Position numbers and translations under genes: made by a program
The notes under the pieces: generated by a model
Databases searched by the model: none
What the model was told of the DNA's origin: nothing
What the model saw: the letters and a program-made list of their open reading frames with translations, nothing else
In this document: piece by piece, positions 1 to 51,015 of the stretch
How positions within the stretch are numbered: the stretch's first letter is position 1
Layout: every line of letters begins with the position of its first letter
IMG/VR virus record: IMGVR_UViG_2721755676_000003
Coordinates: 1-51,015 of that record
Reading direction: 5' to 3' (one strand)
Origin: a virus
Lineage: Duplodnaviria > Heunggongvirae > Uroviricota > Caudoviricetes
DNA: 51,015 nt

Positions 1-1140
1 CTACACCTTCACTTTCACCCATTCGAGACCGCGATCGTTATGATACTGCGCTGTCATCCTGTCTGATGAGTGACCTAGTAGTTGCCGGGTATTGATGCCT
101 TGCCCCTCATACAGACGCTCCGATAGAGAACGCTGCTCGTGAAAAGTCGGCATTGTTTTCCCATCCTCTACGGAAATGCCAGTACTATCGATCGCGAGTT
201 TGAAGGAGACGCTAAGGCTGTTCTCGCCAACCTGATCGCCTGCTTTCACATTACCGCTTGAGGTCACGTGATGGAGAAGCCAGGGGCTTACGACCCGATC
301 CCTGCATCGCTTGATCACCTGCGCCAGTGTAATATCCAACATCTCGCAGCGTAGCGAGAGCGGTATAGCCAGTTTCGCCCCGGTCTTTTGCTGCTCAACG
401 TGGAGATGACCGTCCCAGACATCAGAGAACTTCATTTTGGCTATATCGCCGCGCCGTTGCCCGGTGACAACTGCCAGAAGCATGGAGTTTTGGACGTAGG
501 GCGCCATATTGGAGGCCGCTTCAAATATCGCCTTCCACATCTCAAGGTTCAGTCGCGAACGACTTACCCGGACAACGACTTTTCTTGTGGCTAGCGCCGG
601 GTTATATCCCGGCTCAACTTCGCCTGCGTGCTGCGCTTCTTTGAACAGGTCAATCCAGACGCTGCGGAGCGTTTGCGCCATTCGTGCTTTGCCTCTGGCT
701 TTATATTCGTCTGTAATGGCTGCCAGCATTTTGGTAGTGACTTCCTGAATGCCAATGTCAGGCATCCTTTCAACCAGTACGTTTGTGCATGTCCTTCTTG
801 ATTTAAGCGTATTAATTTTTATCTCTTTATTGCTGAGCCGCTCCTCCTGAATTTTCAGATACCGTTCAATCCATACGCGCATTCGTATCGATTTCTTGGA
901 ATTAATCTTCTTATGGCTGACCATATCTATCAGGGCAAACGACTGGGCAGCTTCCTGCTGCGCCAGCAGACGATTCAGTTCAGTGGCGGCCAGACTGGCC
1001 GCCTCTTGATCGGTACCAAAACCAATAAACTGACCGGTTAAAGGGTGACGATATTGCCAGTAGGTTTTGCTGTTACGCTTATCCAGCTTGCAATAGAGAT
1101 TTGGTATATTAATCCGGTGATTACGAGGTCTGGCCGCCAT
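1..1140 (-). CDS. int: Phage tyrosine integrase (lambda Int family)
   Basis: 379-aa ORF; C-terminal region (LAVVTGQRRGDI...HEQRSLSERLY...LLGHSSDRMTAQYHNDRG) closely matches recalled lambda Int catalytic motifs (R..H..R..Y); terminal gene reading toward the left window edge. Confidence 0.92.
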   Translation of the reverse strand: MAARPRNHRINIPNLYCKLDKRNSKTYWQYRHPLTGQFIGFGTDQEAASLAATELNRLLAQQEAAQSFALIDMVSHKKINSKKSIRMRVWIERYLKIQEERLSNKEIKINTLKSRRTCTNVLVERMPDIGIQEVTTKMLAAITDEYKARGKARMAQTLRSVWIDLFKEAQHAGEVEPGYNPALATRKVVVRVSRSRLNLEMWKAIFEAASNMAPYVQNSMLLAVVTGQRRGDIAKMKFSDVWDGHLHVEQQKTGAKLAIPLSLRCEMLDITLAQVIKRCRDRVVSPWLLHHVTSSGNVKAGDQVGENSLSVSFKLAIDSTGISVEDGKTMPTFHEQRSLSERLYEGQGINTRQLLGHSSDRMTAQYHNDRGLEWVKVKV

Positions 1141-1378
1141 TAATTACTCTCTCCATAAGCGTCTTCACCGTTTTCGGCATGTGTGGTGGAAGAACCGGCG
1201 ATGCGAGTAAACCAATGAATTTGGCCTCTTCATCGATAACCCACCGTCGACCTTGTTTCAGCGCCCTAGGCATTGTTTGTCCTGTTTTTGCAATCCTGTG
1301 CAGTGCCGCTCTGGATGGTGGTTGCTTAAAGCCGTTTGGACCGGAAGCCCAATCCTCCAGGCTAACGAGCTGTCCCAT
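1121..1378 (-). CDS. xis: Excisionase-like small DNA-binding protein
   Basis: 85-aa ORF whose 3' end overlaps the int start by 20 nt (typical xis-int arrangement); resembles recalled lambda Xis pattern (LSLEDW...GRRWVIDEEAKF). Confidence 0.6.
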   Translation of the reverse strand: MGQLVSLEDWASGPNGFKQPPSRAALHRIAKTGQTMPRALKQGRRWVIDEEAKFIGLLASPVLPPHMPKTVKTLMERVINGGQTS

Positions 1379-1437
1379 GAAAACCTCCAGTTTGATAAAT
1401 ATGAGCTATTAAAGTCAGGTAGGGTGATATTTCAGTT

Positions 1438-1680
1438 TCAGTTTGCCTGGCCGGGCAGGGAACGCAGTCGGCGCATGCCGGTCATTGGTGTGGCCACGTA
1501 GCTTGCCTTGCAGTTGACCACTTCAACCCAGACCTTCACGCCTTCCACTCTCACCGTATAGGTCTCTTTCATCTTGCTGCGCCCATAGTCGCCGTATCTT
1601 TGCTGGTGGGCTGCGAGTGCGATTTCACATGCCTGGCGAGCCAAAGGGGATTGCTTACTGCCTCGATTAATCAGTCGCAT
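1438..1680 (-). CDS. Hypothetical small phage protein (early left operon)
   Basis: 80-aa ORF co-oriented between recT and xis; no recognisable motif. Confidence 0.4.
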   Translation of the reverse strand: MRLINRGSKQSPLARQACEIALAAHQQRYGDYGRSKMKETYTVRVEGVKVWVEVVNCKASYVATPMTGMRRLRSLPGQAN

Positions 1681-1718
1681 TTCTTCTCCTTGAGGGAGGG
1701 TTTCCCCTCCCGATCTCG

Positions 1719-2804
1719 TTAGTCCACGTATTCCGGTTTCATATCCGCCAGGATGATGCTGAACTGACCATGCAGTTCGTCGCCCAGATGGCGTTTCGAC
1801 GATGCAAGAACGCGCTCTACTTCTGCGAACCGCGCAGCTGCATCGGGCTCATCTGAAGGTGGCAAGGAATTGATGGCTGCTTCGACTTTGTTCCGTGCAT
1901 CAACCAGGTAATAACGCTTCACGGCCTTGTTTTTCAGCTCAGTGAACAGGGCAGAACCCAGCGTTGATTTCACGGTTTCAATATCTGCGCGCAGAGCTTT
2001 AGCGCTATCCACATCCTGAGCCGCCTCGATGCGATCACGGAAATCATCAGCAAGTGCATCGATGTTTTGAGCTGATTCCTGAGCCATTTGAGTCGTAGTT
2101 ACGTTGTCACCTGAAATGTCTGCAAGGCTAACGTGCTGCGCCGGTGCGGGGTTTACCTCTCGTTCTTCACGGCGATCATCGAGCTCATCCGGGGTGTAAA
2201 CACCCAGAATTACATCCGGGCAGAACAGTCTCGCCCAGCGTTTGACTGCCAGGTACGCCAGCTGCTGGCGAGGGTCGTCAGCCCAGAGGGTAGAATTTCG
2301 GGTACGGGCCTGAGCCAGCAGCAAATCGAGTTCTCTCGGCTGATCTTCGCCTTTAAGCGTTGCGCGGATAATGATGCCGATCCCGGCTTCGTCAGCCAGG
2401 GTCCAGCCCGGGACGCGGTACTCGCCTTTGTCGCCTTTACGGATATTGAATTTTCCAACGACCTTTTCCCATGGCCCGTACCATTCATATTCAAAGCGGC
2501 TGGCCAGCACGCCGCTTCGTGAAATGACGGCATTAACCAGCTGCGCTTCATACCCGAGCACACCGTTAATCAGGTGCGTTTTCTGCGCCACGGCAAAGGG
2601 ATTCATCTGCCACTGTGCTGCTTGCATCGCTACAGCCATGCAGTCGGCCTGGTTGCCCTGCAGGTGTTTAGGAACGGTCGCGGTGCCTTGCGCCATGATC
2701 TGCGCAAATGTGCTGATGGCGTTCAGATACTGGGAATCGAACAGAGCCACGTTGGAGTTAATAACGGTGTTCTGGTCAGCAACGGTAACGTTTGTGTTAT
2801 GCAT
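1719..2804 (-). CDS. recT: RecT-family single-strand annealing protein
   Basis: 361-aa ORF immediately downstream of a large RecE-like exonuclease gene on the same strand; N-terminal region resembles RecT/Bet-type annealing proteins; family assignment from recall, not a search. Confidence 0.6.
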   Translation of the reverse strand: MHNTNVTVADQNTVINSNVALFDSQYLNAISTFAQIMAQGTATVPKHLQGNQADCMAVAMQAAQWQMNPFAVAQKTHLINGVLGYEAQLVNAVISRSGVLASRFEYEWYGPWEKVVGKFNIRKGDKGEYRVPGWTLADEAGIGIIIRATLKGEDQPRELDLLLAQARTRNSTLWADDPRQQLAYLAVKRWARLFCPDVILGVYTPDELDDRREEREVNPAPAQHVSLADISGDNVTTTQMAQESAQNIDALADDFRDRIEAAQDVDSAKALRADIETVKSTLGSALFTELKNKAVKRYYLVDARNKVEAAINSLPPSDEPDAAARFAEVERVLASSKRHLGDELHGQFSIILADMKPEYVD

Positions 2805-2813
2805 ATATCCCCC

Positions 2814-5558
2814 TTATGCCTGAGCGCGCAGCGCTTCGAGGCGGCGCAGGTCGAAGTCGTTCAGTTCATCTGTGTAATCGGTAGTGATCGGCGCTGGCCA
2901 TTCGCCCGTATCGAATCCGGTTGCGATGGCGCGCATTGTTTTGCGGTACTCGAGCATGCCCAGTTCCAGCAGTTCTGCGGATGCCTCAATGATGGCAATC
3001 CAGTGGTAGTTCTCGTCTTTGTTGACGAAAATCCAGAAGAACTGGTCCAGCGCCGCGGTCTCGCAATACATAGCCGCGCTGAGGTGATAGTCACGGTCAA
3101 TGATTTCCCGGTGCAGCCTGGCGCGCAGGCTTTCCTGCTTAACGTTCCACATGCTGATGGTTTTCAGGTCAGCACCGATACGCACGCCGTCCAGTTCAAT
3201 CTCGAGGTCAGGGCGTACACGCACTTCTAAACCTGTTTCGTCGTCAAAGCCGAAGTAACTCACTTCAACAGCGCGGCTTGGATGTGTCAGCAGCATGCCA
3301 GCGGTCGGGTGCGCCAGTAGTGCTGACTGAATTGCCCGCGCTGTGGCCAGCTGCTGGCGGGTAACCAGAATCTTTTCGCCAGGGTTGTCGCGCCAGGAAT
3401 CCAGCAGTTCGTCTGCGAACACTGCATCGGGCTTAACTGATTTAACCGCCTGGATCATGTCTGCTTTGCTGCCGGAGACTTTCAGCGGCGTTGGTTTCTG
3501 CGCATCCTGTGCGACCAAATCAGGATTGATGATCGCTAATTGCTCGATTAGCGCATCACGGCTGCCGCTGGTTTTAACCGGCACGGGCAGGGTGGCGTTG
3601 TACTCTTTAATGCATGCCTTCATTGCAGCTGCTGTCTGCTTCTGGCCTTCTTCAATACGCTGGTACTCAGCTGGGAGAGCCATATAGCTTTGAGCCGTTT
3701 CTTCCAGGCTCGCGCCAAGCGGCACTGGAGCGGGAAGGGCTGCGTTATGTTCTTCAAGCAACGCTTTAATCTCGTCAGCGCTCAGCAGTGCCGGCAGGCT
3801 GGCGTTGTACCCGTCGATGAACTCACGCAGAGTAGCGGTGGTAGTGAAAGCTCCCTCCGGGATCTCAGGTTCTACGCTGAACTCTGCTTCGAGGTTTTCC
3901 GGTTGCAGTGCAAGGGCGTGCACCAGATTTCCCATATCCAGCACTTTGGATGCTGTGCGCGGGATGGTTTTAGCCACATGGCGTGCGTTGAAGTACATCA
4001 GGCTGACGCGGGCATCTTTCACCTGGGTTGAGCTGATACCGTTTGCTGCGTGATAAACATCATTCGGCAGACCTTCGTAGCGGCCAGGTTCGAAGTATGC
4101 AGGGAACTCCACTTCTGGGTTCGATTCCTGAACGTCAATTGTTGTTTCCGGCAACTGGTCTGCTTCTACGGAATCTGTCTGCGAATTAGCTGCATCAGTG
4201 CCTTCGCCTGGTTGTACCGGATCAGTATTTTCGACTTTCTCTGGCTGAGTCGTTTCCATCTGCACATCGCTGGTGGTCTCCGCTGTAACCGGTGAACGGT
4301 CATCGTTCTGTGTTTGTTTTTCGTTCATCAGGTTATCGATAGTGAACATGCCATCGCCACGGTTCGTGACCTGCGGCTGCGTTGCTAACGATGCTTTTTC
4401 CGCTTCAATCTGCTCGTTAACTTCACTTTCCCAGCTCACCTCTGGATTGTGCCGCGCTGCAGCCAACGTTTCGGCTGTTGGTTTTCCATGATCGCTTTCA
4501 GTCAGATTGGCACTGATGTATCCGCTGAGGCGCCCCGGGTTTTTGTAATATTCCGGGTGTGCGCTTCTGATAAGCGCGAAGATTGATGCGCGTGAATAGT
4601 CGAGAATGCCAGGGGTATTGCGAAGAGCGGCAGACCACTCCTTGAATGGACTTTCTTTAGCTGCGACGATTTCTTTCGCCCTACGGTAAACATATCCGGG
4701 GATATCGTAGACATTGAAATCATCAGGCAGGGTGGCCAGAGCTATTTCACTGTCGAGTGTATCGAGCGTGTGTGTGTAGCCTGAATTACGATCTGTTTCA
4801 TTTCCGCCACCTGCATTTGTGCCGACGTCAGTACGCTGCACGCTGCTAATTCGGTTTCCGGCAGCCCATTCGCGAACGAGAATGCCGCGATCGATATGCT
4901 CGGTGTTGAACCAGGTCTTAAAGAAATGAATGACAAGAGACAGCTCTGTCCGCTTCCCGTCTAACGGGAAGATAGTCTTCAGAGCCTCAACAACCCTGGC
5001 AATTTCGAATTCAGTCGCTTTTTTGAACGCATCGACGTTCTCTGCAGCGAGCAGCATGTTTTGAACGTAGCTGTTATCGACATCCATCTCGAGCTGTTGA
5101 ATTTCATTCTTCTGCTCAGTGTCGATGTGATAGGCGTACTCGTCAGAAATGAACTGAGCCAGAATGCGCTGACGCAGTGGGAGCTTAGCAACCGTGATCA
5201 GCTCAGGCATCTTTGTGTCTTTGGTATCAGTAATACTGCAAGTCGACTGCTCAGAAGAGTTCTGGTAAGAATCTTCATGCTGTAACTTCTCTTTCCACGT
5301 ACGCTGGTCTTCGTCCAGTTCGTAGCGTTTGCACCAGGTGTAATCCACGGTGCTTTCTTCAGGTAGATCGTTGTAAACAGGGAAATCGGTGCGAACCGGT
5401 TTTGAGTAATCCTTACCGCGGCCGGTTTCAATACCAGCATCTTCCAGCTCGACATCGAGCTGCAGGTTGGCGCGGGCTTCAGATTTCGCAGTGAACCAAA
5501 TCACTGCATCTTCTTTGCCAGATTTCTGCGTAGCCTTAACTACATAGAAAAATTCCAT
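2814..5558 (-). CDS. recE: RecE-like exonuclease VIII (large protein with C-terminal PD-(D/E)xK nuclease domain)
   Basis: 914-aa ORF with acidic low-complexity central region and C-terminal D...ExK-like motif (RPDLEIELDGVRIGADLKT); paired with recT as in Rac-type prophages; RBS AGAGGA upstream of ATG. Confidence 0.6.
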   Translation of the reverse strand: MEFFYVVKATQKSGKEDAVIWFTAKSEARANLQLDVELEDAGIETGRGKDYSKPVRTDFPVYNDLPEESTVDYTWCKRYELDEDQRTWKEKLQHEDSYQNSSEQSTCSITDTKDTKMPELITVAKLPLRQRILAQFISDEYAYHIDTEQKNEIQQLEMDVDNSYVQNMLLAAENVDAFKKATEFEIARVVEALKTIFPLDGKRTELSLVIHFFKTWFNTEHIDRGILVREWAAGNRISSVQRTDVGTNAGGGNETDRNSGYTHTLDTLDSEIALATLPDDFNVYDIPGYVYRRAKEIVAAKESPFKEWSAALRNTPGILDYSRASIFALIRSAHPEYYKNPGRLSGYISANLTESDHGKPTAETLAAARHNPEVSWESEVNEQIEAEKASLATQPQVTNRGDGMFTIDNLMNEKQTQNDDRSPVTAETTSDVQMETTQPEKVENTDPVQPGEGTDAANSQTDSVEADQLPETTIDVQESNPEVEFPAYFEPGRYEGLPNDVYHAANGISSTQVKDARVSLMYFNARHVAKTIPRTASKVLDMGNLVHALALQPENLEAEFSVEPEIPEGAFTTTATLREFIDGYNASLPALLSADEIKALLEEHNAALPAPVPLGASLEETAQSYMALPAEYQRIEEGQKQTAAAMKACIKEYNATLPVPVKTSGSRDALIEQLAIINPDLVAQDAQKPTPLKVSGSKADMIQAVKSVKPDAVFADELLDSWRDNPGEKILVTRQQLATARAIQSALLAHPTAGMLLTHPSRAVEVSYFGFDDETGLEVRVRPDLEIELDGVRIGADLKTISMWNVKQESLRARLHREIIDRDYHLSAAMYCETAALDQFFWIFVNKDENYHWIAIIEASAELLELGMLEYRKTMRAIATGFDTGEWPAPITTDYTDELNDFDLRRLEALRAQA

Positions 5559-5698
5559 GTGAGATCCTCTTTTTTGGATGTAAGATCCCCGGGCCAGAGA
5601 TAGCGCCCATTGGGTGAACTTTGGTTTTTTAAGTAGTTTTCCGGTGTAACTTTGGTCGGGAGCACCGGACGTACGGGCCGCCTTGCGCGGCTTTTACG

Positions 5699-5863
5699 TT
5701 ATGCCTCGTGCGCCATTTGGTCGTACGAAGAACAACGTTCAGAGCAGTATTCTTTTTCTTTGCGCGCCAGCTGTGAGCCGTTGCGATAGAGAAGGATACT
5801 TTTGACTACTTCCTCCGGTTTAACCGGATTGCCGCAGTACCCGCATTTCGTTGAGTTACACAT
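5699..5863 (-). CDS. Small Cys-rich (zinc-ribbon-like) protein, 54 aa
   Basis: Hand-translated ORF MCNSTKCGYCGNPVKPEEVVKSILLYRNGSQLARKEKEYCSERCSSYDQMAHEA, below the ORF-track size cutoff; CxxxxCxxC...CxxxC pattern; sits where Rac-type prophages carry small early genes. Confidence 0.3.
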   Translation of the reverse strand: MCNSTKCGYCGNPVKPEEVVKSILLYRNGSQLARKEKEYCSERCSSYDQMAHEA

Positions 5864-5972
5864 CTGGATTCCCCTTTTGCGCCAGCAGGTAGCACAAGCG
5901 GCGAAGAATCACCTCGAAGAAGTTCAGCTTTACAGCCTGCTGCCGTCCTGGTTTGCGTGCGAAATCAATCAT
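5856..5972 (-). CDS. Small ORF (38 aa), translationally coupled to the Cys-rich ORF
   Basis: Hand-found ORF MIDFARKPGRQQAVKLNFFEVILRRLCYLLAQKGNPDV with RBS GAGGGTGAG 5 nt upstream; stop overlaps the next ATG by 8 nt. Confidence 0.2.
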   Translation of the reverse strand: MIDFARKPGRQQAVKLNFFEVILRRLCYLLAQKGNPDV

Positions 5973-6123
5973 TCTCACCCTCGTTTGCCTTATCGCCGGC
6001 CAGCGGAACGTTTACACCTGATGCGCGTTAATCTCTCCACCTCATCCGACTGTTCGTATGCCGTCGGCGGCTACTTCGTGGGCTCCATGCCTTGGTGGTT
6101 CGTAGTGCGTCTTGGTGATCTTG

Positions 6124-6152
6124 ATTAAATCACTGGTTTATGTTCGTGTCAA
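6124..6152 (-). promoter_or_regulatory. PL-like early leftward sigma70 promoter (-35 TTGACA, 17-nt spacer, -10 TTTAAT)
   Basis: Read on minus strand: TTGACA-cgaacataaaccagtga-TTTAAT; lies just downstream of the cargo-operon terminator and upstream of the small ORFs/recE/recT/xis/int. Confidence 0.4.
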
Positions 6153-6166
6153 TGTGTGGTTGATGT

Positions 6167-6190
6167 TAATTGTAAATCTGAGGTTTATAT
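6167..6190. promoter_or_regulatory. Putative operator (OL-like), motif TAAAT-N4-GGTTTA shared with the repressor/cro intergenic region
   Basis: taaatctgaggttta here versus taaatctgtggttta and taaatatttggttta near 8255-8319; additional ACTGGTTT half-motifs at about 6131 and 6191. Confidence 0.4.
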
Positions 6191-6302
6191 GACTGGTTTT
6201 TGTGACGTGCCTGCCGAATCGCAGGCAAAAAAAATCCCGACACAAAGGTCGAGATCGAAAAGTTTGGAGCGGCGGCTTGGAGGTGGAACAGATGTATGAG
6301 TT

Positions 6303-6328
6303 ATTAAAAACCCGGCACGGAGGCCGGG
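6303..6328 (-). terminator. Rho-independent terminator ending the repressor-downstream cargo operon
   Basis: Minus-strand reading: stem CCCGGC, loop CUCCGU, stem GCCGGG, then UUUUUAAUAA, beginning 5 nt after the stop of the 310-aa ORF. Confidence 0.55.
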
Positions 6329-6332
6329 TCGG

Positions 6333-7265
6333 TTAGTTAAGACTTTTAATCATATAGTTACGTCTAGAGATCTTTAATCTGTCATTATGAATTTCTGTAA
6401 CGCTAGCAACCATTGATACGTGTGAGCCTACTTTAAATCTTGACTGTATTTCACTAAGCATATCAATAGGATATGATGCCTTTATCTTTCCGTCAGCGTT
6501 CACCACTTCGAGTTTGCCATACATAGAGAGCAGTGATAGCTCACCTGTGATAATTTCATTCCACGGTTTGGATATTTCCGTGAAAGCTAACCTTTTTGTG
6601 AGCCTATCAATAGCTTCTTTGTTTAAGGAAACCGAACGCCTACCTTCACTTAACGGTCCGATCCAAGATAATTCTAGTGCTAAGCCATTTCGCTCGCACT
6701 CTTCTACAATGTTTTTAAGGTTATGCGTTGAATTCGACCCAATTTCAGCAAGTTTAGAAATAAATGAATCTTCGTCAGTGGCCTCTAGTACTGAGAAAAT
6801 TTCTTTTACAGCATGGCTAGAAACCGTATCAACCAGTTCACATGCCCCTGTGGAGAACGTTACGGCTAGCTTTGTTGAACCAGGCCTCAAATCAGCCAGT
6901 CTCATATCTAGAGACTGCTTTATCCCTACAGGTACCTTGCGTGAGTCTTTTCCTGATGAAATCCGATGTACGGCTTTTTGAACTAGGCCAGCAAGGTTTC
7001 CAGAAATGACAGAAAGTAATTCCAGAGGCATAGTTCCTGCGTCAACAAGAAAACCTTTGAACCTTAACTCCATGAAATCTTGGAGCGGGTGCTCTATCTC
7101 AGCAGATCTCAGTTCAGCCCTCAAATCGCTTAAATGGGAATCTAAGCTGCGCGCTAAAATTCTGTCGGCAAGAGTCATTTCATGAGCAGGGCCGATTTTG
7201 TTCATACGATCCTGAATGAACGCAATCCTTTGTTTTAATGGTATAAATTTTGGCTCTGTGCTCAT
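6333..7265 (-). CDS. Uncharacterised 310-aa protein, second gene of NTase-led operon
   Basis: 310-aa ORF; start ATG overlaps upstream gene stop (ATGA coupling); no motif I can assign; soluble. Confidence 0.6.
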   Translation of the reverse strand: MSTEPKFIPLKQRIAFIQDRMNKIGPAHEMTLADRILARSLDSHLSDLRAELRSAEIEHPLQDFMELRFKGFLVDAGTMPLELLSVISGNLAGLVQKAVHRISSGKDSRKVPVGIKQSLDMRLADLRPGSTKLAVTFSTGACELVDTVSSHAVKEIFSVLEATDEDSFISKLAEIGSNSTHNLKNIVEECERNGLALELSWIGPLSEGRRSVSLNKEAIDRLTKRLAFTEISKPWNEIITGELSLLSMYGKLEVVNADGKIKASYPIDMLSEIQSRFKVGSHVSMVASVTEIHNDRLKISRRNYMIKSLN

Positions 7266-7735
7266 ACTACAACCCTCGCTAAACCTTTTGGCGTTTCCTC
7301 TCTATCGTATCCAAAGCACCCTCGCCAATACATCCTGTCGTTTGTATAATCAGACTTTGGATCCCCTTTGAAAAGAGGTAAAAGGTCAATATGATAATTT
7401 AACTTTATAAAATCCCTATCCAAGAGACTTTCAACCTGAGGGGCAAACATTATAGGAATGGCATTTATAGCATCAAAATCCATAACAACTAGTATATCGA
7501 CATCATCGGGATCTAGTTTTTCAGTTGTAAATGAGCCGTCTACCCAAATTTCCAGAAAGCAATTAAATTGCTTATTAAGAACGCGCAAGTTGGTAATTAA
7601 CTGTATGAAATTACAGTATAGCATGGATCTACGAGTTGACTTAGGAAAACTATCAACACATATTTTTTTCAACTGGTTGTCATCAATATCATGAAAACCT
7701 GGTGTGAAGAGTGGCGGATAGCATTTCTTAGACAT
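7262..7735 (-). CDS. Small nucleotidyltransferase-fold protein (Pol-beta/minimal NTase signature)
   Basis: 157-aa ORF containing hG[GS]-x9-DxD-hhhh signature (IWVDGSFTTEKLDPDDVDILVVMDFD) typical of minimal nucleotidyltransferases. Confidence 0.5.
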   Translation of the reverse strand: MSKKCYPPLFTPGFHDIDDNQLKKICVDSFPKSTRRSMLYCNFIQLITNLRVLNKQFNCFLEIWVDGSFTTEKLDPDDVDILVVMDFDAINAIPIMFAPQVESLLDRDFIKLNYHIDLLPLFKGDPKSDYTNDRMYWRGCFGYDREETPKGLARVVV

Positions 7736-7860
7736 AAGAAGCGTAATCCCTTACATGTTTTAATTGAGTATGTACCAACGATTTCGGCGATACAGCCGCT
7801 CTATCTAAATCTTTTGATAACTACAAATGTTCTATGCCGCAAAAAGCCTTAAACGAAGCA

Positions 7861-8244
7861 TTAATCTTCTTGAGTACGAATCCGTCCCTTCATGTACTTC
7901 TCATACAGGTCATCTAGTTCTTTCAGACGAATCGCGAAGATGCGGAGCATGTTCTGCTGCTCTTCTTCCGGTAACTGGCGGTAGAGCTCCAGCAAGCGCT
8001 GTTCGTCCGGCTTAAGTCCATCTTTTTCACCAACGTCCTCACCGAGTAACCAGGCGACAGAAATGCCTACAGCGTCGGCTATGGCCAGTGCCGATTTCTT
8101 ACTAATCACGCCTTTTTTGAACCAGCCGTTTACGGCCTGAGGAGTGACTCCAGCTATTCGTGCCAAGTCTGCTTTTGTAACGCCGCGATCAGTGATCTCA
8201 GTAAGGCGCTCTACCAGAACGAGGTTGGGTTCTTCTTTTCTCAT
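7861..8244 (-). CDS. Prophage repressor, HTH (XRE/Cro-CI family, RacR-like, no peptidase domain)
   Basis: HTH segment GVTKADLARIAGVTPQAVNGWFKKG; divergent from cro-like gene across an operator-rich intergenic region; start chosen at MRKEE (alternative ATG at 8274); the ORF-track start at 8346 is implausible because it abuts the cro start. Confidence 0.7.
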   Translation of the reverse strand: MRKEEPNLVLVERLTEITDRGVTKADLARIAGVTPQAVNGWFKKGVISKKSALAIADAVGISVAWLLGEDVGEKDGLKPDEQRLLELYRQLPEEEQQNMLRIFAIRLKELDDLYEKYMKGRIRTQED

Positions 8245-8250
8245 AGGGTC

Positions 8251-8319
8251 ATTGTAAATATTTGGTTTATACATACAATAAATCCAAGATTTGCATGAAA
8301 TATAAATCTGTGGTTTACT
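8251..8319. promoter_or_regulatory. OR-like operator/promoter region (two TAAAT-N4-GGTTTA repeats; PR candidate -35 TTGCAT, -10 TTTACT)
   Basis: Repeats at about 8255-8269 and 8304-8318; the second overlaps the candidate PR spacer/-10 upstream of the cro-like gene RBS AGGAG. Confidence 0.4.
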
Positions 8320-8346
8320 TTTGCTGTTAATAAGCAGGAGAAGCAC

Positions 8347-8574
8347 ATGTCCGCACTCGATAAAGCAATTAAAGCCGCTGGCTCAGCCAGAAAGCTCAGC
8401 ATCGCGCTTGGTGTGACGAGTATGTCTGTAAGTCATTGGAAGAATCGTGACCAAGGGATCGTCCCGCCAAGTTATATATTCCCGATTTTCAAAATGACAG
8501 GCGTAACTCCCCATGAGCTGCGCCCCGATCTCTATCCAAACCCAACAGACGGTTTACCTAAACAGGAGCCCTAA
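8347..8574 (+). CDS. Cro/YdaS-like HTH protein
   Basis: 75-aa ORF, divergent from repressor, strong RBS; HTH-like SARKLSIALGVTSMSVSHW. Confidence 0.6.
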   Translation: MSALDKAIKAAGSARKLSIALGVTSMSVSHWKNRDQGIVPPSYIFPIFKMTGVTPHELRPDLYPNPTDGLPKQEP

Positions 8575-8576
8575 CA

Positions 8577-9128
8577 ATGCAAACTGTTTCATTTCAACAG
8601 AGTAGCAGAGCTTCCTCTAATCCACTGATATTCCCATGTCATCAAAGCGAATCTGCAACGCAGGATATTGATCATCGCGATATTTGTTCTGCAGTCCGGG
8701 CGTGGGCAGCGGCAGAAGGGCGCTTAGCTGTTGCGCTTCATATCCAAGAAGCGGCGGAAGAACTTCAACTTGATGGCGTGGATTTCTCAGGCCAGGCAGA
8801 TGTCTGGAACGTGAAGCTGTTCCGTTGGTTGGACAATAAAGACGATTCCGCATCCTACCGTAGAAACGTCGAGCAACTGTTACCCGCGATCATGTCTGTA
8901 TTGCCGCTTCGATACCGCGACCGTGTCGTAAAGAACGACTCGTTTGCTTACCGAATGGCACGGCTGGAAAAAGAGGTTAGTGAGGCGAAGCAAGCGCTGA
9001 TGCTCGATGCACCAAAGAAGGAAAAGCTGAAGGAGTTAGGCGAGGGGATTTTCGAAATGTTCAGAGTCGACCCTGACCTAACGGCGCCTTTACTGGCGAT
9101 GGTCACAACCATGCTGGGGGCAATGTGA
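8577..9128 (+). CDS. YdaT-like protein (cII-position regulator)
   Basis: 183-aa ORF between cro-like and O-like genes; segment QLLPAIMSVLPLRYRDRVV resembles recalled Rac YdaT (LIPAILAILPRELRHRL). Confidence 0.45.
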   Translation: MQTVSFQQSSRASSNPLIFPCHQSESATQDIDHRDICSAVRAWAAAEGRLAVALHIQEAAEELQLDGVDFSGQADVWNVKLFRWLDNKDDSASYRRNVEQLLPAIMSVLPLRYRDRVVKNDSFAYRMARLEKEVSEAKQALMLDAPKKEKLKELGEGIFEMFRVDPDLTAPLLAMVTTMLGAM

Positions 9129-9212
9129 AGACTTCAGAAAAGGCGAAAGCCGGTCTGCGCTAACAGAACCGACTTTCAGGTGCAAAAACGGAGTGTAATT
9201 GCGGAGCTAAGT

Positions 9213-10130
9213 ATGTCAAACACAGCTGAAATTATCAATTTCCCCCACAGAACCGAACAACCGGGAGGTCGTATGGCCGAACTGTCGAACGGGTATACCA
9301 AGGTCGCAAACGAGATCCAACAGCTCAAGCCTCGTCTGAGAATGTCAGGCCGGGAGTGGCAGTGTTTTGAGGCGGTGATCTGGCTTACCTACGGCTGGAA
9401 CAAGAAACAGGACCGCGTTACGAATACAGTGATCGCCGAGCTTACTGGGCTGAGTGATTCCCACGTTTCTGATGCGCTCAAATCGCTCGCAGAACGCAAA
9501 ATTATCTTCAGTCAGAAGCAGGGTGTGATGAAAACGGTCGGTATAAATACTGACCTTTCCGCCTGGATTTTAGACAAACCGAAAACGGGAAAAGTCTTCC
9601 CGAAATCGGGAAAAGTGTTACCGAAAACGGGAAAAACCTTCCCGGAAACGGTAGACACCCAAGACTATAACAAGAACAATATTAAAATATCCTCGTCTCG
9701 GAATTCTGACGAATCCCGAAACCAGAAAACTCAAAAGTTTCTCTCACGCCATCCAGAAGCTGCCGCCGGGATATACACCCCGGCAGGTAAATCATGGGGA
9801 TCCGCTGACGACCTCAAGGCCGCTCACTGGATTTACGACAGGCTTCTCACCGTCAACGCATCGCTATCGGAACCCAACTGGGCTGAATGGGCAAACACCA
9901 TCAGGCTGATGCGTGTCCAGGACAAACGTACTCACTACGAAATCTGTGACCTGTTCCAGTGGGCCAACCGGGACGAGTTCTGGAAAGACAACATCCTGAG
10001 CCCTTCGAGTCTGCGCAAACAGTGGGATCAACTCACTACCAAGCGGCTGCGTGCAACCGCAGCGGTAAAACCATCCCGGGGCGGCATCGACCTGCACAAT
10101 ACCGACTGGATTGACGGGGTGCTGGAATGA
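9213..10130 (+). CDS. Replication initiator, lambda O-like (iterons inside gene)
   Basis: N-terminus MSNTAEIINFP...LTYGWNK resembles lambda O (MTNTAKILNF...KTYGWNK); start set at ATG 9213 with RBS GCGGAG; coding region contains iterons plus AT-rich tract. Confidence 0.7.
   Translation: MSNTAEIINFPHRTEQPGGRMAELSNGYTKVANEIQQLKPRLRMSGREWQCFEAVIWLTYGWNKKQDRVTNTVIAELTGLSDSHVSDALKSLAERKIIFSQKQGVMKTVGINTDLSAWILDKPKTGKVFPKSGKVLPKTGKTFPETVDTQDYNKNNIKISSSRNSDESRNQKTQKFLSRHPEAAAGIYTPAGKSWGSADDLKAAHWIYDRLLTVNASLSEPNWAEWANTIRLMRVQDKRTHYEICDLFQWANRDEFWKDNILSPSSLRKQWDQLTTKRLRATAAVKPSRGGIDLHNTDWIDGVLE
9581..9660. repeat. ori iterons: about 3.5 direct repeats of a 21-bp unit (GAAAACGGGAAAAGTCTTCCC-like), followed by AT-rich tract (about 9661-9693)
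   Basis: gaaaacgggaaaagtcttccc / gaaatcgggaaaagtgttacc / gaaaacgggaaaaaccttccc / ggaaacgg... read directly; encodes the KPKTGKVFPKSGKVLPKTGKTFPE peptide repeat. Confidence 0.6.
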
Positions 10131-10813
10131 AAAACATCGCAGAGAGCATTCGCGATTTTGACCGGGAACAGGCTCGCCGAATAGCGCACAACCTGCCTGA
10201 GCAGTACACCGAACGCGAGCAAACGCAACAGGTGGCCCAGATTATCAACGGGCTGTTTGTACAGCTGGCGGCCGCGTTTCCGGCAAGCCTGGTTAATCGC
10301 AGCCAAGAAGACGTGAACGAGATCCGCCGCCAGTGGGTGCTGGCCTTCAAAGAGAACGGGATCACGACCATGGATCAGGTTGAAGCGGGCATGCGCATGG
10401 TGCGCCGTCAGGAGCGACCATTCCTGCCTTCGCCAGGCCAGTTCATCAAGTGGTGCAGGGAAGGGCGCAGCGTGCTGGGGATCACCACCGCTGACGTTAT
10501 GGCTGAATACTGGAAGTGGCGCAAGCTGGTGTTCCGGTATCCGAGCAGTGAGCAGTATCCGTGGCCTAAGCCGGTCTATTATCACATCTGTCTGGAGCTG
10601 CGTCGCCGCGGAACTGATGGTCAGTTGTGTCAGAAAGAGCTTGAGCGTGAGGCTGGAGATATACTGGGTATGTGGGAAAAGCGGGTGCTGGCCGGGAAGC
10701 CGATTCCGCCCGTTCGAAGGGCTCTGGCAGCGCCGGTATCGCCGAAGGGGCCGACACCGGCAGAGCTTTTGAAAGCTAAATATCAGCGGATGAAAGCTGA
10801 TGGCAGGGCATAG
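10127..10813 (+). CDS. Replication protein P-like (helicase loader)
   Basis: 228-aa ORF, ATGA-coupled to the O-like gene; size and position match lambda P; weak recalled similarity. Confidence 0.55.
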   Translation: MKNIAESIRDFDREQARRIAHNLPEQYTEREQTQQVAQIINGLFVQLAAAFPASLVNRSQEDVNEIRRQWVLAFKENGITTMDQVEAGMRMVRRQERPFLPSPGQFIKWCREGRSVLGITTADVMAEYWKWRKLVFRYPSSEQYPWPKPVYYHICLELRRRGTDGQLCQKELEREAGDILGMWEKRVLAGKPIPPVRRALAAPVSPKGPTPAELLKAKYQRMKADGRA

Positions 10814-10875
10814 GGATGAAATGGTCAGCTATGAGCAAAGTGCGGCCACGCGGGAGCATGTTTTATCTATGAAAA

Positions 10876-11712
10876 CTAATGATGATAAATACCATCGTCT
10901 AAAGGGGGACCTTCAGCAGTAACCCCCGTGATTCTACTTGGCGGTTCAAAGATGGCCTCACCAAATATCGCATCAAACTCTGCTTTGGTGACTGATAAGT
11001 ATTGCAAGATGAGCTCTAGCAGCTCTCTGTACGTATCACAATGCCATTCAATGTGAGGACATATTTGGGAGAGAACTCTGGTCTTAAAATCATCCAGATT
11101 TTTTGGGACTTCCAGCAAGTTACCAGTGTTTAATGCTTTCGACATAAACTTGTAATTGAGCATGGAGAGAACCATTACTGATACACCTTTCTCTTGCCTT
11201 AACTGATCGAACTTCTCTTGTGCTTGAAGGCTTAGCTTGGCGTATTCGCGATCTCGTTTTGAGTTGACTGGTTCGACGTACTGAAGCGGTTCGTCTGCAG
11301 CATCACCGATACGTGGACAAAAGTATCTATTCCACCAAGCCTCAAAATACCTTTTTTGGAACTCTAGGTATGTCATCCCAATAATATTGGTGTTTTGAGT
11401 GTACTGTTTAGCACCCTGCTGAAGCCCGTGCTTTGAAATAATAAATCCAATGTTAGCCCCGGTTTCATGCATTACCGTGGTGAACGAATGGACCACCGTC
11501 TGAGGTATAGAACTACCCCAGTTTTTGCATTCCACAATGTATCTGATTTTGTCCACGCTCCTAACATCTGTAGCTAGAACATCCACATTCACCGAGCCAC
11601 GCGGTGTTTCTAAATCGACCTCGACTTCTGCAAACAAGCCAACATTACGGAATATACGTTGGACCCCTGTCTGGAGGTCTTGCCAGTTTTCTGGTAATGG
11701 GTCATCGATCAC
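10876..11712 (-). CDS. Mrr-like restriction-endonuclease-fold protein (PD-(D/E)xK) with unknown C-terminal domain
   Basis: N-terminal VDVLATDVRSVDKIRYIVECKNW (D...ExK) typical of Mrr_cat nucleases; opposite strand to the replication genes. Confidence 0.5.
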   Translation of the reverse strand: MIDDPLPENWQDLQTGVQRIFRNVGLFAEVEVDLETPRGSVNVDVLATDVRSVDKIRYIVECKNWGSSIPQTVVHSFTTVMHETGANIGFIISKHGLQQGAKQYTQNTNIIGMTYLEFQKRYFEAWWNRYFCPRIGDAADEPLQYVEPVNSKRDREYAKLSLQAQEKFDQLRQEKGVSVMVLSMLNYKFMSKALNTGNLLEVPKNLDDFKTRVLSQICPHIEWHCDTYRELLELILQYLSVTKAEFDAIFGEAIFEPPSRITGVTAEGPPLDDGIYHH

Positions 11713-12046
11713 TTTTACTTTTCCTATGCACTATCCGCATGCTTTTAAGACTACTTGAAGACACAAACGTCGTCATCCACTAAAAGGTTCAAATTTGAGA
11801 TGATAGTTCGTTTCTGGTATGAAACGAACCGTTTGAAGAGCCGAGTGCTCTGCTAAGAGCCAGGAGTGGACGTTCTCAAAGCATTGCTTACATCGAGGAT
11901 GTATTAATCAACGGGGTGCAGGTCAATTGATCCATAAAAGGTTGAATGCTCTATACTAAGCACTAGTAAAAAACATTGCACAACATACACTTAAGGTTTA
12001 AATTGCTTATCACCAAAACATAAATTTAATCATAGGCTGATGGCGT

Positions 12047-13510
12047 ATGCTAAAGGTAATTAAAAAAGGTATTGGCTTCAATAAAACAGAAAAAAGATTG
12101 ATTGAATTAGCTAATAATGCCTTTATAGGTTTGTGGTCATATCCTAATGTTTATAGTGATGAGGGTTTTGCAAAAAATAAATCGGGTAAAGAAGTGTGTG
12201 ATTTATTAGTGGTTTTTGAAAATAATGTAATTTTGTTTTCTGATAAAGACATTAAGTTTAATGATGAAATTGATATCCATATTGCATGGAAAAGATGGTT
12301 TAGGAGAGCAGTAATCGAATCAGCGACTCAACTGCATGGAGCTGAAAAATTTCTAAAAGAGCAAAGTGACAGATTATTTCTTGATAAAGAGTGTAAGGAG
12401 AGGTTTCCAATAACAATTGACAATAAGATGCGCTTTTTTTTGATCGCAGTAACTAGCAATAGCGCAATTCCAGCTTTCAATTACTTTGGTCGTATCGCGG
12501 AAGGAAGTTCTGGAACTTTAGTAAATTGCTTTCCCTTTGGAATAAAGGAAAGTATGGAGCAACCTTTTACTGTTGGAGATTTGTATCCTGATAAGACATT
12601 TATCCATGTTTTAGATGAACTATCGTTAAAATTACTATTCTCTGAGCTGGATACAATTACTGACTTCGTTGACTATTTAAAAGAGAAAGAACGAGTCGTG
12701 AGGACAGGTTTTCTTGGATTAAGTCCTGGTGAGGATGACACACTGGGTGCCTACTTGATCGGGCATGGATTAATAGTAGATGAAAAGAAGGTGCCAAAAA
12801 ACTCGTTTGTTCGAATTGCAGAGCATGAATGGACTGAACTAAAAAAATCGCAATTATATGAATATTATACAGCTCTAAAAAAAGGTAGCTATTTTTGGGA
12901 TGAAACAGTACAACGTTTTTCCGATTCCATATTAAATGCAACTGTTGGTCTAGGTAAGGAAAATGACTTTCTTAGTCATGAGGAAACATTAAGACAATTA
13001 GCCTCTGAAAGCAGAGAATCAAGATATTATTTATCTAAATCATTCTTGGATAAATTCAAGCAAGTTCCTTCTGACAGAAGAAGCTCCAGAATCGTAGAGT
13101 CTTTAGATGAAAAAGGAAAGTTTTATATTTTTTTGTTTTTTCCGCGTGAAAAACATTTATCATATGAGGAATATAGAAACGAACGTTTTTCTTGCATTCA
13201 AATGTATGCGTTAACAGCTAAATATAAATACCCACAAATAAAAAAACTCATAGTCATTGCTACTGAAAGTAAAGACTCCGAAGGTCGTTCAGAGGATGTG
13301 GTATTTTGTCGATTTGATAACCCCCTTTCAAAAGGCGAACGTCTGTTTGTACAATCAGTGATGCACGAATATAGCATACTTACTGATTTCATTCCAAAAC
13401 CGAACAATAAATTAAATTTGTCACCGATAGTTAAAAGTGACAAGAAACCTGGAAGGAATGAACCTTGTTTTTGTGGATCTGGTATAAAATATAAAAAATG
13501 CCATGGATAG
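12047..13510 (+). CDS. SEC-C motif protein of unknown function (AT-rich cargo)
   Basis: 487-aa ORF ending in CFCGSGIKYKKCHG (SEC-C metal-binding motif); strongly AT-rich relative to phage backbone. Confidence 0.6.
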   Translation: MLKVIKKGIGFNKTEKRLIELANNAFIGLWSYPNVYSDEGFAKNKSGKEVCDLLVVFENNVILFSDKDIKFNDEIDIHIAWKRWFRRAVIESATQLHGAEKFLKEQSDRLFLDKECKERFPITIDNKMRFFLIAVTSNSAIPAFNYFGRIAEGSSGTLVNCFPFGIKESMEQPFTVGDLYPDKTFIHVLDELSLKLLFSELDTITDFVDYLKEKERVVRTGFLGLSPGEDDTLGAYLIGHGLIVDEKKVPKNSFVRIAEHEWTELKKSQLYEYYTALKKGSYFWDETVQRFSDSILNATVGLGKENDFLSHEETLRQLASESRESRYYLSKSFLDKFKQVPSDRRSSRIVESLDEKGKFYIFLFFPREKHLSYEEYRNERFSCIQMYALTAKYKYPQIKKLIVIATESKDSEGRSEDVVFCRFDNPLSKGERLFVQSVMHEYSILTDFIPKPNNKLNLSPIVKSDKKPGRNEPCFCGSGIKYKKCHG

Positions 13511-13955
13511 AAAATTAGCATAATTCTATTAACTCATTGCCATTATCTTGACAAAACTAAATGGAAACTTGTCATATTTATTTCTTGAAAATATTTAATT
13601 ACTGGCTGTAGCAACTTTAACTTAGTGCGGGCATAGCTATGAATCTCCGATTGTACTGGCAGGGGGCTACAACTTTAGATGACTCACTCCCATCTTCAAC
13701 AAGCTAGCTGGCTGCCTTGTGTTGCGAGGATTCGTAATGATGATGTCAGTTTTGTCCGCTTCTGGCAAGAGGCGGACGAGATGGCTAGGCTTAAGACCTG
13801 CTGAAAGCCAGGAGCTGACATCACTACAACTTTTAATGCTAACTTCACTTAAAATAATTTTGGAATTTGCACATATGGGTTATATAAGTAAATCATCGCA
13901 ATGAGTTCTATGCGATAATTTTATATTTAGTCCCCATCTTTATCGGATGGTTCAT

Positions 13956-14729
13956 CTAAGCTTTAACTCGCCTGACAAGAGTTTTACTGCAACCTATACT
14001 GAGAAGGTGGCGTCGAAGATTTTTATCAATATGACTATCCAACGTGGTAATTAAAAACACTATATCCTCAATAACCTTAACAACATCCGAGCTTGATATT
14101 TTAGTGAGGCTTACCTTTGGTCTGTCACAATTATGGATACAATCATGTCTCCTCTGAATTAGCGAAGTATATCTGTTAGTTAGCTTTTCTAACATAGATT
14201 TCCGTTTTTTTTCTTTATCCTCTTTGGATAACTTTTTGTAAGCTGTTGGAGTGGTTCCCATAAGACGATGCTTCGCTGACTTATTTATCAACCAGTCCTC
14301 CATCATCGGCTTTGTTAATATTTTGTTTTTTTCATCCATGATATGATTGAACAAATCCTTAATTTTATCGATTGAAAGTACGTTATCTTTTTCAATCAAG
14401 TCACGTGCTGCATTTCGCCATTTCCAATTCGAAGTTGTATTCTGAGCATTCACGATAGAATTTATAGGTAACTTCAATGACCTTATCTTTGGGCTTAATT
14501 TGACATTGCTGTCAATGCTTTTTGCAATTAGGATTTTTGATAACACATCTGCAAATGCATCACAAAAATATGCATCAAGTGCTCCAATCGCAATCATCCA
14601 AGAGGCTCTATATATATCATCCTTTAGAGTCGATATAGGTAATGAATCAGCATGAGCTATAAGGTCTTTTGCTCTATTAATATCCTGATTAAAATGACTT
14701 AACGCTGTGCTTGGCATATAACACCTCAA
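13956..14729 (-). CDS. HEPN-like protein (candidate abortive-infection RNase)
   Basis: 257-aa ORF with C-terminal R-x4-H motif (LIQRRHDCIHNCDRPK) in a helical, lysine-rich protein; AT-rich. Confidence 0.4.
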   Translation of the reverse strand: MRCYMPSTALSHFNQDINRAKDLIAHADSLPISTLKDDIYRASWMIAIGALDAYFCDAFADVLSKILIAKSIDSNVKLSPKIRSLKLPINSIVNAQNTTSNWKWRNAARDLIEKDNVLSIDKIKDLFNHIMDEKNKILTKPMMEDWLINKSAKHRLMGTTPTAYKKLSKEDKEKKRKSMLEKLTNRYTSLIQRRHDCIHNCDRPKVSLTKISSSDVVKVIEDIVFLITTLDSHIDKNLRRHLLSIGCSKTLVRRVKA

Positions 14730-15040
14730 AATAAATGATTTATATGGTTAATTGGAAATGCAAAACTTAAATTTTAGTTTATACCGTTTGTTGCCAGAAT
14801 ACGATATATTCACAGATTCTAGACCATTAACATTGGCACTACAGCCAGATAATGAGTTTGAACGTACACCGTAGTATACTTTCTGATCTGCCCACCCCAA
14901 AAAAATTAGTACTATCTGGATTACCACAGTCCGCTCTTGTCACCCAAATGTTATTTTACCTTAATGACATTAGATTTCATTTGGATCAGATTGCCGCAAC
15001 TATCAGTGTGCGGCAAGTAGCTGAAGCATTCATAGAGTAT

Positions 15041-16285
15041 TTATGGGTCAAGGAGGGATTTAAACTGAGATATGGGATAGTCATATCGTTCGTTATAGAA
15101 TGCCGCAAGCTTGCAGTATTCTGCTAGGTGAGCATCTGGCCTGTATGGGACAATCGCTCCTTCAATCGATAGCTCAATACTATTAGTGACAATCAACATC
15201 AAGGCATGATCTTTAGTAAATAGTTGTTCTGAAAGTAAACGATATTTATTTTTAGGCTCGGAAATAGTTTTGAATGATTCGAACGTGTCATTAATAAACT
15301 GAAGTGCCAATGCTCCAGGTCGTTTTCCTGTCAGTTGTTTTTTTAACGCCCGCTTAGATACTTTCTCAACCTCTTTCCAAATTTGTACATCACCTGCGGA
15401 TACGACCCGAATTCCCTTTAATCGATGCTCAGAGTCATGGCAGGCCACTAACGCTGCTGTGGAGCCATGGAGTGTTTGTGCTGCATTGAAGACTACATTC
15501 TCATCAGTTTTATCTCCCAATAATGGGCAAAATTCTTCAACAACAGAAAACTTTTCGCTGTGTATATCGTTGCCTTGAGTTTCAATCTCGTCTACTAGGC
15601 GAGCCATAAATTCTTTGAAGCTTTTATCGTTCTTAGGCACAGGTTCCGTCAAAATGATGGTCAAGATACTTGCGAATCCTTCCTTTGCAGTGAGAAGTCT
15701 GTCGAGCGAGATTTTTTCCAGCAAAGCACCAATCAAGCGATGCCCATCTGCAAGACTAACAGCAAAACCTTTATCACCTGCGAAGGATTTGCACTCAAGC
15801 TCAAATGGAGGAAGCCCTTGAGGTGGGTAGACTAGAAGGTCAAAGGTCTCCTCGCCTTTACTTTCCTCTGGCCATTCAATGGAGCACCCCCTGGAGATTA
15901 GTGTTTTGGCCATATATAACTCGTACTGCAAAGCGCGCATGTCGCTGGCAAGCTTGAACGCACCCTCGAAACGTTTTTTGAGTTCCCTGGGGCCTGGTTC
16001 ACCTCTTTCCACTGCTTCACACAGTTCCACCACTCGCTGCACAAATAACATTGTCTGGAACATTGTATTCCATTCGTATCCCGCATTTAATGCATACTGA
16101 TTTCTATCCCAAAACGTCAAACCGAATGCTACTGAGTTTTCTAATTCTTCCTGTCCACCACGTCCAGCAAATTGATTTGAAAGTAACTTTATGTCCTGAA
16201 CGACCTTCAGCCAAGGCTTTAAAGGGAAAAGCTTGACTAAACGGTTATAAATATCAGGGAAGCTAAGCATAATGAGGGGCATCAA
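15041..16285 (-). CDS. Hypothetical 414-aa protein with PD-(D/E)xK-like motif
   Basis: ETFDLLVYPPQGLPPFELECKSF (D...E-x-K) suggests a nuclease fold; otherwise unrecognised. Confidence 0.45.
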   Translation of the reverse strand: MMPLIMLSFPDIYNRLVKLFPLKPWLKVVQDIKLLSNQFAGRGGQEELENSVAFGLTFWDRNQYALNAGYEWNTMFQTMLFVQRVVELCEAVERGEPGPRELKKRFEGAFKLASDMRALQYELYMAKTLISRGCSIEWPEESKGEETFDLLVYPPQGLPPFELECKSFAGDKGFAVSLADGHRLIGALLEKISLDRLLTAKEGFASILTIILTEPVPKNDKSFKEFMARLVDEIETQGNDIHSEKFSVVEEFCPLLGDKTDENVVFNAAQTLHGSTAALVACHDSEHRLKGIRVVSAGDVQIWKEVEKVSKRALKKQLTGKRPGALALQFINDTFESFKTISEPKNKYRLLSEQLFTKDHALMLIVTNSIELSIEGAIVPYRPDAHLAEYCKLAAFYNERYDYPISQFKSLLDP

Positions 16286-16790
16286 ATATTATCTCCTTAG
16301 GTCAGCGCTTAAACAAAACTCCATCTTTAATACAACGTTTAATCTGCAAGAGCATACTACAGTGAATATCTGGGCGTCATATGCCCAATGCCCGAAAGCA
16401 TAATATGTATGCCTTTTAGCTGAAACTGGCCTTCACTCTGCAGACCTGAATACGTCACAAGCAAGGACCAGAGTAGTATCGGCATTGGTTGTGAAATCTT
16501 TAATTCACATGATGAGAGCATTATGCAACGGGTACTTTAACGATGATACCGAAGCGAGAACCTTTCTTGCAGGTTCTCGCTATAGGGCTTGGTAATAGCA
16601 TGTTGCTTGTCAGTCATGCCACATACCCAAACGTTCATTCTTGCTTCCGCTTTAAAACACTCAATCCACAGAAACTACAAGTCTTCACGCTGGAAGTAAC
16701 CTGTTGTTTGTTTGGGGGGCACATAATCTCAGTAAGTTACATTGTGATCTCATAAAACGTTGCAAAATCCGTTACATAAGTTTATAAAAG

Positions 16791-16810
16791 CACTGTACAT
16801 GCATACAGTG
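16791..16810. promoter_or_regulatory. LexA (SOS) box upstream of dinI-like gene
   Basis: Perfect palindrome CACTGTACATGCATACAGTG (CTGT-N8-ACAG) about 20 nt upstream of the dinI-like ATG. Confidence 0.55.
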
Positions 16811-16828
16811 ATTCGTTGCGGAGGGAAA

Positions 16829-17053
16829 ATGAAAATCGAGCTAACCATTGATCGCATGAAGAAACTTCCTGATGGAGCTATACCTGCGCTCGAGTCAGAA
16901 CTGCTCGAAAGACTCAGCAAGCAGTTTGATGATTGCCAGCTTACGATTAGGCGTGCCAGTAATGATGGTTTGACTGTTTTCTGGGGCGACAAGAAAGAGG
17001 TCGAACATATCGTGCAGGAGACCTGGGAAAGCGCGGACGAGTGGTTTTATTAA
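16829..17053 (+). CDS. dinI: DinI-family protein
   Basis: MKIELTIDR...VQETWESADEWFY matches recalled E. coli DinI (MRIEVTIAK...LQETWESADDWF); start at internal ATG with RBS GAGGGA. Confidence 0.8.
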   Translation: MKIELTIDRMKKLPDGAIPALESELLERLSKQFDDCQLTIRRASNDGLTVFWGDKKEVEHIVQETWESADEWFY

Positions 17054-17159
17054 TCGCGTGAATTTCACTGGAGCAGTTTCAAAGAGTATCGCTGTTTGCG
17101 TTCCCCTGGCTGTTCCCGATTACTGTTTACCGCGTCATTAAGTCGCTCTGGGGGAAATA

Positions 17160-17402
17160 GTGTGTAGTGCAGATGCCTTTAATGCAGATGATCAATGGTA
17201 CGACGTGGTCAGAAGGGCCGATAAAGCAGTTATCTATAGCTTCCCGGCTGAAGGGAGATATCTGGTTTATCGAGTAAATGGAATAGTTTCATTACGACCG
17301 TTACTCGAAGAGGAAGAAATCTTCACTCTCAACGGGTTCATGCAATTTGCAAAACGGCTTGGGTACCGAATTACACCACCGTCTGATATTATTCTTTCAT
17401 AG
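17160..17402 (+). CDS. Hypothetical nin-region protein
   Basis: 80-aa ORF with GTG start and RBS GGGGGA; no motif recognised. Confidence 0.35.
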   Translation: MCSADAFNADDQWYDVVRRADKAVIYSFPAEGRYLVYRVNGIVSLRPLLEEEEIFTLNGFMQFAKRLGYRITPPSDIILS

Positions 17403-17441
17403 GCCTGAACAACCTATACCTGATGCGCCACGGAGAGAACC

Positions 17442-18044
17442 ATGGCGCTAGAATTACAACTTATCAAACACCACTCAGGAATACTGATCCCGGCTACGCC
17501 CGAGACCAGCGATATTCTGCAATCCAAAACCCGGCTCGGCGATGTTCTTGTTGCCGAGTTCAAGCGGGTACGAAACCCGGCATTTCACCGGCGCTTTTTC
17601 GCGCTTCTCAATCTCGGTTTTGAATACTGGGAACCAACCGGCGGGGCTATTTCTAGCAACGAGCGAAAGCTGATTACCGGCTACGCCAAATTCCTGGCTT
17701 CTTATGGCGGGAATGAGGGCGCGCTAATCGATGCTGCTGAGCAGTATCTGGAACAGGTTGCTTACCGGCGCGTCACGAATGGTATTAGCCTGTGCAAATC
17801 CTTCGATGCTTACCGCTCCTGGGTGATCGTCGAGGCAGGGCACTTTGATGCCATTCAGCTGCCAGACGGAACACTCAAGAAGCATCCTCGCAGCATCTCG
17901 TTTGCCAATATGGACGAGCTCGAGTTTCAACAACTCTATAACGCTGCGCTCGATGTCCTCTGGCGCTGGGTCCTGTCGCGTTCATTTCGCAGCCGTGACG
18001 AGGCCGAAAACGTCGCCGCACAGCTGCTTGGCTTTGCGGGGTGA
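17442..18044 (+). CDS. Conserved lambdoid nin-region protein (possibly YbcN/DUF1367-like)
   Basis: 200-aa ORF positioned as in DLP12-type nin regions, upstream of rusA; family assignment by weak recall only. Confidence 0.45.
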   Translation: MALELQLIKHHSGILIPATPETSDILQSKTRLGDVLVAEFKRVRNPAFHRRFFALLNLGFEYWEPTGGAISSNERKLITGYAKFLASYGGNEGALIDAAEQYLEQVAYRRVTNGISLCKSFDAYRSWVIVEAGHFDAIQLPDGTLKKHPRSISFANMDELEFQQLYNAALDVLWRWVLSRSFRSRDEAENVAAQLLGFAG

Positions 18045-18250
18045 TGGGGATGAAGAAGACCTGGTTCCACCACACCGATTGCAGCACCGAACAGGCCGAC
18101 GAACTGGTCAAGCGTTACAAAGCGCGCGGCGTGCGCGTTGAGCGCAGCCTTAACCAGGATTACGTGACCTGGACTGTCAGTGCGTTCCTTCCGACATCTA
18201 ACACACCAGCGCGCCCGGACAGCCGCTGGCGAAACCGGATGTGGGGGTGA
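18041..18250 (+). CDS. Hypothetical small nin-region protein
   Basis: 69-aa ORF, ATGA-coupled to the upstream gene, ending at the rusA start. Confidence 0.4.
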
Positions 18251-18252
18251 AC

Positions 18253-18615
18253 GTGAATACATATCAAATCACTTTGCCCTGGCCGCCGAGCAATAACCGG
18301 TATTACCGGCACAACCGCGGGCGTACACACATTAGCGCTGATGGCGTTGCGTACCGTTATGCGGTCGCAAGTGTCATTCGAAGCGCCCGACTTAATATCC
18401 GCACGGCCGCACCACTCAAAATCCGTATTGAATGTCACATGCCCGACCGCCGGCGCCGCGATCTGGATAACCTGCAGAAGGCAGCTTTTGACGCTTTAAC
18501 CAGGGCGGGATTCTGGCTGGATGACAGCCAGGTTGTGGATTATCGCGTTGTGAAAATGCCTGTAGTTAAGGGCGGGAAGTTAGAACTCACCATCACCGAG
18601 CTGGAGATCGCATGA
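18253..18615 (+). CDS. rusA: Holliday-junction resolvase RusA
   Basis: [30 protein letters not shown]...[27 protein letters not shown]...[16 protein letters not shown] is near-identical to recalled E. coli RusA; GTG start chosen to match MNTY. Confidence 0.9.
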
Positions 18616-19445
18616 ACCTTGAAAACACCCTCAAATATCACTTCGCCAAATCGACAATGATTAGCGACTCTCCGCGTGCAACGGCGTCAGACTCATTAAC
18701 CGGAACGGATATCATGGCTGCGATGGGCATGACGCAGGAACGGGCAGCCTTGGGGTACAGTGCTTTTCTTGGGAAGATGGGTATCAGCAACAATGACCGG
18801 GAGAGGGCGATTGAGTTGCTGGCCCATTACGCGCTGACTAAGTGCGACCGGGTGGCTGCGCTGCGCAAACTGGATGCCGGGGTTAAGCCACTGGTGATGC
18901 ACCAGCTGGCCACCTTCGCGTTTGAGGACTATTCCCGCAGCGCCGCCAGCGTGAAGCAGTGCGATGGCTGCAATGGGGAAGGGTTTATTGACGCTGAGGT
19001 ATTCAGCATGAAGTCTCACACTCCGGCAAAAGATAAGAAGTTCGTGAAGATGTCTTTGCACATGGGCGCGGAGGATATTCGACCTTCTGAGTATGAGGTG
19101 CGTAGGCAGGTCATGGAGGTAGCGCGCGTTCTCTGCCCTCAGTGCAAGGGTAAGAAGGTTGTAAGTTGTGCCTGTAAAGATTGCCATGGACGCGGGAAAA
19201 CCGTTAATCAGGTTCTTACTGAACAGCAGGGTGTGCCGGTTCTGGCTGATTGCAAGCGCTGCAGTGGGCGGGGGTTTGAGCGAATTCCATCAACTGAGGC
19301 TTACGCAGCTTTAAGGGAGATAACGGATGCAATCAGCATCGATACATGGAAGAAATCTGTTAAGCCATTCTACGATCAGCTCATCACAAAGTTTGACATC
19401 GAAGAGGCCTGGGCTGATGCGCAGCTGAAGCAGATAACAAAATAG
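18612..19445 (+). CDS. Late antiterminator Q (Phage_antitermQ-type, zinc-binding)
   Basis: 277-aa ORF; N-terminus ([33 protein letters not shown]) and Cys cluster (CPQCKGKK...[10 protein letters not shown]) match recalled lambdoid Q proteins; followed by PR'/qut-like sequence. Confidence 0.8.
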
Positions 19446-19467
19446 GGCGTGAATTTATCGTGAACTA

Positions 19468-19515
19468 TTTACTTTTCCCGAATCTGTGGTAATTTTGCTC
19501 TAACGATGGGTTATT
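19468..19515 (+). promoter_or_regulatory. PR'-like late promoter with qut-like region
   Basis: -35 TTTACT, 16-nt spacer, -10 TAATTT, then CTCTAACGATGGGTTATTGCCTTCGTT, resembling recalled lambda PR' (TTGACT...TAAATT TGACTCAACGATGGGTTAATTCGCTCGTTG). Confidence 0.5.
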
Positions 19516-19525
19516 GCCTTCGTTT

Positions 19526-19558
19526 AAAGCCCTGCGGTTAACCCCGTGGGGCTTTTTG
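19526..19558 (+). terminator. Intrinsic terminator downstream of PR' (tR'-like, target of Q antitermination)
   Basis: AGCCCTGCGG-ttaacc-CCGTGGGGCT followed by TTTTT; stem includes two G:U wobble pairs. Confidence 0.5.
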
Positions 19559-19636
19559 CTTCTGGCGATTTAAGAATTATTGAAGAGTTAGCGCTGTAAC
19601 GGAAAAAAAAGTGATGCTTCGCCAGCTGCGAGCCTT

Positions 19637-19930
19637 TTAGTATCCATGGAAGAAGTAGCGAATCTTCAAGCCGATAAACTTCAACACTGGCCAGACATAA
19701 TGCTGGATTAAATATAGGACCGGTGGAACAACTAATGTCGCACCAGTTGCGCAGAGTGCGTATACCGCCGAGTCCTTTGCGATTAATGAGTAATTTAGGT
19801 TAAGTGTTTCAAGATTAATTACATTGGCTGTACTCGAACCTACAAATCCAGAGCCAAAAACAACCAGAAACACATAAAGTGATACTGTTATGAGCCTTAA
19901 AATTAACCGAATGTATTTCACGATGAACAC
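19637..19930 (-). CDS. Hypothetical small membrane protein (antisense to late leader)
   Basis: 97-aa hydrophobic ORF with GTG start and no clear RBS; could be spurious. Confidence 0.25.
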   Translation of the reverse strand: MFIVKYIRLILRLITVSLYVFLVVFGSGFVGSSTANVINLETLNLNYSLIAKDSAVYALCATGATLVVPPVLYLIQHYVWPVLKFIGLKIRYFFHGY

Positions 19931-20161
19931 CTGCTGATTGATTCATCGTTTTACACAAATGCCATCTGTTTAGCTAGCTTCTAGGTCGCTTGGTTCTAAA
20001 TAATATCCTGTTCATTGCCTTACCCTCACATCGCCAGCCTGTCGCTGGCTTTTTAATTTCAGGCTCCAGGAACCATCATCGACACGCCTTCTTGTTAAAT
20101 CGTCCCGACGGACAGACCCTTTTCAAACACACAGCACCCGCTAACTACGCGAGGTGAGAGT

Positions 20162-20386
20162 ATGTATCGCATGGACAAACTAACCACCGGTGCTGCTTAC
20201 GGCGCTTCAGCCGGTAGCATCCTAAACGGTATGCTGAATGCCTACAGTCCCGAGCAGTGGAACGCTATCGGCGTGCTGGTGGGCATCATCATCGCTGTAC
20301 TGACGTATCTGACGAATCTCTATTTCAAAATCCGCGAAGACAACCGCCGCAGCAGGAGCCGAGATGAACCCGACACTCCGAAATAA
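20162..20386 (+). CDS. Class II holin (phage 21 S21-type pinholin) with dual-start motif
   Basis: [19 protein letters not shown]...[17 protein letters not shown] closely resembles recalled S21; two Met codons (M1, M4) suggest antiholin/holin dual start. Confidence 0.8.
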
Positions 20387-20858
20387 GCTGGTGGGCGCCG
20401 TTGTTGGCGGAGCCAGCGCAATCACTATTGCAGCTGTGATGCTGGGCAATGCGGATGGACTTGAAGGAAGACGCTATTACGCTTATCAAGACGTCGTTGG
20501 TGTCTGGACTGTTTGCGATGGCCACACCGGCGCTGACATTCGCCGCGGTCACCGCTACACAGATAAAGAATGTGACGCTTTGCTGCAGTCTGATTTGCAA
20601 CAAGTAGCTAACGCCATTGACCCGCTGATCAATGTTCACATCCCTGAGCCAACCCGCGCCGCGCTTTACTCTTTCACCTACAACGTAGGAGCTGGAGCGT
20701 TTAGCAGATCGACGCTGCTGAAAAAATTAAATTCCGGCGACGTTCCGGGTGCATGCAAAGAACTGCAGCGCTGGACGTATGCCGGTGGCAAACAGTGGAA
20801 GGGGCTTATCACCCGGCGCGAGATTGAGCGCGAAGTCTGCGAGTGGGGCCAGAAATGA
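20364..20858 (+). CDS. SAR endolysin (signal-anchor-release lysozyme, GH24/T4-lysozyme fold)
   Basis: N-terminal Gly/Ala-rich weak TM ([20 protein letters not shown]) followed by lysozyme E...D...T catalytic region ([22 protein letters not shown]); start overlaps holin 3' end. Confidence 0.8.
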
Positions 20859-21316
20859 GTCGAATAACAGCCATCATCTGCGCTGTCGTTATCTGCCTGC
20901 TGGTTTCTATGACATGGGCGATTAACCACTACCGTAGCAACGCCATCACCTACAAAGAACAACGCGATAAAGCCACTGAGAAACTCAGCCTGGCGAACGC
21001 CACCATCAAAGATATGCAGACCCGGCAGCGAGATGTCGCTGCACTGGATGCTAAATACACGAAGGAATTAGCTGATGCGAAATCTCAGCTTGAAGATCTG
21101 CAGCGTTGTGTTAGCTATGGCAAGTGTGGGCTGCACGTCAACGCAAGATGTCCCGCGAACGGAACGGCCAGCGCCACCGGCCTGGATGATGCAACCGGCC
21201 CCCGACTTACTGAAGCCGCTGAACGGGATTATTTCACCCTCAGAGAGCGAATCGAAACCAGCGGGAAAATGATTGCTGGGTTGCAGGATTACATAAAGCA
21301 GCAGTGCTTAAATTGA
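20855..21316 (+). CDS. Rz-like inner-membrane spanin (i-spanin)
   Basis: N-terminal TM, coiled-coil body; ATGA overlap with endolysin stop; contains embedded Rz1 in the +1 frame. Confidence 0.7.
21075..21272 (+). CDS. Rz1-like outer-membrane lipoprotein spanin (o-spanin), embedded in Rz
   Basis: Lipobox LAMASVGC and Pro-rich [24 protein letters not shown] resembling recalled lambda Rz1. Confidence 0.7.
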
Positions 21317-21392
21317 TTTTCATGCTGGCATTCAAGATCGTATGATTAAAGGGATTATTAATCATGCAAATGCGAAGTCAGAGGGACTGAAG

Positions 21393-21827
21393 ATGTCAAA
21401 CTACAGGATAAAAGCCGCTGGAAGCCATAGCGGTAACTTGAGCGCAGTGATAGACAAAGTGATTCAGGTTGCATCAGCAAAAGAAAACAAGGATGTGTTG
21501 GTTTTAGTGTCGCAAATCAACTTAGCGAAGGATGACAATAGAATTGAGCAAATCTTTGGCGAGCTTATGTTTGATCTCTTGGTGAAAAAAAGAGAAAACA
21601 TTGTTGGTATTGGGGATGTGAACTTTGAGGTCCAGCCTTATTCCTATGTCAAAAACAATACTCACCGAGCATTCGGCCGAACTGTCGTTGTTTTGAACCC
21701 TAGCACGCAAGACATGGATGCTTTTTTGCAGAAAGGTGATTCTACGGTTGATTGGATCGCTGTTGAAATACATTTGGACGGAGAACTCGATAGTTGGGTG
21801 CAGGCAAACCAAGCCTCCGACATTTAA
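21393..21827 (+). CDS. Hypothetical protein (moron between lysis and packaging modules)
   Basis: ORF with RBS GAGGGA before the internal ATG at 21393 (ORF-track start 21342); followed by a strong terminator; no motif recognised. Confidence 0.4.
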   Translation: MSNYRIKAAGSHSGNLSAVIDKVIQVASAKENKDVLVLVSQINLAKDDNRIEQIFGELMFDLLVKKRENIVGIGDVNFEVQPYSYVKNNTHRAFGRTVVVLNPSTQDMDAFLQKGDSTVDWIAVEIHLDGELDSWVQANQASDI

Positions 21828-21842
21828 GTGCAATGCATATAC

Positions 21843-21867
21843 AAACCGCCTCTGGGCGGTTTTTTAT
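21843..21867 (+). terminator. Rho-independent terminator
   Basis: AAACCGCC-tctg-GGCGGTTT followed by TTTTATT. Confidence 0.65.
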
Positions 21868-21960
21868 TGCTATCACGATGGGTAGGCTCATCATAATGGC
21901 AATATCCCCTACAGCGGATAATCAACAAAATATCCCCGAAAGCGGATAAAGAGGCTCTCA

Positions 21961-22164
21961 ATGTCCGACATCTACATCATCAAACTGACTACGAACGACG
22001 GCGGCGAGTACATGGGCACGATGTCACGACGTCAACCTGAGTTGGTTAACGGCTTTGTGCCGCTGGCGACGGAAACGGGCGAGTGGCTGTATTTCGCTCC
22101 GGCCGATGTGAAGCGTGTGCAGTTCAGTCCCTTGGAAGAGAGCATTGAAGAAAAGGGCGAATGA
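21961..22164 (+). CDS. Hypothetical small protein
   Basis: 67-aa ORF with RBS AGAGG; no motif recognised. Confidence 0.35.
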   Translation: MSDIYIIKLTTNDGGEYMGTMSRRQPELVNGFVPLATETGEWLYFAPADVKRVQFSPLEESIEEKGE

Positions 22165-22176
22165 TCGCCCTATGCA

Positions 22177-22449
22177 TTAACCGCGGGCCTCTCGGCCTTC
22201 TTCATCCTCAGGAACGCGGTATCGCCAGTATTTTTCAGGTTTAACCCAAACGACATCATCCCCGCTATCAACTCTAAATTTATTGATGACTCTGGTTGAT
22301 AGCGCTTGGTTGCCATCCGCATTTTCTTTGAGATGCTGCTCGTTATTTTGTTTAACGAGGTAATCGACAACATCTTGCTGATAAAGGCAACCATCTTTTG
22401 CTAGGGTTGACATCATCCAAGATGAAACATCATCTAAAGACAGCGCCAA
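22177..22449 (-). CDS. Hypothetical small protein (antisense to late operon)
   Basis: 90-aa ORF, acidic C-terminus; no motif recognised. Confidence 0.35.
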   Translation of the reverse strand: MALSLDDVSSWMMSTLAKDGCLYQQDVVDYLVKQNNEQHLKENADGNQALSTRVINKFRVDSGDDVVWVKPEKYWRYRVPEDEEGREARG

Positions 22450-22460
22450 TGTGCTTGGGT

Positions 22461-22682
22461 TTATGGCTTTGGGTTATTTGATGTCAGGGATTCTTCAGGG
22501 AATACTCCATGATCGAGTTTTTTCCCAGAGAACCATTGGCACTTGTATTCACCAGTGTAATACCAGCCTTTTGCAGATGTAAAGTCCTTAATCTGCTCGG
22601 CAACGGACATGCTTGGACCACCGCTAACCAAGTAAACGATATCGCCAACTTTAAATTTGAGCTTATTAGCACTATTAGACAT
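22461..22682 (-). CDS. Small conserved protein, YodC/DUF2158-like (tentative)
   Basis: Last 73 codons of ORF-track 22461..23183: MSNSANKLKFKVGDIVYLVSGGPSMSV...KGWYYTGEYKCQWF with RBS AGGA; the upstream part of the long ORF is antisense read-through of terS. Confidence 0.4.
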   Translation of the reverse strand: MSNSANKLKFKVGDIVYLVSGGPSMSVAEQIKDFTSAKGWYYTGEYKCQWFSGKKLDHGVFPEESLTSNNPKP

Positions 22683-22710
22683 ACAACATCCTTTTAAAAA
22701 AAAGAAAACC

Positions 22711-23274
22711 ATGGCACTCACAGACAAACAAGAAATGTTCTGTCGCGAGTACCTCATCGATTTAAACGCCACGCAAGCGGCTATTCGGGCGGGGTACAGC
22801 GCAAAGACAGCTAACCGCACCGCGTCCGAAAACCTGTCAAAACCTGACATCCAGTCCAGAATTGCCGAACTTAAAGCGCAACGCAATGATCTGGTTGGCA
22901 TAAATGCGACATACGTCCTGAATCGTCTCGTTGAAATCGACCAGATGGACGTGCTCGACATTCTGACATCGACCGGAGATCTGAAGCCGGTTTCTGAGTG
23001 GCCGAAGGTCTGGAGGACGACGCTATCCGGGCTTGATGTCGTTGAGATATCAGCCGAAGGAAACACAGCCGCGCTGCTTAAGAAGATTAAGTGGCCTGAT
23101 AAGGTGAAGAACCTTGAGCTTCTCGGGAAGCACGTTCGCGTGCAGGCTTTCAAAGAGCAGGTCGAGCAAAAGGTCACTGCCACTCACAGCATCATGCCGG
23201 TGCCGTCCTGCGATAACGTAGACGAGTGGGAAGCAGCAGCACAGAAGCAGCAGAGCGAGGTTCTTGGTGGATGA
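22711..23274 (+). CDS. Terminase small subunit
   Basis: MALTDKQEMFCREYLIDLNATQAAIRAGYS matches the recalled Terminase_2-type small-subunit N-terminus; immediately upstream of the large subunit. Confidence 0.75.
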   Translation: MALTDKQEMFCREYLIDLNATQAAIRAGYSAKTANRTASENLSKPDIQSRIAELKAQRNDLVGINATYVLNRLVEIDQMDVLDILTSTGDLKPVSEWPKVWRTTLSGLDVVEISAEGNTAALLKKIKWPDKVKNLELLGKHVRVQAFKEQVEQKVTATHSIMPVPSCDNVDEWEAAAQKQQSEVLGG

Positions 23275-24845
23275 ATTACAAAGTCGTCTGGAAACCTTTG
23301 CCGGGATCCCAATCTCTCTCCCTGAGTTGCCCATGCAACGAAATTCTCTACGAGGGTACACGTGGGCCAGGTAAAACCGCTGCGCAGCTGGCACGCTTTC
23401 GTCGTCTTGTTGGGCTGGGATATGGCTCGTTCTGGCGTGGCGTGATATTTGATACCGAATATAAAAACCTCACAGACATCATTACTCAGTCGAAGCGTAT
23501 GTACCGCCTTTTTAACGACGGTGCGCGCTATCTGGCGTCAGCATCTGAGCTACGCTGGGTGTGGCCGACTGGCGAAGAACTGCTGTTCCGCTTCGGGAAA
23601 GAAGAGGGTGATTACTGGGACTACCACGGTCAGGAGTTCCCGTTCATAGGTTTTAACGAGCTGACCAAGCAGCAGTCATCTGAGTTTTACGAGATGATGT
23701 TCTCGTGTCGGCGATCGTCGTTCCGGCCTGAGAACTATCCTCGTGAGGATGGCTCTCTGCTTAAGCCGATTCCCTTGGAGACTTTCAGCACGACCAACCC
23801 TTTCGGCATCGGTCACGCTTGGGTGAAGAAGCGCTTTATCGAGCCGGCTCCGCGCGGCACCATCATTCGCGAAACGCAGAAGGTGTTCAACCCGCAGACC
23901 GAGCGTGAAGAAGACGTCACGCTTACCCGTGTTGCGATTCACGGCTCGTTCAAAGAGAACCCGTTCCTAGATCCGCAATACATCGCAACGCTGATGGCCA
24001 TCAAAGACCCGAATCGCCGAAAAGCCTGGGTCGAGGGTTCTTGGGACGTAACCAGCGGTGGACGCTTTGACCATCTGTGGAATGCCTCACATCACGTCAT
24101 CAAGCCGTTCCGCATACCGGACAGTTGGGTGGTTGACCGCTCTCACGACTGGGGAGAATCGAAGCCGTTCTCAAACCTGTGGTGGGCATGCGCCGATGGC
24201 ACCGCGGCTGAGCTACAGGATGGTCGTCAGTTTTGCCCGCCCGCAGGGTCGCTGATCCTGATTGGTGAGTGGTACGGTTGCCCCCCGGATGAGTTGAACA
24301 AAGGTCTTAATATGTCCTCCACCAACGTCGCCAAAGGCGTTGCGTGGGTTGATAGGCGACTGGCTGGCGAAGAACTTGCCGAACCCGAAGAGATCAAACT
24401 CAACAGCGTCACTCAGGGGCAGCTGAACATCATGCCCGGAATTTGTAAGAAGGTTGTTCCCGGTCCGGCTGATGGCGCAATTTACAACACCGGCGATGAC
24501 GAGTTATCTATTGCTCAGAAGATGGAGGCTCAGGGTGTTAAGTGGCTTGAAGCAAACAAAAAACCGGGTTCGCGCGTTAACGGCGCAGCCCTGTTTGCCG
24601 ATATGCTCGAAGCCGTCATTGAAGGTATAAAGCTAGAGTCGGGTTTGCCTGAGAAGCCAGCATTCTACGTCTTTGACTACTGCCGAGGCTGGATAAGCCG
24701 TGTTCCGGTGCTGGTTCGAGACAGTAAGAACCCCGATGACGTTGACACCCAGCAGGAAGACCATGACTGGGACAGCACTCGTTATCGTGTACTGCATAAT
24801 CCATCCAGACCTGCATACTCAATCACAATGGACACCACTTTCTGA
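23271..24845 (+). CDS. Terminase large subunit
   Basis: About 525 aa from the ATG overlapping the terS stop; size and position; ATPase/nuclease family assignment by context. Confidence 0.75.
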   Translation: MNYKVVWKPLPGSQSLSLSCPCNEILYEGTRGPGKTAAQLARFRRLVGLGYGSFWRGVIFDTEYKNLTDIITQSKRMYRLFNDGARYLASASELRWVWPTGEELLFRFGKEEGDYWDYHGQEFPFIGFNELTKQQSSEFYEMMFSCRRSSFRPENYPREDGSLLKPIPLETFSTTNPFGIGHAWVKKRFIEPAPRGTIIRETQKVFNPQTEREEDVTLTRVAIHGSFKENPFLDPQYIATLMAIKDPNRRKAWVEGSWDVTSGGRFDHLWNASHHVIKPFRIPDSWVVDRSHDWGESKPFSNLWWACADGTAAELQDGRQFCPPAGSLILIGEWYGCPPDELNKGLNMSSTNVAKGVAWVDRRLAGEELAEPEEIKLNSVTQGQLNIMPGICKKVVPGPADGAIYNTGDDELSIAQKMEAQGVKWLEANKKPGSRVNGAALFADMLEAVIEGIKLESGLPEKPAFYVFDYCRGWISRVPVLVRDSKNPDDVDTQQEDHDWDSTRYRVLHNPSRPAYSITMDTTF

Positions 24846-24846
24846 T

Positions 24847-26235
24847 ATGGCAAACGACGACATCACCTGGGTTCGACCAGAACACCGGGCGGCTTCTGCT
24901 GCCTGGCGGAAATACAGGGACTTCTGCAAAGGAGCTGAGGCCGTAAAGGCGGCGGGTAATAAGTATCTGCCTTATCTCGACCCAACCGATAAATCCACCC
25001 GCAATCGCAAACGCAACGAAGACTATCTGAGTCGCGCGGTGTTCTATGCCATTGCCAGCAACACGAAGATCGGCATGCTTGGGATGGCATATCGCAAGGA
25101 CCCCACGTTTAACGGCCCTGAAAAGCTCAATTACCTGTTGGACAATGCTGACGGTGCCGGCACCAGTATTTATCAGCAGTCGCAGTTGGTGACCGAGAAC
25201 GTGCTGGAGGTTGCCCGAGAGGGGCTTTATGTCGATTACGCAGAAGCCTCCGATGAGGCGATCATTCTCCGCTATCCGGCAGAGAACATTATCAACTGGC
25301 GTACAAAGCGAATTAACGGGCGCGATCAACTGGTGCTGGTGGTCCTTCGCGAATGCGTAGAAGAGCCGGATGGTTACGCTTACAAGGACGAAATACAGTA
25401 CCGTGAGCTGGCGCTGGAAGAAGGGCGGTTCATCTGCCGGGTATGGCGCCGGGCTGGTGGCACAGCAAGCGGAACCTACACCGTTGACAGTGAGTACCAC
25501 CCTAAGCCGAAAGGAAAGGACTACTGGGACGAAATTCCGTTCACCTTTGTCGGGGCCCAGAACAACGATCCCACTATCGATGATTCACCGCTGGCTGCGC
25601 TAGTGGAGATAAACCACGGACATTACCGAAACAGCGCTGATTATGAGGACAGCGTGTGGTTCTGTGGCCAGGTGCAGCCGTACATGACTGGGCTCGATAC
25701 CAACTGGCGCGACCACCTCGAGAAGAAGGGCGTGAAAATTGGTTCCCGATCACCGCTTTTGCTTCCCAAGGAGGGCTCGTTTGGCTATGCCCAGGCGCAG
25801 CCGAACATGCTGGCTAAAGAGGCCATGGACAGTAAGCGCGATTACATGGTGCAGCTGGGCGCCCGACTGATTGAGCAGAACGCCACGGCGAAGACTGCGA
25901 CGCAGGCGAGTGGTGAGCAAACATCCTCAACATCAGTGCTCGGTATCTGCGTCTCAAACGTTTCTGAAGCCTATACGCTGGCGCTTGGCTGGTGTGCGAA
26001 ATACCTCGGCATCAAGGGCGAAACGACGAGTTACACCATCAATCAGGAATTCATCGCGAAAATTGCCGAGTCGGGCATGGTGACGGCAATCGTCAACGCC
26101 TGGCAGTCCGGTGCGCTGCGCGATAGCGATATGATTCGCGCGCTGCAGAAGCTCGATCTCATTGATCCGGCCGACAGCCCGGACGAGGTTATTGATGCGC
26201 TTCGCAATCAGGCTCCAACGTTGACGGGAGGCTGA
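24847..26235 (+). CDS. Portal protein
   Basis: About 463-aa ORF between terminase large subunit and a Mu-F-like head morphogenesis gene. Confidence 0.6.
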   Translation: MANDDITWVRPEHRAASAAWRKYRDFCKGAEAVKAAGNKYLPYLDPTDKSTRNRKRNEDYLSRAVFYAIASNTKIGMLGMAYRKDPTFNGPEKLNYLLDNADGAGTSIYQQSQLVTENVLEVAREGLYVDYAEASDEAIILRYPAENIINWRTKRINGRDQLVLVVLRECVEEPDGYAYKDEIQYRELALEEGRFICRVWRRAGGTASGTYTVDSEYHPKPKGKDYWDEIPFTFVGAQNNDPTIDDSPLAALVEINHGHYRNSADYEDSVWFCGQVQPYMTGLDTNWRDHLEKKGVKIGSRSPLLLPKEGSFGYAQAQPNMLAKEAMDSKRDYMVQLGARLIEQNATAKTATQASGEQTSSTSVLGICVSNVSEAYTLALGWCAKYLGIKGETTSYTINQEFIAKIAESGMVTAIVNAWQSGALRDSDMIRALQKLDLIDPADSPDEVIDALRNQAPTLTGG

Positions 26236-26236
26236 T

Positions 26237-27334
26237 ATGGCCACCATCAACGAAAGCCTGCGTGATGAATCGATCGCACATTCAGTCTGGTTAAGCCGCT
26301 ACGCCACCGGCGTGGCAAACCGGATGGTGAAGTTGCTTAACGAGGCGGACGCGGACCTGTCGGCTCGTCTACTGGATGCGCTGGACAAATTGCCGCCGGA
26401 GAGCTTCACCGTTAATCGTCTGGAGAGTTTACTGGGCAGCGCGCGCGAACTTAACCATCAAGCCGTAGCGTCCATGCAGGCAGGGCTCGAAAATGAGTTG
26501 TTGGCGCTGGCAAAGAACGAAGCCAGTTATCAGCTGAGCCTGTTCGATTCCCTTCTGCCATCACAGGTCTTGTCTCACTATCCGCTGCAGGGCATCACCG
26601 CCGATATGGTGTATGCCGCGGCGATGGCGCAACCCTTTCAGGGGAGGCTGCTGAGTGAATGGGCGGAGAATCTGGAATCGGACAGGCTGGCGCGGATAGT
26701 GAACGCCGTTCGAAGGGGGTATCTTGCCGGCGACACGGTAGAAACAATCGCGCGCAGTGTTCGCGGCCACGCCAATAAAGGTTATCGCGACGGCGCGCTG
26801 CAGATGAGCAGGGCAAACGCCGCCAGCATAGCTAAAACAGCTGTGAATCATCTGGCTGCTACAGCGCGCAACAGCTTCACCAGTGCCAACAGCGATATCG
26901 TGAAAGGCAAACAGTGGCTGTCTACGCTGGACAATAAAACCAGCCATGACTGCATTATTCGTGACCTGCTGCGCTACACCATGGATAACAAACCGGTCGG
27001 GCATAAGGTGCCTTACCTACAGGGACCCGGGAAAATTCATTTTTGCTGTCGTTCTACTGAAACCCTGATCCTCAAGTCGTGGCGCGAACTCGGCATTGAT
27101 ATTGATGAGATGGACGAGGGCACTCGTGCCAGCATGGATGGACAGGTACCGGGGAAAACTTCGTATCTGGAATGGCTCGCGCGCCAGCCAGCACAACGCC
27201 AGGATCAGGTTCTGGGTGCCGAGCGTGGCCGTTTGTTCCGCGCGGGTGAAATCAACCTGGCTGATATGTTTACTGACAAAGGCGAATGGATATCCCTGGA
27301 ACGTCTTAAGCAGTTATCAGGTACTGACTACTAA
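26237..27334 (+). CDS. Head morphogenesis protein (Mu gpF / SPP1 gp7-like minor head protein)
   Basis: 365-aa ORF following portal; recalled Phage_Mu_F-like features. Confidence 0.6.
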   Translation: MATINESLRDESIAHSVWLSRYATGVANRMVKLLNEADADLSARLLDALDKLPPESFTVNRLESLLGSARELNHQAVASMQAGLENELLALAKNEASYQLSLFDSLLPSQVLSHYPLQGITADMVYAAAMAQPFQGRLLSEWAENLESDRLARIVNAVRRGYLAGDTVETIARSVRGHANKGYRDGALQMSRANAASIAKTAVNHLAATARNSFTSANSDIVKGKQWLSTLDNKTSHDCIIRDLLRYTMDNKPVGHKVPYLQGPGKIHFCCRSTETLILKSWRELGIDIDEMDEGTRASMDGQVPGKTSYLEWLARQPAQRQDQVLGAERGRLFRAGEINLADMFTDKGEWISLERLKQLSGTDY

Positions 27335-27414
27335 CAACCATTAATTTCTTAACGCCCTGGCACCCGCCGGGGCTTTTTTATGGGCGAGGCCCGGCAAAAT
27401 CCCGAGGGGAAAAT

Positions 27415-28185
27415 ATGTTAATTCGAAACATACTTCTGAAATTCTATGCACCAGAAAGCGGCGGCGAGGGCAGCGGTGGCGTTGGTATCGAAATCACCCC
27501 TGAAATCCAGAAGCTGATTGATGAGCGCGTGACCAGCGAAGTCACTGGCTTGAAATCCAAAAACTCTGAGCTGCTGGGCACCATTAAGCAGCAAAAAGAA
27601 ACCCTGTCTCGCTTTGATGGTATCGATCCTGATGCAGTGCGCGGGATCCTCCAGCGTTTTTCCGACGACGAAGAGGCCAAGCTGATTGCCGCCGGAAAAA
27701 TCGATGAGGTGCTCGATAAGCGCACCGAGCGTCTGCGTGCTGACGTCGATAAGCAAATCAAAGCCGCAAATGAACGCGCGGACAAAGCCGAAGCGTTCTC
27801 CAACAAATTCCGGGATCGAGTTCTGGGCGATGCAATCCGAGCAGCAGCCTCAAAAGCTGGCGCGCTGCCGGAAGCATCCGACGATCTGATTCTGCGTGCC
27901 AAAGGCACATTCCAGCTCAACGACGAAGGCGAGGCCGTAGCAGTTGATGCAAATGGCGATGTTCTGTTCGGTAAAGACGGCAAAACTCCACTAAGCCCGC
28001 TTGAGTGGGCGGAGTCTCTTAAGGAGACGGCTCCGCATCTGTTCCCACGCGCAGAAGGCACCGGCGCGGGCGGACACAAACCAAACGGCGGTGGCAGCCT
28101 GAAACGTTCCGAAATGAGCGCCAGCGACAAAGCGGACTACATCCGCAAGCATGGCCAGCAGGCCTTCCTCAAACTTCCGAAATAA
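27415..28185 (+). CDS. Scaffolding protein
   Basis: 256-aa helical, charged, Ala/Lys/Glu-rich ORF immediately upstream of the major capsid gene. Confidence 0.55.
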   Translation: MLIRNILLKFYAPESGGEGSGGVGIEITPEIQKLIDERVTSEVTGLKSKNSELLGTIKQQKETLSRFDGIDPDAVRGILQRFSDDEEAKLIAAGKIDEVLDKRTERLRADVDKQIKAANERADKAEAFSNKFRDRVLGDAIRAAASKAGALPEASDDLILRAKGTFQLNDEGEAVAVDANGDVLFGKDGKTPLSPLEWAESLKETAPHLFPRAEGTGAGGHKPNGGGSLKRSEMSASDKADYIRKHGQQAFLKLPK

Positions 28186-28197
28186 GGGATTTAAACC

Positions 28198-29151
28198 ATG
28201 GCAACGACTGTTAATACCGACCTGGTTATTTATGACGACCTGGCGCAGACTGCTTTTCTTGAGCGCCGCCAGGACAATCTGGAAGTATTCAACGCTTCCT
28301 CCAACGGTGCGATTTTGCTGGATAACGAACTGATCGAAGGCGATTTCCGCAAGCGAGCCTTCTACAAAGTGGGCGGCTCAATCGAATCGCGTGACGTTAA
28401 CTCCACCGAAAAGGTGACGGGTAAAAAGATTGGCGCCGGTGAAGCCGTATCCGTCAAAGCGCCGTGGAAATACGGTCCATACGAAACTACTGAAGAAGCG
28501 TTCAAACGCCGCGGCCGCTCGGTTGACGAGTTCTCCGAAGTGATCGGCACTGATGTGGCTGACGCTACGCTGGAAGGCTACGTGAAATACGGCTTGAAGG
28601 CCCTGACGGCAGCAATTGGTGCCAACGCGGATATGGTGGTCACCGCCGATATCGAAACAGACGGCAAGAAGACCCTGACACGCGGTCTGCGTAAGTACGG
28701 CGACAAGTTCAACCGTGTCGTGCTCTTCGTTATGCACTCCGCCACTTACTTCGACATCGTGGATGAGGCGATCGCCAACAAAATCTACGAAGAAGCAGGC
28801 GTGGTGGTCTACGGTGGCCAGCCAGGTACGCTGGGTAAACCTGTGCTGGTGACCGACACCATGGACGCGGATGCGATTCTCGGGCTGGTGACCGGGGCGG
28901 TGACTGTTACTGAGTCTCAGGCTCCGGGGTTCCGTTCCTACGACATCAACGACCAGGAAAACCTGGCGATCGGATATCGTGCAGAAGGCGTTGTGAATGT
29001 CGATTTGCTGGGTTACAGCTGGGATACCTCCAAAGGCGACAACCCGGACCTGACCAAAATCGGCACTGCAGGTAACTGGAAGAAGCACTTCACCAGCAAC
29101 AAATCTACGGCTGGTGTACTGATTAAACTGGGATCCGCAGCGGGGGAGTAA
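28198..29151 (+). CDS. Major capsid protein
   Basis: 317-aa ORF after scaffold, strong RBS; position and size typical. Confidence 0.7.
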   Translation: MATTVNTDLVIYDDLAQTAFLERRQDNLEVFNASSNGAILLDNELIEGDFRKRAFYKVGGSIESRDVNSTEKVTGKKIGAGEAVSVKAPWKYGPYETTEEAFKRRGRSVDEFSEVIGTDVADATLEGYVKYGLKALTAAIGANADMVVTADIETDGKKTLTRGLRKYGDKFNRVVLFVMHSATYFDIVDEAIANKIYEEAGVVVYGGQPGTLGKPVLVTDTMDADAILGLVTGAVTVTESQAPGFRSYDINDQENLAIGYRAEGVVNVDLLGYSWDTSKGDNPDLTKIGTAGNWKKHFTSNKSTAGVLIKLGSAAGE

Positions 29152-29432
29152 CGCTGTCAGCGGATAAAATCTCCGCAACCGCTGACAGCACCGATGCGGT
29201 CACCATTTCCCTGAAGTACATGCTAAACGGCGCAGGTGTTTCCGGCAAAACCGTTGCCTGGAATTCAACCGGCGGCACGCTCAGCACTGCCAGTTCTCAA
29301 ACCGGCTCTGCTGGTGGGGCGACGGTCAAACTTACCTCTGATACGGCAGGTACTTTCACAGTCACTGGTACTGTTGATGGTATTGCTAAATCGAGTGAGG
29401 AAATCACCTTCACCGCACCAGCAGCTGGCTAA
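29127..29432 (+). other. Ig-like (Big_2-type) domain ORF in -1 frame overlapping capsid 3' end; possible frameshift extension of the capsid protein
   Basis: Open frame from 29127 encodes ...ADKISATADSTDAVTISLKY...TVKLTSDTAGTFTVTGTVDGIAKSSEEITFTAPAAG, typical of bacterial Ig-like domains; a G5 run (about 29142-29146) lies in the overlap. Confidence 0.35.
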
Positions 29433-29435
29433 TCG

Positions 29436-29951
29436 ATGGGGCGTAAGCCCCATTCAACGGATGCTCAGATGATTATTACTGATATCACCGCCGCTGACGT
29501 TAACAGTTACGCCAGCGAAGATGAACTGGCGTCATTTGCCACGCTGAGAGGAGTTGAGCTGCCTGAAAAGCTCGCACCGTTACTGATTAAGGCGATGGAC
29601 TACCTGGAAGGGCTTGATTGGGTAGGTTACAAAGCAGACCCCCGACAGCCGCTGGCCTGGCCACGCGCAAATGTCATTCTGGATGGACACGACTTCCCAT
29701 CCGACCAGGTGCCGCGGCAGGTTATCACCGCACAATGCATGCTGGCTATCGAGGCGATTGAGGGCGATTTGCTTTCAAGCGTTCGTGAGGCCGCGGTTAA
29801 AACCGAACGTGTCGAAGGCGCCGTAACCATGACCTATGCAGTTGCCGATGGTGAGGTGTTCACACCATCCTACCCGGCGGTAATGGCTATTCTCGGCGAC
29901 CTGGCTGGTGGGCGTGGATATGCAATCAATGCTTTCGCGGAGCGCGCGTAA
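29436..29951 (+). CDS. Putative head-tail connector/adaptor protein
   Basis: 171-aa ORF; position after capsid; no specific motif. Confidence 0.4.
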   Translation: MGRKPHSTDAQMIITDITAADVNSYASEDELASFATLRGVELPEKLAPLLIKAMDYLEGLDWVGYKADPRQPLAWPRANVILDGHDFPSDQVPRQVITAQCMLAIEAIEGDLLSSVREAAVKTERVEGAVTMTYAVADGEVFTPSYPAVMAILGDLAGGRGYAINAFAERA

Positions 29952-30301
29952 TGGCCATCAACTATCAGCGAATGCAGGCGACAACGACTCGGATGCTCAA
30001 GCAGAACGGCATTGCATACAACGTCACGCGTAAGGGCTCGTTAATCGTCATCGGTGGTGTGGAGCATCGTTCCGAGGATATCCAGTTCACCGCCACAGGA
30101 GTGAAGACGGATTACGCGCCAGGCGAAATTGACGGAACCGTCATTGAAAACGGTGATGTACGGATTGTCTTCACTGCTGAGAAGGAAATTAAAACCGGCG
30201 ATCTGATCGTCGTGGACGGCGTAATGCATCGCGTGGTTAAGCCTAATCCGGTGAAACCGGGCGGTGTGGTGCTCTGCTACAAATCTCAGTTTAGGGCATA
30301 G
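29951..30301 (+). CDS. Putative head-tail joining protein
   Basis: 116-aa ORF, ATGA-coupled in the structural operon. Confidence 0.4.
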   Translation: MAINYQRMQATTTRMLKQNGIAYNVTRKGSLIVIGGVEHRSEDIQFTATGVKTDYAPGEIDGTVIENGDVRIVFTAEKEIKTGDLIVVDGVMHRVVKPNPVKPGGVVLCYKSQFRA

Positions 30302-30302
30302 C

Positions 30303-30887
30303 ATGAGCGATAACAAGGCGTTCACGGCTGCCATCACCGCGTTTGTGGACAAAGCCAAAGCGAATCAGGAAGCAGTCGTACGTGCTGTCGGCATTCGGAT
30401 CCTTAATCAACTGGTGATGATGTCACCTGTCGGCAACCCCGAACTCTGGGGCATCAATCAGACGGCAGCTTCTTACAATCAGGCGGTATACGACCATAAC
30501 GAAGCGCAAAAATCGGACCCTGCCAACCTGACTAAAACCCGACGACTTAAGAAGAAGGCTCGACTGGTGGATGGGATGGATATCAAAGCGCCGCCCGGAT
30601 ATACCGGTGGACGGTTTCGTGGAAACTGGCAGGTTTCTTTTGATGCACCGGCCACAGATGAAACGGGACGTGTAGATAAAACCGGAAATCTGACAAAAGC
30701 CGCAGGGAATTACACGCTGTCGCTGTTCAAAGTCGGGATGAAGGCTATTTATTTCTGCAACAACGTCCCTTACGCGTATCGACTGGAGATGGGGCACTCT
30801 TCCCAGGCTCCGGGAGGGATGGTACGCATTACTACTGCTGAGTTTCAGCGATTTTTTGAGGAAGCAGTAAGGGAGGTGACTAAATGA
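30303..30887 (+). CDS. Putative tail-completion / neck protein
   Basis: About 194-aa ORF in structural operon (start at internal ATG 30303). Confidence 0.4.
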   Translation: MSDNKAFTAAITAFVDKAKANQEAVVRAVGIRILNQLVMMSPVGNPELWGINQTAASYNQAVYDHNEAQKSDPANLTKTRRLKKKARLVDGMDIKAPPGYTGGRFRGNWQVSFDAPATDETGRVDKTGNLTKAAGNYTLSLFKVGMKAIYFCNNVPYAYRLEMGHSSQAPGGMVRITTAEFQRFFEEAVREVTK

Positions 30888-31294
30888 TTCCCGATATCGC
30901 GGCGGCGCTGGCCGCCAGGCTCGGCGAGTGGGCTGATGCAGAAGGTATCCCAGTAGCCTGGGAAAATGTTCCTTTTACACCGCCGTCTGAGGGGCTCTAT
31001 CTTGCAGTCCATGACATGCCCGCCACGCCGCGTACGCTGGACCTTGGATTGCGCTGCCGCATTTATTCAGGTGTATACCAGATTAACGTTGTGGCCCCAG
31101 CAGGCACAGGCCGTAACGATGTTGTGGCCCTGGCAGACCGTGTGGCTGAATTGTTCCCCGAGGGGCAGGAGATTGAAGGCAGAGGTTTTACATGCTGGAT
31201 AGATCAAACGCCTGGTGTTTTCCGCGGTATCACTACATCTGTCTCTTATACCGTTCCCGTTAGTCTCAATTATCGAGCTGATATCTCCAGCTAA
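30884..31294 (+). CDS. Putative tail terminator/completion protein
   Basis: 136-aa ORF, ATGA-coupled, immediately upstream of the major tail protein gene. Confidence 0.4.
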   Translation: MIPDIAAALAARLGEWADAEGIPVAWENVPFTPPSEGLYLAVHDMPATPRTLDLGLRCRIYSGVYQINVVAPAGTGRNDVVALADRVAELFPEGQEIEGRGFTCWIDQTPGVFRGITTSVSYTVPVSLNYRADISS

Positions 31295-31360
31295 TCCTTG
31301 CAACCTTCTAAACCTGACCGGCTCTTTGCCGGTTTTCCCGTTTCTAAAGGAGTAACCAAT

Positions 31361-32032
31361 ATGGGCTTTGCATTGCCTAACGGCGCTCACGTCTATCTGG
31401 CATCGGGTTATGGCCCAGCCATTACTTTCACCGGGGCGACGAACGCCGAAAATATGGTGATTACCGTGAGTGAAGCGGGCGCACTCAAGGTGGGTGATAT
31501 TGTTCATGTGAACTGCAACTGGTCCGGTGTTGATAACGTCATTGCAAAAATTGATGCGATTGCAGAAAGCGCCGTAACCCTTCGCAATATCAATACCACC
31601 AACAAGAACAAATATGCCGCTGGTGGCGGTGCCGGTTCGATCCGAAAGGTGCTTGAATGGACCGAGCTGCCGCAAATAACTGAGGTGTCGAAATCTGGTG
31701 GCGATCAGAACACCACACAGATTCAGTTCCTCAGCGATGATCGCCAGCGCAACCTGAATACCTATAAATCCGCAGTCTCCCAGACCTACTCGATCGCGCA
31801 TGACTCCACTCTCCCCGTATATCCGCTGCTTCGCCAGTTGGATGAAGATGAAGAGACGGTTGCGGTTTACATGTACGTACCGAAGGCGAAGGAAAACCGT
31901 TACTGGGCGGCCACGGCGTCCTTTGACGATACGCCAACTACTGCAGTTAACGAGGTAGAGACAGTGAGTGTGGTGCTGAACCTGCAGTCACCGGCGATGA
32001 CGTTCTACAAGGTGACTGACGCTGCCGCCTGA
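31361..32032 (+). CDS. Major tail tube protein (lambda V-position)
   Basis: About 223-aa ORF with RBS AAGGAG, directly upstream of the G/G-T chaperone pair and tape measure. Confidence 0.6.
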   Translation: MGFALPNGAHVYLASGYGPAITFTGATNAENMVITVSEAGALKVGDIVHVNCNWSGVDNVIAKIDAIAESAVTLRNINTTNKNKYAAGGGAGSIRKVLEWTELPQITEVSKSGGDQNTTQIQFLSDDRQRNLNTYKSAVSQTYSIAHDSTLPVYPLLRQLDEDEETVAVYMYVPKAKENRYWAATASFDDTPTTAVNEVETVSVVLNLQSPAMTFYKVTDAAA

Positions 32033-32097
32033 CCCGTCAGTGCTTTCACCAATCCATGCCTCCCATCACGGAGGCTTTTTTTCGTTAAGAGGTATCG

Positions 32098-32409
32098 ATG
32101 GCGACCAAATTCACCCTTCAGCCCAAACCAACATTTAAGGCCAATGTCTCGATCCCCCGAGCCGGCGATGAGGATGGCGTGCTGACCTTCACGTTTAATC
32201 ACAAGCCACTTAAAGAGCTGGCTGACCTGGAAAAACTGGAAGGCAAAACCGCCACTGATTTTCTGATGGAAATCATTGCTGGCTGGGCACTTCCCGATGC
32301 ATTCAACGCGGAAAACCTGTCGGTGCTGCTGGAAAACTATCCGGCGGCAATTAAGGCAATCCCAGAAACCTACTACCGCGAGCTGATGGGGCAGCGCGAA
32401 AAAAACTGA
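32098..32409 (+). CDS. Tail assembly chaperone (lambda G-like)
   Basis: 103-aa acidic ORF ending at a slippery A_AAA_AAC heptamer directly before its stop; upstream of tape measure. Confidence 0.7.
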   Translation: MATKFTLQPKPTFKANVSIPRAGDEDGVLTFTFNHKPLKELADLEKLEGKTATDFLMEIIAGWALPDAFNAENLSVLLENYPAAIKAIPETYYRELMGQREKN

Positions 32410-32720
32410 TAGCGGTTGCCTCTGCGTTCTATACGCCTGAACCCACAGCGGCAGACCTGGCGCCTTACGGGCTTACGCCTGATGACTATGACGATAAGTT
32501 CGTAGATGTCTGGCCCGATATCTGGCCTTTATTCCTGGTGTTTCAGGCTGTTAGTACGCAGTGGCGCACAGGCATTGGAGGTGCATCAGGGCTTGATTAC
32601 AACGTGCTGCCTTGGGTAATGCGCCTGCACCACGTCGAGGATGAGGCAACCGCGCTTTTGGACATCCGAATCATGGAGAGCGCCGCACTAAAAGTTATGC
32701 ATAAAGAGAGGGCGGAATGA
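32098..32720 (+). CDS. Tail assembly chaperone G-T fusion via programmed -1 frameshift (slip at about 32400-32406)
   Basis: Heptamer A AAA AAC at 32400-32406; the -1 frame stays open to 32720 (...KKLIAVASAFYTPEP...MHKERAE), ending where the tape-measure ATG starts. Confidence 0.6.
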
Positions 32721-35629
32721 GTAACGATATCGCCACGATTTCCCTGCGAGTAAATACCAGTGAGCTGGAGCGTGGTAACCAGGCACTGGATCGCTTTCAG
32801 GAGACCGCGTCCGCTGCGGCAGGTAAAGCGGATGATTTGAACAGTACGTTCCGCACCGGTATCGATAACCAAAAGAAAAACAGAGAAAGTCTCAAGCAAC
32901 AGCGCCAGGAGCTGCAGAACCTGCTGAATAAAATTAGCCCGGTAAACAAGGCGCTGGATGAACTGGACACTATCCAGGAGAGCCTGGCGAAGTTTCGCGG
33001 CAAAGGGCTGGTAGGGGATGAAGACTTTACTCGCTACAACAGCGTGCTTGAGACGACCCGAGTTAAACTGGCGCAGGTCATGGAGTCTGAGACTGCAGAG
33101 GGGCGGGCTCGCATTGAACAGGCACAGGCAGCGCAACGTGCAGCTGCAGCGGGCAAAACCTTTATCGATTCGCTGGAAGAGCAGGTCACAGCAATCGGAA
33201 AAACGCGCGTAGAATTGTTAGAGCTAAAAGCAGCCCAACTTGGCGTGTCCGATCGTGCTGCACCGATGATCGCCCGACTGAAAGAGCAGGAGGACGCGTG
33301 GAAGTCAGGAGCGATCAGCGCGGGGCAATACCGCAACGCGATGCGTTATCTACCAATGCAAATGACCGACATCGTAACTTCATTGGCGTCCGGTATGCCG
33401 GTTTATATGGTAGCCATTCAGCAGGGCGGCCAGCTGCGCGATTCGTTTGGCGGTGTAGGCAATGCTCTGAAAGCGATGTTGTCGATGGTGACTCCTGCCC
33501 GAGTGGCCATTGGTGGCCTGGCCGGTGCTGTTCTGATTGCTGCAAAAGCGGGGGCGGACTACTTTACCGCCTACGACGAAATCAACAAGGCCATTATCAG
33601 GACTGGCAACATTGCCAGCACGTCAGCGCTCCAGATTATGGCTTCCTCCCAGTCTATTGCTGCCTCTACTGGCGCGACTGTAGGAACCGTTCAGAGTTTG
33701 ATGATTGAGCTGGTTGGCATGGGATCGCTGACACAGCAGCAACTTGAAAAAGCAGCGGGCTCCACGGCGCTGGCGGTTCAGACCGGTATAGTCTCGGCGC
33801 AGGACATCACCAAAGCCTATAAGGACATCGAAAAAGACCCAGTTAAAGCGCTGCAAAGTCTCAACGAACAATATAATTTCCTGACCGTTTCACAACTTAA
33901 GCATGTTGACGATCTGATAAAGCAAAAGGACCAGACCGCGGCCGTTACGCAGGCTATGGACCTGTTTGGCGACACAATGGCTGAGCGCGGAGAGCAGGCT
34001 TATGACTCGCTGACACCGTTTGGTCGCCTGTGGCTGGATATCAAAGACTGGGCATCTGAGGCCATGCAGAATATCGGTCAGTGGGTAGCAGAGCTGGCAT
34101 CAAACACACTGAAGGAATTCAACGCAATTTATTACAGCGTAGCGATCGTTTTCCAGAAGCTGAACCAGATCATTTCTTCCTCTATCGCGGCTGCGATTAA
34201 TCTCATTCCTGACTGGGCGAAAACGGATACTTTGCAGGCATGGCAGGACTATAACGAACAAATGGCCGGCGCTTATGGCGACAGCGTCTCTCAGCTGAAA
34301 AAAGACTGGGATGCCGCTGATATCAGTGCAGGTAAATACCTTGATACGGCCAGAAAGATAAGTACCGCAACCACCCAGAAGGATCGTGAAGGGGTCGCTT
34401 CTTTCGGTAAAAAGACTAAAACCGGAAAGCAGGGTACTTTATCGGCTGGCGATCGCAGCACGGATGCTGCCCAGGCCGAGTTGCTGGCGCTTCAGGCTCA
34501 GTTACGCGCGCTGCAGCAGCATAAAGGGCTGAACGACACTATCAGCCAGCAGCGCAAAGATCTGTGGATGACTGAAGCGAAATTTCAGGTGTTGGAGGAG
34601 GCCTCGCGTTCACGTTCACTGACAAAGCAGGAGCAATCCCTGCTGGCGAGTAAAGACCAGGTGCTGCAGTTAGCGCGGCAGAAAGCCCTGTTGGGTGATC
34701 AGATTTCCGCGCAGGAACTGCTGAACAAACGTATGGATACCTCGCAGAAATACGTCACGCAGATGGCTGAGAAACAGGCCGCATTACTGGGTGGCGCAGG
34801 GATGAGTGACCGCCAGGCGCAGCGAGAGCTGGCAAAAAGTCAGCTCGCCGCTGGCTGGAAAAATACGGGTGGTTCGCTGGATGAAGATGGATATCAGAAA
34901 CAGCTTAAGGCAGCTAACGATTACTATGATGCTGAGGATAAGCTACGCGGTGACTGGCTGACCGGCGCGAAAAAGGGCTGGGCTGATTTCGAAGACAGCG
35001 CGACCAATGTGTATTCCCAGGTGCAGACGGTTACCAGCAACGCATTCACCGACATGGCCAGCACCCTGACTGATTTCTTCACAACAGGTAAATCTAACTT
35101 CTCAGATTTCCTTTCCACTTTCCTCAAGGGTATCGCCCAGATGCTGACCCAACTGGCTCTGGTTAATGGAATGAAATCAGCGTTTGGTGGAACCGGTATC
35201 GGCGCGTTCTTTGGTTTTTCAGGTGGTGGTTTGGTCCCTGGTTTTGATGGAGGCGGCTACACGGGAGATGGGGGTAAGCACCAACCCAAAGGAGTGGTAC
35301 ACGGCGGTGAGTTTGTGTTTACGAAGGAAGCGACCCGCGCACTGGGTGTCGGTAATCTGTATGCGCTTATGCGTGGAGCTCAAGGGTATGCAAACGGCGG
35401 TTATGTTGGCCGCGCCCCGATGTATGGGCTGCAATCTTCGACAACTGATGGCGTAACCGTTCAAACGTCCGTGATCGTTCATAACCAGAACACTCAGCAG
35501 CAGGCATATGGTGACAATGACGCTATTTCTCGGGCTTACAAGCAGACCATTGATCAGTCAGTACGCGCAGGTATAGCCAAACAGCTCCAGCCTGGAGGTC
35601 TCATCTGGAATGCAACGAAATCAAGATAA
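32717..35629 (+). CDS. Tail tape measure protein (lambda H-like)
   Basis: 970-aa helical ORF with internal hydrophobic segments, downstream of G/G-T. Confidence 0.85.
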   Translation: MSNDIATISLRVNTSELERGNQALDRFQETASAAAGKADDLNSTFRTGIDNQKKNRESLKQQRQELQNLLNKISPVNKALDELDTIQESLAKFRGKGLVGDEDFTRYNSVLETTRVKLAQVMESETAEGRARIEQAQAAQRAAAAGKTFIDSLEEQVTAIGKTRVELLELKAAQLGVSDRAAPMIARLKEQEDAWKSGAISAGQYRNAMRYLPMQMTDIVTSLASGMPVYMVAIQQGGQLRDSFGGVGNALKAMLSMVTPARVAIGGLAGAVLIAAKAGADYFTAYDEINKAIIRTGNIASTSALQIMASSQSIAASTGATVGTVQSLMIELVGMGSLTQQQLEKAAGSTALAVQTGIVSAQDITKAYKDIEKDPVKALQSLNEQYNFLTVSQLKHVDDLIKQKDQTAAVTQAMDLFGDTMAERGEQAYDSLTPFGRLWLDIKDWASEAMQNIGQWVAELASNTLKEFNAIYYSVAIVFQKLNQIISSSIAAAINLIPDWAKTDTLQAWQDYNEQMAGAYGDSVSQLKKDWDAADISAGKYLDTARKISTATTQKDREGVASFGKKTKTGKQGTLSAGDRSTDAAQAELLALQAQLRALQQHKGLNDTISQQRKDLWMTEAKFQVLEEASRSRSLTKQEQSLLASKDQVLQLARQKALLGDQISAQELLNKRMDTSQKYVTQMAEKQAALLGGAGMSDRQAQRELAKSQLAAGWKNTGGSLDEDGYQKQLKAANDYYDAEDKLRGDWLTGAKKGWADFEDSATNVYSQVQTVTSNAFTDMASTLTDFFTTGKSNFSDFLSTFLKGIAQMLTQLALVNGMKSAFGGTGIGAFFGFSGGGLVPGFDGGGYTGDGGKHQPKGVVHGGEFVFTKEATRALGVGNLYALMRGAQGYANGGYVGRAPMYGLQSSTTDGVTVQTSVIVHNQNTQQQAYGDNDAISRAYKQTIDQSVRAGIAKQLQPGGLIWNATKSR

Positions 35630-35704
35630 AGTGTCTCCGCAGATTTTGCCGTTATGCCAATTCCTGATAGGATTAATCTCAATTTTTACTGATGGAATAG
35701 GGAC

Positions 35705-36508
35705 ATGAAAAAAATTGTAGGTGTGTTATTTCTTTCCTTCTTATTAGCTGGGTGCGATAAACCTAAAATTGACTCATCAACTGATGAAGCAATGAAATCA
35801 TCTATAGCCAAGGTCAGAGAATCACTTCCGGAAAATAAACGGGAGGAATTTGATAGCGCTTTAAAGGTCGTAGCGTTCAGTAACATTAATATGGCTGACC
35901 TAATGCGAGCATCGTCAGAAAGTGACAAAGAAGATCTAAGCAAGAAGATGCGCGAGCCCCTGTCAGGCAAAACTGGAGAGGAAATCATCTCTTATGCTCA
36001 GCAAGTAACTGCCGAGAGGGAACTTAAGCAGAAAGAGCAGGCAATTCAGGAAATCAAAGAGCTTGAACAGAAAAAAGCTGACTCTGAGAAGGCTAAAGAA
36101 GAACTCAAAAAAGTACAGGTTCTATCATCTCGATTTAGCCTGGAACCTGAAGAGTATGGGAAGCCACAACCTATTATTCGCCTTGTTGTGAAAAACAATA
36201 CTGATAAAGCTATTTCCCGTGTGTACTTCAATGGAGTGATAGCCAGCGATGGACGTTCAGTTCCATGGCTGGAAAAAGATTTTAACTACGAAATTGCTGG
36301 CGGGCTTGAACCGGGTGAAGAAGCTACTTGGGCATTGGCTCCGAATAAGTTTTCTGAATGGGGTCAGGTTGATGCTCCAGCTGATGCGGTCTTCACAGTT
36401 ACAGTAACGAGAGTCAATGGGGCAAATAAAGAAGCGATGTTTGATGCTTCCGGCTTTACAGAGCAAGAAAACAGCAGGCTTGAAGATTTAAAGAAAAGAT
36501 ACCTTTGA
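35705..36508 (+). CDS. Lipoprotein of unknown function (moron inserted between tape-measure and M genes)
   Basis: Signal peptide plus lipobox (MKKIVGVLFLSFLLAGC); Lys/Glu-rich coiled region; AT-rich; own terminator. Confidence 0.6.
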   Translation: MKKIVGVLFLSFLLAGCDKPKIDSSTDEAMKSSIAKVRESLPENKREEFDSALKVVAFSNINMADLMRASSESDKEDLSKKMREPLSGKTGEEIISYAQQVTAERELKQKEQAIQEIKELEQKKADSEKAKEELKKVQVLSSRFSLEPEEYGKPQPIIRLVVKNNTDKAISRVYFNGVIASDGRSVPWLEKDFNYEIAGGLEPGEEATWALAPNKFSEWGQVDAPADAVFTVTVTRVNGANKEAMFDASGFTEQENSRLEDLKKRYL

Positions 36509-36526
36509 GCTGACGTATCTACTTAA

Positions 36527-36547
36527 CCCGCTTCGGCGGGTTTTTTT
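36527..36547 (+). terminator. Rho-independent terminator after lipoprotein moron
   Basis: CCCGC-ttcg-GCGGG followed by TTTTTTT. Confidence 0.65.
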
Positions 36548-36562
36548 ATGCCCGGGGGAAAC

Positions 36563-36910
36563 ATGGCGATCGAAATATTTACCTGGCGAACCCAGATTCA
36601 GGCGGGAATGGAAGGGGAGCTTACTTACGCAACACGCTCTGCATCCTTCGGAGACGGATTTGAACAGATCGCCGGTGAAGGCATCAACCCTGAAAAACAG
36701 TCATGGCCGATGACCTTAACAGGGAAAAAAGCTGAGATGCTCGATGCGCTGAGGTTTTGCCGCAAGCACATTACAAAATCCTTTATTTGGACGTCTCCTG
36801 TCGGCGAAACCGGTTTATACCGGATTGAAGCTGATTCCATTAAAGTCCAGCCGCTATCCAGCAAAGTGATGACCATAAAAGCAACCTTCAAACAGGCATA
36901 CGCACCATGA
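36563..36910 (+). CDS. Minor tail protein M (lambda gpM-like)
   Basis: FTWRTQIQAGMEGELTYATRSASFGDGFEQIA resembles recalled lambda M (FRWKVKPGMDVASVPSVRKVRFGDGYSQRA). Confidence 0.8.
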   Translation: MAIEIFTWRTQIQAGMEGELTYATRSASFGDGFEQIAGEGINPEKQSWPMTLTGKKAEMLDALRFCRKHITKSFIWTSPVGETGLYRIEADSIKVQPLSSKVMTIKATFKQAYAP

Positions 36911-37662
36911 TTACTGAAGATTATCAACGCCTCGAACCTGGTGAAAAAATACGTCTTCTTGAGGTAGACGGTTCTGCATTTGGCTTGGACGACGTTCTGC
37001 GCTTTCACGCTTATAACCTCCCGCATACTGAAGAAGAGATTGCGGCTGCTGGTGGCGACGAATCAAAGTTAAAGGCGAAGAGTATCTGGTGGCAGGGCGA
37101 AGAGTATGGTGCCTGGCCATATAAGCTCGAGGGACTGGAAGCGTCAACCGATGGCAGTAGCGCCCAGCCGACACTCACCGTTGCCAACATTGACAGCTCT
37201 ATCACTGCGCTCTGTCTGGCCTATGACGATATGCTGCAGGCCAAAGTTACGATTCATGACACTTTTGCGCATTACCTGGATGCGCGTAATTTCCCTGATG
37301 GAAATCCAACAGCAGATCCCTTGCAGGTGAGAAAGCGGGTTTTCTACATCGACGGTAAAAATAGCGAGCTTCCCGGTGAAAGTATCGAGTTTGTTCTTAC
37401 CAGCCCGATGGATCTGCAGGGGTTGATGATCCCGACCAGACAGCTGCATTCCCTTTGCACATGGTGCATCCGGAACAAGTACCGCACCGGCGATGGGTGC
37501 GATTATGCCGGCACGCTTTACTTCGACAAAAACAACAATCCGGTAAGCGATCCCTCATTGGATGAATGTAATGGCACGCTCACCGCCTGCAAGCTTCGGT
37601 TTGGTGAACACAATGAACTTCCTTTCGGTGGTTTTCCGGGAACATCTTTGATCAGGAGCTAA
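36907..37662 (+). CDS. Minor tail protein L (lambda gpL-like)
   Basis: 251-aa ORF, ATGA-coupled after M; Cys cluster near C-terminus (CTWC...C...C) as in lambda L. Confidence 0.8.
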   Translation: MITEDYQRLEPGEKIRLLEVDGSAFGLDDVLRFHAYNLPHTEEEIAAAGGDESKLKAKSIWWQGEEYGAWPYKLEGLEASTDGSSAQPTLTVANIDSSITALCLAYDDMLQAKVTIHDTFAHYLDARNFPDGNPTADPLQVRKRVFYIDGKNSELPGESIEFVLTSPMDLQGLMIPTRQLHSLCTWCIRNKYRTGDGCDYAGTLYFDKNNNPVSDPSLDECNGTLTACKLRFGEHNELPFGGFPGTSLIRS

Positions 37663-37663
37663 T

Positions 37664-38401
37664 ATGCGTCAGAAAACGATTCAGGCGATCCTGGCGCATG
37701 CAGCGAAAGAATATCCCCGCGAATGCTGTGGTGTGATAGCGCAGAAAAGCCGGGTGGAACGCTATTTCCCATGCCGTAACCTGGCTGCTGAACCAACGGA
37801 ACAGTTTCACCTTTCGCCAGAGGACTACGCTGCTGCTGAAGACTGGGGGACGATAACGGGAATCGTACATAGCCACCCCGACGCGACGACCCAACCAAGC
37901 GAACTGGACAAGGCTCAATGCGATGCAACGTTGCTTCCCTGGTATATTGTCAGTTGGCCGGAAGGAGACTTTTGTACCATTACCCCCCGCGGCGAATTGC
38001 CGCTAATCGGGCGCCCGTTTGTGCTCGGACACTATGACTGTTGGGGGCTGGTGATGAGCTATTTCCGGCAGGAGCACGGGATCGAGCTTAAGGATTACCG
38101 GGTGGATTATCCTTGGTGGGAGAATGACTACCCGGACAACTTCTATCAGGATTGCTGGTACGAGTGTGGTTTCCGTGAATTCGACGGACCGCCGAAACCA
38201 GGCGATATGGTGATTATGCAGGTTCAGGCCGACAAGTGGAATCACGCCGGAATACTGCTGGAAGGCAATATGTTGCTGCACCACCTGTATGGTCACCTAA
38301 GCCAGCGAGTGCCTTATGGTGGATACTGGATGGATAGAACAATAAAGATTTTGCGGTTTAAAAAATTTGCTATCCGACCACATCCGTATGTAAAAAATTA
38401 A
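37664..38401 (+). CDS. Tail assembly protein K (JAB/MPN metalloprotease plus NlpC/P60-like domain)
   Basis: ECCGVI...GIVHSHPD (JAMM-like H-x-H-x-D context) and C-terminal Cys/His region; position after L. Confidence 0.8.
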   Translation: MRQKTIQAILAHAAKEYPRECCGVIAQKSRVERYFPCRNLAAEPTEQFHLSPEDYAAAEDWGTITGIVHSHPDATTQPSELDKAQCDATLLPWYIVSWPEGDFCTITPRGELPLIGRPFVLGHYDCWGLVMSYFRQEHGIELKDYRVDYPWWENDYPDNFYQDCWYECGFREFDGPPKPGDMVIMQVQADKWNHAGILLEGNMLLHHLYGHLSQRVPYGGYWMDRTIKILRFKKFAIRPHPYVKN

Positions 38402-38449
38402 TGTGGGGTTGTATCATATAGCACCTGATTTTTTTTGTAAGGTTATTCT

Positions 38450-39127
38450 GTGAGGCGAGTACCAAATACTAGTTCTAACTATATAAATAGTGATGAATAC
38501 AATGATTTATTTCATGATCATATGGACAAGGCTTTAGAGCGAGCTCTTGATACTAGAAAGTTTGAAATTGATCTATATTGGCGTCGCGCCACCTATTTTT
38601 GGACGTTCATAGGTGCTACATTCGGTGGGTTCTTTGTCGCATACGCTTCAACCTCACCTAAAAGGCAAGACTTATTAGTTATTCTTTGTTGTTTGGGGGT
38701 GGCTTTCTCGTTTGCATGGTTTTGTGTTAATAAAGGCAGTAAATACTGGCAAGAGAACTGGGAGAAGCACGTCGATCTTCTTGAAAATAAGTCGATTGGT
38801 CCATTGTATAAAATTGTCCTAACAAGAAATGAAGATATGACACTCCGGCAAAAAGCTTTTGATGTAATAACGGGTCCTGCAGCTTTATCAGTCTCGAAAA
38901 TTAATCAATTGATTAGCCTGTTTGTGTTAATGCTTTGGGTTGTGTTGCTTGTGAATTCCTTACTTCCGTTGGATTTCAACCTTCCATTTAAATGGTTTTA
39001 TATCATTCTTGTATTTACAACTATTCTTTTTTGCGGATTGGTAATGCTGCTAGGACGTACATATCATGGAGGGCATTATCATTTGGCAACGCTGAGGCAA
39101 TCTCGAATAAAACCTGAATCGGAATAG
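38450..39127 (+). CDS. Multi-pass membrane protein of unknown function (moron between K and I; candidate abortive-infection or exclusion effector)
   Basis: AT-rich ORF with several predicted TM helices (YFWTFIGATFGGFFVAYAS; LLVILCCLGVAFSFAWFCV; LISLFVLMLWVVLLV; FYIILVFTTILFCGLVMLL); start uncertain (GTG 38450 or ATG 38522); own terminator. Confidence 0.5.
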   Translation: MRRVPNTSSNYINSDEYNDLFHDHMDKALERALDTRKFEIDLYWRRATYFWTFIGATFGGFFVAYASTSPKRQDLLVILCCLGVAFSFAWFCVNKGSKYWQENWEKHVDLLENKSIGPLYKIVLTRNEDMTLRQKAFDVITGPAALSVSKINQLISLFVLMLWVVLLVNSLLPLDFNLPFKWFYIILVFTTILFCGLVMLLGRTYHGGHYHLATLRQSRIKPESE

Positions 39128-39136
39128 TTAACTACA

Positions 39137-39156
39137 CCCGCTTAGGCGGGTTTTTT
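39137..39156 (+). terminator. Rho-independent terminator after membrane-protein moron
   Basis: CCCGC-ttag-GCGGG followed by TTTTTT; near-identical to the hairpin at 36527. Confidence 0.65.
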
Positions 39157-39168
39157 GGTGGTGACATT

Positions 39169-39768
39169 ATGTTTCCCATAAATAATGAATTGACAAGGGT
39201 TGTGCGATTATATGGTGTTCTTGGTGCAACGTTTGGTAGAGAATATAAATTATCCGTAGCATCACCAAAAGAAGCTATCCGCGCATTATGTATGGTCGTC
39301 CCGGGTTTTGAGCGTTTTTTGAATACCAGCAAGCAGCGTGGGCTTACTTATGCCGTGTTCAGCGGTAAGCGTAACCTGAACAATGATGAACTCCGCATGG
39401 ATCAGAGCTCAGCTGATATTCGCATCGCACCAGTTATCGTTGGTAGTAAGCGAGGTGGTATTTTCCAGACCATCCTCGGCGTGGCACTTGTCGCTTCTGC
39501 AATCTGGATGCCAGGTGTTGGTATCGCCGCGAGTAACATCATGTTCCAGATCGGTGGTGCAATGGCTTTAGGCGGCATAGTGCAGATGCTCTCACCGCAG
39601 ACAACCGGACTTGCCAGCAAGCAATCATCGGACAACAAAGCCAGTTATGCTTTTGGTGGAGTAACAAATACGACAGCTCAGGGCAATCCGGTACCACTCT
39701 TGTACGGTCGGCGCCGTATAGGTGGCGCGATTATCTCCGCAGGTATCTACGTAGAAGACCAGCAGTAA
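39169..39768 (+). CDS. Tail assembly protein I (lambda gpI-like)
   Basis: 199-aa ORF with Gly-rich hydrophobic C-terminal half, immediately upstream of J. Confidence 0.8.
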   Translation: MFPINNELTRVVRLYGVLGATFGREYKLSVASPKEAIRALCMVVPGFERFLNTSKQRGLTYAVFSGKRNLNNDELRMDQSSADIRIAPVIVGSKRGGIFQTILGVALVASAIWMPGVGIAASNIMFQIGGAMALGGIVQMLSPQTTGLASKQSSDNKASYAFGGVTNTTAQGNPVPLLYGRRRIGGAIISAGIYVEDQQ

Positions 39769-39783
39769 ATACTTTCTCCATTA

Positions 39784-39807
39784 AGCCACCTCAGGGTGGC
39801 TTTTTTT
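39784..39807 (+). terminator. Hairpin plus T-run between I and J (terminator/attenuator-like)
   Basis: AGCCACC-tcag-GGTGGCT followed by TTTTTTT. Confidence 0.45.
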
Positions 39808-39818
39808 ATGAGAGCAAT

Positions 39819-42800
39819 ATGGCTACACCTACCCCGATTAGAGGCCGCAAGGGCGGCAGCTCCAGTTCCCGAACCCCTACCGAACAGCCAGATGATCTGC
39901 AGTCAGTAGCCAAGGCAAAAATCCTTCTCGCCCTGGGAGAGGGGGAGTTTGCTGGTGGCCTTACTACGCGCGATATTTATCTCGATGGCACCGCACTTGA
40001 GAACGCAGATGGTTCACAGAACTTCAGCGGTGTGGCATGGGAGTTTCGTTCTGGAACTCAGGCGCAAAAATACATTCAAGGGATCCCGGGTACCGAAAAT
40101 GAAATCAATGTAGGTTCCGAAGTTTCCAGCACCACCGCATGGACGCGCACGTTCACCAATACGCAGCTATCAGCTGTTCGCCTGCGTCTAAAATGGCCTT
40201 CTCTCTTTAAACAGGAGAACAATGGCGATCTGGTTGGTTACTCGGTTAATTATGCGATTGACCTGCAGACAGATGGCGGCACCTGGCAGACAGTGCTGAA
40301 TACCAGCGTGACCGGGAAAACTACCTCAGGTTATGAACGCAGCCACCGTATTGATTTACCTCAGGCTGGCAGCACCTGGACAATCCGACTGCGTAAGATT
40401 ACCACTGACGCAAATAGCGCGAAGATTGGCGACACGATGACGCTGCAAAGCTTCACAGAAGTAATCGACGCCAAACTGCGCTATCCGAACACCGCGCTAC
40501 TGTACATCGAATTTGATTCGAGCCAGTTCAATGGCTCAATACCGCAAATTTCCTGCGAGCCTCGCGGGCGTGTTATTCGTGTGCCCGATAACTATGACCC
40601 GGAAACACGAACGTACAGCGGCACCTGGACGGGCGCATTTAAGTGGGCATGGACGGATAACCCTGCGTGGATATTTTACGATCTGGTGGTCACTGACCGC
40701 TTCGGCCTCGGTAATCGGCTAACGGCAGCCAATATCGACAAATGGACGCTTTATCAGGTCGCTCAGTACTGTGATCAATCGGTACCGGACGGTAAGGGGG
40801 GGAGCGGAACTGAACCGCGTTACACCTGCAACGTTTACATTCAGGATCGGAATGACGCTTACACCGTCCTGCGTGATTTTGCTGCAATCTTCCGTGGGAT
40901 GACCTACTGGGGCGACGACCAGATTGTTGCCCTTGCAGACATGCCCAGAGATGTCGATTTTACCTACACGCATGCAAACGTTGTTGACGGCAAATTTGTG
41001 TATTCCAGCAGCACAACCAAAAGTCGCTACACGAACGCTCTTGTATCCTGGTCTGATCCGGCAAATGGGTATGCTGATGCAATGGAGCCTATCTTCGAAC
41101 AGGAGCTGGTGGCGCGCTATGGTTTCAACCAGCTTGAGATCACCGCCATCGGTTGCACCAGACAGTCTGAGGCTAACAGGAAAGGGCGCTGGGGGATCCT
41201 GACTAACAATAAAGACAGGGTTGTAACGTTTGACGTTGGCTTGGACGGCAATATTCCTCAGCCGGGCTACATAATTGCTGTTTCTGACCGAAATCTTTCA
41301 GGGAGAGATTTAGGCGGTCGATTATCCGCGGTTAATGGTCGCGTCCTTAAGCTTGACCGGGTGCCAAGTGCTAAGGCCGGTGACAGGATAATGGTAAACC
41401 TGCCGTCGGGTATTACCCAATCCCGGACGATTCAGTCCCAGTCCGGTGAAATGGTCACCGTAACAACTTCCTTTAGTGAACTTCCGCAGGCTGAGGCTGT
41501 ATGGGTAATTGAATCTTATGAACTCTATGCGCAGCAGTACAGGGTAATTAGTGTCACCGATAACAATGACGGGACATATACCATCACGGGGGCAAATCAC
41601 GATCCGGATAAATATGCCCGAATCGATACGGGTGCCATCATTGATCAGCGGCCGGTAAGTGTCATCCCTCCAGGTAATCAGTCGCCGCCAGCCAACATCG
41701 CGATCAGCTCGTTTTCTGTAGTGCAGCAAAATATCAGCGTCGAAACGATGCGCGTGAGCTGGGACCAGGCGCAGAACGCTATCGCCTATGAAGCGCAATG
41801 GCGCCGCAACGACGGGAACTGGGTTAACGTACCGCGCAGCTCCACCACGTCATTCGACGTCTCGGGGATTTATGCCGGGCGCTACTTGGTGCGCGTGCGC
41901 GCAATCAATGCCGCAGAAATTTCATCCGGATGGGGCTATTCAGAAGAGAAAACGCTGACGGGTAAAGTGGGCAATCCACCGAAGCCGGCCGGCTTCATTG
42001 CGTCTGAAAACGTGGTATTCGGCATCGAGCTGAATTGGGGATACCCGGCGAATACCGATGATACGCTGAAGACGGAAATCCAGTACAGCCTGACAGGTAC
42101 CGAAGACGATGCGATGCTGCTGGCCGATGTGCCTTACCCGCAGCGCAAATATCAGCAGATGGGTCTTAAGGCTGGGCAGATTTTCTGGTACCGCGCGCAG
42201 CTGGTGGACCGCAGCGGCAACGAATCAGGTTACACAGAATGGGTGCGCGGTCAGGCCAGTATCGATGTGTCCGACATCACCGATGTGATCCTGGAAGAGA
42301 TTAAAGACTCGGATACCTTCAAGGACCTGATCGAGAACGCGGTGGACAGCAACGAAAAAATTGCTGGCATGGCTGACGAAATCAAAAACCATGCCGACGA
42401 ACTCGAGCAGCAGGCGAAAGACATCCAGGAGAACGCTGACGGGTTGGCGCAGGCCGAAGTGAAGATCGACGAGATTTCTGTGTCTATGGACGGCATGACG
42501 GGAGGCGTGAAAAACTCGGCAATCGCGATTATCCAGAATGGGCTGGCGCAGGTTGTCAGTCGTCGTTCCCAGACAGCAACAAACGCCGGGAATAGCGCCA
42601 GTATAGACCGTGTTGATACGACGATTGCCGATGCCAGCCAGGCGGTAGCACGCGCGCTGGTCACTCTGGATGCAGAAGCTGGTAGCAATATTTCTAACTC
42701 AACAGACCTGACAGAAACACTTGCTGATTTCACACAGGCATCGGCGACAAAAATTAACTCCCTGACGGTTAAATCTGGCGAAAACAGTGCCGCGATAAAC

Positions 42801-43259
42801 GTCAACGCACAGGCTATCGCAGATGTAAACGGTAACCTAAGTGCGATGTACAACATCAAGGTTGGTGTCTCCAGCAATGGGCAGTATTACGCCGCGGGGA
42901 TGGGGATCGGCGTTGAGAACACGCCATCCGGCATGCAGTCGCAGGTTATCTTCCTGGCTGATCGCTTCGCCGTCACCACGGCAGCCGGAAATAGCGTGGC
43001 TTTGCCGTTCGTGATCCAGAGCGGGCAGACATTCATCCGAGCCAGCTTCATCCAGGACGGCACCATTGAGAACGCCAAAATCGGCAACTATATCCAGTCG
43101 AATAACTATGTGGCTGGTTCTGCTGGCTGGAAGCTTGATAAAGGGGGAACGTTCGAAATCAACGGCGTGGCCGGGGGCGGGAGGATGCTGATATCGAGCA
43201 CTCTCATTCGTATCTATGACAGCAACAACGTGCTGCGCGTCAGAATGGGGTTATGGTAA
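39819..43259 (+). CDS. Host-specificity / central tail fibre protein J
   Basis: 1146-aa ORF after I; lambda J-like N-terminal region; FN3-like middle; divergent C-terminus. Confidence 0.85.
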   Translation: MATPTPIRGRKGGSSSSRTPTEQPDDLQSVAKAKILLALGEGEFAGGLTTRDIYLDGTALENADGSQNFSGVAWEFRSGTQAQKYIQGIPGTENEINVGSEVSSTTAWTRTFTNTQLSAVRLRLKWPSLFKQENNGDLVGYSVNYAIDLQTDGGTWQTVLNTSVTGKTTSGYERSHRIDLPQAGSTWTIRLRKITTDANSAKIGDTMTLQSFTEVIDAKLRYPNTALLYIEFDSSQFNGSIPQISCEPRGRVIRVPDNYDPETRTYSGTWTGAFKWAWTDNPAWIFYDLVVTDRFGLGNRLTAANIDKWTLYQVAQYCDQSVPDGKGGSGTEPRYTCNVYIQDRNDAYTVLRDFAAIFRGMTYWGDDQIVALADMPRDVDFTYTHANVVDGKFVYSSSTTKSRYTNALVSWSDPANGYADAMEPIFEQELVARYGFNQLEITAIGCTRQSEANRKGRWGILTNNKDRVVTFDVGLDGNIPQPGYIIAVSDRNLSGRDLGGRLSAVNGRVLKLDRVPSAKAGDRIMVNLPSGITQSRTIQSQSGEMVTVTTSFSELPQAEAVWVIESYELYAQQYRVISVTDNNDGTYTITGANHDPDKYARIDTGAIIDQRPVSVIPPGNQSPPANIAISSFSVVQQNISVETMRVSWDQAQNAIAYEAQWRRNDGNWVNVPRSSTTSFDVSGIYAGRYLVRVRAINAAEISSGWGYSEEKTLTGKVGNPPKPAGFIASENVVFGIELNWGYPANTDDTLKTEIQYSLTGTEDDAMLLADVPYPQRKYQQMGLKAGQIFWYRAQLVDRSGNESGYTEWVRGQASIDVSDITDVILEEIKDSDTFKDLIENAVDSNEKIAGMADEIKNHADELEQQAKDIQENADGLAQAEVKIDEISVSMDGMTGGVKNSAIAIIQNGLAQVVSRRSQTATNAGNSASIDRVDTTIADASQAVARALVTLDAEAGSNISNSTDLTETLADFTQASATKINSLTVKSGENSAAINVNAQAIADVNGNLSAMYNIKVGVSSNGQYYAAGMGIGVENTPSGMQSQVIFLADRFAVTTAAGNSVALPFVIQSGQTFIRASFIQDGTIENAKIGNYIQSNNYVAGSAGWKLDKGGTFEINGVAGGGRMLISSTLIRIYDSNNVLRVRMGLW

Positions 43260-43555
43260 TGCCACAGGGTTTGCAGTGCTGGGACAGTGCAGGTCGGGTT
43301 GCAGTGGATTTAAGCGATTACGCGATCCGTTACATGGGCAGCGCAACGGTTTCGCTTGCTTCAGGAGAGACGTCAAAAAATGTCGCCTTTTCTGGCGCAA
43401 CGCAGGACGGGACGTTTGTCACCATCGTTTCCACTGGCGTGACTGTAAACGAGTATTTTTGCCGCGCTTATAATGGCGGCTTTACTCTCTACTATCTCCC
43501 CACGGGTGGAAGTGCCGCAATCACTCTCAATGTTGAGGTTTATAACTTTCAATGA
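43253..43555 (+). CDS. Hypothetical tail-associated protein
   Basis: 100-aa ORF overlapping the J stop. Confidence 0.4.
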   Translation: MVMPQGLQCWDSAGRVAVDLSDYAIRYMGSATVSLASGETSKNVAFSGATQDGTFVTIVSTGVTVNEYFCRAYNGGFTLYYLPTGGSAAITLNVEVYNFQ

Positions 43556-44193
43556 GCGGATTCGAAGTTTACAACAGCGACGGAAAACTGCTGGTGGATT
43601 CACAAAACAGATCGACCCTTTTTTATGATCAGCGCACGCTGAGTGGCGTCACCGATAAAGGCGCCTACCGCGTTAACAGCCCGTTTGGTGATGGTAGTAC
43701 GCTCGGCTTTACGCAGCAGTCATTCTGGAATGACGGCCGTTTAAGGTGGCTGCAGCTGGGCACGAACAAATACGGTTTTCCTGGTGCTGATATGCTTGAA
43801 GATAATGCTGGTAGCATGATCCGAACTGCGCGAAATATTGGCTTGCAGAGTGGTTATCTCGATGTGTTTGACAGTGCCGGCAGCCTTATCTGGAGCGCTG
43901 CATCAGCCTCAAAGATGCCGAGAGTTGTTGGGTTCTTTGACGTACCAGCTAACTATGACCTGCAGAACAATACCTTTTCAGTCAGTTTAAGCTTCAACCC
44001 TTGGATTCTGGTAAACAACTGCCCGGGAAACCTCAGCGATGATGGTACGGTTGTCGGGTATTCTGGTGTGGTGCTCAAATGGACTGGCTCTCAACTGCAG
44101 GGCAGATACATTTCAAATAACCAGCGCAGCTGGAGCCAGACGTTTCAGGGGCGGGGCCTAAGAATCCCCATCGCTCAGTTTGTTGGCATTTGA
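43552..44193 (+). CDS. Hypothetical tail-associated protein
   Basis: 213-aa ORF, ATGA-coupled. Confidence 0.45.
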   Translation: MSGFEVYNSDGKLLVDSQNRSTLFYDQRTLSGVTDKGAYRVNSPFGDGSTLGFTQQSFWNDGRLRWLQLGTNKYGFPGADMLEDNAGSMIRTARNIGLQSGYLDVFDSAGSLIWSAASASKMPRVVGFFDVPANYDLQNNTFSVSLSFNPWILVNNCPGNLSDDGTVVGYSGVVLKWTGSQLQGRYISNNQRSWSQTFQGRGLRIPIAQFVGI

Positions 44194-44520
44194 GACGGGA
44201 GGAACGTGCGGATAATGAGTCGCGATCATATCTTGTTTTACGCCCTTTGCTGAATTGAAGCGATAAACCACATCCAGCTTATCCGTTTTTTTATAACAAA
44301 TATTACTTAACCGTTTTTTAATATGTCGGCTGAATATTCCGTTGCTGCTGTCTAAAATAACTTCCACCTCTCTGGTGGCACAGTCGATATTAACGTGAAT
44401 ATCGCCACCCAGCGATAAACGAGCGGCATCAACGGGATAGTCCATCTGGAATGCGTTATCTGTGTGTTTGTTCGTACATCCAGCCAACAGCAAAAGCGCT
44501 GCAGCAAATAAAAGTTTCAT
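44158..44520 (-). CDS. Lipoprotein (candidate receptor-blocking / superinfection-exclusion moron)
   Basis: Signal peptide plus lipobox MKLLFAAALLLLAGC; opposite strand; AT-rich; 3' end overlaps the upstream convergent ORF by 36 nt. Confidence 0.5.
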   Translation of the reverse strand: MKLLFAAALLLLAGCTNKHTDNAFQMDYPVDAARLSLGGDIHVNIDCATREVEVILDSSNGIFSRHIKKRLSNICYKKTDKLDVVYRFNSAKGVKQDMIATHYPHVPPVSNANKLSDGDS

Positions 44521-44646
44521 TTCAACATTCCTGTTTATGCGGGAACTTCCATTTTATTTGAGTTTAAAAAATAGTCAGATTGGTATGAGCGATCAATTTT
44601 AAATGATTGATCGCTTTTAACGATCTTTATTATCGTGAGGTAGTTT

Positions 44647-45912
44647 ATGCTTTATAACACCGGCACCATCGCAATTAACGGAAATACCGCAACCGGTACT
44701 GGCACAAACTGGACGGCACCAGTCAGCCAGGTTCGCGCTGGCCAGACGATTATCGTGATGTCTAACCCGGTGCAGCTGTTCCAGATTTCATCTGTGGACA
44801 GCGCCACGTCAATGACGGTTACGCCTGCCGCTTCCCCGGCGCTGAGCGGCCAGAAGTACGGCATTCTGATATCAGACAATATCTCTGTAGACAGCCTGGC
44901 GCAGGCGATGTCGCAGCTCATCAAAGAGTATGATGAGAATATCGGCGCCTGGGAGACGTTCGCTACCACATCCGCAAATCAGACTATCACCGTTACTATC
45001 AACGGATCTTCCGTAAATATTCCGGGCATAGGTGCACTTGCCAGAAAGGGGGCGAATAGCGATATCACGGAGCTGAAAGGGCTCACTACTGCGCTTTCTA
45101 TTGCACAGGGTGGCACCGGGGCAACGAAGGCAGAAGACGCTCGCACAAACCTCGGTTTAGGAAGTAGCGCGACGAAGGACGTCGGAACTGCCTCCGGGAA
45201 TGTCATGCAAGTTGGGGCGGGCGGTTTTTTGGTTAGTACGCCTACATTGATAGCAGAAAACAACAGCCGCTATCCTTCAAGCTTTATGCGATCTGGTGGA
45301 GGGAGTGGGAAAATTGGATTCGGCTCTGGTATTTATTGCTCCTACGATGACTCCATTTGCTTTCATCTCCATATTCAGGGTAATGGTGAACTCCATTATA
45401 GATATTTGAATGCTGGCCTTATTACCTATGACTACGTTGCTTACTCTACAGGAAACACCACAAAGGCGAGCGATGGCACCCTAAAAGCTGCGTCCCCGGT
45501 TGCCCGTATCGTAGCGAGCCAGGAAGCCTGCCAGCGCGTTGATATAGCGGAGGATGGATTCGCATGGTGCGGCTGTGGAACGGCGAACTCTGAGGCGGAG
45601 GGAATAACTCTTTCTCGCCTCGACGTAGGTGTTTACGTGATCGCGGGTTCGGCAGGTCTGGCGTCAGAGGGATGGCAACTGCTGCCGCCAATGGACCCTG
45701 GCGGAATGGGAGAGCTGGGTGTAGTTGAGGCAGAGCAAACCGAGAACGGCGAGCTGACAATCCGCCTGTTTAAGCGCAGATACATGCTGAGCGATGACGG
45801 AGAGATGATCAAAACCAAAGGAGAGCTGATGGATGTTCCGGCGAACAGCTGGATCGATGTTCGCCTGGATATGCCCGCAGATTCACTGTTTAACCAGCGA
45901 ATGAGTCAGTAG
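44647..45912 (+). CDS. Side tail fibre protein (constant N-terminal part plus currently fused variable C-terminal segment)
   Basis: 421-aa ORF, RBS GAGGT; Gly/Thr/Ser-rich fibre repeats; internal gix-like recombination site at about 45140-45165. Confidence 0.7.
   Translation: MLYNTGTIAINGNTATGTGTNWTAPVSQVRAGQTIIVMSNPVQLFQISSVDSATSMTVTPAASPALSGQKYGILISDNISVDSLAQAMSQLIKEYDENIGAWETFATTSANQTITVTINGSSVNIPGIGALARKGANSDITELKGLTTALSIAQGGTGATKAEDARTNLGLGSSATKDVGTASGNVMQVGAGGFLVSTPTLIAENNSRYPSSFMRSGGGSGKIGFGSGIYCSYDDSICFHLHIQGNGELHYRYLNAGLITYDYVAYSTGNTTKASDGTLKAASPVARIVASQEACQRVDIAEDGFAWCGCGTANSEAEGITLSRLDVGVYVIAGSAGLASEGWQLLPPMDPGGMGELGVVEAEQTENGELTIRLFKRRYMLSDDGEMIKTKGELMDVPANSWIDVRLDMPADSLFNQRMSQ
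45140..45193. repeat. Left inverted repeat with gix/hix-like crossover site (..CACAAACC TC GGTTTAGGAAGT..)
   Basis: Matches recalled gix consensus AAACC-TC-GGTTTACAGGAA; inverted partner at about 46539-46580; inner arms about 18/20 identical (gcgacgaaggacgtcggaac versus gcaacgaaggacgttggaac). Confidence 0.5.
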
Positions 45913-46578
45913 GCTGAGGCTTAGTGTTTCCCTCTAATGCGCTGACGCGGGTTGCCAGCGCTTTGATTGCCGCCAGCCCATCGAGCAACATTGGTGTCTG
46001 ATCGAGATGCAGCAGACCGCCAATTTGCTTTACATATTCTGGGTCGATTTTCTCTATTTGCTGAGAGATAACCCCGCGCCGTGGGGGTTGAGTTTCATCA
46101 TCTTTAAAGGTGAAGTGCTTGAATTCCATCCGGCAGATATTCAGCAATGCCTCTTCCAGATCGAGGTCATCACCGATGTTTTTCATAGTTCTGTCGGACA
46201 CCGCCGAAGTTAAAATTTCTTTCCACGGTGCCCAGGCATTGGTATTAAAACCTCTGTAAAAGAACCGCCCGGCATCTGTTTGCGTGGCATAAGGCAAGAT
46301 AAATTGAGTCGATGCACCGCTGCTGCCTACAATTCGGACATAGTTTTGAATATACCCGTATCCGCTTGCCGCTGGTGGGTTTACAGCGGTAGTGAAATTG
46401 ATGAGGTTAGGAAAAACACCAGGGTTCCGCGCATCATTCAAATTGATGGTGTTTGAAGGTAAAGCCGAGTCAATCTGGAAGAACCTGTAGGCGTCCACCG
46501 GCCCCCCAAGTCCACCGACAACCTGAACGTTTCCTTCGCTCGTTCCAACGTCCTTCGTTGCTGATGTTCCTAAACCTA
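45890..46578 (-). other. Alternative tail-fibre C-terminal segment (S'v-like), promoterless, within invertible segment
   Basis: Minus-strand ORF whose 5' end begins at the right inverted repeat with ...LGLGTSATKDVGTSEGNV..., paralleling the plus-strand ...LGLGSSATKDVGTASGNV...; the ORF-track N-terminal extension is antisense to the invertase remnant. Confidence 0.5.
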
Positions 46579-46580
46579 GA
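46539..46580. repeat. Right inverted repeat / gix-like site
   Basis: Reverse complement of ..GTTCCTAAACC TA GAGGGAGTTG.. gives GGTTTAGGAAC plus the shared inner arm. Confidence 0.45.
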
Positions 46581-46792
46581 GGGAGTTGATTGTGGAGCGC
46601 ACCCGGGCAGGTCTGGCTGCAGCTCGTGAGAAATGGCGAATCGGCGGCAGGCGTCCGAAGCTTACCCAGGAACAATGGGATCAGGCGGGCCGACTTATTG
46701 CGAACGGCCTGGACAGGAATCAGGTAGCGATAATTTATGACGTTGCTGTATGCACGCTTTATAAAAAATTCCCTCCTTCAAAAAAGGCTTAA
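46580..46792 (+). pseudogene. DNA invertase (Gin/Pin/Hin serine recombinase) remnant: C-terminal HTH domain only
   Basis: RELIVERTRAGLAAAREKWRIGGRRPKLTQEQWDQAGRLIANGLDRNQVAIIYDVAVCTLYKKFP matches the C-terminal roughly 70 aa of Gin/Pin; the frame opens exactly at the right gix-like site; no N-terminal catalytic domain upstream. Confidence 0.6.
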
Positions 46793-46929
46793 ATCTGCTC
46801 ACATAGAGTTTAGGCAATAAAATTTACAAAACTCGTAATCCGAAGCGACATAGAAACTTATAAACGAAACGGCGAAGCTTTAAACAATCAGGATAGGTCC
46901 TCTGTCTTGCATGCATACCCAAATGAAAC

Positions 46930-46949
46930 TACTGTATATAAAGACAGTA
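46930..46949. promoter_or_regulatory. LexA (SOS) box upstream of umuD
   Basis: TACTGTATATAAAGACAGTA (CTGT-N8-ACAG) about 15 nt upstream of the umuD ATG. Confidence 0.7.
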
Positions 46950-46964
46950 CAAAAGGTGTGCACT

Positions 46965-47384
46965 ATGGAATTTATCAGGCCTGCGGAACTGCGTGAAATT
47001 CTCGCTCTCCCGCTTTTCAGTGACTTAGTTCAGTGTGGTTTCCCAAGTCCAGCAGCTGATTACGTTGAACAACGTATCGATCTCAATGAGTTACTTGTCG
47101 CTCACCCGAGCTCAACGTATTTCGTCAAAGCCGCGGGCGATTCTATGATCGAAGCCGGGATCAGCGACGGTGATCTGCTGGTAGTGGACAGTTCCAGGAC
47201 TGCTGAGCATGGTGACATTGTCATCGCTGCGGTGGAAGGGGAGTTCACTGTTAAACGCCTGCAGCTGCGCCCGACCGTGCAACTCAATCCTATGAACAGC
47301 GCCTACAGTCCGATTGTTGTTGGCAGTGAAGACACACTGGACGTGTTTGGCGTTGTTACTTTCATCGTTAAATCTGCGAGCTGA
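46965..47384 (+). CDS. umuD: UmuD (Pol V accessory subunit, LexA-like S24 self-cleaving peptidase)
   Basis: [72 protein letters not shown]... near-identical to recalled E. coli UmuD; includes the Cys-Gly cleavage site and Ser/Lys dyad. Confidence 0.9.
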
Positions 47385-47386
47385 AC

Positions 47387-48655
47387 ATGTTTGCGCTCTG
47401 TGATGTGAATTCGTTTTACGCATCATGCGAGACGGTGTTTCGGCCCGATTTGAGAGGGCGGCCAGTAGTTGTTCTCTCGAATAATGACGGCTGCGTAATC
47501 GCGCGCAGCGCCGAGGCCAAAGCCGCCGGAATTACCATGGGAGAGCCTTTCTTTAAGCAAAAGGATCTATTCCGGCGCGCTGGTGTTGTTTGCTTCAGCA
47601 GTAACTACGAGCTGTACGCAGACATGTCGAACCGGGTAATGACGACGCTTGAGGAAATGAGCCCCCGCGTCGAAATTTACAGTATCGATGAAGCTTTTTG
47701 CGACCTGACTGGCGTTCGCAACTGCCGGGACCTGACTGACTTCGGCAAAGAAATTCGTTCTACGGTTCTAAAGCGTACGCACCTGACGGTTGGGGTTGGA
47801 ATTGCGCAGACAAAAACGCTCGCTAAGCTGGCCAATCACGCCGCGAAGAAGTGGCAGAGGCAGACGGGTGGAGTTGTTGATTTGTCCAATATCGATCGCC
47901 AGCGTCGGTTATTGGCAATTGTGCCTGTGGAGGATGTCTGGGGCGTCGGCAGGCGCATCAGTAAGAAGCTAAACGCCATGGGCATCAAAACGGCTCTGGA
48001 TCTCTCAGAACAAAGCACATGGATTATCCGTAAACATTTTAACGTGGTACTCGAGCGAACGGTCCGGGAGTTGCGCGGAGAGCCTTGTCTTGAGCTGGAG
48101 GAGTTTGCGCCGGCAAAGCAGGAAATCGTCTGCAGCCGATCGTTCGGCGAGCGCGTCACGGACTATGAGCAGATGCGTCAGGCTATCTGCAGCTATGCGG
48201 CGCGTGGCGCCGAAAAGCTTCGCGGCGAGCATCAGTATTGCCGTTTTATCTCGGCGTTCGTTAAGACGTCACCTTTTGCCCTGAATGAGCCATATTACGG
48301 TAATAGTGCGTCCATGAAGCTTCTTACTCCCACTCAGGATTCCCGCGACATCATCAACGCCGCGGTAAAGTGCCTGAACAAAATCTGGAAGGACGGCCAC
48401 CGCTATCAAAAAGCAGGAATCATGCTTGGGGATTTTTTCAGCCATGGTGTGGCTCAGCTCAACTTGTTCGATGAGAACGCGCCGCGCGAAGACAGCGCGC
48501 AACTGATGCAGATCCTTGACCAGCTCAATGCCAAAGGAGGAAAGGGCACACTCTACTTTGCAGGGCAGGGAATTCAGCAACAATGGCAGATGAAGCGAGA
48601 AATGCTTTCTCCGCGGTATACGACCCGCTTCCAGGATTTATTAATTGTTAAATAA
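47387..48655 (+). CDS. umuC: UmuC (Y-family translesion DNA polymerase V catalytic subunit)
   Basis: [41 protein letters not shown]... canonical UmuC N-terminus; 422 aa. Confidence 0.92.
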
Positions 48656-48723
48656 ATGCAGGACATTATGGTCAAAATAAAGTATCTTATTCAGGCACTT
48701 ATAAATACTTAAATGGAATTGAT

Positions 48724-49131
48724 ATGTTAAAACCTATTCTCGCATTAGCAGTTCTTACCTTATCTGGGTGTGCAATTATCCAAGAGCCTCCAAAACATGG
48801 CACTCCTGACGCTGTATATACGACTAAGAGCGATGCAAAAAGCGTTGCATTATGCATTGCTGATGTCTTTGCAGATTACGACCCTTACATCAAAGCTCGC
48901 TATAAAGAAGAATTCTGGGGTTATAAAATTAATTATTCCGCCGGGCAATATGGCGAAGCTGAAATTTACAAGAAAAATAACGTTACCACTGTGAATTATT
49001 TTGGTCAGAATAATTCAGACAAGAAAATGGTAAAGCATCTTAAAGACGGCATCCAAAAATGTGTAAATAAGGTGTACGACATGTCTCCAGTGGGTGGTAA
49101 GCAGCCAGATGGAAGCGTAAAACTCTGGTAA
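48724..49131 (+). CDS. Lipoprotein of unknown function
   Basis: Signal peptide plus lipobox (LAVLTLSGC); AT-rich. Confidence 0.55.
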   Translation: MLKPILALAVLTLSGCAIIQEPPKHGTPDAVYTTKSDAKSVALCIADVFADYDPYIKARYKEEFWGYKINYSAGQYGEAEIYKKNNVTTVNYFGQNNSDKKMVKHLKDGIQKCVNKVYDMSPVGGKQPDGSVKLW

Positions 49132-49145
49132 TATCTGTCAGGATA

Positions 49146-49817
49146 TCACTGAATATTATCAATCAATTCAGCACCCTGATTTTTTGGATTATCAACGGCA
49201 CGCGACACTGCGTGCCAGATAAACTTGTCGGCGTCCACTGTGCCGTCGGCCGCTATCTCTTCAGCTTCTTTCCCGCCTATATCCTGCCGCATCCATTCGC
49301 GAGCTGCTTCCGGCGACAGAACCAGTGGCCGGCGGTCGTGAATTTCGACCAGTCCTTTGTCAGCTGCAGACGTCACTATCAGAAAACCTTCTGCTTCATC
49401 GCCGCGCTCAAACGGTGTGCTGCCGATCGCCGCCATGAAAATCGGCTGTCCGTCGGCGCGGTGAATGAAGTAGGGCTGCTTCTTGTCACCTTCCTTCTTC
49501 CATTCGAACCATCCATCCGCAAAGCAGATCGCCCGGCCATGCTGCCAGAGGGGCTTAAACATTCGACTGGTGGCCGCAGTCTCGACACGCGCGTTAATCA
49601 GTGGTGGTTTATCCCACCACCCGGGCGCGTAACCCCAGAAAACCGGATCAAGATGCAGTTGCTCGTCGCGTTCGCTCAGCAACAGAACTTTGGTACCGGG
49701 CGCGACGTTGTACCGGCCAATCGGCTCAGGGTCATATGCTATGTCGCGATCGGCTTCATCGGCCAGGTAAGCAAGATATTCTTCACGGGTTTGGGCTTGT
49801 GCAAAACGTCCACACAT
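49146..49817 (-). CDS. SOS-response-associated peptidase (SRAP, YedK/HMCES family)
   Basis: Begins MCGRF (catalytic Cys2), 223 aa; family hallmarks recalled. Confidence 0.8.
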   Translation of the reverse strand: MCGRFAQAQTREEYLAYLADEADRDIAYDPEPIGRYNVAPGTKVLLLSERDEQLHLDPVFWGYAPGWWDKPPLINARVETAATSRMFKPLWQHGRAICFADGWFEWKKEGDKKQPYFIHRADGQPIFMAAIGSTPFERGDEAEGFLIVTSAADKGLVEIHDRRPLVLSPEAAREWMRQDIGGKEAEEIAADGTVDADKFIWHAVSRAVDNPKNQGAELIDNIQ

Positions 49818-50194
49818 AGAAACCTCCAGTCAGTAAGACTGAAAGTATAGGGCAGGGAGAAAAAACAGGTGCGCACCGAAACATCATGATTTTGAAACAG
49901 GGGCATGATGATGGAAGTCAGAGTGCCGGTAAAGCGGGTCGTTGAGAAACTGGAAAGAGCTACGCAAAGTTAAAGTGTTAGGCTATTTACGTTCCGAAGC
50001 GGTTATCGTTTATTAATTGAGCGAAATACGAATATTTAGAGGGAGTGATGGGGCATTTTTGAGAGATAACCTTCCCCAAAACGATACGCAACCTACTGAA
50101 TAGCATAAGGTTCTAGTAAGGGTGAAAATGGTGCAAATCAACGCCTCGATTATAGGTTAACTTATTGTATATAAAGAATAAAAACGGTAGTTGA

Positions 50195-50452
50195 ATAGTA
50201 TGCTTCGCCCATATTTTTGGTGGCGGATATGCTGCAGGTTATTACGCTTATCTGTGGACGCAAATGTTGGCCGATGATGGTTACCAGTGGTTTGTTGAGC
50301 AGGGCGGATTAACGCGTGAAAATGGGCAGCGTTTTCGCGAGGCGATCCTTTCCAGAGGTAACAGCGAAGATCTGGAACGCCTGTATCGACAATGGCGCGG
50401 TAAGGCTCCTCAAATTATGCCGATGCTGCAACATCGTGGCTTGAACATATAA
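50195..50452 (+). pseudogene. dcp: Orphan 3' fragment of dcp (peptidyl-dipeptidase, M3 family)
   Basis: Frame open only from about 50195, encoding ...HIFGGGYAAGYYAYLWTQMLADDGYQWFVEQGGLTRENGQRFREAILSRGNSEDLERLYRQWRGKAP..., the conserved M3-peptidase C-terminus; preceded by an in-frame stop and AT-rich non-coding DNA. Confidence 0.65.
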
Positions 50453-50496
50453 ACACCACCAATGGCTGTCCTGGAGATATCGCCAGGCCAGCCTGG

Positions 50497-51015
50497 TTAT
50501 AGCAGTAATTGCAGCAGCTGGGCGAGGGCAAACCTCACCGCTAAAGCTAATACCGTTTCGCAGTCGCCAGCAAAATGCATAACCGCAGTATAGGTCTGGC
50601 CTTTAATATGCCACGCGAACCAGACGGTACCCGCTGGCGTACCATCTTCACCGCCCTCCGGTCCGCCGTAGCCGGTAATGGCAATACTGACATCAGCTTC
50701 CGCACGCTCTATGGCACCGGTTGCCATTTCTGCTGCCACTTTCTCACTCACCGCAGAATATCGTTCAAGAGATTGCTGGCTTACGCTGAGGATTTTCATC
50801 TTTGCCTGATCGGTGAAAGTAACAAAGCCTGCACCGTAAAATTTGGGTGTATCTTCAGCTGCACACAGGGCGCTAGCCAACTTACCGCCGGTGCATGATT
50901 CGGCGGTAGTTAAGCGTAATTGATCCGCGATAAGTCTTTGACTCAACGCGGATGTCAGGTTTTCAATAGTGTCGGTATCTGCAAGTTGTACAATTTTATC
51001 GCTATTAATGTTCAC
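50497..51015 (-). CDS. CinA C-terminal-domain / PncC-like protein (YdeJ-like); start at or beyond window edge
   Basis: ATAESCTGG motif and overall CinA-C pattern; ORF reaches the window end with a GTG at the last codon, so the 5' end may be truncated. Confidence 0.65.
   Translation of the reverse strand: MNINSDKIVQLADTDTIENLTSALSQRLIADQLRLTTAESCTGGKLASALCAAEDTPKFYGAGFVTFTDQAKMKILSVSQQSLERYSAVSEKVAAEMATGAIERAEADVSIAITGYGGPEGGEDGTPAGTVWFAWHIKGQTYTAVMHFAGDCETVLALAVRFALAQLLQLLL

Follow-up and report, generated by a model that had tools for sequence, protein, structure and literature searches.

What is an AT-rich gene doing between tail genes K and I of an Escherichia coli prophage, and does it serve the tail, the lysogen or the cell envelope? 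The question is raised by positions 38402-39168 of the window, i.e., the whole 51,015-nucleotide stretch of DNA that was analyzed. The preliminary description of this DNA, made from the letters alone, had pointed out that K and I are adjacent in lambda-type tails and that a roughly 680-bp AT-rich ORF separates them here. Both observations hold: in lambda the two genes overlap, and in the window an ORF of 678 nt including the stop codon, with a GC content of 0.381, lies between flanks identified by Pfam and PHROG profiles as K and I. The features of the locus, all on the + strand, are the following.

37664-38401, + strand: left flank, lambda K (tail-tip assembly; JAB and NlpC/P60 peptidase domains); PF14464 E 2e-21, PF00877 E 2.5e-20, phrog_30 E 9e-133
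38409-38449, + strand: conserved upstream block of the cassette, candidate promoter and 5' UTR, with a -10-like TATCAT (38412-38417), a T-run and a ribosome-binding AAGG (38441-38444)
38450-39127, + strand: CDS of 225 aa, predicted four-TM protein of the 8xMP / RipA family (PF24838, RefSeq name, dN/dS)
39136-39156, + strand: intrinsic-terminator-like hairpin (39136-39151) and T-run, from the sequence and a compensatory change in relative L090
39157-39161, + strand: ribosome-binding site GGTGG of gene I, directly 3' of the terminator T-run, from the sequence
39169-39768, + strand: right flank, lambda I (tail assembly); phrog_32 E 4.5e-77, Lambda_tail_I PF06805 E 8.5e-5

The ORF begins with GTG, 7 nt downstream of the AAGG, and the same CDS is called by RefSeq (WP_065304093.1). 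Compared with the 8xMP gene of relative L090 (96-98% identical), dN/dS is 0.075, and the gene is therefore real. The product matches the Pfam family PF24838, "8xMP, octameric membrane protein", with E 1.5e-41 and a score of 141.8 bits (cut-off 30), the alignment joining residues 28-171 of the protein to positions 3-135 of the 136 in the model; all 107 relatives scanned match the family too. RefSeq names the protein "RipA family octameric membrane protein", and UniRef carries the same label. Homologues found numbered 2,621, and clusters at 50% identity 2,766. Both the assignment to 8xMP and the status of the gene as a cassette are near-certain. The protein thus belongs to a family already named in Pfam and RefSeq, 8xMP / RipA, whose function is uncharacterized.

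Searches of other resources gave little further annotation. An NCBIfam scan of the protein returned nothing relevant, no PHROG family (lysis families included) was matched at E <= 0.1, and none of the families in PADLOC-DB v2, which includes Kiwa KwaA, AbiZ and the PDC candidates, was matched at E <= 1; distant 8xMP members likewise gave no PADLOC matches. No related chain was found in the PDB by sequence, by two profiles or by fold, and BFVD held no fold match for the protein. Within the literature that could be searched, no paper tied 8xMP or PF24838 to defence or described an experiment on a member in a phage setting. Matches to the family were the Francisella RipA papers only, and the remaining "RipA" matches, when checked, referred to the lysis buffer RIPA or to a phage called ripa.

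The base composition of the gene departs from that of the tail operon (GC 0.512 and 0.506 in the two 1.5-kb flanks), and low GC relative to the flanks is repeated in every enterobacterial copy (L090, L005, L006). Against all 678-nt windows of the whole stretch the deviation is modest (z = -1.9, with 7% of windows equally low), since AT-rich cargo regions occur elsewhere in the prophage too; the contrast consequently holds against the tail operon and not against the window as a whole. At least four or five such AT-rich cargo regions are carried by this prophage. A search for transposon-like repeats flanking the cassette yielded short chance repeats only, and an Rfam scan of the window matched no RNA family.

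Lambda, HK022, PHB10, Fraca and the mEp phages carry related K and I genes but not this ORF; in phages lacking it, K and I are ~80-88% identical to those of the window. In HK022, PHB10 and Fraca the K-I slot is occupied by unrelated ORFs, one of which, HK022 gp20, bears the annotation 'moron gene product'. These inserts share the identical junction with the window gene, and that of PHB10 likewise ends in a hairpin and a T-run, whereas the encoded proteins are unrelated (BLASTP E = 76 between the PHB10 ORF and the window protein; HK022 gp20 has 74 aa). Set beside the definition of morons given for HK97 and HK022 (PMC3594210), the insert combines extra DNA, deviant GC and, at the level of sequence, a terminator. 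We regard it with near certainty as a moron, i.e., a putatively horizontally acquired one-gene cassette consisting of an upstream block, the CDS and an intrinsic terminator at the K-I junction. The preliminary description had inferred a moron, and the comparison with related phages supports an inserted cargo gene that is no tail component, given the missing ORF, the unrelated ORFs in the same slot, the deviant GC and the gene's own terminator. A structural role in the tail can be dismissed: related tail modules do without the gene, and the family lies mostly outside phages.

The K-I slot also holds an 8xMP gene in L090, L005 and L149, and further members occupy other phage positions. These include the L-K slot in Mangrovibacter, the tail region of a myovirus, and a site immediately 3' of a prophage S24 repressor and close to DarTG. 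In P2-like proviruses the 8xMP gene sits in the S-V slot, on the strand opposite to the late genes. This is the position of the nonessential P2 Orf30, with which the gene shares slot and orientation but no similarity: a tblastn search of 50,697 deposited phage records gave no match with either the window protein or the P2-type homologue.

Upstream of the CDS, the block TGTAt(c/t)ATAT...CTGAT...TAAGG..GTGAG is kept in four cassettes that have reached saturation at synonymous sites, and it travels with the cassette. Positions 38409-38449 are listed as a candidate promoter and 5' UTR. On the + strand of the window cassette there is no consensus sigma-70 match, the best being TTGCTA-N19-TATCAT; the relative L149 carries TTTAAA-N16-TATTAT at the corresponding position, making it the one relative of four with consensus spacing. 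In promoter scans near the gene, consensus matches were no commoner than in shuffled sequence.

At the other end, 9 nt after the stop codon, the CCCGC/GCGGG hairpin with T-run described earlier was recovered as ACCCGC-TTAG-GCGGGT (39136-39151) followed by TTTTT, with a 6-bp stem of which five pairs are G-C and a TTAG loop. A 41-nt stretch here has a folding energy of -14.6 kcal/mol (z = -2.8 relative to shuffled sequence), and the hairpin is kept in L090 with one compensatory change from A-T to G-C. The cassette is thus predicted to have its own intrinsic terminator.

The early estimate of about four TM helices behind a short N-terminal domain proved accurate, with hydrophobic segments at ~47-66, 75-94, 151-172 and 181-203 after a hydrophilic stretch of ~45 residues. 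An AlphaFold2 monomer model (pLDDT 73, pTM 0.64) places helices at 14-66, 72-107, 148-171 and 182-201, and the charges of the long loops are distributed as expected for an N-in/C-in arrangement. The protein is therefore modeled as a four-TM inner-membrane protein with both ends predicted to be cytoplasmic. The invariant motifs, all on the predicted cytoplasmic side, fall in the N-terminal helix, between TM2 and TM3, and in the C-terminal tail, and the invariant residues include R36, E39, Y43/W44, R46, W104/E105 and S147; the two periplasmic loops have ~8 residues each, and the second (173-180) is unconserved. This pattern suggests that the sensing face, as modeled, would be cytoplasmic and not periplasmic. 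In one homologue, TPR_10/TPR_12 repeats are naturally fused C-terminal to TM4, as would be expected if the C-terminus were cytoplasmic and the protein joined an effector to a sensor; with this exception, a Pfam scan of fused extensions in other homologues mostly gave no match. None of the TM helices has an obvious amphipathic or pore-lining character. The octameric state is the label of the family, applied here by analogy to a putative assembly.

Members of the family were detected in at least 423 species genomes from many phyla, at 40-62% identity, and most lie in non-phage chromosomal loci. Within E. coli the gene is rare, with one carrier among 5,426 complete genomes, and only 6 of 72,556 plasmids carry a member, some of them Bacillus plasmids. 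Several members sit in defence islands. A Burkholderia pseudomallei locus combines 8xMP with DRT8, PDC-S06 and Septu PtuA, an smpB-adjacent island has it together with a CD-NTase and Cap15 (CBASS), and other contexts contain ThsB-type TIR genes (Thoeris-like) or GmrSD and Schlafen-like genes. On an F-type plasmid the gene lies in the pifC/PifA-like region, and in three related proviruses it adjoins DRT2. Immediate neighbours further include AbiTii, Old, AriA, restriction-modification enzymes and reverse transcriptases. This association is qualitative, being drawn from ~15 inspected contexts. No neighbour is conserved: the largest neighbour cluster occurs in only 9 of 133 loci, which points to stand-alone action. 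A conserved partner gene is ruled out by the same count, the ThiC, DRT2 and 234-aa neighbours being lineage-specific.

The recurrence of 8xMP members in phage cargo slots and defence islands makes the protein a candidate stand-alone anti-phage protein. Judged from this context, the case for an anti-phage role is evenly balanced. The fuller reading that we tentatively favor, drawn entirely from context, is a stand-alone membrane oligomer that protects the lysogen, most likely as a permeabilizer triggered by infection; for the triggered mechanism specifically our confidence is low. In the lysogen, the gene would be transcribed from its own weak promoter and transcription would end at its own terminator, while in lytic growth Q-antiterminated late transcription would pass through the cassette. 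H-NS is able to silence immunity loci of high AT content (bioRxiv 10.64898/2026.09.05.749240). The protein would form a homo-oligomeric ring, octameric if the family label applies. Its invariant cytoplasmic face would comprise the N-terminal helix RKFEIxLYWxRAxYFW, the post-TM2 helix GSKxWQENWExHVDxLE, a beta-hairpin and the C-terminal GGxxHxxxxRxSR tail, and this face may sense an infection-associated cue. The triggered assembly would then perturb or permeabilize the inner membrane and so abort the superinfecting phage, with no dedicated partner protein required. Weighing against this reading are the lack of a PADLOC match, the promoter matches no commoner than in shuffled sequence, the character of the TM helices, and the fact that Francisella RipA, the one namesake that has been studied, is linked to the envelope and not to phage.

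Lambda RexB, a four-TM inner-membrane protein expressed from the prophage, depolarizes the membrane once it is activated by RexA. The window protein resembles it as a prophage-encoded polytopic inner-membrane protein, and one 8xMP homologue immediately follows a prophage repressor gene, which is how rexAB is placed relative to cI; unlike RexB, the 8xMP protein has no RexA-like partner, and it had no PADLOC match. The preliminary description had gone further and proposed an abortive-infection or pore-forming effector, of SLATT or superinfection-exclusion type. Of this proposal, a defence role remains plausible from the islands and cargo slots, whereas a kinship with known exclusion proteins found no support in sequence similarity or in PADLOC or PHROG matches.

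The family name itself suggests a different role, which we consider unlikely, namely lysogenic conversion through RipA-like envelope homeostasis: the oligomer would modulate, e.g., LpxA and tune the lipid A or envelope of the lysogen, altering its fitness, stress tolerance or surface with no sensing of phage. Both RefSeq and UniRef use the 'RipA family' label, and the namesake, Francisella tularensis RipA (FTT_0181c/FTL_1914), forms homo-oligomers in the cytoplasmic membrane and has two cytoplasmic domains, both of them essential; its loss-of-function suppressors lie in lpxA and glmU (PMC4322802, PMC4688374). That protein is tied to LpxA, envelope integrity and intracellular growth, with no phage link (PMC4322802, PMC4688374), and is the ~18 kDa product of a core gene (PMC2767360). 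The window protein is alike in being a predicted cytoplasmic-membrane protein with two conserved cytoplasmic domains (PMC4322802 for RipA), and most of the hosts listed for the family belong to diderm phyla. It differs in its length of 225 aa, its fourth TM helix, its conserved C-terminal tail and its status as a rare mobile accessory gene. The putative homology to Francisella RipA rests on the database name, the tie being made by the RefSeq/UniRef label and matching descriptions. Members on Bacillus plasmids, in hosts without LPS, also argue against an envelope role, as does the occurrence of the gene as a rare accessory in mobile slots and defence islands and not as a core gene beside envelope genes. 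A direct block of genome entry, in the style of HK97 gp15 or P22 SieA, would likewise protect the lysogen; here the oligomer would obstruct the conduit that the tape-measure or ejection proteins of the incoming phage make across the inner membrane, and the cell would survive. The design is that of the founding moron, HK97 gene 15, which encodes a small inner-membrane protein from a deviant-GC insert in a lambdoid tail operon and excludes HK97-like phages (PMC3594210); P22 SieA is an inner-membrane exclusion protein too (PMC10883804), and the placement of 8xMP genes in tail modules recurs. Yet gp15 occupies the tail chaperone/tape measure slot and has no sequence similarity to the window protein, and the conserved surface of 8xMP is, by prediction, cytoplasmic and invariant across phyla, whereas its periplasmic loops are very short and the second of them varies. 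Nor did the 50,697 phage records, which presumably include HK97 and P22, contain any protein similar in sequence. The family extends to very distant phyla and to non-phage loci at 40-60% identity, which would be unusual for exclusion proteins. Such proteins tend to be phage-specific and fast-evolving, and we judge exclusion at entry to be distinctly unlikely.

A part in the phage's own lytic cycle, be it lysis timing in the manner of a holin or antiholin, membrane remodeling or tail assembly, with expression by late-operon read-through only, would suit a small multi-TM product encoded in the late operon on the strand of the tail genes, in a cassette where no consensus promoter was found. A terminator in the middle of the operon is more readily explained by an independent unit, however, and close relatives of the tail module lack the gene. 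With the opposite orientation of the gene to the late genes in P2-like proviruses, a family found mostly in non-phage chromosomal loci and no match to a PHROG lysis family, such a role appears very improbable. Least probable of all is a SLATT-type two-TM effector that would need a nucleotide or cDNA signal from a partner enzyme encoded elsewhere. The layout invites the comparison, since SLATT/DUF4231 proteins also join a cytoplasmic helix, a short-loop TM hairpin and a cytoplasmic helix and are predicted membrane effectors in defence loci; one homologue is named 'DUF4231 domain-containing' in UniRef, and some distant members adjoin reverse transcriptases, SLATT proteins being effectors of RT systems, e.g., SLATT-5 in DRT10 (bioRxiv 10.64898/2026.04.29.721553). 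The membership proposed earlier nevertheless fails at the level of HMM matches. The window protein has four TM helices and not two, and no match to SLATT_1-6 or DUF4231 was obtained with it (E <= 1), with 106 further members (E <= 0.1) or with ten more, the DUF4231-named one among them (E <= 10). No conserved nucleotide- or DNA-synthesizing partner (SMODS, SLOG, reverse transcriptase) was present in the 133 loci, and the adjoining reverse transcriptase is DRT2, confined to the three related proviruses. DRT2 is not known to need a membrane partner.

Returning to the infection-triggered, lysogen-protective oligomer, a broader version, which we rate as rather doubtful, would make 8xMP a widespread and unrecognized single-gene anti-phage family, whose ring might join cytoplasmic sensing and permeabilization in ~225 aa. 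Francisella RipA could then be a domesticated member, its envelope phenotypes arising from the same membrane activity. If a defence role were true, the cassette would represent a one-gene module of membrane immunity, very compact and missing from the 2023 PADLOC catalogue, and it would provide a functional frame for the unexplained phenotypes of Francisella RipA. Should the gene have neither a phage nor an envelope phenotype, it would simply be another uncharacterized moron. Independently of defence, the junctions of the lambdoid prophage tail operon, here H-M and K-I, act as cargo slots.

The stretch is chromosomal DNA of E. coli strain 210205630 (swine cecum, NZ_CP015912.1) and spans a lambdoid prophage. 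Interval 38402-39168 is exactly the gap that separates the stop codon of the K-type tail gene from the I-type start; the two genes overlap in phage lambda. The gap and its borders are organized as follows:

37664-38401, plus strand: K, matching Prok-JAB, NlpC/P60 and phrog_30
38450-39127, plus strand: 8xMP ORF, 225 aa, GTG start, the sole ORF in the gap
39136-39156, plus strand: terminator-like hairpin ACCCGC-TTAG-GCGGGT followed by a T-run, 9 bases past the 8xMP stop
39169-39768, plus strand: I, matching Lambda_tail_I and phrog_32

RefSeq calls the same gene (38450-39127), and AAGG lies 7 bases upstream of the GTG. Its GC content is 0.381 versus 0.51 on both flanks; against the whole window the deviation is only z = -1.9, because the prophage contains other, equally AT-rich regions. 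Comparison with a 96–98% identical copy on the IMG/VR contig L090 gave a dN/dS of 0.075; against copies of 76–55% identity, synonymous sites were saturated and pN was 0.15–0.29. On sequence grounds, the ORF is a real gene under selection. The preliminary description of an AT-rich ORF with four hydrophobic segments, followed by a hairpin and T-run, was right in all details.

The same description took the insert for a moron, a reading supported by related phages without the ORF, unrelated ORFs in the slot and the deviant GC content. Phages whose K and I DNA is 80–88% identical lack the 8xMP ORF. The K-I junction is instead occupied by gp20 in HK022 (74 aa, "moron gene product"), by a 203-aa ORF unrelated to the 8xMP protein in PHB10 (BLASTP E = 76), and by two other ORFs in Fraca. 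The 8xMP protein had no PHROG match, and no tblastn match among 50,697 deposited phage genomes. Three further lambdoid proviruses carry an 8xMP gene between K and I, and in Mangrovibacter one lies between L and K. In seven P2-like proviruses (contigs L101-L106 and L139), an 8xMP gene is located on the opposite strand between gpS (tail completion) and gpV (baseplate spike), a slot held in P2 by the nonessential Orf30 in the same orientation (NC_001895 9439-10224). Another copy was found in a myovirus tail region, and in a Comamonas prophage the gene directly follows an S24-type repressor gene, with DarTG encoded in the same prophage. All enterobacterial copies have a GC content of 35–38% within DNA of ~51% GC; no flanking repeats hinting at transposition were found. 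Gene content and composition mark the 8xMP gene as cargo, not as part of the tail.

The protein matched the whole Pfam model PF24838 ("8xMP, octameric membrane protein family") with an E-value of 1.5e-41; RefSeq and UniRef use the name "RipA family octameric membrane protein" for its members. The family is thus previously named and functionally uncharacterised, and the window protein is one further member. Searching the 90%-clustered database at E <= 0.001 yielded 2,621 homologues; at 50% identity, 2,766 clusters were found. The family occurs in at least 423 species genomes, in phyla including Pseudomonadota, Acidobacteriota, Planctomycetota, Bacteroidota, Nitrospirota, Verrucomicrobiota and Desulfobacterota, and on 50 IMG/VR contigs. 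Identity to the E. coli protein in other phyla is 45–62%, suggesting that the family has spread laterally and is strongly constrained. Even with distant-blastn sensitivity, only 1 of 5,426 complete E. coli genomes had the gene; it was also detected on 6 of 72,556 plasmids. No PDB chain was related to the protein by sequence, two profiles or fold; no structure behind the "octameric" label could be traced, and the term was not found in the literature searched. Francisella RipA is described as a homo-oligomer of the cytoplasmic membrane with two essential cytoplasmic domains (PMC4322802), in agreement with the topology predicted here; the link to it rests on the database name and this published description.

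Hydropathy analysis placed the hydrophobic segments at about 47-66, 75-94, 151-172 and 181-203, preceded by ~45 hydrophilic residues. The long helices of the AlphaFold2 monomer (pLDDT 73, pTM 0.64) agree with these segments; short strands at 110-126 and 210-217 were poorly defined. The predicted periplasmic loops are ~8 residues and the TM2-TM3 loop is long and Lys/Arg-rich, which argues for both termini being cytoplasmic. Consistent with this, the natural fusion protein P0214 (566 aa) carries TPR_10/TPR_12 repeats C-terminal to the fourth helix. Extensions of 130–400 residues at the N- or the C-terminus, with no Pfam match, were seen in further homologues (P0196, P0227, P0139, P0141 and others); some of them may be gene-calling artefacts. 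When conservation was mapped over 37, and later 107, relatives, the invariant positions grouped on the predicted cytoplasmic side: RKFEIxLYWxRAxYFW before TM1, GSKxWQENWExHVDxLE-GPLxK after TM2, TGPxxxSVSKxNQ before TM3, and GGxxHxxxxRxSR at the C-terminus. TM4 and the second periplasmic loop (173-180) were variable.

Among 133 loci no conserved neighbour gene was found, the commonest neighbour family occurring in 9; the protein most likely acts without a dedicated partner. The B. pseudomallei gene is flanked by a full-length PDC-S06 candidate and Septu PtuA and has DRT8 upstream; in another gammaproteobacterium the gene belongs to an island next to smpB that also encodes a CD-NTase and Cap15. 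It adjoins two ThsB-type TIR genes in Marinobacter and, amid transposases, GmrSD and a Schlafen-like gene in Microbulbifer; its neighbours on a Raoultella F-type plasmid are pifC, a P-loop NTPase and a RelA/SpoT protein. In three related IMG/VR proviruses (L130 2470-4819, L133 6394-8759 and L137 6410-8747), distant homologues (23–28% identity) directly follow a full-length DRT2 (PADLOC E about 1e-205). Among the 149 immediate neighbours in species genomes, housekeeping genes occur alongside AbiTii, Old, AriA, restriction-modification enzymes, reverse transcriptases, AAA_21 ATPases and integrases. These neighbourhoods are variable, defence-rich regions, a qualitative argument by association.

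Together, our results show a selected, mobile, stand-alone gene of prophage cargo slots and defence islands, whose four-TM product has an invariant cytoplasmic face. We hypothesize that the protein would be made in the lysogen, assemble into a homo-oligomeric ring and act on the inner membrane, so that the lysogen is shielded against other phages. Abortive infection through an infection-triggered permeabiliser is favoured over a block of DNA entry, because the conserved surface is cytoplasmic and the periplasmic loops are minimal, the second being unconserved; because the family crosses phyla regardless of phage type; and because TPR-fused variants resemble effector-plus-sensor proteins. Exclusion of a superinfecting phage at DNA entry is nevertheless a serious rival, given the precedent of HK97 gp15, a superinfection-exclusion protein of the inner membrane whose gene is a tail-operon moron (PMC3594210).

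An envelope or LpxA-related role, as suggested by the Francisella RipA literature (PMC4322802, PMC4688374), is still alive, although weakened by family members on Bacillus plasmids and by the accessory, mobile nature of the gene. The earlier proposal of a defence or pore-forming effector is plausible from genomic context; its SLATT component is unsupported, as no SLATT/DUF4231 HMM matched any scanned member at any threshold used. With no signal-generating partner either, a SLATT-type effector is unlikely; the arrangement of a helix, a TM hairpin and another helix is nonetheless similar. The family's association with prophage cargo slots and with defence islands, on which we found no publications, makes the gene a cheap and worthwhile candidate for experiment.

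The cassette has a clear predicted terminator, but not a clear promoter. The hairpin was detected by terminator scan (fold -14.6 kcal/mol, z = -2.8 versus shuffles) and is kept in a 96%-identical relative, where a double change replaces an A-T pair by G-C. In the 76–77% identical K-I cassettes of contigs L005 and L149, an extra 136/137-aa ORF with no Pfam match lies 3' of the 8xMP gene (L005 8760-9170; L149 7806-8260). In L149 a terminator-like hairpin occurs only past this ORF, so that the cassette would comprise two genes there; the L005 hairpin was scored on the opposite strand. Upstream of the 8xMP ORF, the plus strand contained no consensus sigma-70 match (best, TTGCTA-N19-TATCAT). The upstream block TGTAt[c/t]ATAT...CTGAT...T-run...TAAGG-N7-GTGAG is conserved in four cassettes whose coding sequences are synonymous-saturated, and in L149 it scores as TTTAAA-N16-TATTAT. 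A separate promoter for the gene is plausible as a candidate only, since promoter-like matches near it were no more frequent than in shuffled sequence. Read on the minus strand, the same AT-rich block gives CTTACA-N17-TATGAT (window 38413-38441) and, in L090 (4483-4511), CTTACA-N17-TATAAT (10/12); such a site would point antisense into K and may be due to chance in AT-rich DNA.

Other cargo was observed in this prophage. A second tail-operon moron (35705-36542, GC about 0.41), between the tape measure gene H (32717-35629) and M (36548-36910), encodes a 267-aa DUF6694 lipoprotein (PF20404, E 1e-27; phrog_7468, E 5e-112). At 36525-36542 it carries a terminator-like hairpin of its own, AACCCGC-TTCG-GCGGGTT with a T-run, similar in build to the hairpin after the 8xMP gene. 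A very AT-rich early-region island of GC about 0.32 (about 10876-16285; RefSeq 499388-504797), situated between replication gene P and the nin/Q region, looks like a prophage defence cluster; RefSeq annotates a restriction endonuclease, a SEC-C metal-binding domain protein, a HEPN domain protein, a 414-aa hypothetical protein and a DinI-like protein. At about 6300-7750 (RefSeq 507938-509340), a low-GC pair encoding a DUF6932 protein and a 310-aa hypothetical protein adjoins repressor-type HTH genes, a slot typical for lysogen-expressed cargo. The right end (about 46900-49850) encodes a UmuD-like peptidase, a Y-family DNA polymerase and an SOS-response-associated peptidase, and is followed by the chromosomal ydeJ region. 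A further terminator-like hairpin, AAGCCACC-TCAG-GGTGGCTT with a T-run (39783-39802), is located between I and J, within the late operon and without an attached cargo gene.

Follow-up and report, generated by a model that had tools for sequence, protein, structure and literature searches.

A predicted lipid-anchored TonB-like protein encoded beside the receptor-binding genes of a lambdoid prophage, a candidate superinfection-exclusion factor for PqqU (YncD)

Introduction

Exclusion proteins encoded next to a receptor-binding protein (RBP) gene that work on the receptor from its periplasmic side are already known, namely Llp, Rtp45 and Cor. Cor, found in phages T1, phi80, HK022 and N15, is a lipoprotein encoded in the tail-fibre region that excludes phages sharing the same TonB-dependent receptor. 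Llp of T5 and Rtp45 of phage Rtp, two small periplasmic lipoproteins whose genes lie next to that for the RBP, have been solved in complex with FhuA and LptDE, respectively. Both sit in the inner leaflet of the outer membrane, where each engages its own phage's receptor from the periplasmic side, and the RBP can then no longer bind (PMC9586334, PMC12685063).

A further receptor of interest is YncD, now recognized as PqqU, a TonB-dependent high-affinity importer of pyrroloquinoline quinone (PQQ) (PMC12124388). The BASEL paper showed that the genes immediately following the J homologue are 'bona fide RBP loci', with alleles that correspond to the terminal receptor; phage IsaakIselin was shown there to depend on YncD by knockout and complementation, and IME347 is listed there as YncD-dependent from earlier work. 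A 2026 preprint covering 255 phages found that one protein family at the RBP locus correlates with YncD specificity, and assigned two temperate phages to YncD on locus structure alone. In the report on PqqU (PMC12124388), two IsaakIselin proteins, RBP-1 (QXV80560) and RBP-2 (QXV80561), were modelled as a dimer on the extracellular face of PqqU. A third, SIP-1 (QXV80559), has a signal peptide and a Foldseek similarity to the TonB C-terminus, and was docked with high confidence on the periplasmic face of PqqU by AlphaFold2-multimer; on these purely computational grounds, AlphaFold and Foldseek, it was predicted in 2025 to be a superinfection-exclusion factor (PMC12124388).

Here, we describe a lipoprotein gene from a lambdoid prophage whose product probably inactivates the phage receptor, as the cognate superinfection-exclusion protein that goes with a host-recognition module specific for PqqU/YncD.

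Results

Genomic context and the receptor-binding genes

The window (the whole stretch of DNA analysed, 51,015 nucleotides) is a complete lambdoid prophage. The integrase gene is followed by recombination genes of the RecT/RecE type, an HTH repressor, an O-type replication gene, and then the head and tail genes, which end with a J-like protein, the presumed attachment point of the receptor-binding module. Beyond the side tail fibre gene, which has an invertible-segment architecture, lie genes resembling UmuD/UmuC, CinA, and an SRAP gene. Scans of the window for Rfam families and tRNAs gave no match. The genes of interest are as follows.

1–1140, minus strand: integrase
39819–43259, plus strand: J-like central tail fibre or tail tip protein, 1146 aa, the last of the head and tail genes
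43253–43555, plus strand: RBP-2 homologue, 100 aa, or possibly 98 aa with Met3 as the start, PHROG 7961
43552–44193, plus strand: RBP-1 homologue, 213 aa, PHROG 4524, PF28254 DUF8377 (precomputed Pfam)
44158–44520, minus strand: lipoprotein gene, SIP-1-like, PHROG 25729, 120 aa, ATG start
44647–45912, plus strand: side tail fibre, 421 aa, with Phage_tail_C_2, the divergent neighbour of the lipoprotein gene

The earlier note had placed the lipoprotein gene between the J-distal ORFs and the side tail fibre gene; the position was right, and the ORFs are not anonymous, as both belong to a receptor-binding module. The 213-aa product of ORF 43552–44193 is 50% identical to IsaakIselin RBP-1 (QXV80560, 5e-72), and the 100-aa product of ORF 43253–43555 is 35% identical to IsaakIselin RBP-2 (QXV80561, 4e-16). 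Homologues of the 213-aa protein with about 50% identity occur in Drexlerviridae, including IsaakIselin (Bas10) and JohannLBurckhardt, both of the BASEL collection, and IME347, the last of which also possesses the three-gene module. Among sequenced phages, the lambdoids HK639, LMessi, CharmingMan, Eeyore, LLS, and Flotzy are the closest, and these three genes are present in all of them under hypothetical annotations. We found no paper on phages LMessi, CharmingMan, Flotzy, or BananaBelafonte, and the LLS paper has no word on its receptor or on gene 21. From the RBP homology, PqqU/YncD is the predicted receptor of the window prophage and of lambdoids of the HK639/LLS type. FhuA finds no support as the target, the linked alleles being of the YncD/PqqU type.

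A conserved lipoprotein gene on the opposite strand

Direct reading of the ORF and lipobox bore out a minus-strand gene for a 120-aa lipoprotein with the lipobox LLAGC, as noted earlier from the DNA, and likewise its convergent 36-nt overlap (44158–44193) with the 3' end of the upstream plus-strand ORF 43552–44193. The translation of 44158–44520 begins MKLLFAAALLLLAGCTNKH, comprising a short, positively charged n-region (MK), a hydrophobic core of about 11 residues (LLFAAALLLL), and the lipobox L-A-G-C, in which Cys15 would be the lipidated residue; the lipobox call combines direct reading with conservation across the prophage clade. The residue at +2 is Thr, not Asp, and Lol-dependent sorting to the outer membrane is therefore expected. 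The features of the gene and its upstream region are as follows.

44476–44520, minus strand: signal peptide and lipobox, codons 1–15, with Cys15 at 44476–44478
Lipoprotein, 12 residues after Cys15: tether
44206–44442, minus strand: TonB C-terminal domain (CTD)-like core, residues 27–105
Lipoprotein, residues 106–120: C-terminal tail, low-confidence in the model
44528–44532, minus strand: Shine-Dalgarno sequence AGGAA, 7 nt 5' of the ATG, by direct reading
44551–44578, minus strand: sigma-70-like promoter, CTGACT, 16 nt, TAAAAT, about 30 nt 5' of the ATG
44587–44616, plus strand: perfect 12-bp palindrome, a hairpin of the type AGCGATCAATTT...AAATTGATCGCT, followed by a T-run

The ORF is a real, conserved prophage gene and not a chance reading frame, since its match to PHROG 25729 spans the entire protein (1e-67), and it recovers 50 and 95 cluster representatives in two homologue searches, and has a low dN/dS. 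Measured against 56 distinct nucleotide sequences, the median dN/dS is 0.066, and the gene is under strong purifying selection. Synonymous divergence falls from a pS of 0.63 in the core to 0.34 over the 15 terminal codons, in keeping with DNA that is read in two frames. An identical protein has been recorded from E. coli (ANQ00916.1) and other Enterobacteriaceae, always under the name 'hypothetical protein', while the RefSeq complete genomes of E. coli gave only partial matches at 83% identity.

The GC content of the gene is 0.43 (GC3 0.44), compared with 0.53 (GC3 0.60) for J, 0.505 for RBP-1, and 0.496 for the window, which upholds the AT-richness first remarked on (0.43 versus 0.50–0.53); the 126-nt spacer upstream of the gene is at 0.31. 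The promoter hexamers CTGACT and TAAAAT are conserved among 56 distinct upstream sequences, with the reservation that sigma-70-like sites in the region are not more numerous than expected from shuffled sequence and that the lipoprotein promoter is a single consensus match. The palindrome at 44587–44616 lies between this promoter and the start of the side tail fibre gene and is likewise conserved among loci; it may be a terminator or an operator. A terminator-like site for the lipoprotein gene, at 44133–44121, falls within the RBP-1 coding sequence. Together, the orientation opposite to the late operon, the low GC content, and the gene's own promoter-like site are the classical marks of a prophage 'moron', the class of gene proposed in the earlier note, and the data confirm this anatomy.

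A phage-restricted family with a TonB-like fold

By BLASTP, the lipoprotein is 31% identical to IsaakIselin SIP-1 (QXV80559, bas10_0024) over the core (E=9e-15), and a profile search retrieved the Drexlerviridae homologues at E of about 1e-40. Across an alignment of 69 members, residues Y28, P29, A32, R34, S36, G39, C47, and C75 are invariant, and the lipoprotein and SIP-1 have in common the invariant motif YPV[DE]A[AS]R.SL.G. The receptor-masking or exclusion role proposed at the outset thus gains support, through homology to SIP-1 and synteny with the RBP genes and not through any likeness to Cor. Membership of the Cor, Llp, Lom, or Bor families was considered and rejected: the homology check for Cor/Lom membership returned no match in Pfam, PHROGs, NCBIfam, or PADLOC, and in Pfam neither Lambda_Bor nor Ail_Lom came up even with E allowed to reach 10. 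A weak Pfam match of the family to RNase_H2-Ydr279 (E=0.011, below the cut-off, in 3 of 15 members) was dismissed as noise.

Several comparisons relate the core to the C-terminal domain of TonB. The lipoprotein motif YPVDAARLSLGGDIHVNIDC resembles the TonB C-terminal signature YPxxAxxxxxEGxVxVxF, and the NCBIfam TonB equivalog matches residues 28–88 at E=0.045. Searched against all PDB sequences, the family profile retrieved two chains only, each of them a TonB C-terminal domain (E=0.065 and 0.44). In hhalign, the family aligned with residues 158–215 of E. coli TonB, including the YP motif, at E=0.0014 and a probability of 17%. The AlphaFold2 model of the lipoprotein has a mean pLDDT of 75.8, with core residues 30–90 at 85–94, and a Foldseek search of the PDB with this model returned TonB C-terminal domains at all of ranks 1–8. 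The best match was 7zc8 (E=0.011, probability 1.0), and the top eight include 2gsk_B, in which TonB is bound to BtuB, and TonB bound to FoxA; TM-scores to TonB C-terminal domains are about 0.42 when normalized to the query and 0.56 when normalized to the target. Llp and Rtp45, both present in the PDB, were absent from these fold matches and from the PDB sequence search, and a BFVD fold search returned unnamed family members only. Four independent tests agree, each with modest statistics, in suggesting a TonB-CTD-like fold. The sequence similarity to TonB is remote, with E-values of 0.001–0.07.

Searched exhaustively by HMM, a set of 1.84 billion representatives yielded 22 clusters at E up to 0.001 and no genuine TonB; in the reverse direction, too, HMM searching from true TonB does not arrive at the family. 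The PHROG 25729 family is therefore small and phage-restricted, and is related to TonB at the level of fold only.

Sorting of the N-termini distinguished three means of export or anchoring. The lipobox is a feature of the prophage/lambdoid clade, with members from Escherichia, Enterobacter, Kosakonia, Lelliottia, and Franconibacter. The Drexlerviridae homologues possess a cleavable signal peptide (…NAMA/LN… or AMA/FN, the slash marking cleavage) and no lipobox Cys, and are thus predicted to be soluble periplasmic proteins. In 45-kb phages resembling KW1E_UTAR, an N-terminal extension of 90–250 residues is followed by a hydrophobic segment that acts as a transmembrane (TM) anchor. Every family member therefore has one of three features (lipobox, signal peptide, TM segment), all of which agree with a predicted periplasmic site of action. 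The invariant Cys47 and Cys75 fit an oxidizing compartment and may be joined by a disulfide.

Linkage to one class of receptor-binding alleles

We mapped J, RBP-2, RBP-1, and tail fibre genes in 9 genomic and 80 viral-contig loci, all of which carry the lipoprotein gene. In every prophage-type locus with enough flanking sequence, J, RBP-2, and RBP-1 lie on one strand and the lipoprotein gene is convergent; loci of the Enterobacter/Escherichia clade have the same lipoprotein/RBP-1 overlap as the window. A few degraded loci retain only part of RBP-1, and degraded prophage loci keep the lipoprotein gene after the loss of J and RBP-2. In the Drexlerviridae (NBD2, IsaakIselin, IME347, and KL3), RBP-2, RBP-1, and SIP occur in that order and direction as a trio convergent on J. 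In the phages resembling KW1E_UTAR, the domain is part of a longer fusion protein whose gene does not adjoin that of the RBP-1 homologue, and linkage to the RBP genes is therefore not universal.

Co-variation of sequence identity was assessed with a crude measure, in that identities were taken to a single reference, the window copy, among related sequences. On this measure, the identity of the lipoprotein follows that of RBP-1 (Spearman 0.72) and RBP-2 (0.62) far more closely than that of the J C-terminus (0.32) or the equally close N-terminus of the tail fibre (0.21), which indicates that the three genes move as one module. By the same test, the side tail fibre is not part of the exclusion module.

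Proposed mechanism and alternatives

We propose that the pre-protein would be exported and lipidated at Cys15, and that the 12-residue tether would hold the small TonB-CTD-fold domain, with its putative Cys47–Cys75 disulfide, against the periplasmic face of the outer membrane. The TonB-CTD-like domain could then dock on the periplasmic face of PqqU (YncD), the receptor that the RBP-2/RBP-1 pair on the J tail tip would see from outside, and PqqU in this docked state would no longer be able to bind RBP-2/RBP-1. With a putative promoter of its own directed against the late tail operon, the gene could be expressed in the lysogen, soon after infection, or at both times. The lysogen would thereby be shielded from PqqU-using phages, both lambdoid relatives and lytic Drexlerviridae, and progeny would be spared adsorption to debris. 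Lipidation itself, PqqU binding, the exclusion phenotype, and the timing of expression are parts of this scheme that we infer, the docking of SIP-1 itself being available only as an AlphaFold2-multimer prediction.

A more specific version of the mechanism, which we offer tentatively and regard as possible though doubtful, is that the tethered domain acts as a TonB decoy on the PqqU Ton box and stops the pulling of the plug, such that PQQ-loaded PqqU stays loop-closed and refractory to phage. It is suggested by the effect of a tonB deletion, which lowers 1000-fold the amount of PQQ needed to block IsaakIselin, the affinity of PqqU for PQQ being sub-nanomolar (PMC12124388). If this were true, lysogens would lose high-affinity PQQ scavenging, a trade-off of lysogenic conversion, and the protein would offer a natural template for transporter-specific inhibitors of the TonB box.

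The same receptor-directed action might instead be restricted to the lytic cycle, with the gene silent in the lysogen and the protein made after induction, saving released virions from being lost to PqqU in envelope debris; the gene would then serve neither immunity nor lysogenic conversion. The purely lytic Drexlerviridae do keep a homologue, and a debris rationale is the one that the BASEL authors give for Cor and Llp. However, in the temperate clade the gene occupies the opposite strand, has a lower GC content, and possesses its own conserved sigma-70-like promoter, and degraded prophage loci still hold it without J and RBP-2; a purely lytic role therefore appears unlikely.

Alternatively, the protein could be a broad TonB antagonist, an outer-membrane decoy that occupies many Ton boxes and blunts TonB-energized uptake, TonB-dependent phages, and colicins. 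Its fold does resemble a generic Ton-box-binding domain, and Ton boxes are alike between transporters. Against this, the published high-confidence placement of SIP-1 is on PqqU, although the text consulted describes no controls with other transporters (PMC12124388). The lipoprotein gene, moreover, co-varies and travels with a single RBP allele family, and a general block of iron and B12 uptake would be costly to the lysogen, which together make broad antagonism quite unlikely. Finally, it is highly improbable that the gene is an unrelated envelope moron of the variable region after J (a factor for virulence or serum resistance akin to Bor or Lom, or a lysis lipoprotein of the o-spanin kind), for although such genes do occur near the lambdoid tail-fibre region and the product is a small lipoprotein of atypical composition, it matches no Lambda_Bor, Ail_Lom, or spanin family, the gene is in no lysis cassette, its homologues stand beside RBP genes in strictly lytic coliphages and Klebsiella phages, which virulence does not explain, and nothing points to the virulence role that had also been raised for it.

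Discussion

The reading that we favour, a PqqU-directed exclusion protein that travels with its cognate receptor-binding genes, provides a testable function for a gene annotated as a 'hypothetical protein' in prophages of E. coli, Enterobacter, Lelliottia, Kosakonia, and relatives. If it is true, lysogens would resist PqqU-dependent lytic phages that are under consideration for therapy, and one exclusion domain would have been fitted with three anchors: lipid, soluble, and transmembrane. Additionally, inhibitors of individual TonB-dependent transporters might be developed from this viral version of the domain with which TonB docks.

The nearest described protein is SIP-1 of IsaakIselin, which belongs to the same PHROG family as the window protein and has the same motif, two cysteines, TonB-CTD-like fold, and predicted periplasmic export; its gene also adjoins RBP-1 and RBP-2 homologues just after a J-like gene. 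The two differ in that SIP-1 has a cleavable signal peptide, whereas the window protein is a predicted lipoprotein, has a tether of 12 residues, and extends at the C-terminus by an additional tail of about 15. They also differ in gene arrangement, since the Drexlerviridae trio is co-directional and convergent on J, while in the window the RBP genes follow J and the lipoprotein gene alone is inverted, and in lifestyle, the window phage being temperate and IsaakIselin lytic.

Llp (FhuA) and Rtp45 (LptDE) present the same arrangement as the window, a lipoprotein encoded beside a receptor-binding gene, but have no sequence or fold likeness to the window protein, address other receptors, and are not TonB-like. 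Similarly, Cor acts on FhuA and has no PHROG, Pfam, or NCBIfam similarity to the window protein. The C-terminal domain of TonB (2GSK; FusB CTD, 7ZC8) shares with it an alpha/beta fold and the region of the YP…G.V.V motif, and both would be expected at the periplasmic face of a TonB-dependent transporter. Unlike TonB, the window protein lacks an ExbBD-coupled N-terminal TM helix and a Pro-rich spacer, having a 12-residue linker in its place, and its anchor would be in the outer rather than the inner membrane, with the addition of a putative disulfide.

As the idea has already been published for the homologue from a lytic phage, the gain made here is one of extension and annotation, not discovery. 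What is new is modest: a predicted lipid-anchored, opposite-strand branch of the family in temperate phages, with a conserved promoter-like site, and PqqU as the predicted receptor of HK639/LLS-type lambdoids, together with a module that is invariant in intact prophage-type loci and the pattern of three anchors.

Receptor-binding protein homologues beside the lipoprotein gene

The RBP-1 homologue (43552–44193, plus strand) has full-length matches in phages of Cronobacter, Pantoea, and Enterobacter; its N-terminal 133–158 residues share 32–36% identity with proteins of the Acinetobacter phages Presley, CP14, and XC38. Its N-terminal part may be a common docking domain and its C-terminal part receptor-specific. 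Precomputed Pfam annotation assigns this protein to DUF8377 (PF28254); the domain was not reported by a scan with the local Pfam copy. For the RBP-2 homologue, annotated from 43253, the start may instead be Met3 (43259): alignments to its homologues begin at residue 3, and a 98-aa product is called in some assemblies. Both candidate starts overlap the end of the J gene.

Degraded loci L040 (6001–11602), L049, L051, and L077 keep the lipoprotein gene, which encodes the SIP-1-like predicted exclusion protein, together with the tail fibre gene, and have lost J. RBP-2 is wholly lost in L040, L051, and L077 and mostly lost in L049, and RBP-1 is only partly retained in L040, L051, and L077; in L040 it is shortened to 119 aa and followed by LprI-domain and RES-domain genes. 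The pattern may reflect survival of the exclusion gene after prophage decay.

Spacer and side tail fibre region

A spacer of 126 nt (44521–44646) separates the lipoprotein gene from the tail-fibre gene. On the plus strand it is far more structured than its shuffles (−34.1 kcal/mol, z = −4.5). It contains two elements, both kept among 56 loci:

44529–44544, plus strand, hairpin followed by a T-rich tail
44587–44616, plus strand, perfect 12-bp palindrome followed by TTTT

These could be terminators separating the RBP module from the side tail fibre gene, or an operator of the lipoprotein promoter.

The stretch 45151–46792 of the side tail fibre region carries a Mu/P1-like invertible segment and an invertase remnant:

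45151–45188 and 46542–46579, inverted repeats of 38 nt, 79% complementary
within ORF 45890–46675, minus strand, alternative C-terminal fibre exon with a Peptidase_S74 chaperone domain
46586–46792, invertase remnant of 68 aa

The remnant matches only residues 118–180 of the 182-aa Fin invertase of the related phage LLS, so its catalytic domain is deleted; unless flipped in trans, the segment is frozen. Other genomes with the identical lipoprotein (L097 and L098) encode a 380-aa fibre and carry differing deletions in this region, which suggests past inversion and continuing decay of the segment.

Between the tail-fibre region and CinA (50497 onward), umuDC-like and SRAP genes occupy 46911–49817:

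46911–47384, UmuD-like gene (Peptidase_S24)
47387–48655, UmuC-like Pol V gene
between the UmuC-like and SRAP/YedK-like genes, gene for a 135-aa unknown protein
49146–49817, SRAP/YedK-like gene

For the UmuD/UmuC-like to SRAP genes, a role as SOS-mutagenesis cargo is possible, either at the end of the prophage or in the host flank. The same umuDC pair lies downstream of the module in other contigs.

SIP-like domains in KW1E_UTAR-type phages

In phages of about 45 kb, the SIP-like domain forms the C-terminal third of 170–330-aa proteins (P0051–P0054, P0076, and P0080–P0093), as in phage KW1E_UTAR:

L006 1982–2752, SIP-like fusion gene

The fusion gene lies 16–28 kb away from the RBP-1 homologue in these phages. 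The N-terminal region of the fusion proteins matches nothing in Pfam, and the SIP-like domain is preceded by a hydrophobic segment; the proteins would be inner-membrane-anchored, with a predicted TonB-like topology.

What the first reader, a model, noticed from the sequence alone, without database searches (positions are those of the whole stretch)
45140..46792. Decayed invertible tail-fibre segment: gix-like inverted repeats, alternative fibre C-terminus on the opposite strand, invertase reduced to its C-terminal HTH
Seen: a site within stf (..AAACC TC GGTTTAGGAAGT..) resembles the recalled gix/hix crossover consensus and has an inverted partner about 1.4 kb downstream, with about 18/20-identical inner arms. 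Between them the plus strand encodes the current fibre C-terminus, and the minus strand encodes a promoterless alternative C-terminus beginning with the same LGLG(S/T)SATKDVG junction. Immediately right of the segment an ORF encodes only the C-terminal about 70 aa of a Gin/Pin-type invertase, and the frame opens exactly at the right crossover site. Inference: this was a Mu G-segment-like host-range switch whose invertase lost its catalytic domain. The fibre is now fixed unless an invertase acts in trans.
Basis: partly seen in the sequence, partly recalled or inferred. Interest (0 to 1): 0.65.

Follow-up and report, generated by a model that had tools for sequence, protein, structure and literature searches.

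The report
Tail-fibre switch locked by self-deletion
A prophage in a pig-gut E. coli carries a once-reversible DNA switch for swapping the tip of its tail fibre; the switch is a known kind, but it is now frozen because the switching enzyme recombined with a look-alike site inside its own gene and removed the front half of that gene.

Summary
Window 45140-46792 is a Gin/Cin/Pin-type invertible tail-fibre cassette of an otherwise intact-looking lambdoid prophage (E. coli 210205630). It has a constant stf 5' part, a complete left crossover site (CTCGCACAAACC TC GGTTTAGGAAGT), an expressed Phage_tail_C_2 tip on the plus strand and a silent, intact Peptidase_S74 tip on the minus strand. Only residues 116-185 (HTH) of a 185-aa 'Fin' invertase remain. 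Intact relatives (phage LLS, E. coli ABWA45 and CX21, Enterobacter cloacae) have the same layout. Seven of eight in-silico flipped fibres of those relatives exist as exact proteins in public assemblies, so they do switch. The flipped version of this element was not found, and eight contigs share one orientation and one junction. New here: 421 bp are missing, from the 2-bp core of the right site to a secondary site at invertase codons 114/115 (GAAATG GA GAGGGAG). An Enterobacter hormaechei prophage used the same intragenic site for an inversion, and undoing it restores both genes exactly. So the lesion was almost certainly made by the invertase. Rescue in trans is unlikely: the outer half-site and probably the enhancer are gone, and the cores no longer match (TC versus TA). 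This is a new member of a known kind and moderately interesting.

The parts
44647..45151 (+). Constant 5' part of the side tail-fibre gene stf (codons 1-168, ending ...EDARTNL), which lies outside the invertible segment
   Evidence: ORF 44647-45912. This part is 83-91% identical in DNA to the tail-fibre genes of HK639, ECP1, HK542, LLS and HK022-type phages.
45140..45165 (+). Complete left crossover site (IR-L): CTCGCACAAACC TC GGTTTAGGAAGT, with the core dinucleotide TC at 45152-45153
   Evidence: It matches the annotated IR-L of phage LLS and the left sites of ABWA45, CX21, L005 and L006.
45152..46578 (.). The former invertible segment (1427 bp, core to core), holding two convergent fibre tips whose 3' ends overlap by 23 nt (45890-45912)
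   Evidence: Window 45454-46579 aligns in reverse orientation to L005 6630-5505 (84.6%). The in-silico inversion stays in frame.
45154..45912 (+). The expressed fibre tip (253 codons), with a Phage_tail_C_2 C-terminal domain
   Evidence: Pfam PF25670, 109.7 bits, profile 1-133 of 133. It is 85-89% identical in DNA to fibres of the plaque-forming E. coli phages ECP1, HK542 and HK639. The exact protein is present on 8 public contigs.
45890..46576 (-). The silent alternative fibre tip (229 codons, GLGTSATKDVG... to the stop), with a Peptidase_S74 intramolecular-chaperone domain. It has no start codon or promoter of its own at the junction; PGAP calls an internal 202-aa ORF
   Evidence: Pfam PF13884, 34.7 bits against a cut-off of 22. 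The SDRTMK Ser-x4-Lys motif is present. Fused in silico to the constant part, it is 91% identical at 100% coverage to 397-aa E. cloacae fibres P0001-P0003.
46565..46590 (+). Hybrid right site and deletion junction: TGTTCCTAAACC TA GAGGGAGTTGAT. The inner half-site is intact, the core reads TA (46577-46578; GA in relatives), and the outer half is replaced by invertase codons 115-119
   Evidence: Intact relatives read TTCCYAAACC GA CGTTT(T/A)ATAGAT at this position. E. hormaechei L018 carries the same junction with GA.
46577..46792 (+). Invertase remnant. Codon 115 is now TAG (GAG in relatives), followed by codons 116-185 (RELIVERT...FPPSKKA*), which is the end of helix E plus the HTH DNA-binding domain. 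The catalytic domain, promoter region and first 114 codons are absent
   Evidence: HTH_7, E 1e-13. Alignment to intact fin genes is, and tblastn finds only residues 116-185 in the whole window. PGAP marks it as a pseudogene missing its N-terminus. Private replacements at otherwise invariant residues (EKG->EKW, QWAQ->QWDQ) and a raised dN/dS (0.11-0.12 against 0.03-0.05) are.

Best explanation
This is a tail-fibre tip switch of the Gin/Cin/Pin/Min ('Din') type, belonging to a roughly 50-kb lambdoid prophage. In the working form, a serine invertase (Fin) encoded just right of the segment flips a roughly 1.4-kb cassette between two 26-bp sites that share a TC/GA core. Either a Phage_tail_C_2 tip or a Peptidase_S74 tip is then joined in frame to the constant stf 5' part at the LGLG junction. 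In this element the switch is locked with the Phage_tail_C_2 tip expressed. The lock was made by site-specific recombination between a bona fide site and a secondary ('quasi') site inside the invertase gene, at codons M114/E115 (CTCGC.GAAATG GA GAGrGAGTTGAT). The simplest route is a deletion between the right site and the quasi-site, which lie in direct orientation. An alternative route is an inversion between the left site and the quasi-site followed by a deletion. Either route removes 421 bp: the outer half-site, the 77-bp spacer with the fin promoter region, and codons 1-114, which carry the catalytic domain and, by homology with Hin, Gin and Cin, the Fis enhancer. A later G-to-T change turned the hybrid core GA into TA. 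Shown here: the anatomy, the homology, switching in relatives, the nucleotide-exact junction, and use of the same intragenic site in another genome. Inferred: that the invertase catalysed the event in this lineage, that the enhancer is lost, and that the two tips confer different host ranges.
For: Five intact relatives share the layout and the sites (left AAACC TC GGTTT; right AAACC GA CGTTT): LLS, where IR-L, IR-R and 'serine-type DNA invertase Fin' are annotated, plus ABWA45, CX21, E. cloacae L005 and L006. L005 also shares the downstream umuDC-like and SRAP genes and holds the segment in the opposite orientation. All in-silico inversions give in-frame full-length fibres, and 7 of 8 of them exist as exact sequences in public assemblies. 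The window's flipped fibre does not exist there, while its current fibre is on 8 contigs, and the one compared base by base (L012) has the identical junction. Homology to the right site ends at 46576 and homology to fin starts at 46578. Intact fin genes read AAATG GA GAGGGAGTTGAT at that point. The predicted product is therefore AAACC GA GAGGGAG, and the window differs from it by one base. E. hormaechei CP047570 (L018) has exactly that GA junction and also the reciprocal one: stf constant part, then CAAACC TC CATTTCGGCGAG, with fin residues 1-115 on the opposite strand. Re-inverting between the two cores restores a 382-aa in-frame fibre, an uninterrupted 185-aa invertase and canonical IR-L and IR-R. 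The two events are independent. The remnants differ by 13% in DNA (dS 0.49, dN/dS 0.12), while the split L018 gene shows no decay. The left half of the quasi-site matches the IR-L outer half at 9 of 12 positions in L005, and the site ranks 2nd among GA-centred positions in the fin region of both L005 and L006.
Against: No experiment or read-level data show that this segment cannot flip; the eight contigs may all come from one clone. The junction core reads TA, not the predicted GA, so one extra mutation must be assumed. DNA invertases disfavour deletion between directly repeated sites, so the one-step route would be a rare event. The one-step and two-step routes give identical products and cannot be told apart. 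The quasi-site scores poorly as a whole site (negative position-weight-matrix score, and rank 26-263 of about 620 in some relatives). Scans of viral, GTDB-representative and metagenome contigs found no further junctions. The enhancer position is inferred only; a crude scan for Fis motifs was inconclusive.
Confidence: 0.85

Rival explanations
1. The 421-bp loss is an ordinary illegitimate deletion (replication slippage on the 3-nt microhomology GAG) that happens to end at the crossover core. The invertase played no part.
For: The two partners share only GA(G) at the junction plus AAA upstream. The junction core is TA, not GA. Wild-type invertases rarely delete.
Against: Both breakpoints fall on special positions to the base. 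The left one is in the 2-bp core of a bona fide site. The right one is at the intragenic position that an independent genome (L018) used for a clean reciprocal inversion. For random ends in a spacer of about 100 bp and a gene of about 550 bp, the joint chance is of order 1e-4.
Confidence: 0.08
2. The switch is still operational, flipped in trans by one of the other Pin-family invertases in the chromosome, as reported for EC958 prophage Phi4, which also has a truncated invertase.
For: Four further pinE-like DNA matches exist in the same chromosome. EC958 Phi4 inverts despite a truncated invertase (PMC4134206). The left site and the inner half of the right site are intact.
Against: The cores differ (TC against TA), which by established Hin, Gin and Cin biochemistry blocks religation in the recombinant configuration. 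The outer half-site is gone. The 5' part of fin, where the cis enhancer lies in Hin, Gin and Cin, is gone, whereas Phi4 keeps the 5' part of its gene. The flipped fibre is absent from the 15-billion-protein collection, while the current one is on 8 contigs. For intact relatives, 7 of 8 flipped forms are present.
Confidence: 0.05
3. There never was a switch here. The minus-strand ORF is a free-standing 'S74 family peptidase' gene, as PGAP annotates it, and the HTH ORF is an unrelated small regulator.
For: PGAP calls a 202-aa CDS and a 'helix-turn-helix domain-containing protein'. The inverted repeat alone is only marginally significant.
Against: The minus-strand frame is open from the crossover itself and lacks any fibre N-terminal domain. 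Fused to the stf constant part, it reproduces real 397-aa fibres at 91% identity and 100% coverage. The HTH ORF is collinear with residues 116-185 of intact invertases at 74-87% DNA identity to the Fin-type genes (63% to pinE) and is preceded by half a crossover site.
Confidence: 0.02

Closest known systems
Escherichia phage LLS tail-fibre inversion module (genes 22-24, IR-L/IR-R, 'Fin' invertase; PQ299149; Genome Res 2025, PMC12315714)
   Same: It has the same lambdoid context (J, two small ORFs, a minus-strand lipoprotein, then stf). The IR-L is near-identical and the stf constant part is 86% identical in DNA. It has an oppositely oriented promoterless tip, and its invertase is about 87% identical in DNA to the remnant.
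   Different: LLS is intact: full 182-aa Fin, both half-sites and a GA core. Its tips are different sequences. Switching in LLS was proposed from the sequence, not demonstrated. The window element has lost fin codons 1-114 and the outer half-site.
Phage Mu G segment / Gin and phage P1 C segment / Cin
   Same: A serine invertase lies next to an invertible segment. The fibre has a constant 5' part and alternative 3' parts in opposite orientation. The 26-bp sites have AAACC..GGTTT half-site cores and a 2-bp crossover core. The purpose is host-range switching. This rests on established knowledge plus PMC3575834 and PMC4134206.
   Different: Those are myovirus fibres with a co-inverted assembly-chaperone gene (U/U'). 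Here the fibre is a siphovirus side tail fibre with no chaperone gene; one tip carries its own S74 intramolecular chaperone. And here the switch is dead.
Cin recombination at quasi-cix sites (Iida & Hiestand-Nauer 1986, 1987, as cited in PMC4134206) and Gin-mediated deletions (Plasterk et al. 1983, as cited in PMC3575834)
   Same: Recombination occurs between a bona fide site and a poorly matching secondary site that shares the core dinucleotide, giving inversions or deletions. That is the pattern seen in L018 and in the window.
   Different: Those cases were found on plasmids and in laboratory constructs. Here the secondary site lies inside the invertase's own coding sequence, and the products are fixed in natural prophages. 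I found no report of that in the searchable library, though most of the older literature is not held there.
E. coli EC958 prophage Phi4 (truncated invertase, segment still inverting in trans; PMC4134206)
   Same: It is a prophage fibre switch whose own invertase gene is truncated.
   Different: Phi4 keeps both complete 26-bp sites and the first ~60 codons (5' end) of the gene, and both orientations were seen in reads. The window element keeps only the 3' end, has half a right site and mismatched cores, and is seen in one orientation only.
e14 P segment / PinE and p15B Min multiple-inversion system
   Same: PinE is 72% identical to the remnant. Relatives L003, L004 and L005 have three tips and three sites, like a small Min-type shufflon.
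   Different: e14 sites use a TT/AA core, so the GA-centred intragenic site would not pair with them. The e14 segment carries tfa genes.

Membership tests
Din-family (Gin/Cin/Pin/Hin/Min/Fin) invertible tail-fibre switch | An adjacent serine invertase gene with the catalytic N-terminal domain (Resolvase, PF00239, active-site Ser) plus a C-terminal HTH | tested here: not met
   Only residues 116-185 (HTH_7) remain, and no other invertase-like sequence is in the 51-kb window. The feature is met in relatives L002-L006.
Din-family (Gin/Cin/Pin/Hin/Min/Fin) invertible tail-fibre switch | Two complete 26-bp crossover sites in inverted orientation with identical 2-bp cores | tested here: not met
   The left site is complete with core TC. 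The right site has only its inner half, its core is TA, and its outer half is fin coding sequence.
Din-family (Gin/Cin/Pin/Hin/Min/Fin) invertible tail-fibre switch | A constant fibre 5' part outside the segment, and alternative 3' parts inside it on opposite strands that are in frame after inversion | tested here: met
   In-silico inversion gives a 397-aa ORF that is 91% identical over its full length to real fibres.
Din-family (Gin/Cin/Pin/Hin/Min/Fin) invertible tail-fibre switch | A cis-acting Fis-dependent recombinational enhancer (in Hin, about 100 bp from the hix site next to hin; by background knowledge this lies within the hin 5' coding region) | tested here: inconclusive
   The homologous region (fin nt 1-342 plus the spacer) is deleted. 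A crude Fis-motif scan of intact relatives found conserved candidates at +28 and +100 but no clear pair spaced 48 bp apart. The expected position comes from PMC3798978.
Din-family (Gin/Cin/Pin/Hin/Min/Fin) invertible tail-fibre switch | Both orientations occur in nature or in a population | tested here: not met
   The flipped fibre is absent from the collection, and the current fibre is on 8 contigs with the same arrangement; the one compared base by base (L012) has the identical junction. For intact relatives, 7 of 8 flipped fibres are present. Read-level data were not available.
Din-family (Gin/Cin/Pin/Hin/Min/Fin) invertible tail-fibre switch | Tail-fibre assembly chaperone genes co-inverted with each tip (Mu U/U', P1 U/U', e14 tfaE/tfaP); typical of the family but not strictly defining | tested here: not met
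   The two tips fill the segment and overlap at their 3' ends; there is no further ORF with a Caudo_TAP match.
Peptidase_S74 intramolecular-chaperone fibre or spike C-termini | A Pfam PF13884 match above the gathering score, and a Ser-x4-Lys catalytic dyad | tested here: met
   The match scores 34.7 bits against a cut-off of 22, covering profile 1-58 of 58. The motif VSDRTMK is present. Autoproteolysis itself cannot be tested here.
Secondary-site (quasi-site) recombination by a DNA invertase | The junction lies exactly at the 2-bp core of a bona fide site, and the partner carries the same core dinucleotide | tested here: met
   Homology to the right site ends at 46576 and homology to fin starts at 46578. 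Intact fin genes have GA at that point, and L018 has the GA junction.
Secondary-site (quasi-site) recombination by a DNA invertase | The reciprocal product is present, and reversing the event restores both partners | tested here: met
   This is met in E. hormaechei L018, where re-inversion restores a 382-aa fibre, a 185-aa invertase and both canonical sites. In the window itself the reciprocal product (an excised circle) cannot be recovered.
Secondary-site (quasi-site) recombination by a DNA invertase | The event depends on the invertase protein | not testable with these tools
   This needs an in-vivo or in-vitro recombination assay.

The most novel reading that the evidence does not exclude
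Fin-type invertase genes, and possibly others whose sites use a GA/TC core such as Gin, may carry a hard-wired self-destruct site. The site would be codons M114-E115 of helix E (ATG|GA), whose core dinucleotide cannot be changed synonymously. Recombination between this intragenic site and the bona fide fibre sites would then recurrently and irreversibly convert a phase-variable host-range switch into a fixed fibre. The route is a deletion here and an inversion that also breaks stf in E. hormaechei. On this reading, the decay of these switches in prophages is largely self-inflicted rather than random erosion.
Probability: 0.4. Interest if true: 0.55.

Novelty: new member of a known kind. Interest (0 to 1): 0.42.

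Why it matters
Invertible fibre cassettes are the classic way temperate phages hedge their bets on host range. Knowing whether a given prophage can still switch affects host-range prediction and phage engineering. This case shows that a locked switch can be told from a live one by sequence alone, using half-site integrity, matching cores, presence of the 5' invertase region, and whether the flipped protein exists in public data. It also gives nucleotide-level natural evidence that a DNA invertase can act on a weak secondary site inside its own gene. That is an off-target activity relevant to the use of serine invertases as genetic memory and logic devices, and a plausible general route by which such switches die. 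The switch itself is textbook biology and close relatives are already annotated, so the gain is incremental.

Tried and rejected
1. I scanned viral contigs, genome contigs (GTDB representatives) and metagenome contigs for the right junction (CCYAAACCNNGAGRGAGTTRAT, with and without an extension). I scanned genome contigs and viral contigs for the reciprocal junction (AAACCTCCATTTCNGCNAGNGCTGACAT). All gave 0 hits, so no third case was found there. These collections contain neither of the two source strains.

2. I examined other HTH-only remnants found with the remnant as query.
- P0195 (L015/L016) breaks upstream of the quasi-site.
- P0197 (L017) retains upstream fin sequence with a frame disruption, and an IS3-type transposase gene lies about 0.6 kb upstream.
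- P0201 (L019/L020) is a mutated but continuous gene.
- P0246 (L021/L022) breaks 3 nt from the same point next to a GGTTTACC motif and remains unresolved.

3. A search with a hypothetical fusion of the fin N-terminus to antisense stf found no protein spanning the junction. The many Salmonella Typhi 'site-specific recombinase' variants that diverge after ...ERTRA proved to be scaffolding artefacts with an N at the join. P0338 (...AEMNVN) is a 1-nt frameshift.

4. The truncated invertase of EC958 Phi4 stops at about codon 60, not at the quasi-site.

5. e14 pix sites use a TT/AA core, so I did not search for e14-type junctions.

6. To locate other invertases in the genome, chimeric BLAST queries showed 4 additional pinE-like places in the chromosome. 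The tool gives no coordinates for them, so whether they are intact is unknown.

7. A Fis-motif scan to place the enhancer was inconclusive.

8. I could not decide between the one-step (deletion) and two-step (inversion then deletion) routes. The associations between inverted-repeat flanks and tips are mosaic among relatives.
Full report
**Source and context.** The window is the reverse complement of E. coli strain 210205630 (swine cecum) chromosome NZ_CP015912.1, at 100% identity. It spans a lambdoid prophage of about 50 kb, from the integrase (window 1-1140) to a duplicated dcp 3' fragment (50204-50452). The terminase, portal, capsid, tail, J, lysis, replication and immunity genes are all annotated as intact. 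The only pseudogene in the fibre region is the invertase remnant. The order around the finding is:
- J (39819-43259)
- two small ORFs
- a minus-strand lipoprotein (44158-44520)
- stf (44647-45912)
- a minus-strand S74 ORF
- the HTH-only ORF (to 46792)
- a umuD/umuC-like pair
- an SRAP gene

**Checking the observation.** The repeat finder reports arms 45151-45188 and 46542-46579: 38 nt, 79% complementary, 1353 nt apart. On its own this is only modestly above chance, since 8 of 200 shuffles reach its +1/-1 score. Comparative evidence settles it.
- Left site: this is a full 26-bp crossover site, CTCGCACAAACC TC GGTTTAGGAAGT (45140-45165).
- Plus strand: stf continues through the site into a 253-codon tip with a complete Phage_tail_C_2 domain (E 1.5e-31).
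- Minus strand: a 229-codon frame opens at the right crossover with GLGTSATKDVG and carries a Peptidase_S74 domain (E 2.3e-8) with an SDRTMK Ser/Lys motif.
- Remnant: 46580-46792 encodes RELIVERT...FPPSKKA (HTH_7, E 1e-13). This is residues 116-185 of a 185-aa invertase, and nothing else in the window resembles an invertase.

**Intact relatives.** Phage LLS (PQ299149) has the same gene order. Its annotation marks IR-L (AAACCTCGGTTTGGGAAGTAGCGCGACGAAGGACG...), an oppositely oriented second fibre gene, IR-R and a 'serine-type DNA invertase Fin'. Its authors proposed Mu/P1-like tip switching from the sequence (PMC12315714). E. coli ABWA45 and CX21 and Enterobacter cloacae loci L005 and L006 are further intact versions with two or three tips. 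In all five, left sites read AAACC TC GGTTT and right sites read TTCCYAAACC GA C(G/C)TTT. L005 shares the downstream umuDC-like and SRAP genes with the window. It holds the homologous segment in the opposite orientation: window 45454-46579 equals L005 6630-5505 reversed, at 84.6%.

**Is the silent tip a real alternative tip?** I joined the stf constant part to the minus-strand frame at the crossover. The 397-aa product matches annotated full-length E. cloacae fibres at 91-92% identity and 98-100% coverage. The silent tip therefore has no frameshift or stop.

**Do relatives actually switch?** I inverted each relative in silico at its cores, and every product is an in-frame full-length fibre. 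An exact-sequence look-up found 7 of the 8 flipped relatives' fibres in public assemblies. The window's flipped fibre was not found, while the window's current fibre is present. It lies on 8 contigs with the same arrangement. The one compared base by base (L012) differs by a single SNP over 9.3 kb and has the identical junction.

**The lesion.** Aligned to intact loci, homology to the right site ends at 46576 (…TTCCTAAACC) and homology to fin begins at 46578. The gap is 421 bp relative to L005 and L006. Intact fin genes read GC.GAAATG GA GAGGGAGTTGAT at that point, which is codons 111-119 (AEM-ERELI). Both partners therefore carry GA at the join, and the predicted product is AAACC GA GAGGGAG. 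The window has AAACC TA GAGGGAG, one base different; that change also turns codon 115 into TAG. In L005 the left half of this intragenic sequence (CTCGCAGAAATG) matches the IR-L outer half-site at 9 of 12 positions. With a half-site weight matrix, the site ranks 6th of 624 positions and 2nd among GA-centred ones in L005, but lower in some other relatives.

**Independent proof that the intragenic site is used.** I searched with the remnant and found another HTH-only ORF, P0178, in the complete genome of E. hormaechei CP047570. Its upstream junction is CTTCCTAAACC GA GAGAGAGTTGAT, the predicted form with GA. Ten kb of context (L018) show the reciprocal junction. The stf constant part runs into ...CGCTCAAACC TC CATTTCGGCGAG. 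After that come fin residues 1-115 on the opposite strand (100% identical to L005 Fin), the reversed spacer and the reversed right site. Re-inverting between the two cores restores three things at once: a 382-aa in-frame S74 fibre, an uninterrupted 185-aa invertase, and canonical IR-L and IR-R. This is a clean site-specific inversion between IR-L and the intragenic site. It cannot be an assembly artefact caused by a repeat, because the partners share only 3 nt.

**Independence and timing.** The two events are independent. The remnants differ by 13% in DNA (dS 0.49, dN/dS 0.12), while L018's split gene is undecayed. The window remnant shows mildly relaxed constraint (dN/dS 0.11-0.12 against 0.03-0.05 among intact pairs). 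It also has private changes at invariant residues (EKG to EKW and QWAQ to QWDQ). This fits a deletion that is not very recent but not ancient, and the silent tip is still intact.

**Mechanism.** For the working state I rely on the established biochemistry of Hin, Gin and Cin. Invertase dimers bind each 26-bp site and a Fis-bound enhancer in cis assembles the invertasome. Staggered 2-bp cuts at the cores are followed by a 180-degree subunit rotation and religation, which requires matching cores (PMC3798978; PMC3575834). For the lock, the simplest route is a deletion between the right site and the intragenic site, since both carry GA on the same strand. Gin-mediated deletions and Cin recombination at quasi-sites are precedents, cited in PMC3575834 and PMC4134206. 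A two-step route, an L018-type inversion followed by deletion between the two TC-cored sites, gives the same product. I could not tell the two routes apart.

**Can it be rescued in trans?** Chimeric BLAST queries show four other pinE-like stretches in the same chromosome; their coordinates and intactness are unknown. EC958 Phi4 shows that inversion in trans is possible when both sites and the 5' part of the gene survive. Here the outer half-site is gone, the cores differ (TC against TA), and the region expected to hold the enhancer is deleted. That last point is an inference, because my Fis-motif scan was inconclusive. Together with the single orientation in all public contigs, I rate trans rescue as unlikely (about 5%).

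**Comparison with known systems and novelty.** The element works like the Mu G, P1 C, e14 P and p15B Min switches, and it is a decayed sibling of the LLS 'Fin' module. It differs from the classics in three ways:
- It sits in a lambdoid side tail fibre.
- It has no co-inverted chaperone genes; one tip has an S74 intramolecular chaperone.
- In some relatives it has three tips.

As it stands it fails the membership tests for an active switch: no catalytic domain, no complete right site, mismatched cores and one orientation only. Its ancestry in the family is nonetheless clear. The kind is known and near relatives are annotated, so this is a new member of a known kind. The part I could not find in the searchable literature is an invertase destroying its own gene through a secondary site within it, seen twice independently in natural prophages. 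The core of that site (ATG|GA, M114/E115) cannot be altered synonymously and matches the GA/TC core of this family's sites. e14, with a TT/AA core, would be immune. Whether this is a frequent route is open. Pattern scans of three large collections found no more cases, and several other truncated invertases turned out to be unrelated lesions or scaffolding artefacts.

**Host-range inference (not tested).** The expressed tip resembles those of the plaque-forming E. coli phages ECP1, HK542 and HK639 (85-89% DNA identity). The silent S74 tip's closest full-length matches are in Enterobacter cloacae-complex prophages. The prophage may therefore be frozen in the state suited to its present host genus.

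Noticed in passing
window 46965-48655 (+) and 49146-49817 (-): A umuD-like S24 peptidase and a umuC-like Y-family polymerase, followed by a small ORF and an SRAP (YedK-like) gene, sit as cargo just right of the fibre switch. The umuD/umuC-like pair follows the invertase, or its remnant, in Enterobacter relatives L005, L018 and L019 too; the SRAP gene is also seen in L005. This looks like a conserved SOS and DNA-damage-tolerance moron block.
   Followed up: partly
window 1-1140 and 50204-50452: The prophage is integrated in the 3' end of dcp. An intact dcp lies just beyond the integrase end, and a 249-nt 'M3 metallopeptidase, missing N-terminus' fragment lies at the other end. The window begins exactly at the integrase gene.
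   Followed up: partly
window 10876-16285: This is a cluster of defence-like cargo between the replication and late genes. It comprises a restriction endonuclease, a SEC-C metal-binding domain protein (487 aa), a HEPN-domain protein and a 414-aa hypothetical protein (RefSeq names only; not analysed).
   Followed up: no
window 35705-36508, 38450-39127 and 44158-44520 (-): Three non-structural inserts lie inside the tail module: a DUF6694 lipoprotein, a 'RipA family octameric membrane protein', and a 120-aa lipoprotein on the opposite strand between the tail-tip genes and stf. The last one is conserved in phage LLS as gene 21. They may be superinfection-exclusion or surface-modifying morons.
   Followed up: no
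L018 (E. hormaechei CP047570.1) 2832-4691 and 16473-16973: The E. hormaechei prophage that underwent the suicide inversion also has an ORF combining Phage_portal and Phage_Tail_Tip domains, which implies a large internal deletion from portal to J. About 6 kb away, near a colicin-M-like gene, there is a second invertase homologue (61% identity).
   Followed up: no
invertase codons 114-115 (window 46577-46579 is the mutated codon 115): The intragenic crossover core coincides with Met114 of helix E. In Gin, M114V is the Fis-independent hyperactive mutation (PMC3575834). The core ATG|GA cannot be changed synonymously.
   Followed up: partly
L021 5990-6010 and L022 1055-1075: A Salmonella-like HTH-only invertase remnant (P0246, 10 contigs) is preceded by ...CCACCCGGTTTACC ATGGAGAGGG.... 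A half-site-like GGTTTACC is joined to the invertase 3 nt upstream of the same crossover point, and this occurs in two different upstream contexts. It may be a third secondary-site event in a different register.
   Followed up: partly
L024 and L025 (Salmonella Typhi draft assemblies): Several deposited 'site-specific recombinase' proteins of 138-251 aa fuse invertase residues 1-124 to varied sequences, including a tail collar domain. In the two examined at the DNA level (L024, L025) the join carries a single N, so these are scaffolding artefacts in draft assemblies rather than biology.
   Followed up: yes

Follow-up and report, generated by a model that had tools for sequence, protein, structure and literature searches.

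Gene content of the right arm

In the right arm of the window (the whole stretch of 51,015 nucleotides that was analysed) four uninterrupted open reading frames were found: umuD, umuC, a lipoprotein gene and an SRAP gene. The umuD homologue (46965..47384, + strand) encodes 139 aa corresponding to the self-cleaving accessory subunit of Pol V, and it matched Peptidase_S24 (PF00717) at 2.6e-30 and phrog_811 at 6.8e-59. The protein is 80% identical to K-12 UmuD in a gap-free alignment, and both the C24/G25 cleavage site and the Ser60/Lys97 dyad (S60, K97) are present. A longer umuD reading frame beginning at 46911 was also considered; this start is unlikely, and 46965 is preferred. The umuC homologue (47387..48655, + strand) encodes 422 aa corresponding to the Y-family catalytic subunit, with matches to IMS (8.4e-43), IMS_C, DUF4113 and phrog_1268 (7e-201). 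It is 84% identical to K-12 UmuC, again without gaps, and displays the catalytic residues D6, D101 and E102, the steric-gate residue Y11 and the beta-clamp motif QLNLF at residues 357-361. With the umuD stop codon ending at 47384 and umuC opening with an ATG at 47387, umuD is located directly 5' of umuC and the two genes form one transcription unit by layout. Comparisons with relatives yielded a dN/dS of approximately 0.02 for both genes.

Downstream of umuC we found an AT-rich gene of 135 codons (48724..49131, + strand) encoding a lipoprotein to which sequence comparison assigned no function. Its N-terminus, MLKPILALAVLTLSGC, conforms to the lipobox [LVI][ASTVI][GAS]C in the form LSGC, and L13, S14, G15 and C16 were near-invariant in 10 homologues. 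Lipoprotein sorting in E. coli is described by the +2 rule, and under this general rule the Ala at position +2 predicts sorting to the outer membrane. No sequence or fold match was obtained between the lipoprotein and described superinfection-exclusion or defence families (Cor or Llp type, PADLOC families), and UmuC, SRAP and both lipoproteins were likewise without a PADLOC match.

The fourth gene (49146..49817, - strand) encodes an SRAP/YedK-like protein of 223 aa and is the last gene before attR. It matched PF02586 at 1.4e-51 (profile positions 1-211 of 214), phrog_1599 at 1e-90, and the sequences of the E. coli YedK structures 6KBS, 6NUA and 2ICU at 1e-135. Residues C2 (directly after the initiator Met), N75, E105 and H160 are all present, and dN/dS against relatives was 0.04-0.07. 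From the high similarity to YedK, the protein would be expected to crosslink to abasic sites in single-stranded DNA. The original prediction of a full-length umuDC pair with its catalytic residues, followed by a lipoprotein gene and, on the opposite strand, an SRAP gene starting with MCGRF, was borne out in each of these respects. The SRAP gene had also been called divergent; it is in fact convergent with umuDC, tail-to-tail, and ends 14 bp from the lipoprotein stop codon.

The left neighbour of these genes is the remnant of a Hin/Pin-type DNA invertase (46586..46792, + strand) with only the C-terminal HTH (Pfam HTH_7, 1e-13; phrog_125, profile positions 138-204 of 254). A repeat search located inverted repeats at 45151-45188 and 46542-46579, and the remnant adjoins the invertible tail-fibre segment that these delimit. 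Since this invertase is truncated, some decay has occurred in the right arm.

LexA boxes, promoter and leader

A LexA operator (SOS box), TACTGTATATAAAGACAGTA, is located at 46930-46949, 5' of umuD. Within the 51 kb window it was the sole site with three or fewer mismatches from TACTGT(AT)4ACAGTA, and no such site appeared in any of 100 shuffles. The near-consensus box that had been claimed was thereby confirmed, and the suggested scoring with a position weight matrix (PWM) placed it as the top match at 23.6 bits, against a best value of 19.0 bits in 30 shuffles. It differs from the K-12 umuDC operator at one spacer position.

To characterize the region further upstream we aligned seven loci (the window, K-12, PHB10, XJ55, D9, Oslo and an Enterobacter plasmid). 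The alignment revealed that the mobile umuDC module has a non-coding, conserved leader (46822..46929, + strand); these approximately 110 bp of 5' sequence are common to the phage and plasmid copies and absent from K-12. The leader includes a -35 hexamer, TTGCAT (46907-46912), whose TTG is identical in all seven loci and lies 17 nt from TACTGT, the -10 hexamer of the umuDC promoter (46930-46935). We are confident, as part of the explanation as a whole, in a predicted sigma-70 promoter of umuDC (TTGCAT, 17 nt spacer, TACTGT) overlapped by a putative LexA operator of the high-affinity type. This promoter was deduced from the alignment with K-12 and not from a consensus scan: in a scan of 46500-50500 for promoter and terminator consensus sequences, hits were no commoner than in shuffled sequences and none fell at gene starts. 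This simple scan credited none of the four genes with a promoter of consensus grade, and it detected no terminator 3' of umuC or the lipoprotein gene. Among the features of an autonomous unit the umuDC-type promoter and operator are present and an intrinsic terminator was not found. No RNA family was detected in an Rfam scan of 44000-51015 (E up to 1), and the conserved leader 5' of umuD matches no known RNA. At the level of sequence, the locus thus appears to combine UmuD, UmuC, their gene order and a LexA-overlapped promoter, as in a Pol V operon.

Searches with the PWM gave no LexA box before the lipoprotein gene and no LexA-like site 5' of the SRAP gene (best 3.8 bits). The description of the whole as an SOS cluster therefore stands for umuDC, with its LexA box, and fails for the lipoprotein and SRAP genes.

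A second locus of the prophage (16791..17402, + strand) is also predicted to be LexA-controlled. It starts with the LexA box CACTGTACATGCATACAGTG (16791-16810, PWM 19.0 bits), followed by a dinI homologue (16829-17053, + strand; phrog_189 DinI, 6.2e-24) and a GTG-start open reading frame of 80 aa (17160-17402, + strand; phrog_340, a family with no assigned function), which is a candidate antirepressor. The repressor gene (7861-8346, - strand) encodes an HTH and no S24 cleavage domain. For Gifsy prophages, Lemire et al. (2011, PMC3121763) described induction by way of an operon of dinI and an antirepressor gene under LexA control, and the arrangement here resembles that operon in its LexA box, its dinI homologue, the small GTG-start reading frame, the position 3' of the replication genes and the repressor without a cleavage domain. 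It differs in that we identified no irsA homologue here and ninB comes next, and the likeness of the small reading frame to the Gifsy antirepressors GfoA and GftA is one of layout. Judging from this arrangement, induction is probably Gifsy-like, via the operon at 16.8-17.4 kb. That Pol V would be expressed under the same SOS signal that induces the prophage had been proposed, and the second predicted LexA box before dinI and the small reading frame lends this support in a more direct form.

Insertion at dcp

Right of the SRAP gene lies the non-coding phage arm of attR (49818..50203, GC approximately 40-45%). The homology of the module that is common to the window and L013 stops near 49967 (BLAST match 46925-49967), and the match to the E. 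coli core genome begins at 50204. The bacterial side of attR consists of the displaced native dcp 3' end, its last 249 nt (50204..50452, + strand), and is followed by ydeJ (50497-51015, - strand). This dcp/ydeJ end of the window matched 5416 of 5426 E. coli genomes, only from 50204 onward.

The comparison of the dcp-ydeJ locus that had been called for was performed. In the prophage-free E. coli GE3, ydfG, dcp, ydeJ and ydeI are contiguous, without umuDC, the lipoprotein gene or the SRAP gene. Sequences related to the cluster were confined to 8 of the 5426 genomes, four of them with umuDC (74-86% identical) and the other four matching SRAP alone. Two umuDC-plus-SRAP matches were inspected, and both lie elsewhere on the chromosome, beside yciB, where they close different prophages on the right. 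The integrase region gave no megablast match in the 5426 complete E. coli genomes; an exact-protein look-up recovered the same prophage from draft and read-derived assemblies. In assemblies with the same integrase, a full-length dcp (681 aa) adjoins int at attL, its 3' end being a phage-borne substitute with 80% identity. Because the phage brings a replacement 3' end, dcp is not inactivated. The related integrase of a Klebsiella prophage also adjoins full-length dcp. The cluster was thus correctly placed between the invertase remnant and the dcp fragment, with the qualification that dcp is not functionally truncated; its assignment to the inserted element, and not to the native chromosome, is upheld by the empty site of GE3 and by the core match beginning at 50204.

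The cluster is bracketed by attL and attR, it is absent from the unoccupied attB, and its presence and content vary among related phages, as in cargo that the phage life cycle does not need.

Recurrence and the umuC-SRAP interval

Relatives of this UmuC are encoded on at least 599 stretches of IMG/VR viral contigs. Locus statistics were taken from the best 80 of these at least 599 loci (UmuC identity 94-98%). Among these best 80, umuD was present in all 80, the LexA box 5' of umuD was kept in 78, and an invertase C-terminus was found equally far 5' of umuDC in 26. Within the same best 80, 50 loci extended at least 1.6 kb downstream and 45 of these had SRAP; the gene was convergent in every case (53/53), and it was typically the last viral gene, with 20 of 53 contigs stopping exactly at the SRAP start codon. 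Deposited records of isolated phages contain it too, with the tail fibres on one side and int on the other (umuDC and SRAP in Escherichia phage PHB10, umuDC in Salmonella phage vB_SosS_Oslo), and the module (46925-49967) was seen on different backbones with different flanks.

The interval between umuC and SRAP ranged from 2 to approximately 2900 bp and held about 40 unrelated gene families in the 48 loci with a full-length SRAP among the best 80 of at least 599. Its content differs between related phages as well: PHB10 carries other genes at this point, the slot of D9 is empty, and Oslo lacks SRAP although umuDC is there. Five of 10 representative slot proteins matched PADLOC defence or candidate-defence families, namely PDC-S49 (KAP-like NTPase), caspase, TIR effector, PDC-S39 and PDC-S31. 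The lipoprotein gene that fills the slot here is 99.5% identical in nucleotide sequence to its counterpart in L013, against 82-93% for the flanking genes; it is a recently exchanged cassette.

With less conviction, we suggest that a widespread group of temperate phages of enterobacteria has, at its right end, a hypervariable hotspot for cargo, with umuC and the convergent SRAP gene as its conserved anchors, the AT-rich lipoprotein gene being one cassette and maybe an SOS-inducible envelope factor; as a whole this reading is tentative, somewhat short of an even chance. The variability of the slot itself is observed, and a role of slot genes in defence or exclusion is conjecture. As no terminator was found 3' of umuC, the lipoprotein gene may be co-transcribed with umuDC; if so, we conjecture that its product would be an SOS-inducible envelope factor, for example in superinfection exclusion. 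Among the papers listed by literature searches on prophage umuC/umuD, morons and anti-phage hotspots, none was seen to describe a umuC-SRAP hotspot.

Discussion

The region at approximately 46.82-49.97 kb is, in all likelihood, an accessory ('moron') module. Its carrier, which has it between tail-fibre genes and attR, would be a temperate siphophage of the lambdoid type, a relative of PHB10, inserted at the dcp 3' end in E. coli. We see good reason to divide it into three parts: a LexA-boxed umuDC operon, a variable slot, occupied here by the AT-rich lipoprotein gene, and a convergent yedK-type SRAP gene without a LexA box. The cluster is genuine phage cargo, yet it belongs to a common class of phage modules that is already annotated.

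The position of the cluster at the extreme end of the element, beside host genes, and the 80-89% identity of its products to the chromosomal UmuD, UmuC and YedK of E. coli might suggest native chromosome at dcp-ydeJ that merely adjoins the prophage. This is almost certainly not the case, as GE3 has nothing between the genes of its ydfG-dcp-ydeJ-ydeI site, the core match starts only at 50204 in the 5416 genomes, the cluster is as rare as 8 in 5426 with the two inspected umuDC-plus-SRAP matches lying within other prophages elsewhere, K-12 keeps umuDC and yedK at unrelated loci, and attL and attR enclose the cluster here. A small integrative island, separate from the prophage, inserted in tandem between it and dcp and not packaged, would accord with a module that moves as a unit among different backbones and flanks. 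However, a second integrase or recombinase and, in a repeat search, flanking direct repeats were not found, umuDC follows the tail fibres and precedes int in the PHB10 and Oslo records (together with SRAP in PHB10), SRAP typically closes the viral sequence (the 20 of 53 contigs ending at its start codon), and the phage-specific arm of attR lies right of SRAP, directly against the dcp crossover. We regard such an island as very improbable.

The module could also be carried but inert or decaying, a silent, LexA-locked paralogue without phenotype that hitch-hikes in a partly degraded arm. The truncated invertase next to it fits this account, as does the very probable presence of umuDC and yedK in the host itself, given what is generally known of E. 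coli. Four intact reading frames with catalytic residues, dN/dS values of 0.02-0.07 across diverged copies, which indicate long-term purifying selection, and an operator kept in 78 of the best 80 of at least 599 loci all argue against inertness, and we consider it improbable. An intact accessory module of the phage remains the preferred explanation.

Pol V orthologues on mobile elements include mucAB (pKM101), impCAB, samAB, rumAB (R391/SXT) and humD (phage P1). The operon described here is like chromosomal umuDC of E. coli in gene order, in the lengths of 139 and 422 aa, in the cleavage site, catalytic residues and beta-clamp motif, and in its promoter, with the -35 TTG, the 17 nt spacer, TACTGT and a 20-bp LexA box one spacer position apart. 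It is unlike the K-12 copy, which lies between hlyE and dsbB, in its prophage location, in the 80% (UmuD) and 84% (UmuC) identity and in its leader of approximately 110 bp, which is of the phage/plasmid type. With the Oslo and PHB10 copies it shares the carriage of an SOS-type umuDC as mobile cargo after the tail-fibre genes and before int, with the same LexA box; it differs from them by a nucleotide identity of 80-85%, by another integrase and att site (dcp), and by a lipoprotein cassette that is absent from their slot. The SRAP protein resembles E. coli YedK, the prototype of bacterial SRAP proteins (human homologue HMCES), over a full-length alignment (1e-135) with Cys2, Asn75, Glu105 and His160, whereas its gene is prophage-borne and convergent with umuDC, unlike K-12 yedK, which is located at yedD-yedE-yedF-yedK, far from umuDC. 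(For YedK biochemistry, see PMC6821365 and PMC9436759.) The proposed association of SRAP with translesion-polymerase genes is already published for UmuCD by Aravind et al. (2013, PMC3765255), who also note that prophages and temperate phages encode SRAP. As in those neighbourhoods, the SRAP gene lies beside a UmuD-UmuC pair; unlike them, the genes are convergent and not in one operon, a hypervariable slot separates them, and SRAP has no LexA box.

The mechanism that we propose is borrowed from the established Pol V and YedK pathways of E. coli. In the resting lysogen LexA would bind the operator and repress umuDC. DNA damage would give rise to RecA filaments and self-cleavage of LexA, upon which UmuD and UmuC would be made; UmuD would then be cut at C24/G25 to UmuD', and UmuD'2C would perform error-prone translesion synthesis on host or phage DNA. 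Abasic sites in single-stranded DNA would be joined covalently, through a thiazolidine, to the N-terminal Cys2 of SRAP and be shielded in this way from breakage and mutagenic bypass. By this mechanism the lysogen would acquire another Pol V, diverged from its chromosomal counterpart (80-84% identity), as well as another YedK, and the phage would bring its own lesion-tolerance kit to hosts that are perhaps devoid of such genes. Prophage induction would probably be set off by this LexA signal too, through the dinI-antirepressor operon, and the DinI homologue that the prophage encodes could dampen the processing of UmuD. Pol V arises late in the SOS response, so lysis of an induced cell may come too early for the polymerase to have an effect, and the beneficiary may be the host or the phage.

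There is nothing new in principle in such a module, as Pol V operons of plasmids and ICEs are classic and phage copies are already annotated; what is gained in practice is therefore that the right arm of the prophage is cleanly annotated. The recurrent, variable umuC-SRAP slot could be mined for defence genes. The lysogen would have a Pol V operon and a YedK-type protein twice over, the two Pol V operons being diverged, and one of the two sets is horizontally mobile. An active prophage copy could increase mutagenesis after DNA damage, also that caused by quinolones and other SOS-inducing drugs, and it could give Pol V to hosts without it and help to replicate damaged phage genomes.

Genomic context of the umuDC-SRAP cluster

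The right arm of this prophage, which is inserted in E. coli dcp, carries a LexA box, umuD, umuC, a lipoprotein gene and an SRAP gene. The original prediction regarded these as SOS cargo of the inserted element, and named their native presence at the dcp-ydeJ site of prophage-free relatives as the counter-test. In GE3, the locus without insertion reads ydfG-dcp-ydeJ-ydeI and holds none of the cluster genes, so the counter-test speaks for the prediction. The right end of the window was matched in 5416 of 5426 complete E. coli genomes, from position 50204 onward only, and cluster DNA was found in only eight. Four of these eight carry umuDC (74-86% identity), and the other four match the SRAP gene only. 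In XJ55 and D9, the two inspected genomes matching both umuDC and SRAP, the cluster belongs to other prophages, lying at their right end beside yciB, in the order tail genes, acyltransferase, hypothetical gene, umuD, umuC, an optional hypothetical gene and SRAP. The GenBank phage records of PHB10 and vB_SosS_Oslo likewise place umuDC between tail-fibre genes and int; in PHB10, SRAP is also present and directly adjoins int. PHB10 is the nearest phage relative of the remaining window (92-94% identity over 41-46% of each half).

The same prophage was located in several assemblies by exact-protein look-up. At its left end (attL; locus L093, 5141-5700) int adjoins a full-length dcp (681 aa) whose final ~250 nt are supplied by the phage and are 80% identical to the native sequence, with the homology break corresponding to window position 50204. 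Full-length dcp also adjoins a Klebsiella prophage with a related integrase. The dcp fragment at 50204-50452 (attR) is therefore the displaced native 3' end. A fragment is present, as predicted, but dcp is not inactivated by integration, since the complete gene is rebuilt at attL, and the cluster sits between attL and attR. As regards a separate island, the ORF list and a repeat search revealed no second recombinase and no flanking direct repeats around the cluster. The observation is confirmed, and its interpretation as phage cargo is supported.

Gene layout of the right arm

The tail-fibre genes include an invertible segment (45151-46792 region), which is bounded by 38-nt inverted repeats at 45151-45188 and 46542-46579, identified by repeat search; the segment encodes alternative fibre C-termini on opposite strands. 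The adjacent Hin/Pin-type invertase remnant (68 codons, 46586-46792) is reduced to the HTH_7 domain, and the inversion switch is therefore probably frozen. The ORF list and the sequence agree in placing the cluster between this remnant and dcp: umuD at 46965-47384, umuC at 47387-48655, a 135-codon lipoprotein gene at 48724-49131 and, on the opposite strand, a 223-codon SRAP gene at 49146-49817. AT-rich non-coding DNA (386 bp) separates SRAP from the final 249 nt of dcp, which begin at 50204 and are followed by ydeJ. The lipoprotein and SRAP genes do come after umuDC with SRAP on the opposite strand, but SRAP is convergent with the others rather than divergent as first described, 14 bp separating the stop codons.

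A second lipoprotein gene (44158-44520, minus strand; 120 aa, lipobox LAGC; phrog_25729, a function-unassigned family) is embedded with the tail genes on one side and the tail-fibre gene on the other. Located elsewhere in the chromosome, a Rac-like defective prophage (recE, HTH repressor, Cro/YdaS, YdaT) ends in the same block in locus L098 (3596-7094): an invertase (157 aa, Resolvase domain), umuDC, an identical lipoprotein and SRAP.

Regulation and conservation of the encoded proteins

Of all sites in the window, only the 20-bp palindrome TACTGTATATAAAGACAGTA (46930-46949) has three or fewer mismatches to the LexA consensus; 100 shuffles yielded no such site. A position weight matrix, the check proposed with the prediction of a near-consensus box before umuD, was trained on 28 E. 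coli SOS boxes from the literature; it bore the prediction out with 23.6 bits (training-site median 20.0; best of 30 shuffles 19.0). The upstream regions of seven loci were aligned (the window, K-12 umuDC, PHB10, the E. coli prophages in XJ55 and D9, Salmonella phage Oslo and an Enterobacter plasmid). Only one spacer position of the box varies among them, and all seven have a TTG 17 nt before TACTGT. The putative umuDC promoter would comprise a -35 TTGCAT (46907-46912), a 17-nt spacer and a -10 TACTGT (46930-46935), with the predicted operator lying over both the -10 and the start region; we take this layout to correspond to the mapped K-12 umuDC promoter. Upstream of the lipoprotein and SRAP genes the matrix found no comparable LexA site (best -0.9 and 3.8 bits, respectively).

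UmuD is an S24 peptidase (2.6e-30, domain search) and UmuC contains the IMS, IMS_C and DUF4113 domains. Intact umuDC had been predicted, and both proteins align without gaps to those of K-12 (80% and 84% identity); UmuD keeps the cleavage site C24/G25 and the S60/K97 dyad, UmuC keeps D6, Y11, D101, E102 and the clamp motif QLNLF. The match of the SRAP protein to PF02586 runs end to end (1.4e-51); the protein also matches sequences from E. coli YedK crystal structures (1e-135) and keeps C2, N75, E105 and H160. Against diverged copies, dN/dS was ~0.02 for umuD and umuC and 0.04-0.07 for SRAP; judged from these ratios, all three genes are under maintaining selection and not decaying. By strong homology to well-studied proteins, we commit to a mechanism in which the prophage would supply a second, LexA-repressed Pol V, accompanied by a putative YedK-type abasic-site shield, both encoded by accessory genes of the phage right arm.

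We also considered how umuDC relates to prophage induction. For the candidate repressor (7861-8346, minus strand), the domain search gave an HTH and no S24 cleavage domain. A second LexA box, CACTGTACATGCATACAGTG (16791-16810; 19.0 bits), is followed by a dinI homologue (16829-17053; phrog_189, 6e-24), an 80-codon GTG-start ORF (17160-17402; phrog_340, function-unassigned) and then ninB. This locus (16791-17402) and a repressor lacking the cleavage domain form the same arrangement as in Gifsy prophages, where a dinI-antirepressor operon under LexA repression triggers induction without cleavage of the repressor (PMC3121763). By this analogy it is plausible that umuDC and prophage induction answer the same signal directly, through LexA at both loci.

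Just downstream of the repressor gene, two genes (6333-7735, minus strand) match the PADLOC candidate defence system PDC-M63 (B 9e-44, A 9e-40). The PDC-M63A ORF contains, ~117 nt from its start, a strong LexA-like palindrome, AACTGTATGAAATTACAGTA (7599-7618; 21.6 bits, higher than in any shuffle). Positions 10876-16285, which separate the replication genes from the dinI locus, hold four ORFs (278, 487, 257 and 414 aa) on both strands, for which PADLOC gave no family match or weak ones only. The 487-aa protein has a C-terminal Cys/His motif, with E2-type and PDC-S12 matches confined to the last ~30 residues (E about 1e-5). This block may be an accessory or defence island.

Distribution of the module and its variable slot

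UmuC relatives occur in at least 599 matching IMG/VR stretches, and the following counts were drawn from the best 80 of these (94-98% protein identity). UmuD is encoded in all 80; in 78 a CTGT-N8-ACAG box stands immediately before it, and 58 of these boxes show no difference from the K-12 umuDC operator. An SRAP homologue lies downstream in 53, always on the opposite strand, and in 45 of the 50 loci with at least 1.6 kb after umuC. SRAP is the final viral gene called in 20 of these 53, their contigs stopping precisely at its start codon. An invertase C-terminus is found at the same upstream distance in 26 of the 80. PHROGs families exist for all four cluster proteins, and the association of SRAP with translesion-polymerase genes, cited with the prediction as known, agrees with a 2013 description of the SRAP-UmuCD gene neighbourhood and of SRAP in temperate phages (PMC3765255). 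The module thus belongs to a populous, already annotated class.

Among 48 loci with full-length SRAP, umuC and SRAP are separated by as little as 2 bp and as much as ~2.9 kb, and the ORFs in this slot fall into ~40 unrelated clusters. Representatives include a KAP-type NTPase (PDC-S49), a caspase, a CAP12/Pycsar-type TIR protein, DUF7380/DUF4209, YaaC-like and DUF2971 proteins; five of ten representative proteins matched PADLOC defence or candidate-defence models. Across loci L013-L092 the slot contents include PDC-S39, PDC-S31, toxin-antitoxin-like pairs and cold-shock proteins.

The lipoprotein gene filling the slot in the window has a GC content of 37-38% (52-58% in its neighbours), and only 11 homologues were found in 5.8 billion proteins, from Enterobacter and Lelliottia. 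It occupies the same position in two IMG/VR loci and a Lelliottia prophage. Compared with locus L013, it is 99.5% identical in nucleotides, versus 82% for umuD, 88% for umuC and 93% for SRAP, a disparity that points to recent cassette exchange. The predicted fold is confident (pLDDT 80) and resembles generic small alpha/beta domains only; that it acts in the cell envelope or in superinfection exclusion is conjectural. In Enterobacter kobei (L010, 8001-8408) a homologue is chromosomal, between yedE and yedD. In K-12 (2,007,677-2,012,780) the gene order is yedD-yedE-yedF-yedK-yedL-yedN-intG, which places yedK ~2 kb away from intG, itself a remnant left by cryptic prophage PR-G. Together, these two positions may hint at a shared history of the yedK neighbourhood and the phage module. 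The most original element is the hypervariable slot between umuC and SRAP.

What the first reader, a model, noticed from the sequence alone, without database searches (positions are those of the whole stretch)
49818..50452. Orphan dcp 3' fragment at the right edge suggests integration into the 3' end of dcp, with attR near 50195
Seen: only the last about 85 codons of an M3-peptidase (dcp) reading frame are present (50195-50452), preceded by an in-frame stop and AT-rich non-coding DNA; a ydeJ/CinA-like gene follows convergently. Inference: the element integrated into the dcp 3' end and supplies a replacement 3' end at the int-proximal attL, left of the window, displacing the original 3' end to attR. 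This would make the whole window up to about 50195 prophage, including umuDC.
Basis: inference. Interest (0 to 1): 0.5.

Follow-up and report, generated by a model that had tools for sequence, protein, structure and literature searches.

The report
Prophage inserted in dcp gene end
The stray tail end of the dcp peptidase gene at the right edge of the window is the scar (attR) left by a 50.6-kb lambda-like prophage that inserted inside dcp and brought its own substitute gene end. This is the same textbook trick phage 21 and e14 use at the icd gene, here at a site that seems not to have been described.

Summary
Observation confirmed and interpretation supported, with small corrections. Window 50204-50452 is the native last 82 codons plus stop of E. 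coli dcp. It is 99.9% identical to strain GE3 and is followed convergently by ydeJ. Contigs carrying the same integrase show a full-length 681-aa dcp ending 150 bp beyond the int stop, just left of the window. That dcp is host-like up to nt 1799 and then switches to a diverged, phage-borne 3' end (72 of 238 nt differ, 13 of 79 aa differ). The crossover lies in TTYGCCCATAT (window 50204-50214; perfect core GCCCATAT, 50207-50214), not at 50195. A related 49.5-kb metagenomic phage contig has the uninterrupted attP in the order tail fibre, umuDC, P arm, core, dcp' (aa 600-680 only), terminator, three arm sites, int. So umuDC is phage cargo. The integrase is 49% identical to phage 21 Int. It uses the same arm-site consensus (TTCCCCAAAA) and the same module layout, but targets dcp instead of icd. 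Close relatives of this integrase sit next to dcp in at least eight enterobacterial genera. In 5415 of 5417 complete E. coli genomes the site is empty. This is a new member of a known kind, of modest interest.

The parts
1..1140 (-). Tyrosine integrase (379 aa), lambda/phage-21 type with an N-terminal arm-binding domain. The window starts at its stop codon. attL lies 389-396 nt further left, outside the window.
   Evidence: Pfam Arm-DNA-bind_1 E=2e-22 and Phage_integrase E=3e-14. 49% identical to phage 21 Int over the full length, with the RGD, HxxR, GH and Y motifs aligned. 88% identical to the int of the Klebsiella prophage record MK422450.
1121..1378 (-). Excisionase (85 aa), overlapping the int start
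   Evidence: Pfam Exc E=1.6e-6. Called as a gene in L001-L004.
46932..46947 (+). LexA (SOS) box CTGTATATAAAGACAG, just upstream of the likely true umuD start at 46965
   Evidence: Exact match to CTGT-N8-ACAG. The UmuD homologues in L060 and XJ55 are 139 aa and start at MEF....
46965..48655 (+). umuD-umuC (Pol V-type) cargo genes between the tail-fibre genes and attP, equivalent to the lambda 'b region'
   Evidence: Pfam Peptidase_S24, IMS, IMS_C and DUF4113. The related phage contig L060 has the same position, tail fibre, umuD, umuC, attP.
48724..49131 (+). Small lipoprotein-like cargo ORF (135 aa), function unknown
   Evidence: PHROG 914 (unknown function) E=1e-11 and no Pfam hit. The N-terminus ...LTLSGC is lipobox-like (read from the sequence).
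49146..49817 (-). SOS-response-associated peptidase (SRAP/YedK-like) cargo gene, the last gene of the prophage
   Evidence: Pfam SRAP E=1e-51. A umuDC-hyp-SRAP module sits at the chromosome-proximal end of another element in E. coli XJ55.
49818..49968 (-). Upstream (promoter/leader) region that travels with the SRAP gene
   Evidence: Homology to SRAP loci in other E. coli genomes (84-89%) extends to window 49968.
50071..50203 (+). P arm of attP (phage side of attR), AT-rich (36% GC), with one arm-type Int site TTCCCCAAAA at 50072-50081
   Evidence: Contiguous 85.9% alignment with the uninterrupted attP of phage contig L060 starts at window 50071 and runs across the core. TTCCCCAAAA occurs exactly once in the 51 kb. 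The phage 21 record annotates the same consensus, YYTTCCCCAAAA.
50204..50214 (+). attR crossover region TTCGCCCATAT. The perfect attL/attR/attB/attP core GCCCATAT is at 50207-50214, which is dcp codons 600-603 (F-A-H-I).
   Evidence: Three- and four-way alignments of attB (GE3), attL (L001), attR (window) and attP (L060).
50204..50452 (+). Displaced native 3' end of E. coli dcp (82 codons plus stop), a non-functional orphan
   Evidence: 99.9% identical to GE3 dcp and matches 5,416 of 5,426 complete genomes from 50204 on. Peptidase_M3 profile positions 376-456 of 457.
50497..51015 (-). ydeJ (CinA-family; RefSeq '2-oxo-tetronate isomerase'), the chromosomal right flank

Best explanation
The window is a complete lambdoid siphovirus prophage of about 50.6 kb from core to core. 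It integrated by Int-mediated site-specific recombination inside the E. coli dcp gene, at codons 600-603 (TTY GCC CAT AT). That spot encodes the start of the highly conserved M3-peptidase motif FAHIFGGGYAAGYY. The phage attP carries, next to int, a diverged copy of the last 79 dcp codons with its own stop and terminator. After integration, attL therefore reconstitutes a full-length chimeric 681-aa dcp. The native last 82 codons are displaced about 50.6 kb away to attR (window 50204-50452), where they lie next to ydeJ as a dead fragment. The attP layout is: P arm with one arm-type site (TTCCCCAAAA, about 130 nt left of the core), core GCCCATAT, dcp' (238 nt), terminator hairpin, three arm-type sites spaced 12 nt apart, then 55 nt to the int stop. 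This is the layout of the phage 21 attP at icd, with the same arm-site consensus. Shown here: the junctions, the empty site, the contiguous attP in a relative, and the int-dcp linkage across genera. Inferred: that the TTCCCCAAAA repeats are the Int arm-binding sites, that strand exchange is confined to GCCCATAT, and that the chimeric Dcp is active.
For: A full-length dcp lies 150 bp beyond the int stop in contigs carrying the identical int, and L001 is identical to the window over the 11,140 nt they share. attL dcp equals native dcp up to nt 1799 apart from 2 SNPs, then 72 of 238 nt differ, 50 of them at third codon positions, and 13 of 79 aa differ. The attR fragment is 99.9% E. coli-like from 50204. 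The site is empty in GE3 and in 5415 of 5417 complete E. coli genomes. The attP reconstructed from the left side of attR plus the right side of attL aligns as one 1,674-nt HSP (85.9%) across the junction with phage contig L060. That contig holds only dcp aa 600-680 between int and umuC. All 9 enterobacterial genome loci with an int or int remnant at 84% identity or more, and every IMG/VR locus with an int at 87% identity or more that extends far enough, have dcp about 150 bp past int. Four relatives at 48-57% identity that extend past int do not. The spacer with three TTTTGGGGAR-type repeats plus a hairpin is conserved in all 11 loci of this lineage examined (L001, L006 and L009-L020), and the Kosakonia and Phytobacter diazotrophicus loci carry a compensatory stem change, CCGGGT...ACCCGG. 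The phage 21 record annotates the same consensus and the order int, P1P2P3, terminator, icd'. The Int has Arm-DNA-bind_1 and Phage_integrase domains. Structural and cargo genes fill the window up to attR.
Against: No experimental evidence for excision or integration, and no attP from this exact phage; the attP comes from a relative whose int is 94% identical. attL and attR differ at dcp nt 1800 (T versus C), so the exact exchange points cannot be fixed within the 11-bp region. The P' arm sites lie about 300 nt from the core, far more than in lambda, although phage 21 shows about 230-260 nt. Activity of the chimeric Dcp is untested.
Confidence: 0.94

Rival explanations
1. Roles reversed. The phage integrated in the dcp-ydeJ intergenic region, the fragment at 50204-50452 is the phage-borne copy, and the attL-side gene is entirely native.
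For: Both copies are in frame and of equal length, so position alone does not say which is native.
Against: The attR copy is 99.9% identical to E. coli dcp and is continuous with ydeJ as in the empty locus. The attL 3' end is only 69.7% identical to E. coli at nt level. No match to it was found in any of the 5,426 complete E. coli genomes. It differs by 1 aa over the displayed stretch from the dcp end next to an int remnant in Enterobacter pasteurii. It is physically linked to int in the free attP of L060.
Confidence: 0.01
2. Composite insertion. The prophage proper ends after the tail-fibre genes, and umuDC, the lipoprotein-like ORF and SRAP are a separate island that inserted in tandem, so that attR belongs to a different element.
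For: The cargo segment left of 50071 is not conserved with L060, which lacks SRAP and the lipoprotein-like ORF. A similar umuDC-hyp-SRAP block occurs at another chromosomal site in E. coli XJ55, so it behaves as an exchangeable module.
Against: No second integrase, transposase or extra repeat was found between 44 kb and 50.2 kb. In L060, umuDC lies between tail fibre and attP in one phage contig. The P arm at 50071-50214 matches the int-linked attP. A moron module exchanged within the b region is still part of the prophage.
Confidence: 0.04
3. A duplication, rearrangement or assembly artefact unrelated to site-specific recombination.
For: None specific. The window alone cannot exclude it.
Against: The same junctions occur in independent assemblies: 14 contigs carry the identical int. 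The breakpoint is precise with no loss of host bases. The same int-dcp arrangement recurs in at least eight genera.
Confidence: 0.01

Closest known systems
Phage 21 and the e14 element, integration into the 3' end of icd (isocitrate dehydrogenase)
   Same: Lambda-type Int with an arm-binding domain, 49% identical to phage 21 Int. Insertion inside the 3' part of a conserved housekeeping ORF, with the phage supplying substitute terminal codons and leaving a pseudo 3' fragment at the other end (e14: 163 bp of icd, PMC6379469; phage 21: last 53 aa of ICDH). Same order: int, three tandem arm sites, terminator, gene 3' mimic, core, P arm with one more arm site. Same arm consensus YYTTCCCCAAAA. The cores even resemble each other: icd CTGCGCC-ATATGGG versus dcp CTTCGCCCATATCTT (read; post hoc, not tested).
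   Different: The target gene is dcp, not icd. The mimic is longer (238 nt / 79 codons versus about 165 nt). It is much more diverged from the host copy here (70% nt versus 99% aa for phage 21). Half of the Int residues differ.
Phage lambda Int/attP (attB between gal and bio)
   Same: Same integrase family (49-50% identity). Same prophage order: attL, int, xis ... tail genes, b-region cargo, attR. Same arm/core bipartite site logic.
   Different: Lambda integrates in an intergenic site and carries no host-gene mimic. Its arm-site sequence differs. Its P' arm is about 90 nt, not about 330 nt (lambda details from established knowledge, not tested here).
GenBank record MK422450.1, 'Klebsiella phage ST13-OXA48phi12.4' (a prophage prediction)
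   Same: Int 88% identical, with the same xis, recT, recE and int-150 bp-dcp arrangement in K. pneumoniae. Its dcp end is 85% identical at nt level to the phage-borne end here.
   Different: Different host genus and different structural and cargo genes. The record runs on into about 13 kb of chromosome (dcp, ydfG, ... dmsA) and lacks the attR end, so the attachment site is not annotated as such.

Membership tests
Lambda-type tyrosine integrase (arm-binding heterobivalent Int) | N-terminal arm-type DNA-binding domain plus a C-terminal tyrosine-recombinase catalytic domain | tested here: met
   PF09003 Arm-DNA-bind_1 residues 1-70, E=2e-22. PF00589 residues 202-368, E=3e-14.
Lambda-type tyrosine integrase (arm-binding heterobivalent Int) | Catalytic motifs R...HxxR...H...Y conserved | tested here: met
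   In the BLASTP alignment with phage 21 Int, TGQRRGD, HEQRSL, LLGH and ...QY align with the corresponding motifs. Residue roles come from established knowledge of the family.
Lambda-type tyrosine integrase (arm-binding heterobivalent Int) | Repeated arm-type sites on both sides of a short core in attP | tested here: met
   CTTCCCCAAAAC at -140. TTCCCCAAAA, CTCCAAAA and TCCCCAAAA at about +302 to +335 relative to the core. Conserved in 11 loci. Same consensus as annotated for phage 21. Actual Int binding is not testable here.
Phage 21/e14-type integration that replaces the 3' end of the target ORF | Target ORF stays full length at attL through phage-supplied terminal codons | tested here: met
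   The 681-aa Peptidase_M3 ORF at attL has the same length as native. The switch of ancestry is at nt 1800-1809.
Phage 21/e14-type integration that replaces the 3' end of the target ORF | The native 3' end is displaced to attR as an orphan fragment, and the empty site is restored by joining the left of attL to the right of attR | tested here: met
   Window 50204-50452 is the native end. GE3 attB equals the left of attL plus the right of attR, with no bases lost.
Phage 21/e14-type integration that replaces the 3' end of the target ORF | The gene mimic is part of attP in the unintegrated phage genome | tested here: met
   L060 carries only dcp aa 600-680 between int and umuC, collinear with the reconstructed attP. 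It is a relative (int 94%), not the identical phage.
Phage 21/e14-type integration that replaces the 3' end of the target ORF | The target is icd | tested here: not met
   The target is dcp. It is therefore a sibling of the phage 21/e14 system, not a member of the icd-integrating group.
Dcp (peptidyl-dipeptidase, MEROPS M3) - status of the fragment | Complete catalytic domain including the HExxH zinc site | tested here: not met
   The fragment covers only profile positions 376-456 of 457. It has no start or promoter context and an in-frame TGA at 50192, so it is a pseudogene remnant.
Functional, inducible prophage | Excision and virion production | not testable with these tools
   All modules are present: int, xis, recET, repressor, O/P, Q, terminase, portal, capsid, tape measure, J, fibres. 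Activity is unknown.

The most novel reading that the evidence does not exclude
dcp codons 600-603 are a previously undescribed attB, used by a distinct branch of phage-21-like integrases. The branch kept the phage 21 arm-site code (TTCCCCAAAA) and module layout but changed core specificity from icd to the invariant M3-peptidase motif FAHIF. The lineage ranges over at least eight enterobacterial genera and, through prophage decay, leaves foreign dcp C-termini fixed in host genes. Together with phage 21 it would give a natural pair for dissecting how core specificity evolves while arm recognition stays constant.
Probability: 0.5. Interest if true: 0.35.

Novelty: new member of a known kind. Interest (0 to 1): 0.22.

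Why it matters
The result fixes the right boundary of the prophage at 50214 and places umuDC, the lipoprotein-like ORF and SRAP inside a mobile, probably SOS-linked phage cargo region. That matters for reading the rest of the window. It adds dcp to the list of protein-coding attB sites. It also shows that the lysogen makes a chimeric Dcp with 13 foreign C-terminal residues. The phage 21 (icd) and this (dcp) integration modules share arm sites and layout but differ in core, a convenient natural comparison for integrase retargeting. The mechanism itself is textbook, so it would not surprise a specialist.

Tried and rejected
The junction, the int gene and the phage-type dcp end were searched in 5,426 complete E. 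coli genomes. No match was found for the junction, the int gene or the phage-type dcp end, so the lysogen could not be read there. A tblastn of the chimeric C-terminus against 50,697 phage records gave only the over-extended Klebsiella prophage record and unrelated oligopeptidase A genes of jumbo phages, with no isolated phage carrying a dcp' attP. Five literature searches combining dcp or dipeptidyl carboxypeptidase with prophage, integration site, attB, integrase or icd found no paper naming dcp as an attachment site; the fifth search, for phage 21 attP arm-type sites, led to the e14/icd review used as a citation. The library does not cover subscription journals, so this is weak evidence of absence. 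The Rfam scan and the promoter/terminator scan of 48600-51015 gave nothing above background in the non-coding stretch, and no LexA box with one mismatch or fewer lies upstream of SRAP. NG86 dS between the phage-borne and native ends was saturated, so no dN/dS ratio could be given; codon-position counts are reported instead. I considered and rejected the idea that the 62-aa ATG ORF inside the fragment (50264-50452) is a gene. It is simply the dcp frame.

Full report
**1. The observation**

Reading 49000-51015 and translating 50150-50455 shows an in-frame TGA at 50192-50194. After it comes IVCFAHIFGGGYAAGYYAYLWTQMLADDGYQWFVEQGG...LQHRGLNI*, with the stop at 50450-50452. Pfam places these residues at positions 376-456 of the 457-position Peptidase_M3 profile (E=7e-25).

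Megablast of 49800-51015 against 5,426 complete E. coli genomes matches dcp plus ydeJ in 5,416 of them. The match always starts at window 50204, or at 50207 in strains with another base at dcp nt 1800. The best identity is 99.9%, to strain GE3. No genome matches the 404 nt to the left.

So the fragment is real. It is the native E. coli dcp 3' end (82 codons plus stop) and begins at 50204, not 50195. The three 'codons' at 50195-50203 are foreign DNA that happens to be in frame. The preceding 386 nt are non-coding, with 40.7% GC overall and 33-36% in the last ~100-130 nt. The gene at 50497-51015 (-) is ydeJ, a CinA-family gene.

**2. What lies left of the window**

The window begins exactly at the stop codon of a 379-aa integrase at 1-1140 on the minus strand. 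Looking up that exact protein gave 14 contigs. L001 is a 176-kb Logan contig and is identical to the window over the 11,140 nt they share. L002 comes from assembly GCA_029676985.1.

Both contigs show a full-length 681-aa Peptidase_M3 gene convergent with int, ending 150 bp beyond the int stop. It is followed by ydfG, rspR and ydfZ, which is the normal E. coli neighbourhood of dcp (compare GE3).

**3. The junctions**

The attL dcp was aligned with GE3 dcp (attB) and with the window (attR):
- attL equals attB from nt 1 to 1799 apart from two SNPs.
- The two differ at nt 1800 (T versus C) and share GCCCATAT at nt 1801-1808.
- From nt 1809 to 2046 they diverge, with 72 of 238 nt different (69.7% identity).
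- attR is unrelated to attB up to nt 1797 and identical from nt 1798 onward.

The crossover therefore lies within TTYGCCCATAT (window 50204-50214), most simply within the 8-bp perfect core at 50207-50214. The T/C difference at nt 1800 is most simply explained if the host allele has T there, as in the strains whose match starts at 50207, and the phage has C. A heteroduplex origin cannot be excluded.

No host base is lost or duplicated beyond the core. Core-to-core length is about 50.6 kb.

**4. Which copy is the phage's**

The attR copy is E. coli-like (99.9%). The attL 3' end gave no match in any of the 5,426 complete E. coli genomes. It is 85% identical at nt level to the dcp end next to the int of a K. 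pneumoniae prophage. Over the displayed C-terminal stretch it differs by one residue from the dcp end next to an int remnant in Enterobacter pasteurii.

Fifty of the 72 differences fall at third codon positions, and only 13 of 79 residues differ. The phage-borne segment is therefore a genuine, selectively maintained coding sequence derived from a non-Escherichia dcp. The chimeric gene keeps the native length.

**5. Direct evidence for attP**

Among 41 IMG/VR loci with relatives of the int, every one with an int at 87% identity or more that extends far enough beyond int has dcp there.

One locus is different. L060 (IMGVR_UViG_3300011913_000003) is a 49.5-kb metagenomic contig in which int lies internally. 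Only dcp residues 600-680 follow int. After them come, on the other strand, a small ORF, umuC, umuD and a tail-fibre gene.

An attP was reconstructed from the left side of attR (window up to 50214) and the right side of attL. It aligns with L060 as a single 1,674-nt HSP at 85.9% identity, straight across the junction. The alignment starts at window 50071.

This shows two things. The segment 50071-50214 and the dcp'-spacer-int segment are contiguous in the unintegrated phage. And umuDC occupies the slot between the tail fibres and attP, the position of the lambda b region.

**6. Anatomy of the site, and comparison with phage 21**

The Int has the lambda arm-binding domain and the catalytic domain. 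It is 49% identical to phage 21 Int and to lambda Int.

The annotated phage 21 genome (OL657228) places 'attP ... 3 subsites P1P2P3; consensus YYTTCCCCAAAA' directly after the int stop. A terminator follows, then an icd' pseudogene encoding the last 53 aa of ICDH. A fourth copy of the motif lies about 125 nt beyond the core in the P arm.

The element here has the same plan. After the int stop come 55 nt, then TCCCCAAAA, CTCCAAAA and TTCCCCAAAA at 12-nt spacing, then a GC-rich hairpin followed by a T run, then the dcp' stop codon. In the window, the only exact TTCCCCAAAA in 51 kb lies at 50072-50081, about 130 nt left of the core.

The spacer is conserved in all 11 loci of this lineage examined, from eight genera. 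The Kosakonia and Phytobacter diazotrophicus loci carry a compensatory change in the hairpin stem. That these repeats bind the Int N-domain is an inference from the phage 21 annotation and from the conserved N-terminus, not a test.

The remainder of the non-coding stretch divides in two. The segment 49818-49968 travels with the SRAP gene in other E. coli genomes. The segment 49969-50070 is an unconserved linker.

**7. Generality**

In one-genome-per-species contigs, all nine enterobacterial loci with an int or int remnant at 84% identity or more have dcp about 150 bp downstream. They come from Enterobacter (two species), Pseudescherichia, Phytobacter (two species), Kosakonia, Leclercia, Klebsiella michiganensis and Huaxiibacter. 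Three relatives at 48-50% identity, in Vibrio, Grimontia and Zobellella, do not. K. pneumoniae shows the same arrangement.

Four of the loci are decayed remnants. The Leclercia one retains a frameshifted second dcp 3' fragment about 2 kb away.

In E. coli the element is rare. The site is uninterrupted in 5415 of 5417 complete genomes that match.

**8. Is the whole window prophage?**

Yes, up to 50214. The modules run in this order:
- int, xis, recT and recE
- repressor, ydaS/T-like genes and replication O/P
- antiterminator Q
- terminase, portal, head, tape measure, J and side fibres
- the cargo block of umuD, umuC, a lipoprotein-like ORF and SRAP

No second recombinase was found near the right end. 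A similar umuDC-hyp-SRAP block at the chromosome-proximal end of another element, next to yciB in E. coli XJ55, shows that the block is an exchangeable moron module.

**9. Comparison, novelty and verdict**

The mechanism is the one established for e14 and phage 21 at icd. There the prophage supplies the terminal icd codons and leaves a 163-bp icd' fragment (PMC6379469; phage 21 site in icd, PMC12803456).

This element is not a member of the icd-integrating group, because the target differs. It is a sibling with the same architecture and arm-site code.

No paper in the searchable library names dcp as an attachment site. No sequenced free phage in the INPHARED set carries a dcp' attP. The only public phage record with this arrangement is a prophage prediction that overruns into the chromosome. 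These searches are incomplete, so 'undescribed' is held at about 50%.

This is a new member of a known kind. Interest is low to modest.

Noticed in passing
window 46911-47384, LexA box at 46932-46947: A perfect LexA box, CTGTATATAAAGACAG, lies inside the longest umuD ORF. The real start is probably the ATG at 46965 (MEFIRPAEL..., 139 aa, as in L060 and XJ55). The phage-borne umuDC would then be SOS-regulated.
   Followed up: partly
window 6333-7735 (-): Two overlapping genes next to the repressor match the PADLOC candidate defence pair PDC-M63B (E=9e-44) and PDC-M63A (E=9e-40; Pfam DUF6932). This is a candidate anti-phage system carried by the prophage.
   Followed up: partly
window about 11700-16300: A low-GC island (34-36% GC against 50% for the window) sits between the replication genes and the late genes. 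It holds a 487-aa protein with only a C-terminal SEC-C motif and two ORFs (257 and 414 aa, minus strand) with no Pfam or PADLOC match. An Mrr_cat nuclease-domain gene lies beside it at 10876-11712 (-). Probably accessory or defence cargo.
   Followed up: partly
window 44647-46675; inverted repeat arms 45151-45188 and 46542-46579: The side tail-fibre gene (421 aa, +) faces a 261-aa tail-fibre C-terminal ORF on the opposite strand. A 38-nt inverted repeat (79% complementary) sits inside both. This resembles an invertible host-range segment of the Mu G, P1 C or e14 P type, but no invertase gene was seen; umuD follows directly.
   Followed up: no
L008 (E. coli XJ55, NZ_CP098229.1) 4558-7644: A umuD-umuC-hypothetical-SRAP block (SRAP 87% identical at nt level) lies at the end of another inserted element, directly beside chromosomal yciB. 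The same cargo block therefore recurs at att-proximal ends of different elements.
   Followed up: partly
L017 (Leclercia MAG) 804-3378; also L015, L019, L020: These are decayed remnants of dcp-integrating prophages. Truncated int pieces (25-212 aa) still lie next to a full-length dcp. In Leclercia a frameshifted second dcp 3' fragment lies about 2 kb away, with a 344-aa membrane protein (function not tested) between. This would mean phage-derived dcp ends become fixed in host genes.
   Followed up: partly
L021 (phage 21) about 2890-2925 versus window 50198-50220: The phage 21 core in icd (CTGCTGCGCCATATGGGC) and the dcp core (ATGCTTCGCCCATATCTTC) share GCT-N-CGCC(C)ATAT. This may reflect related core-binding specificity of the two integrases. 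It is a post hoc observation with no statistics.
   Followed up: no
L006/L007 (GenBank MK422450.1): The record 'Klebsiella phage ST13-OXA48phi12.4, complete genome' includes about 13 kb of K. pneumoniae chromosome beyond int (dcp, ydfG, ... dmsA) and starts inside the tail genes. It is a mis-delimited prophage prediction rather than a complete phage genome.
   Followed up: yes
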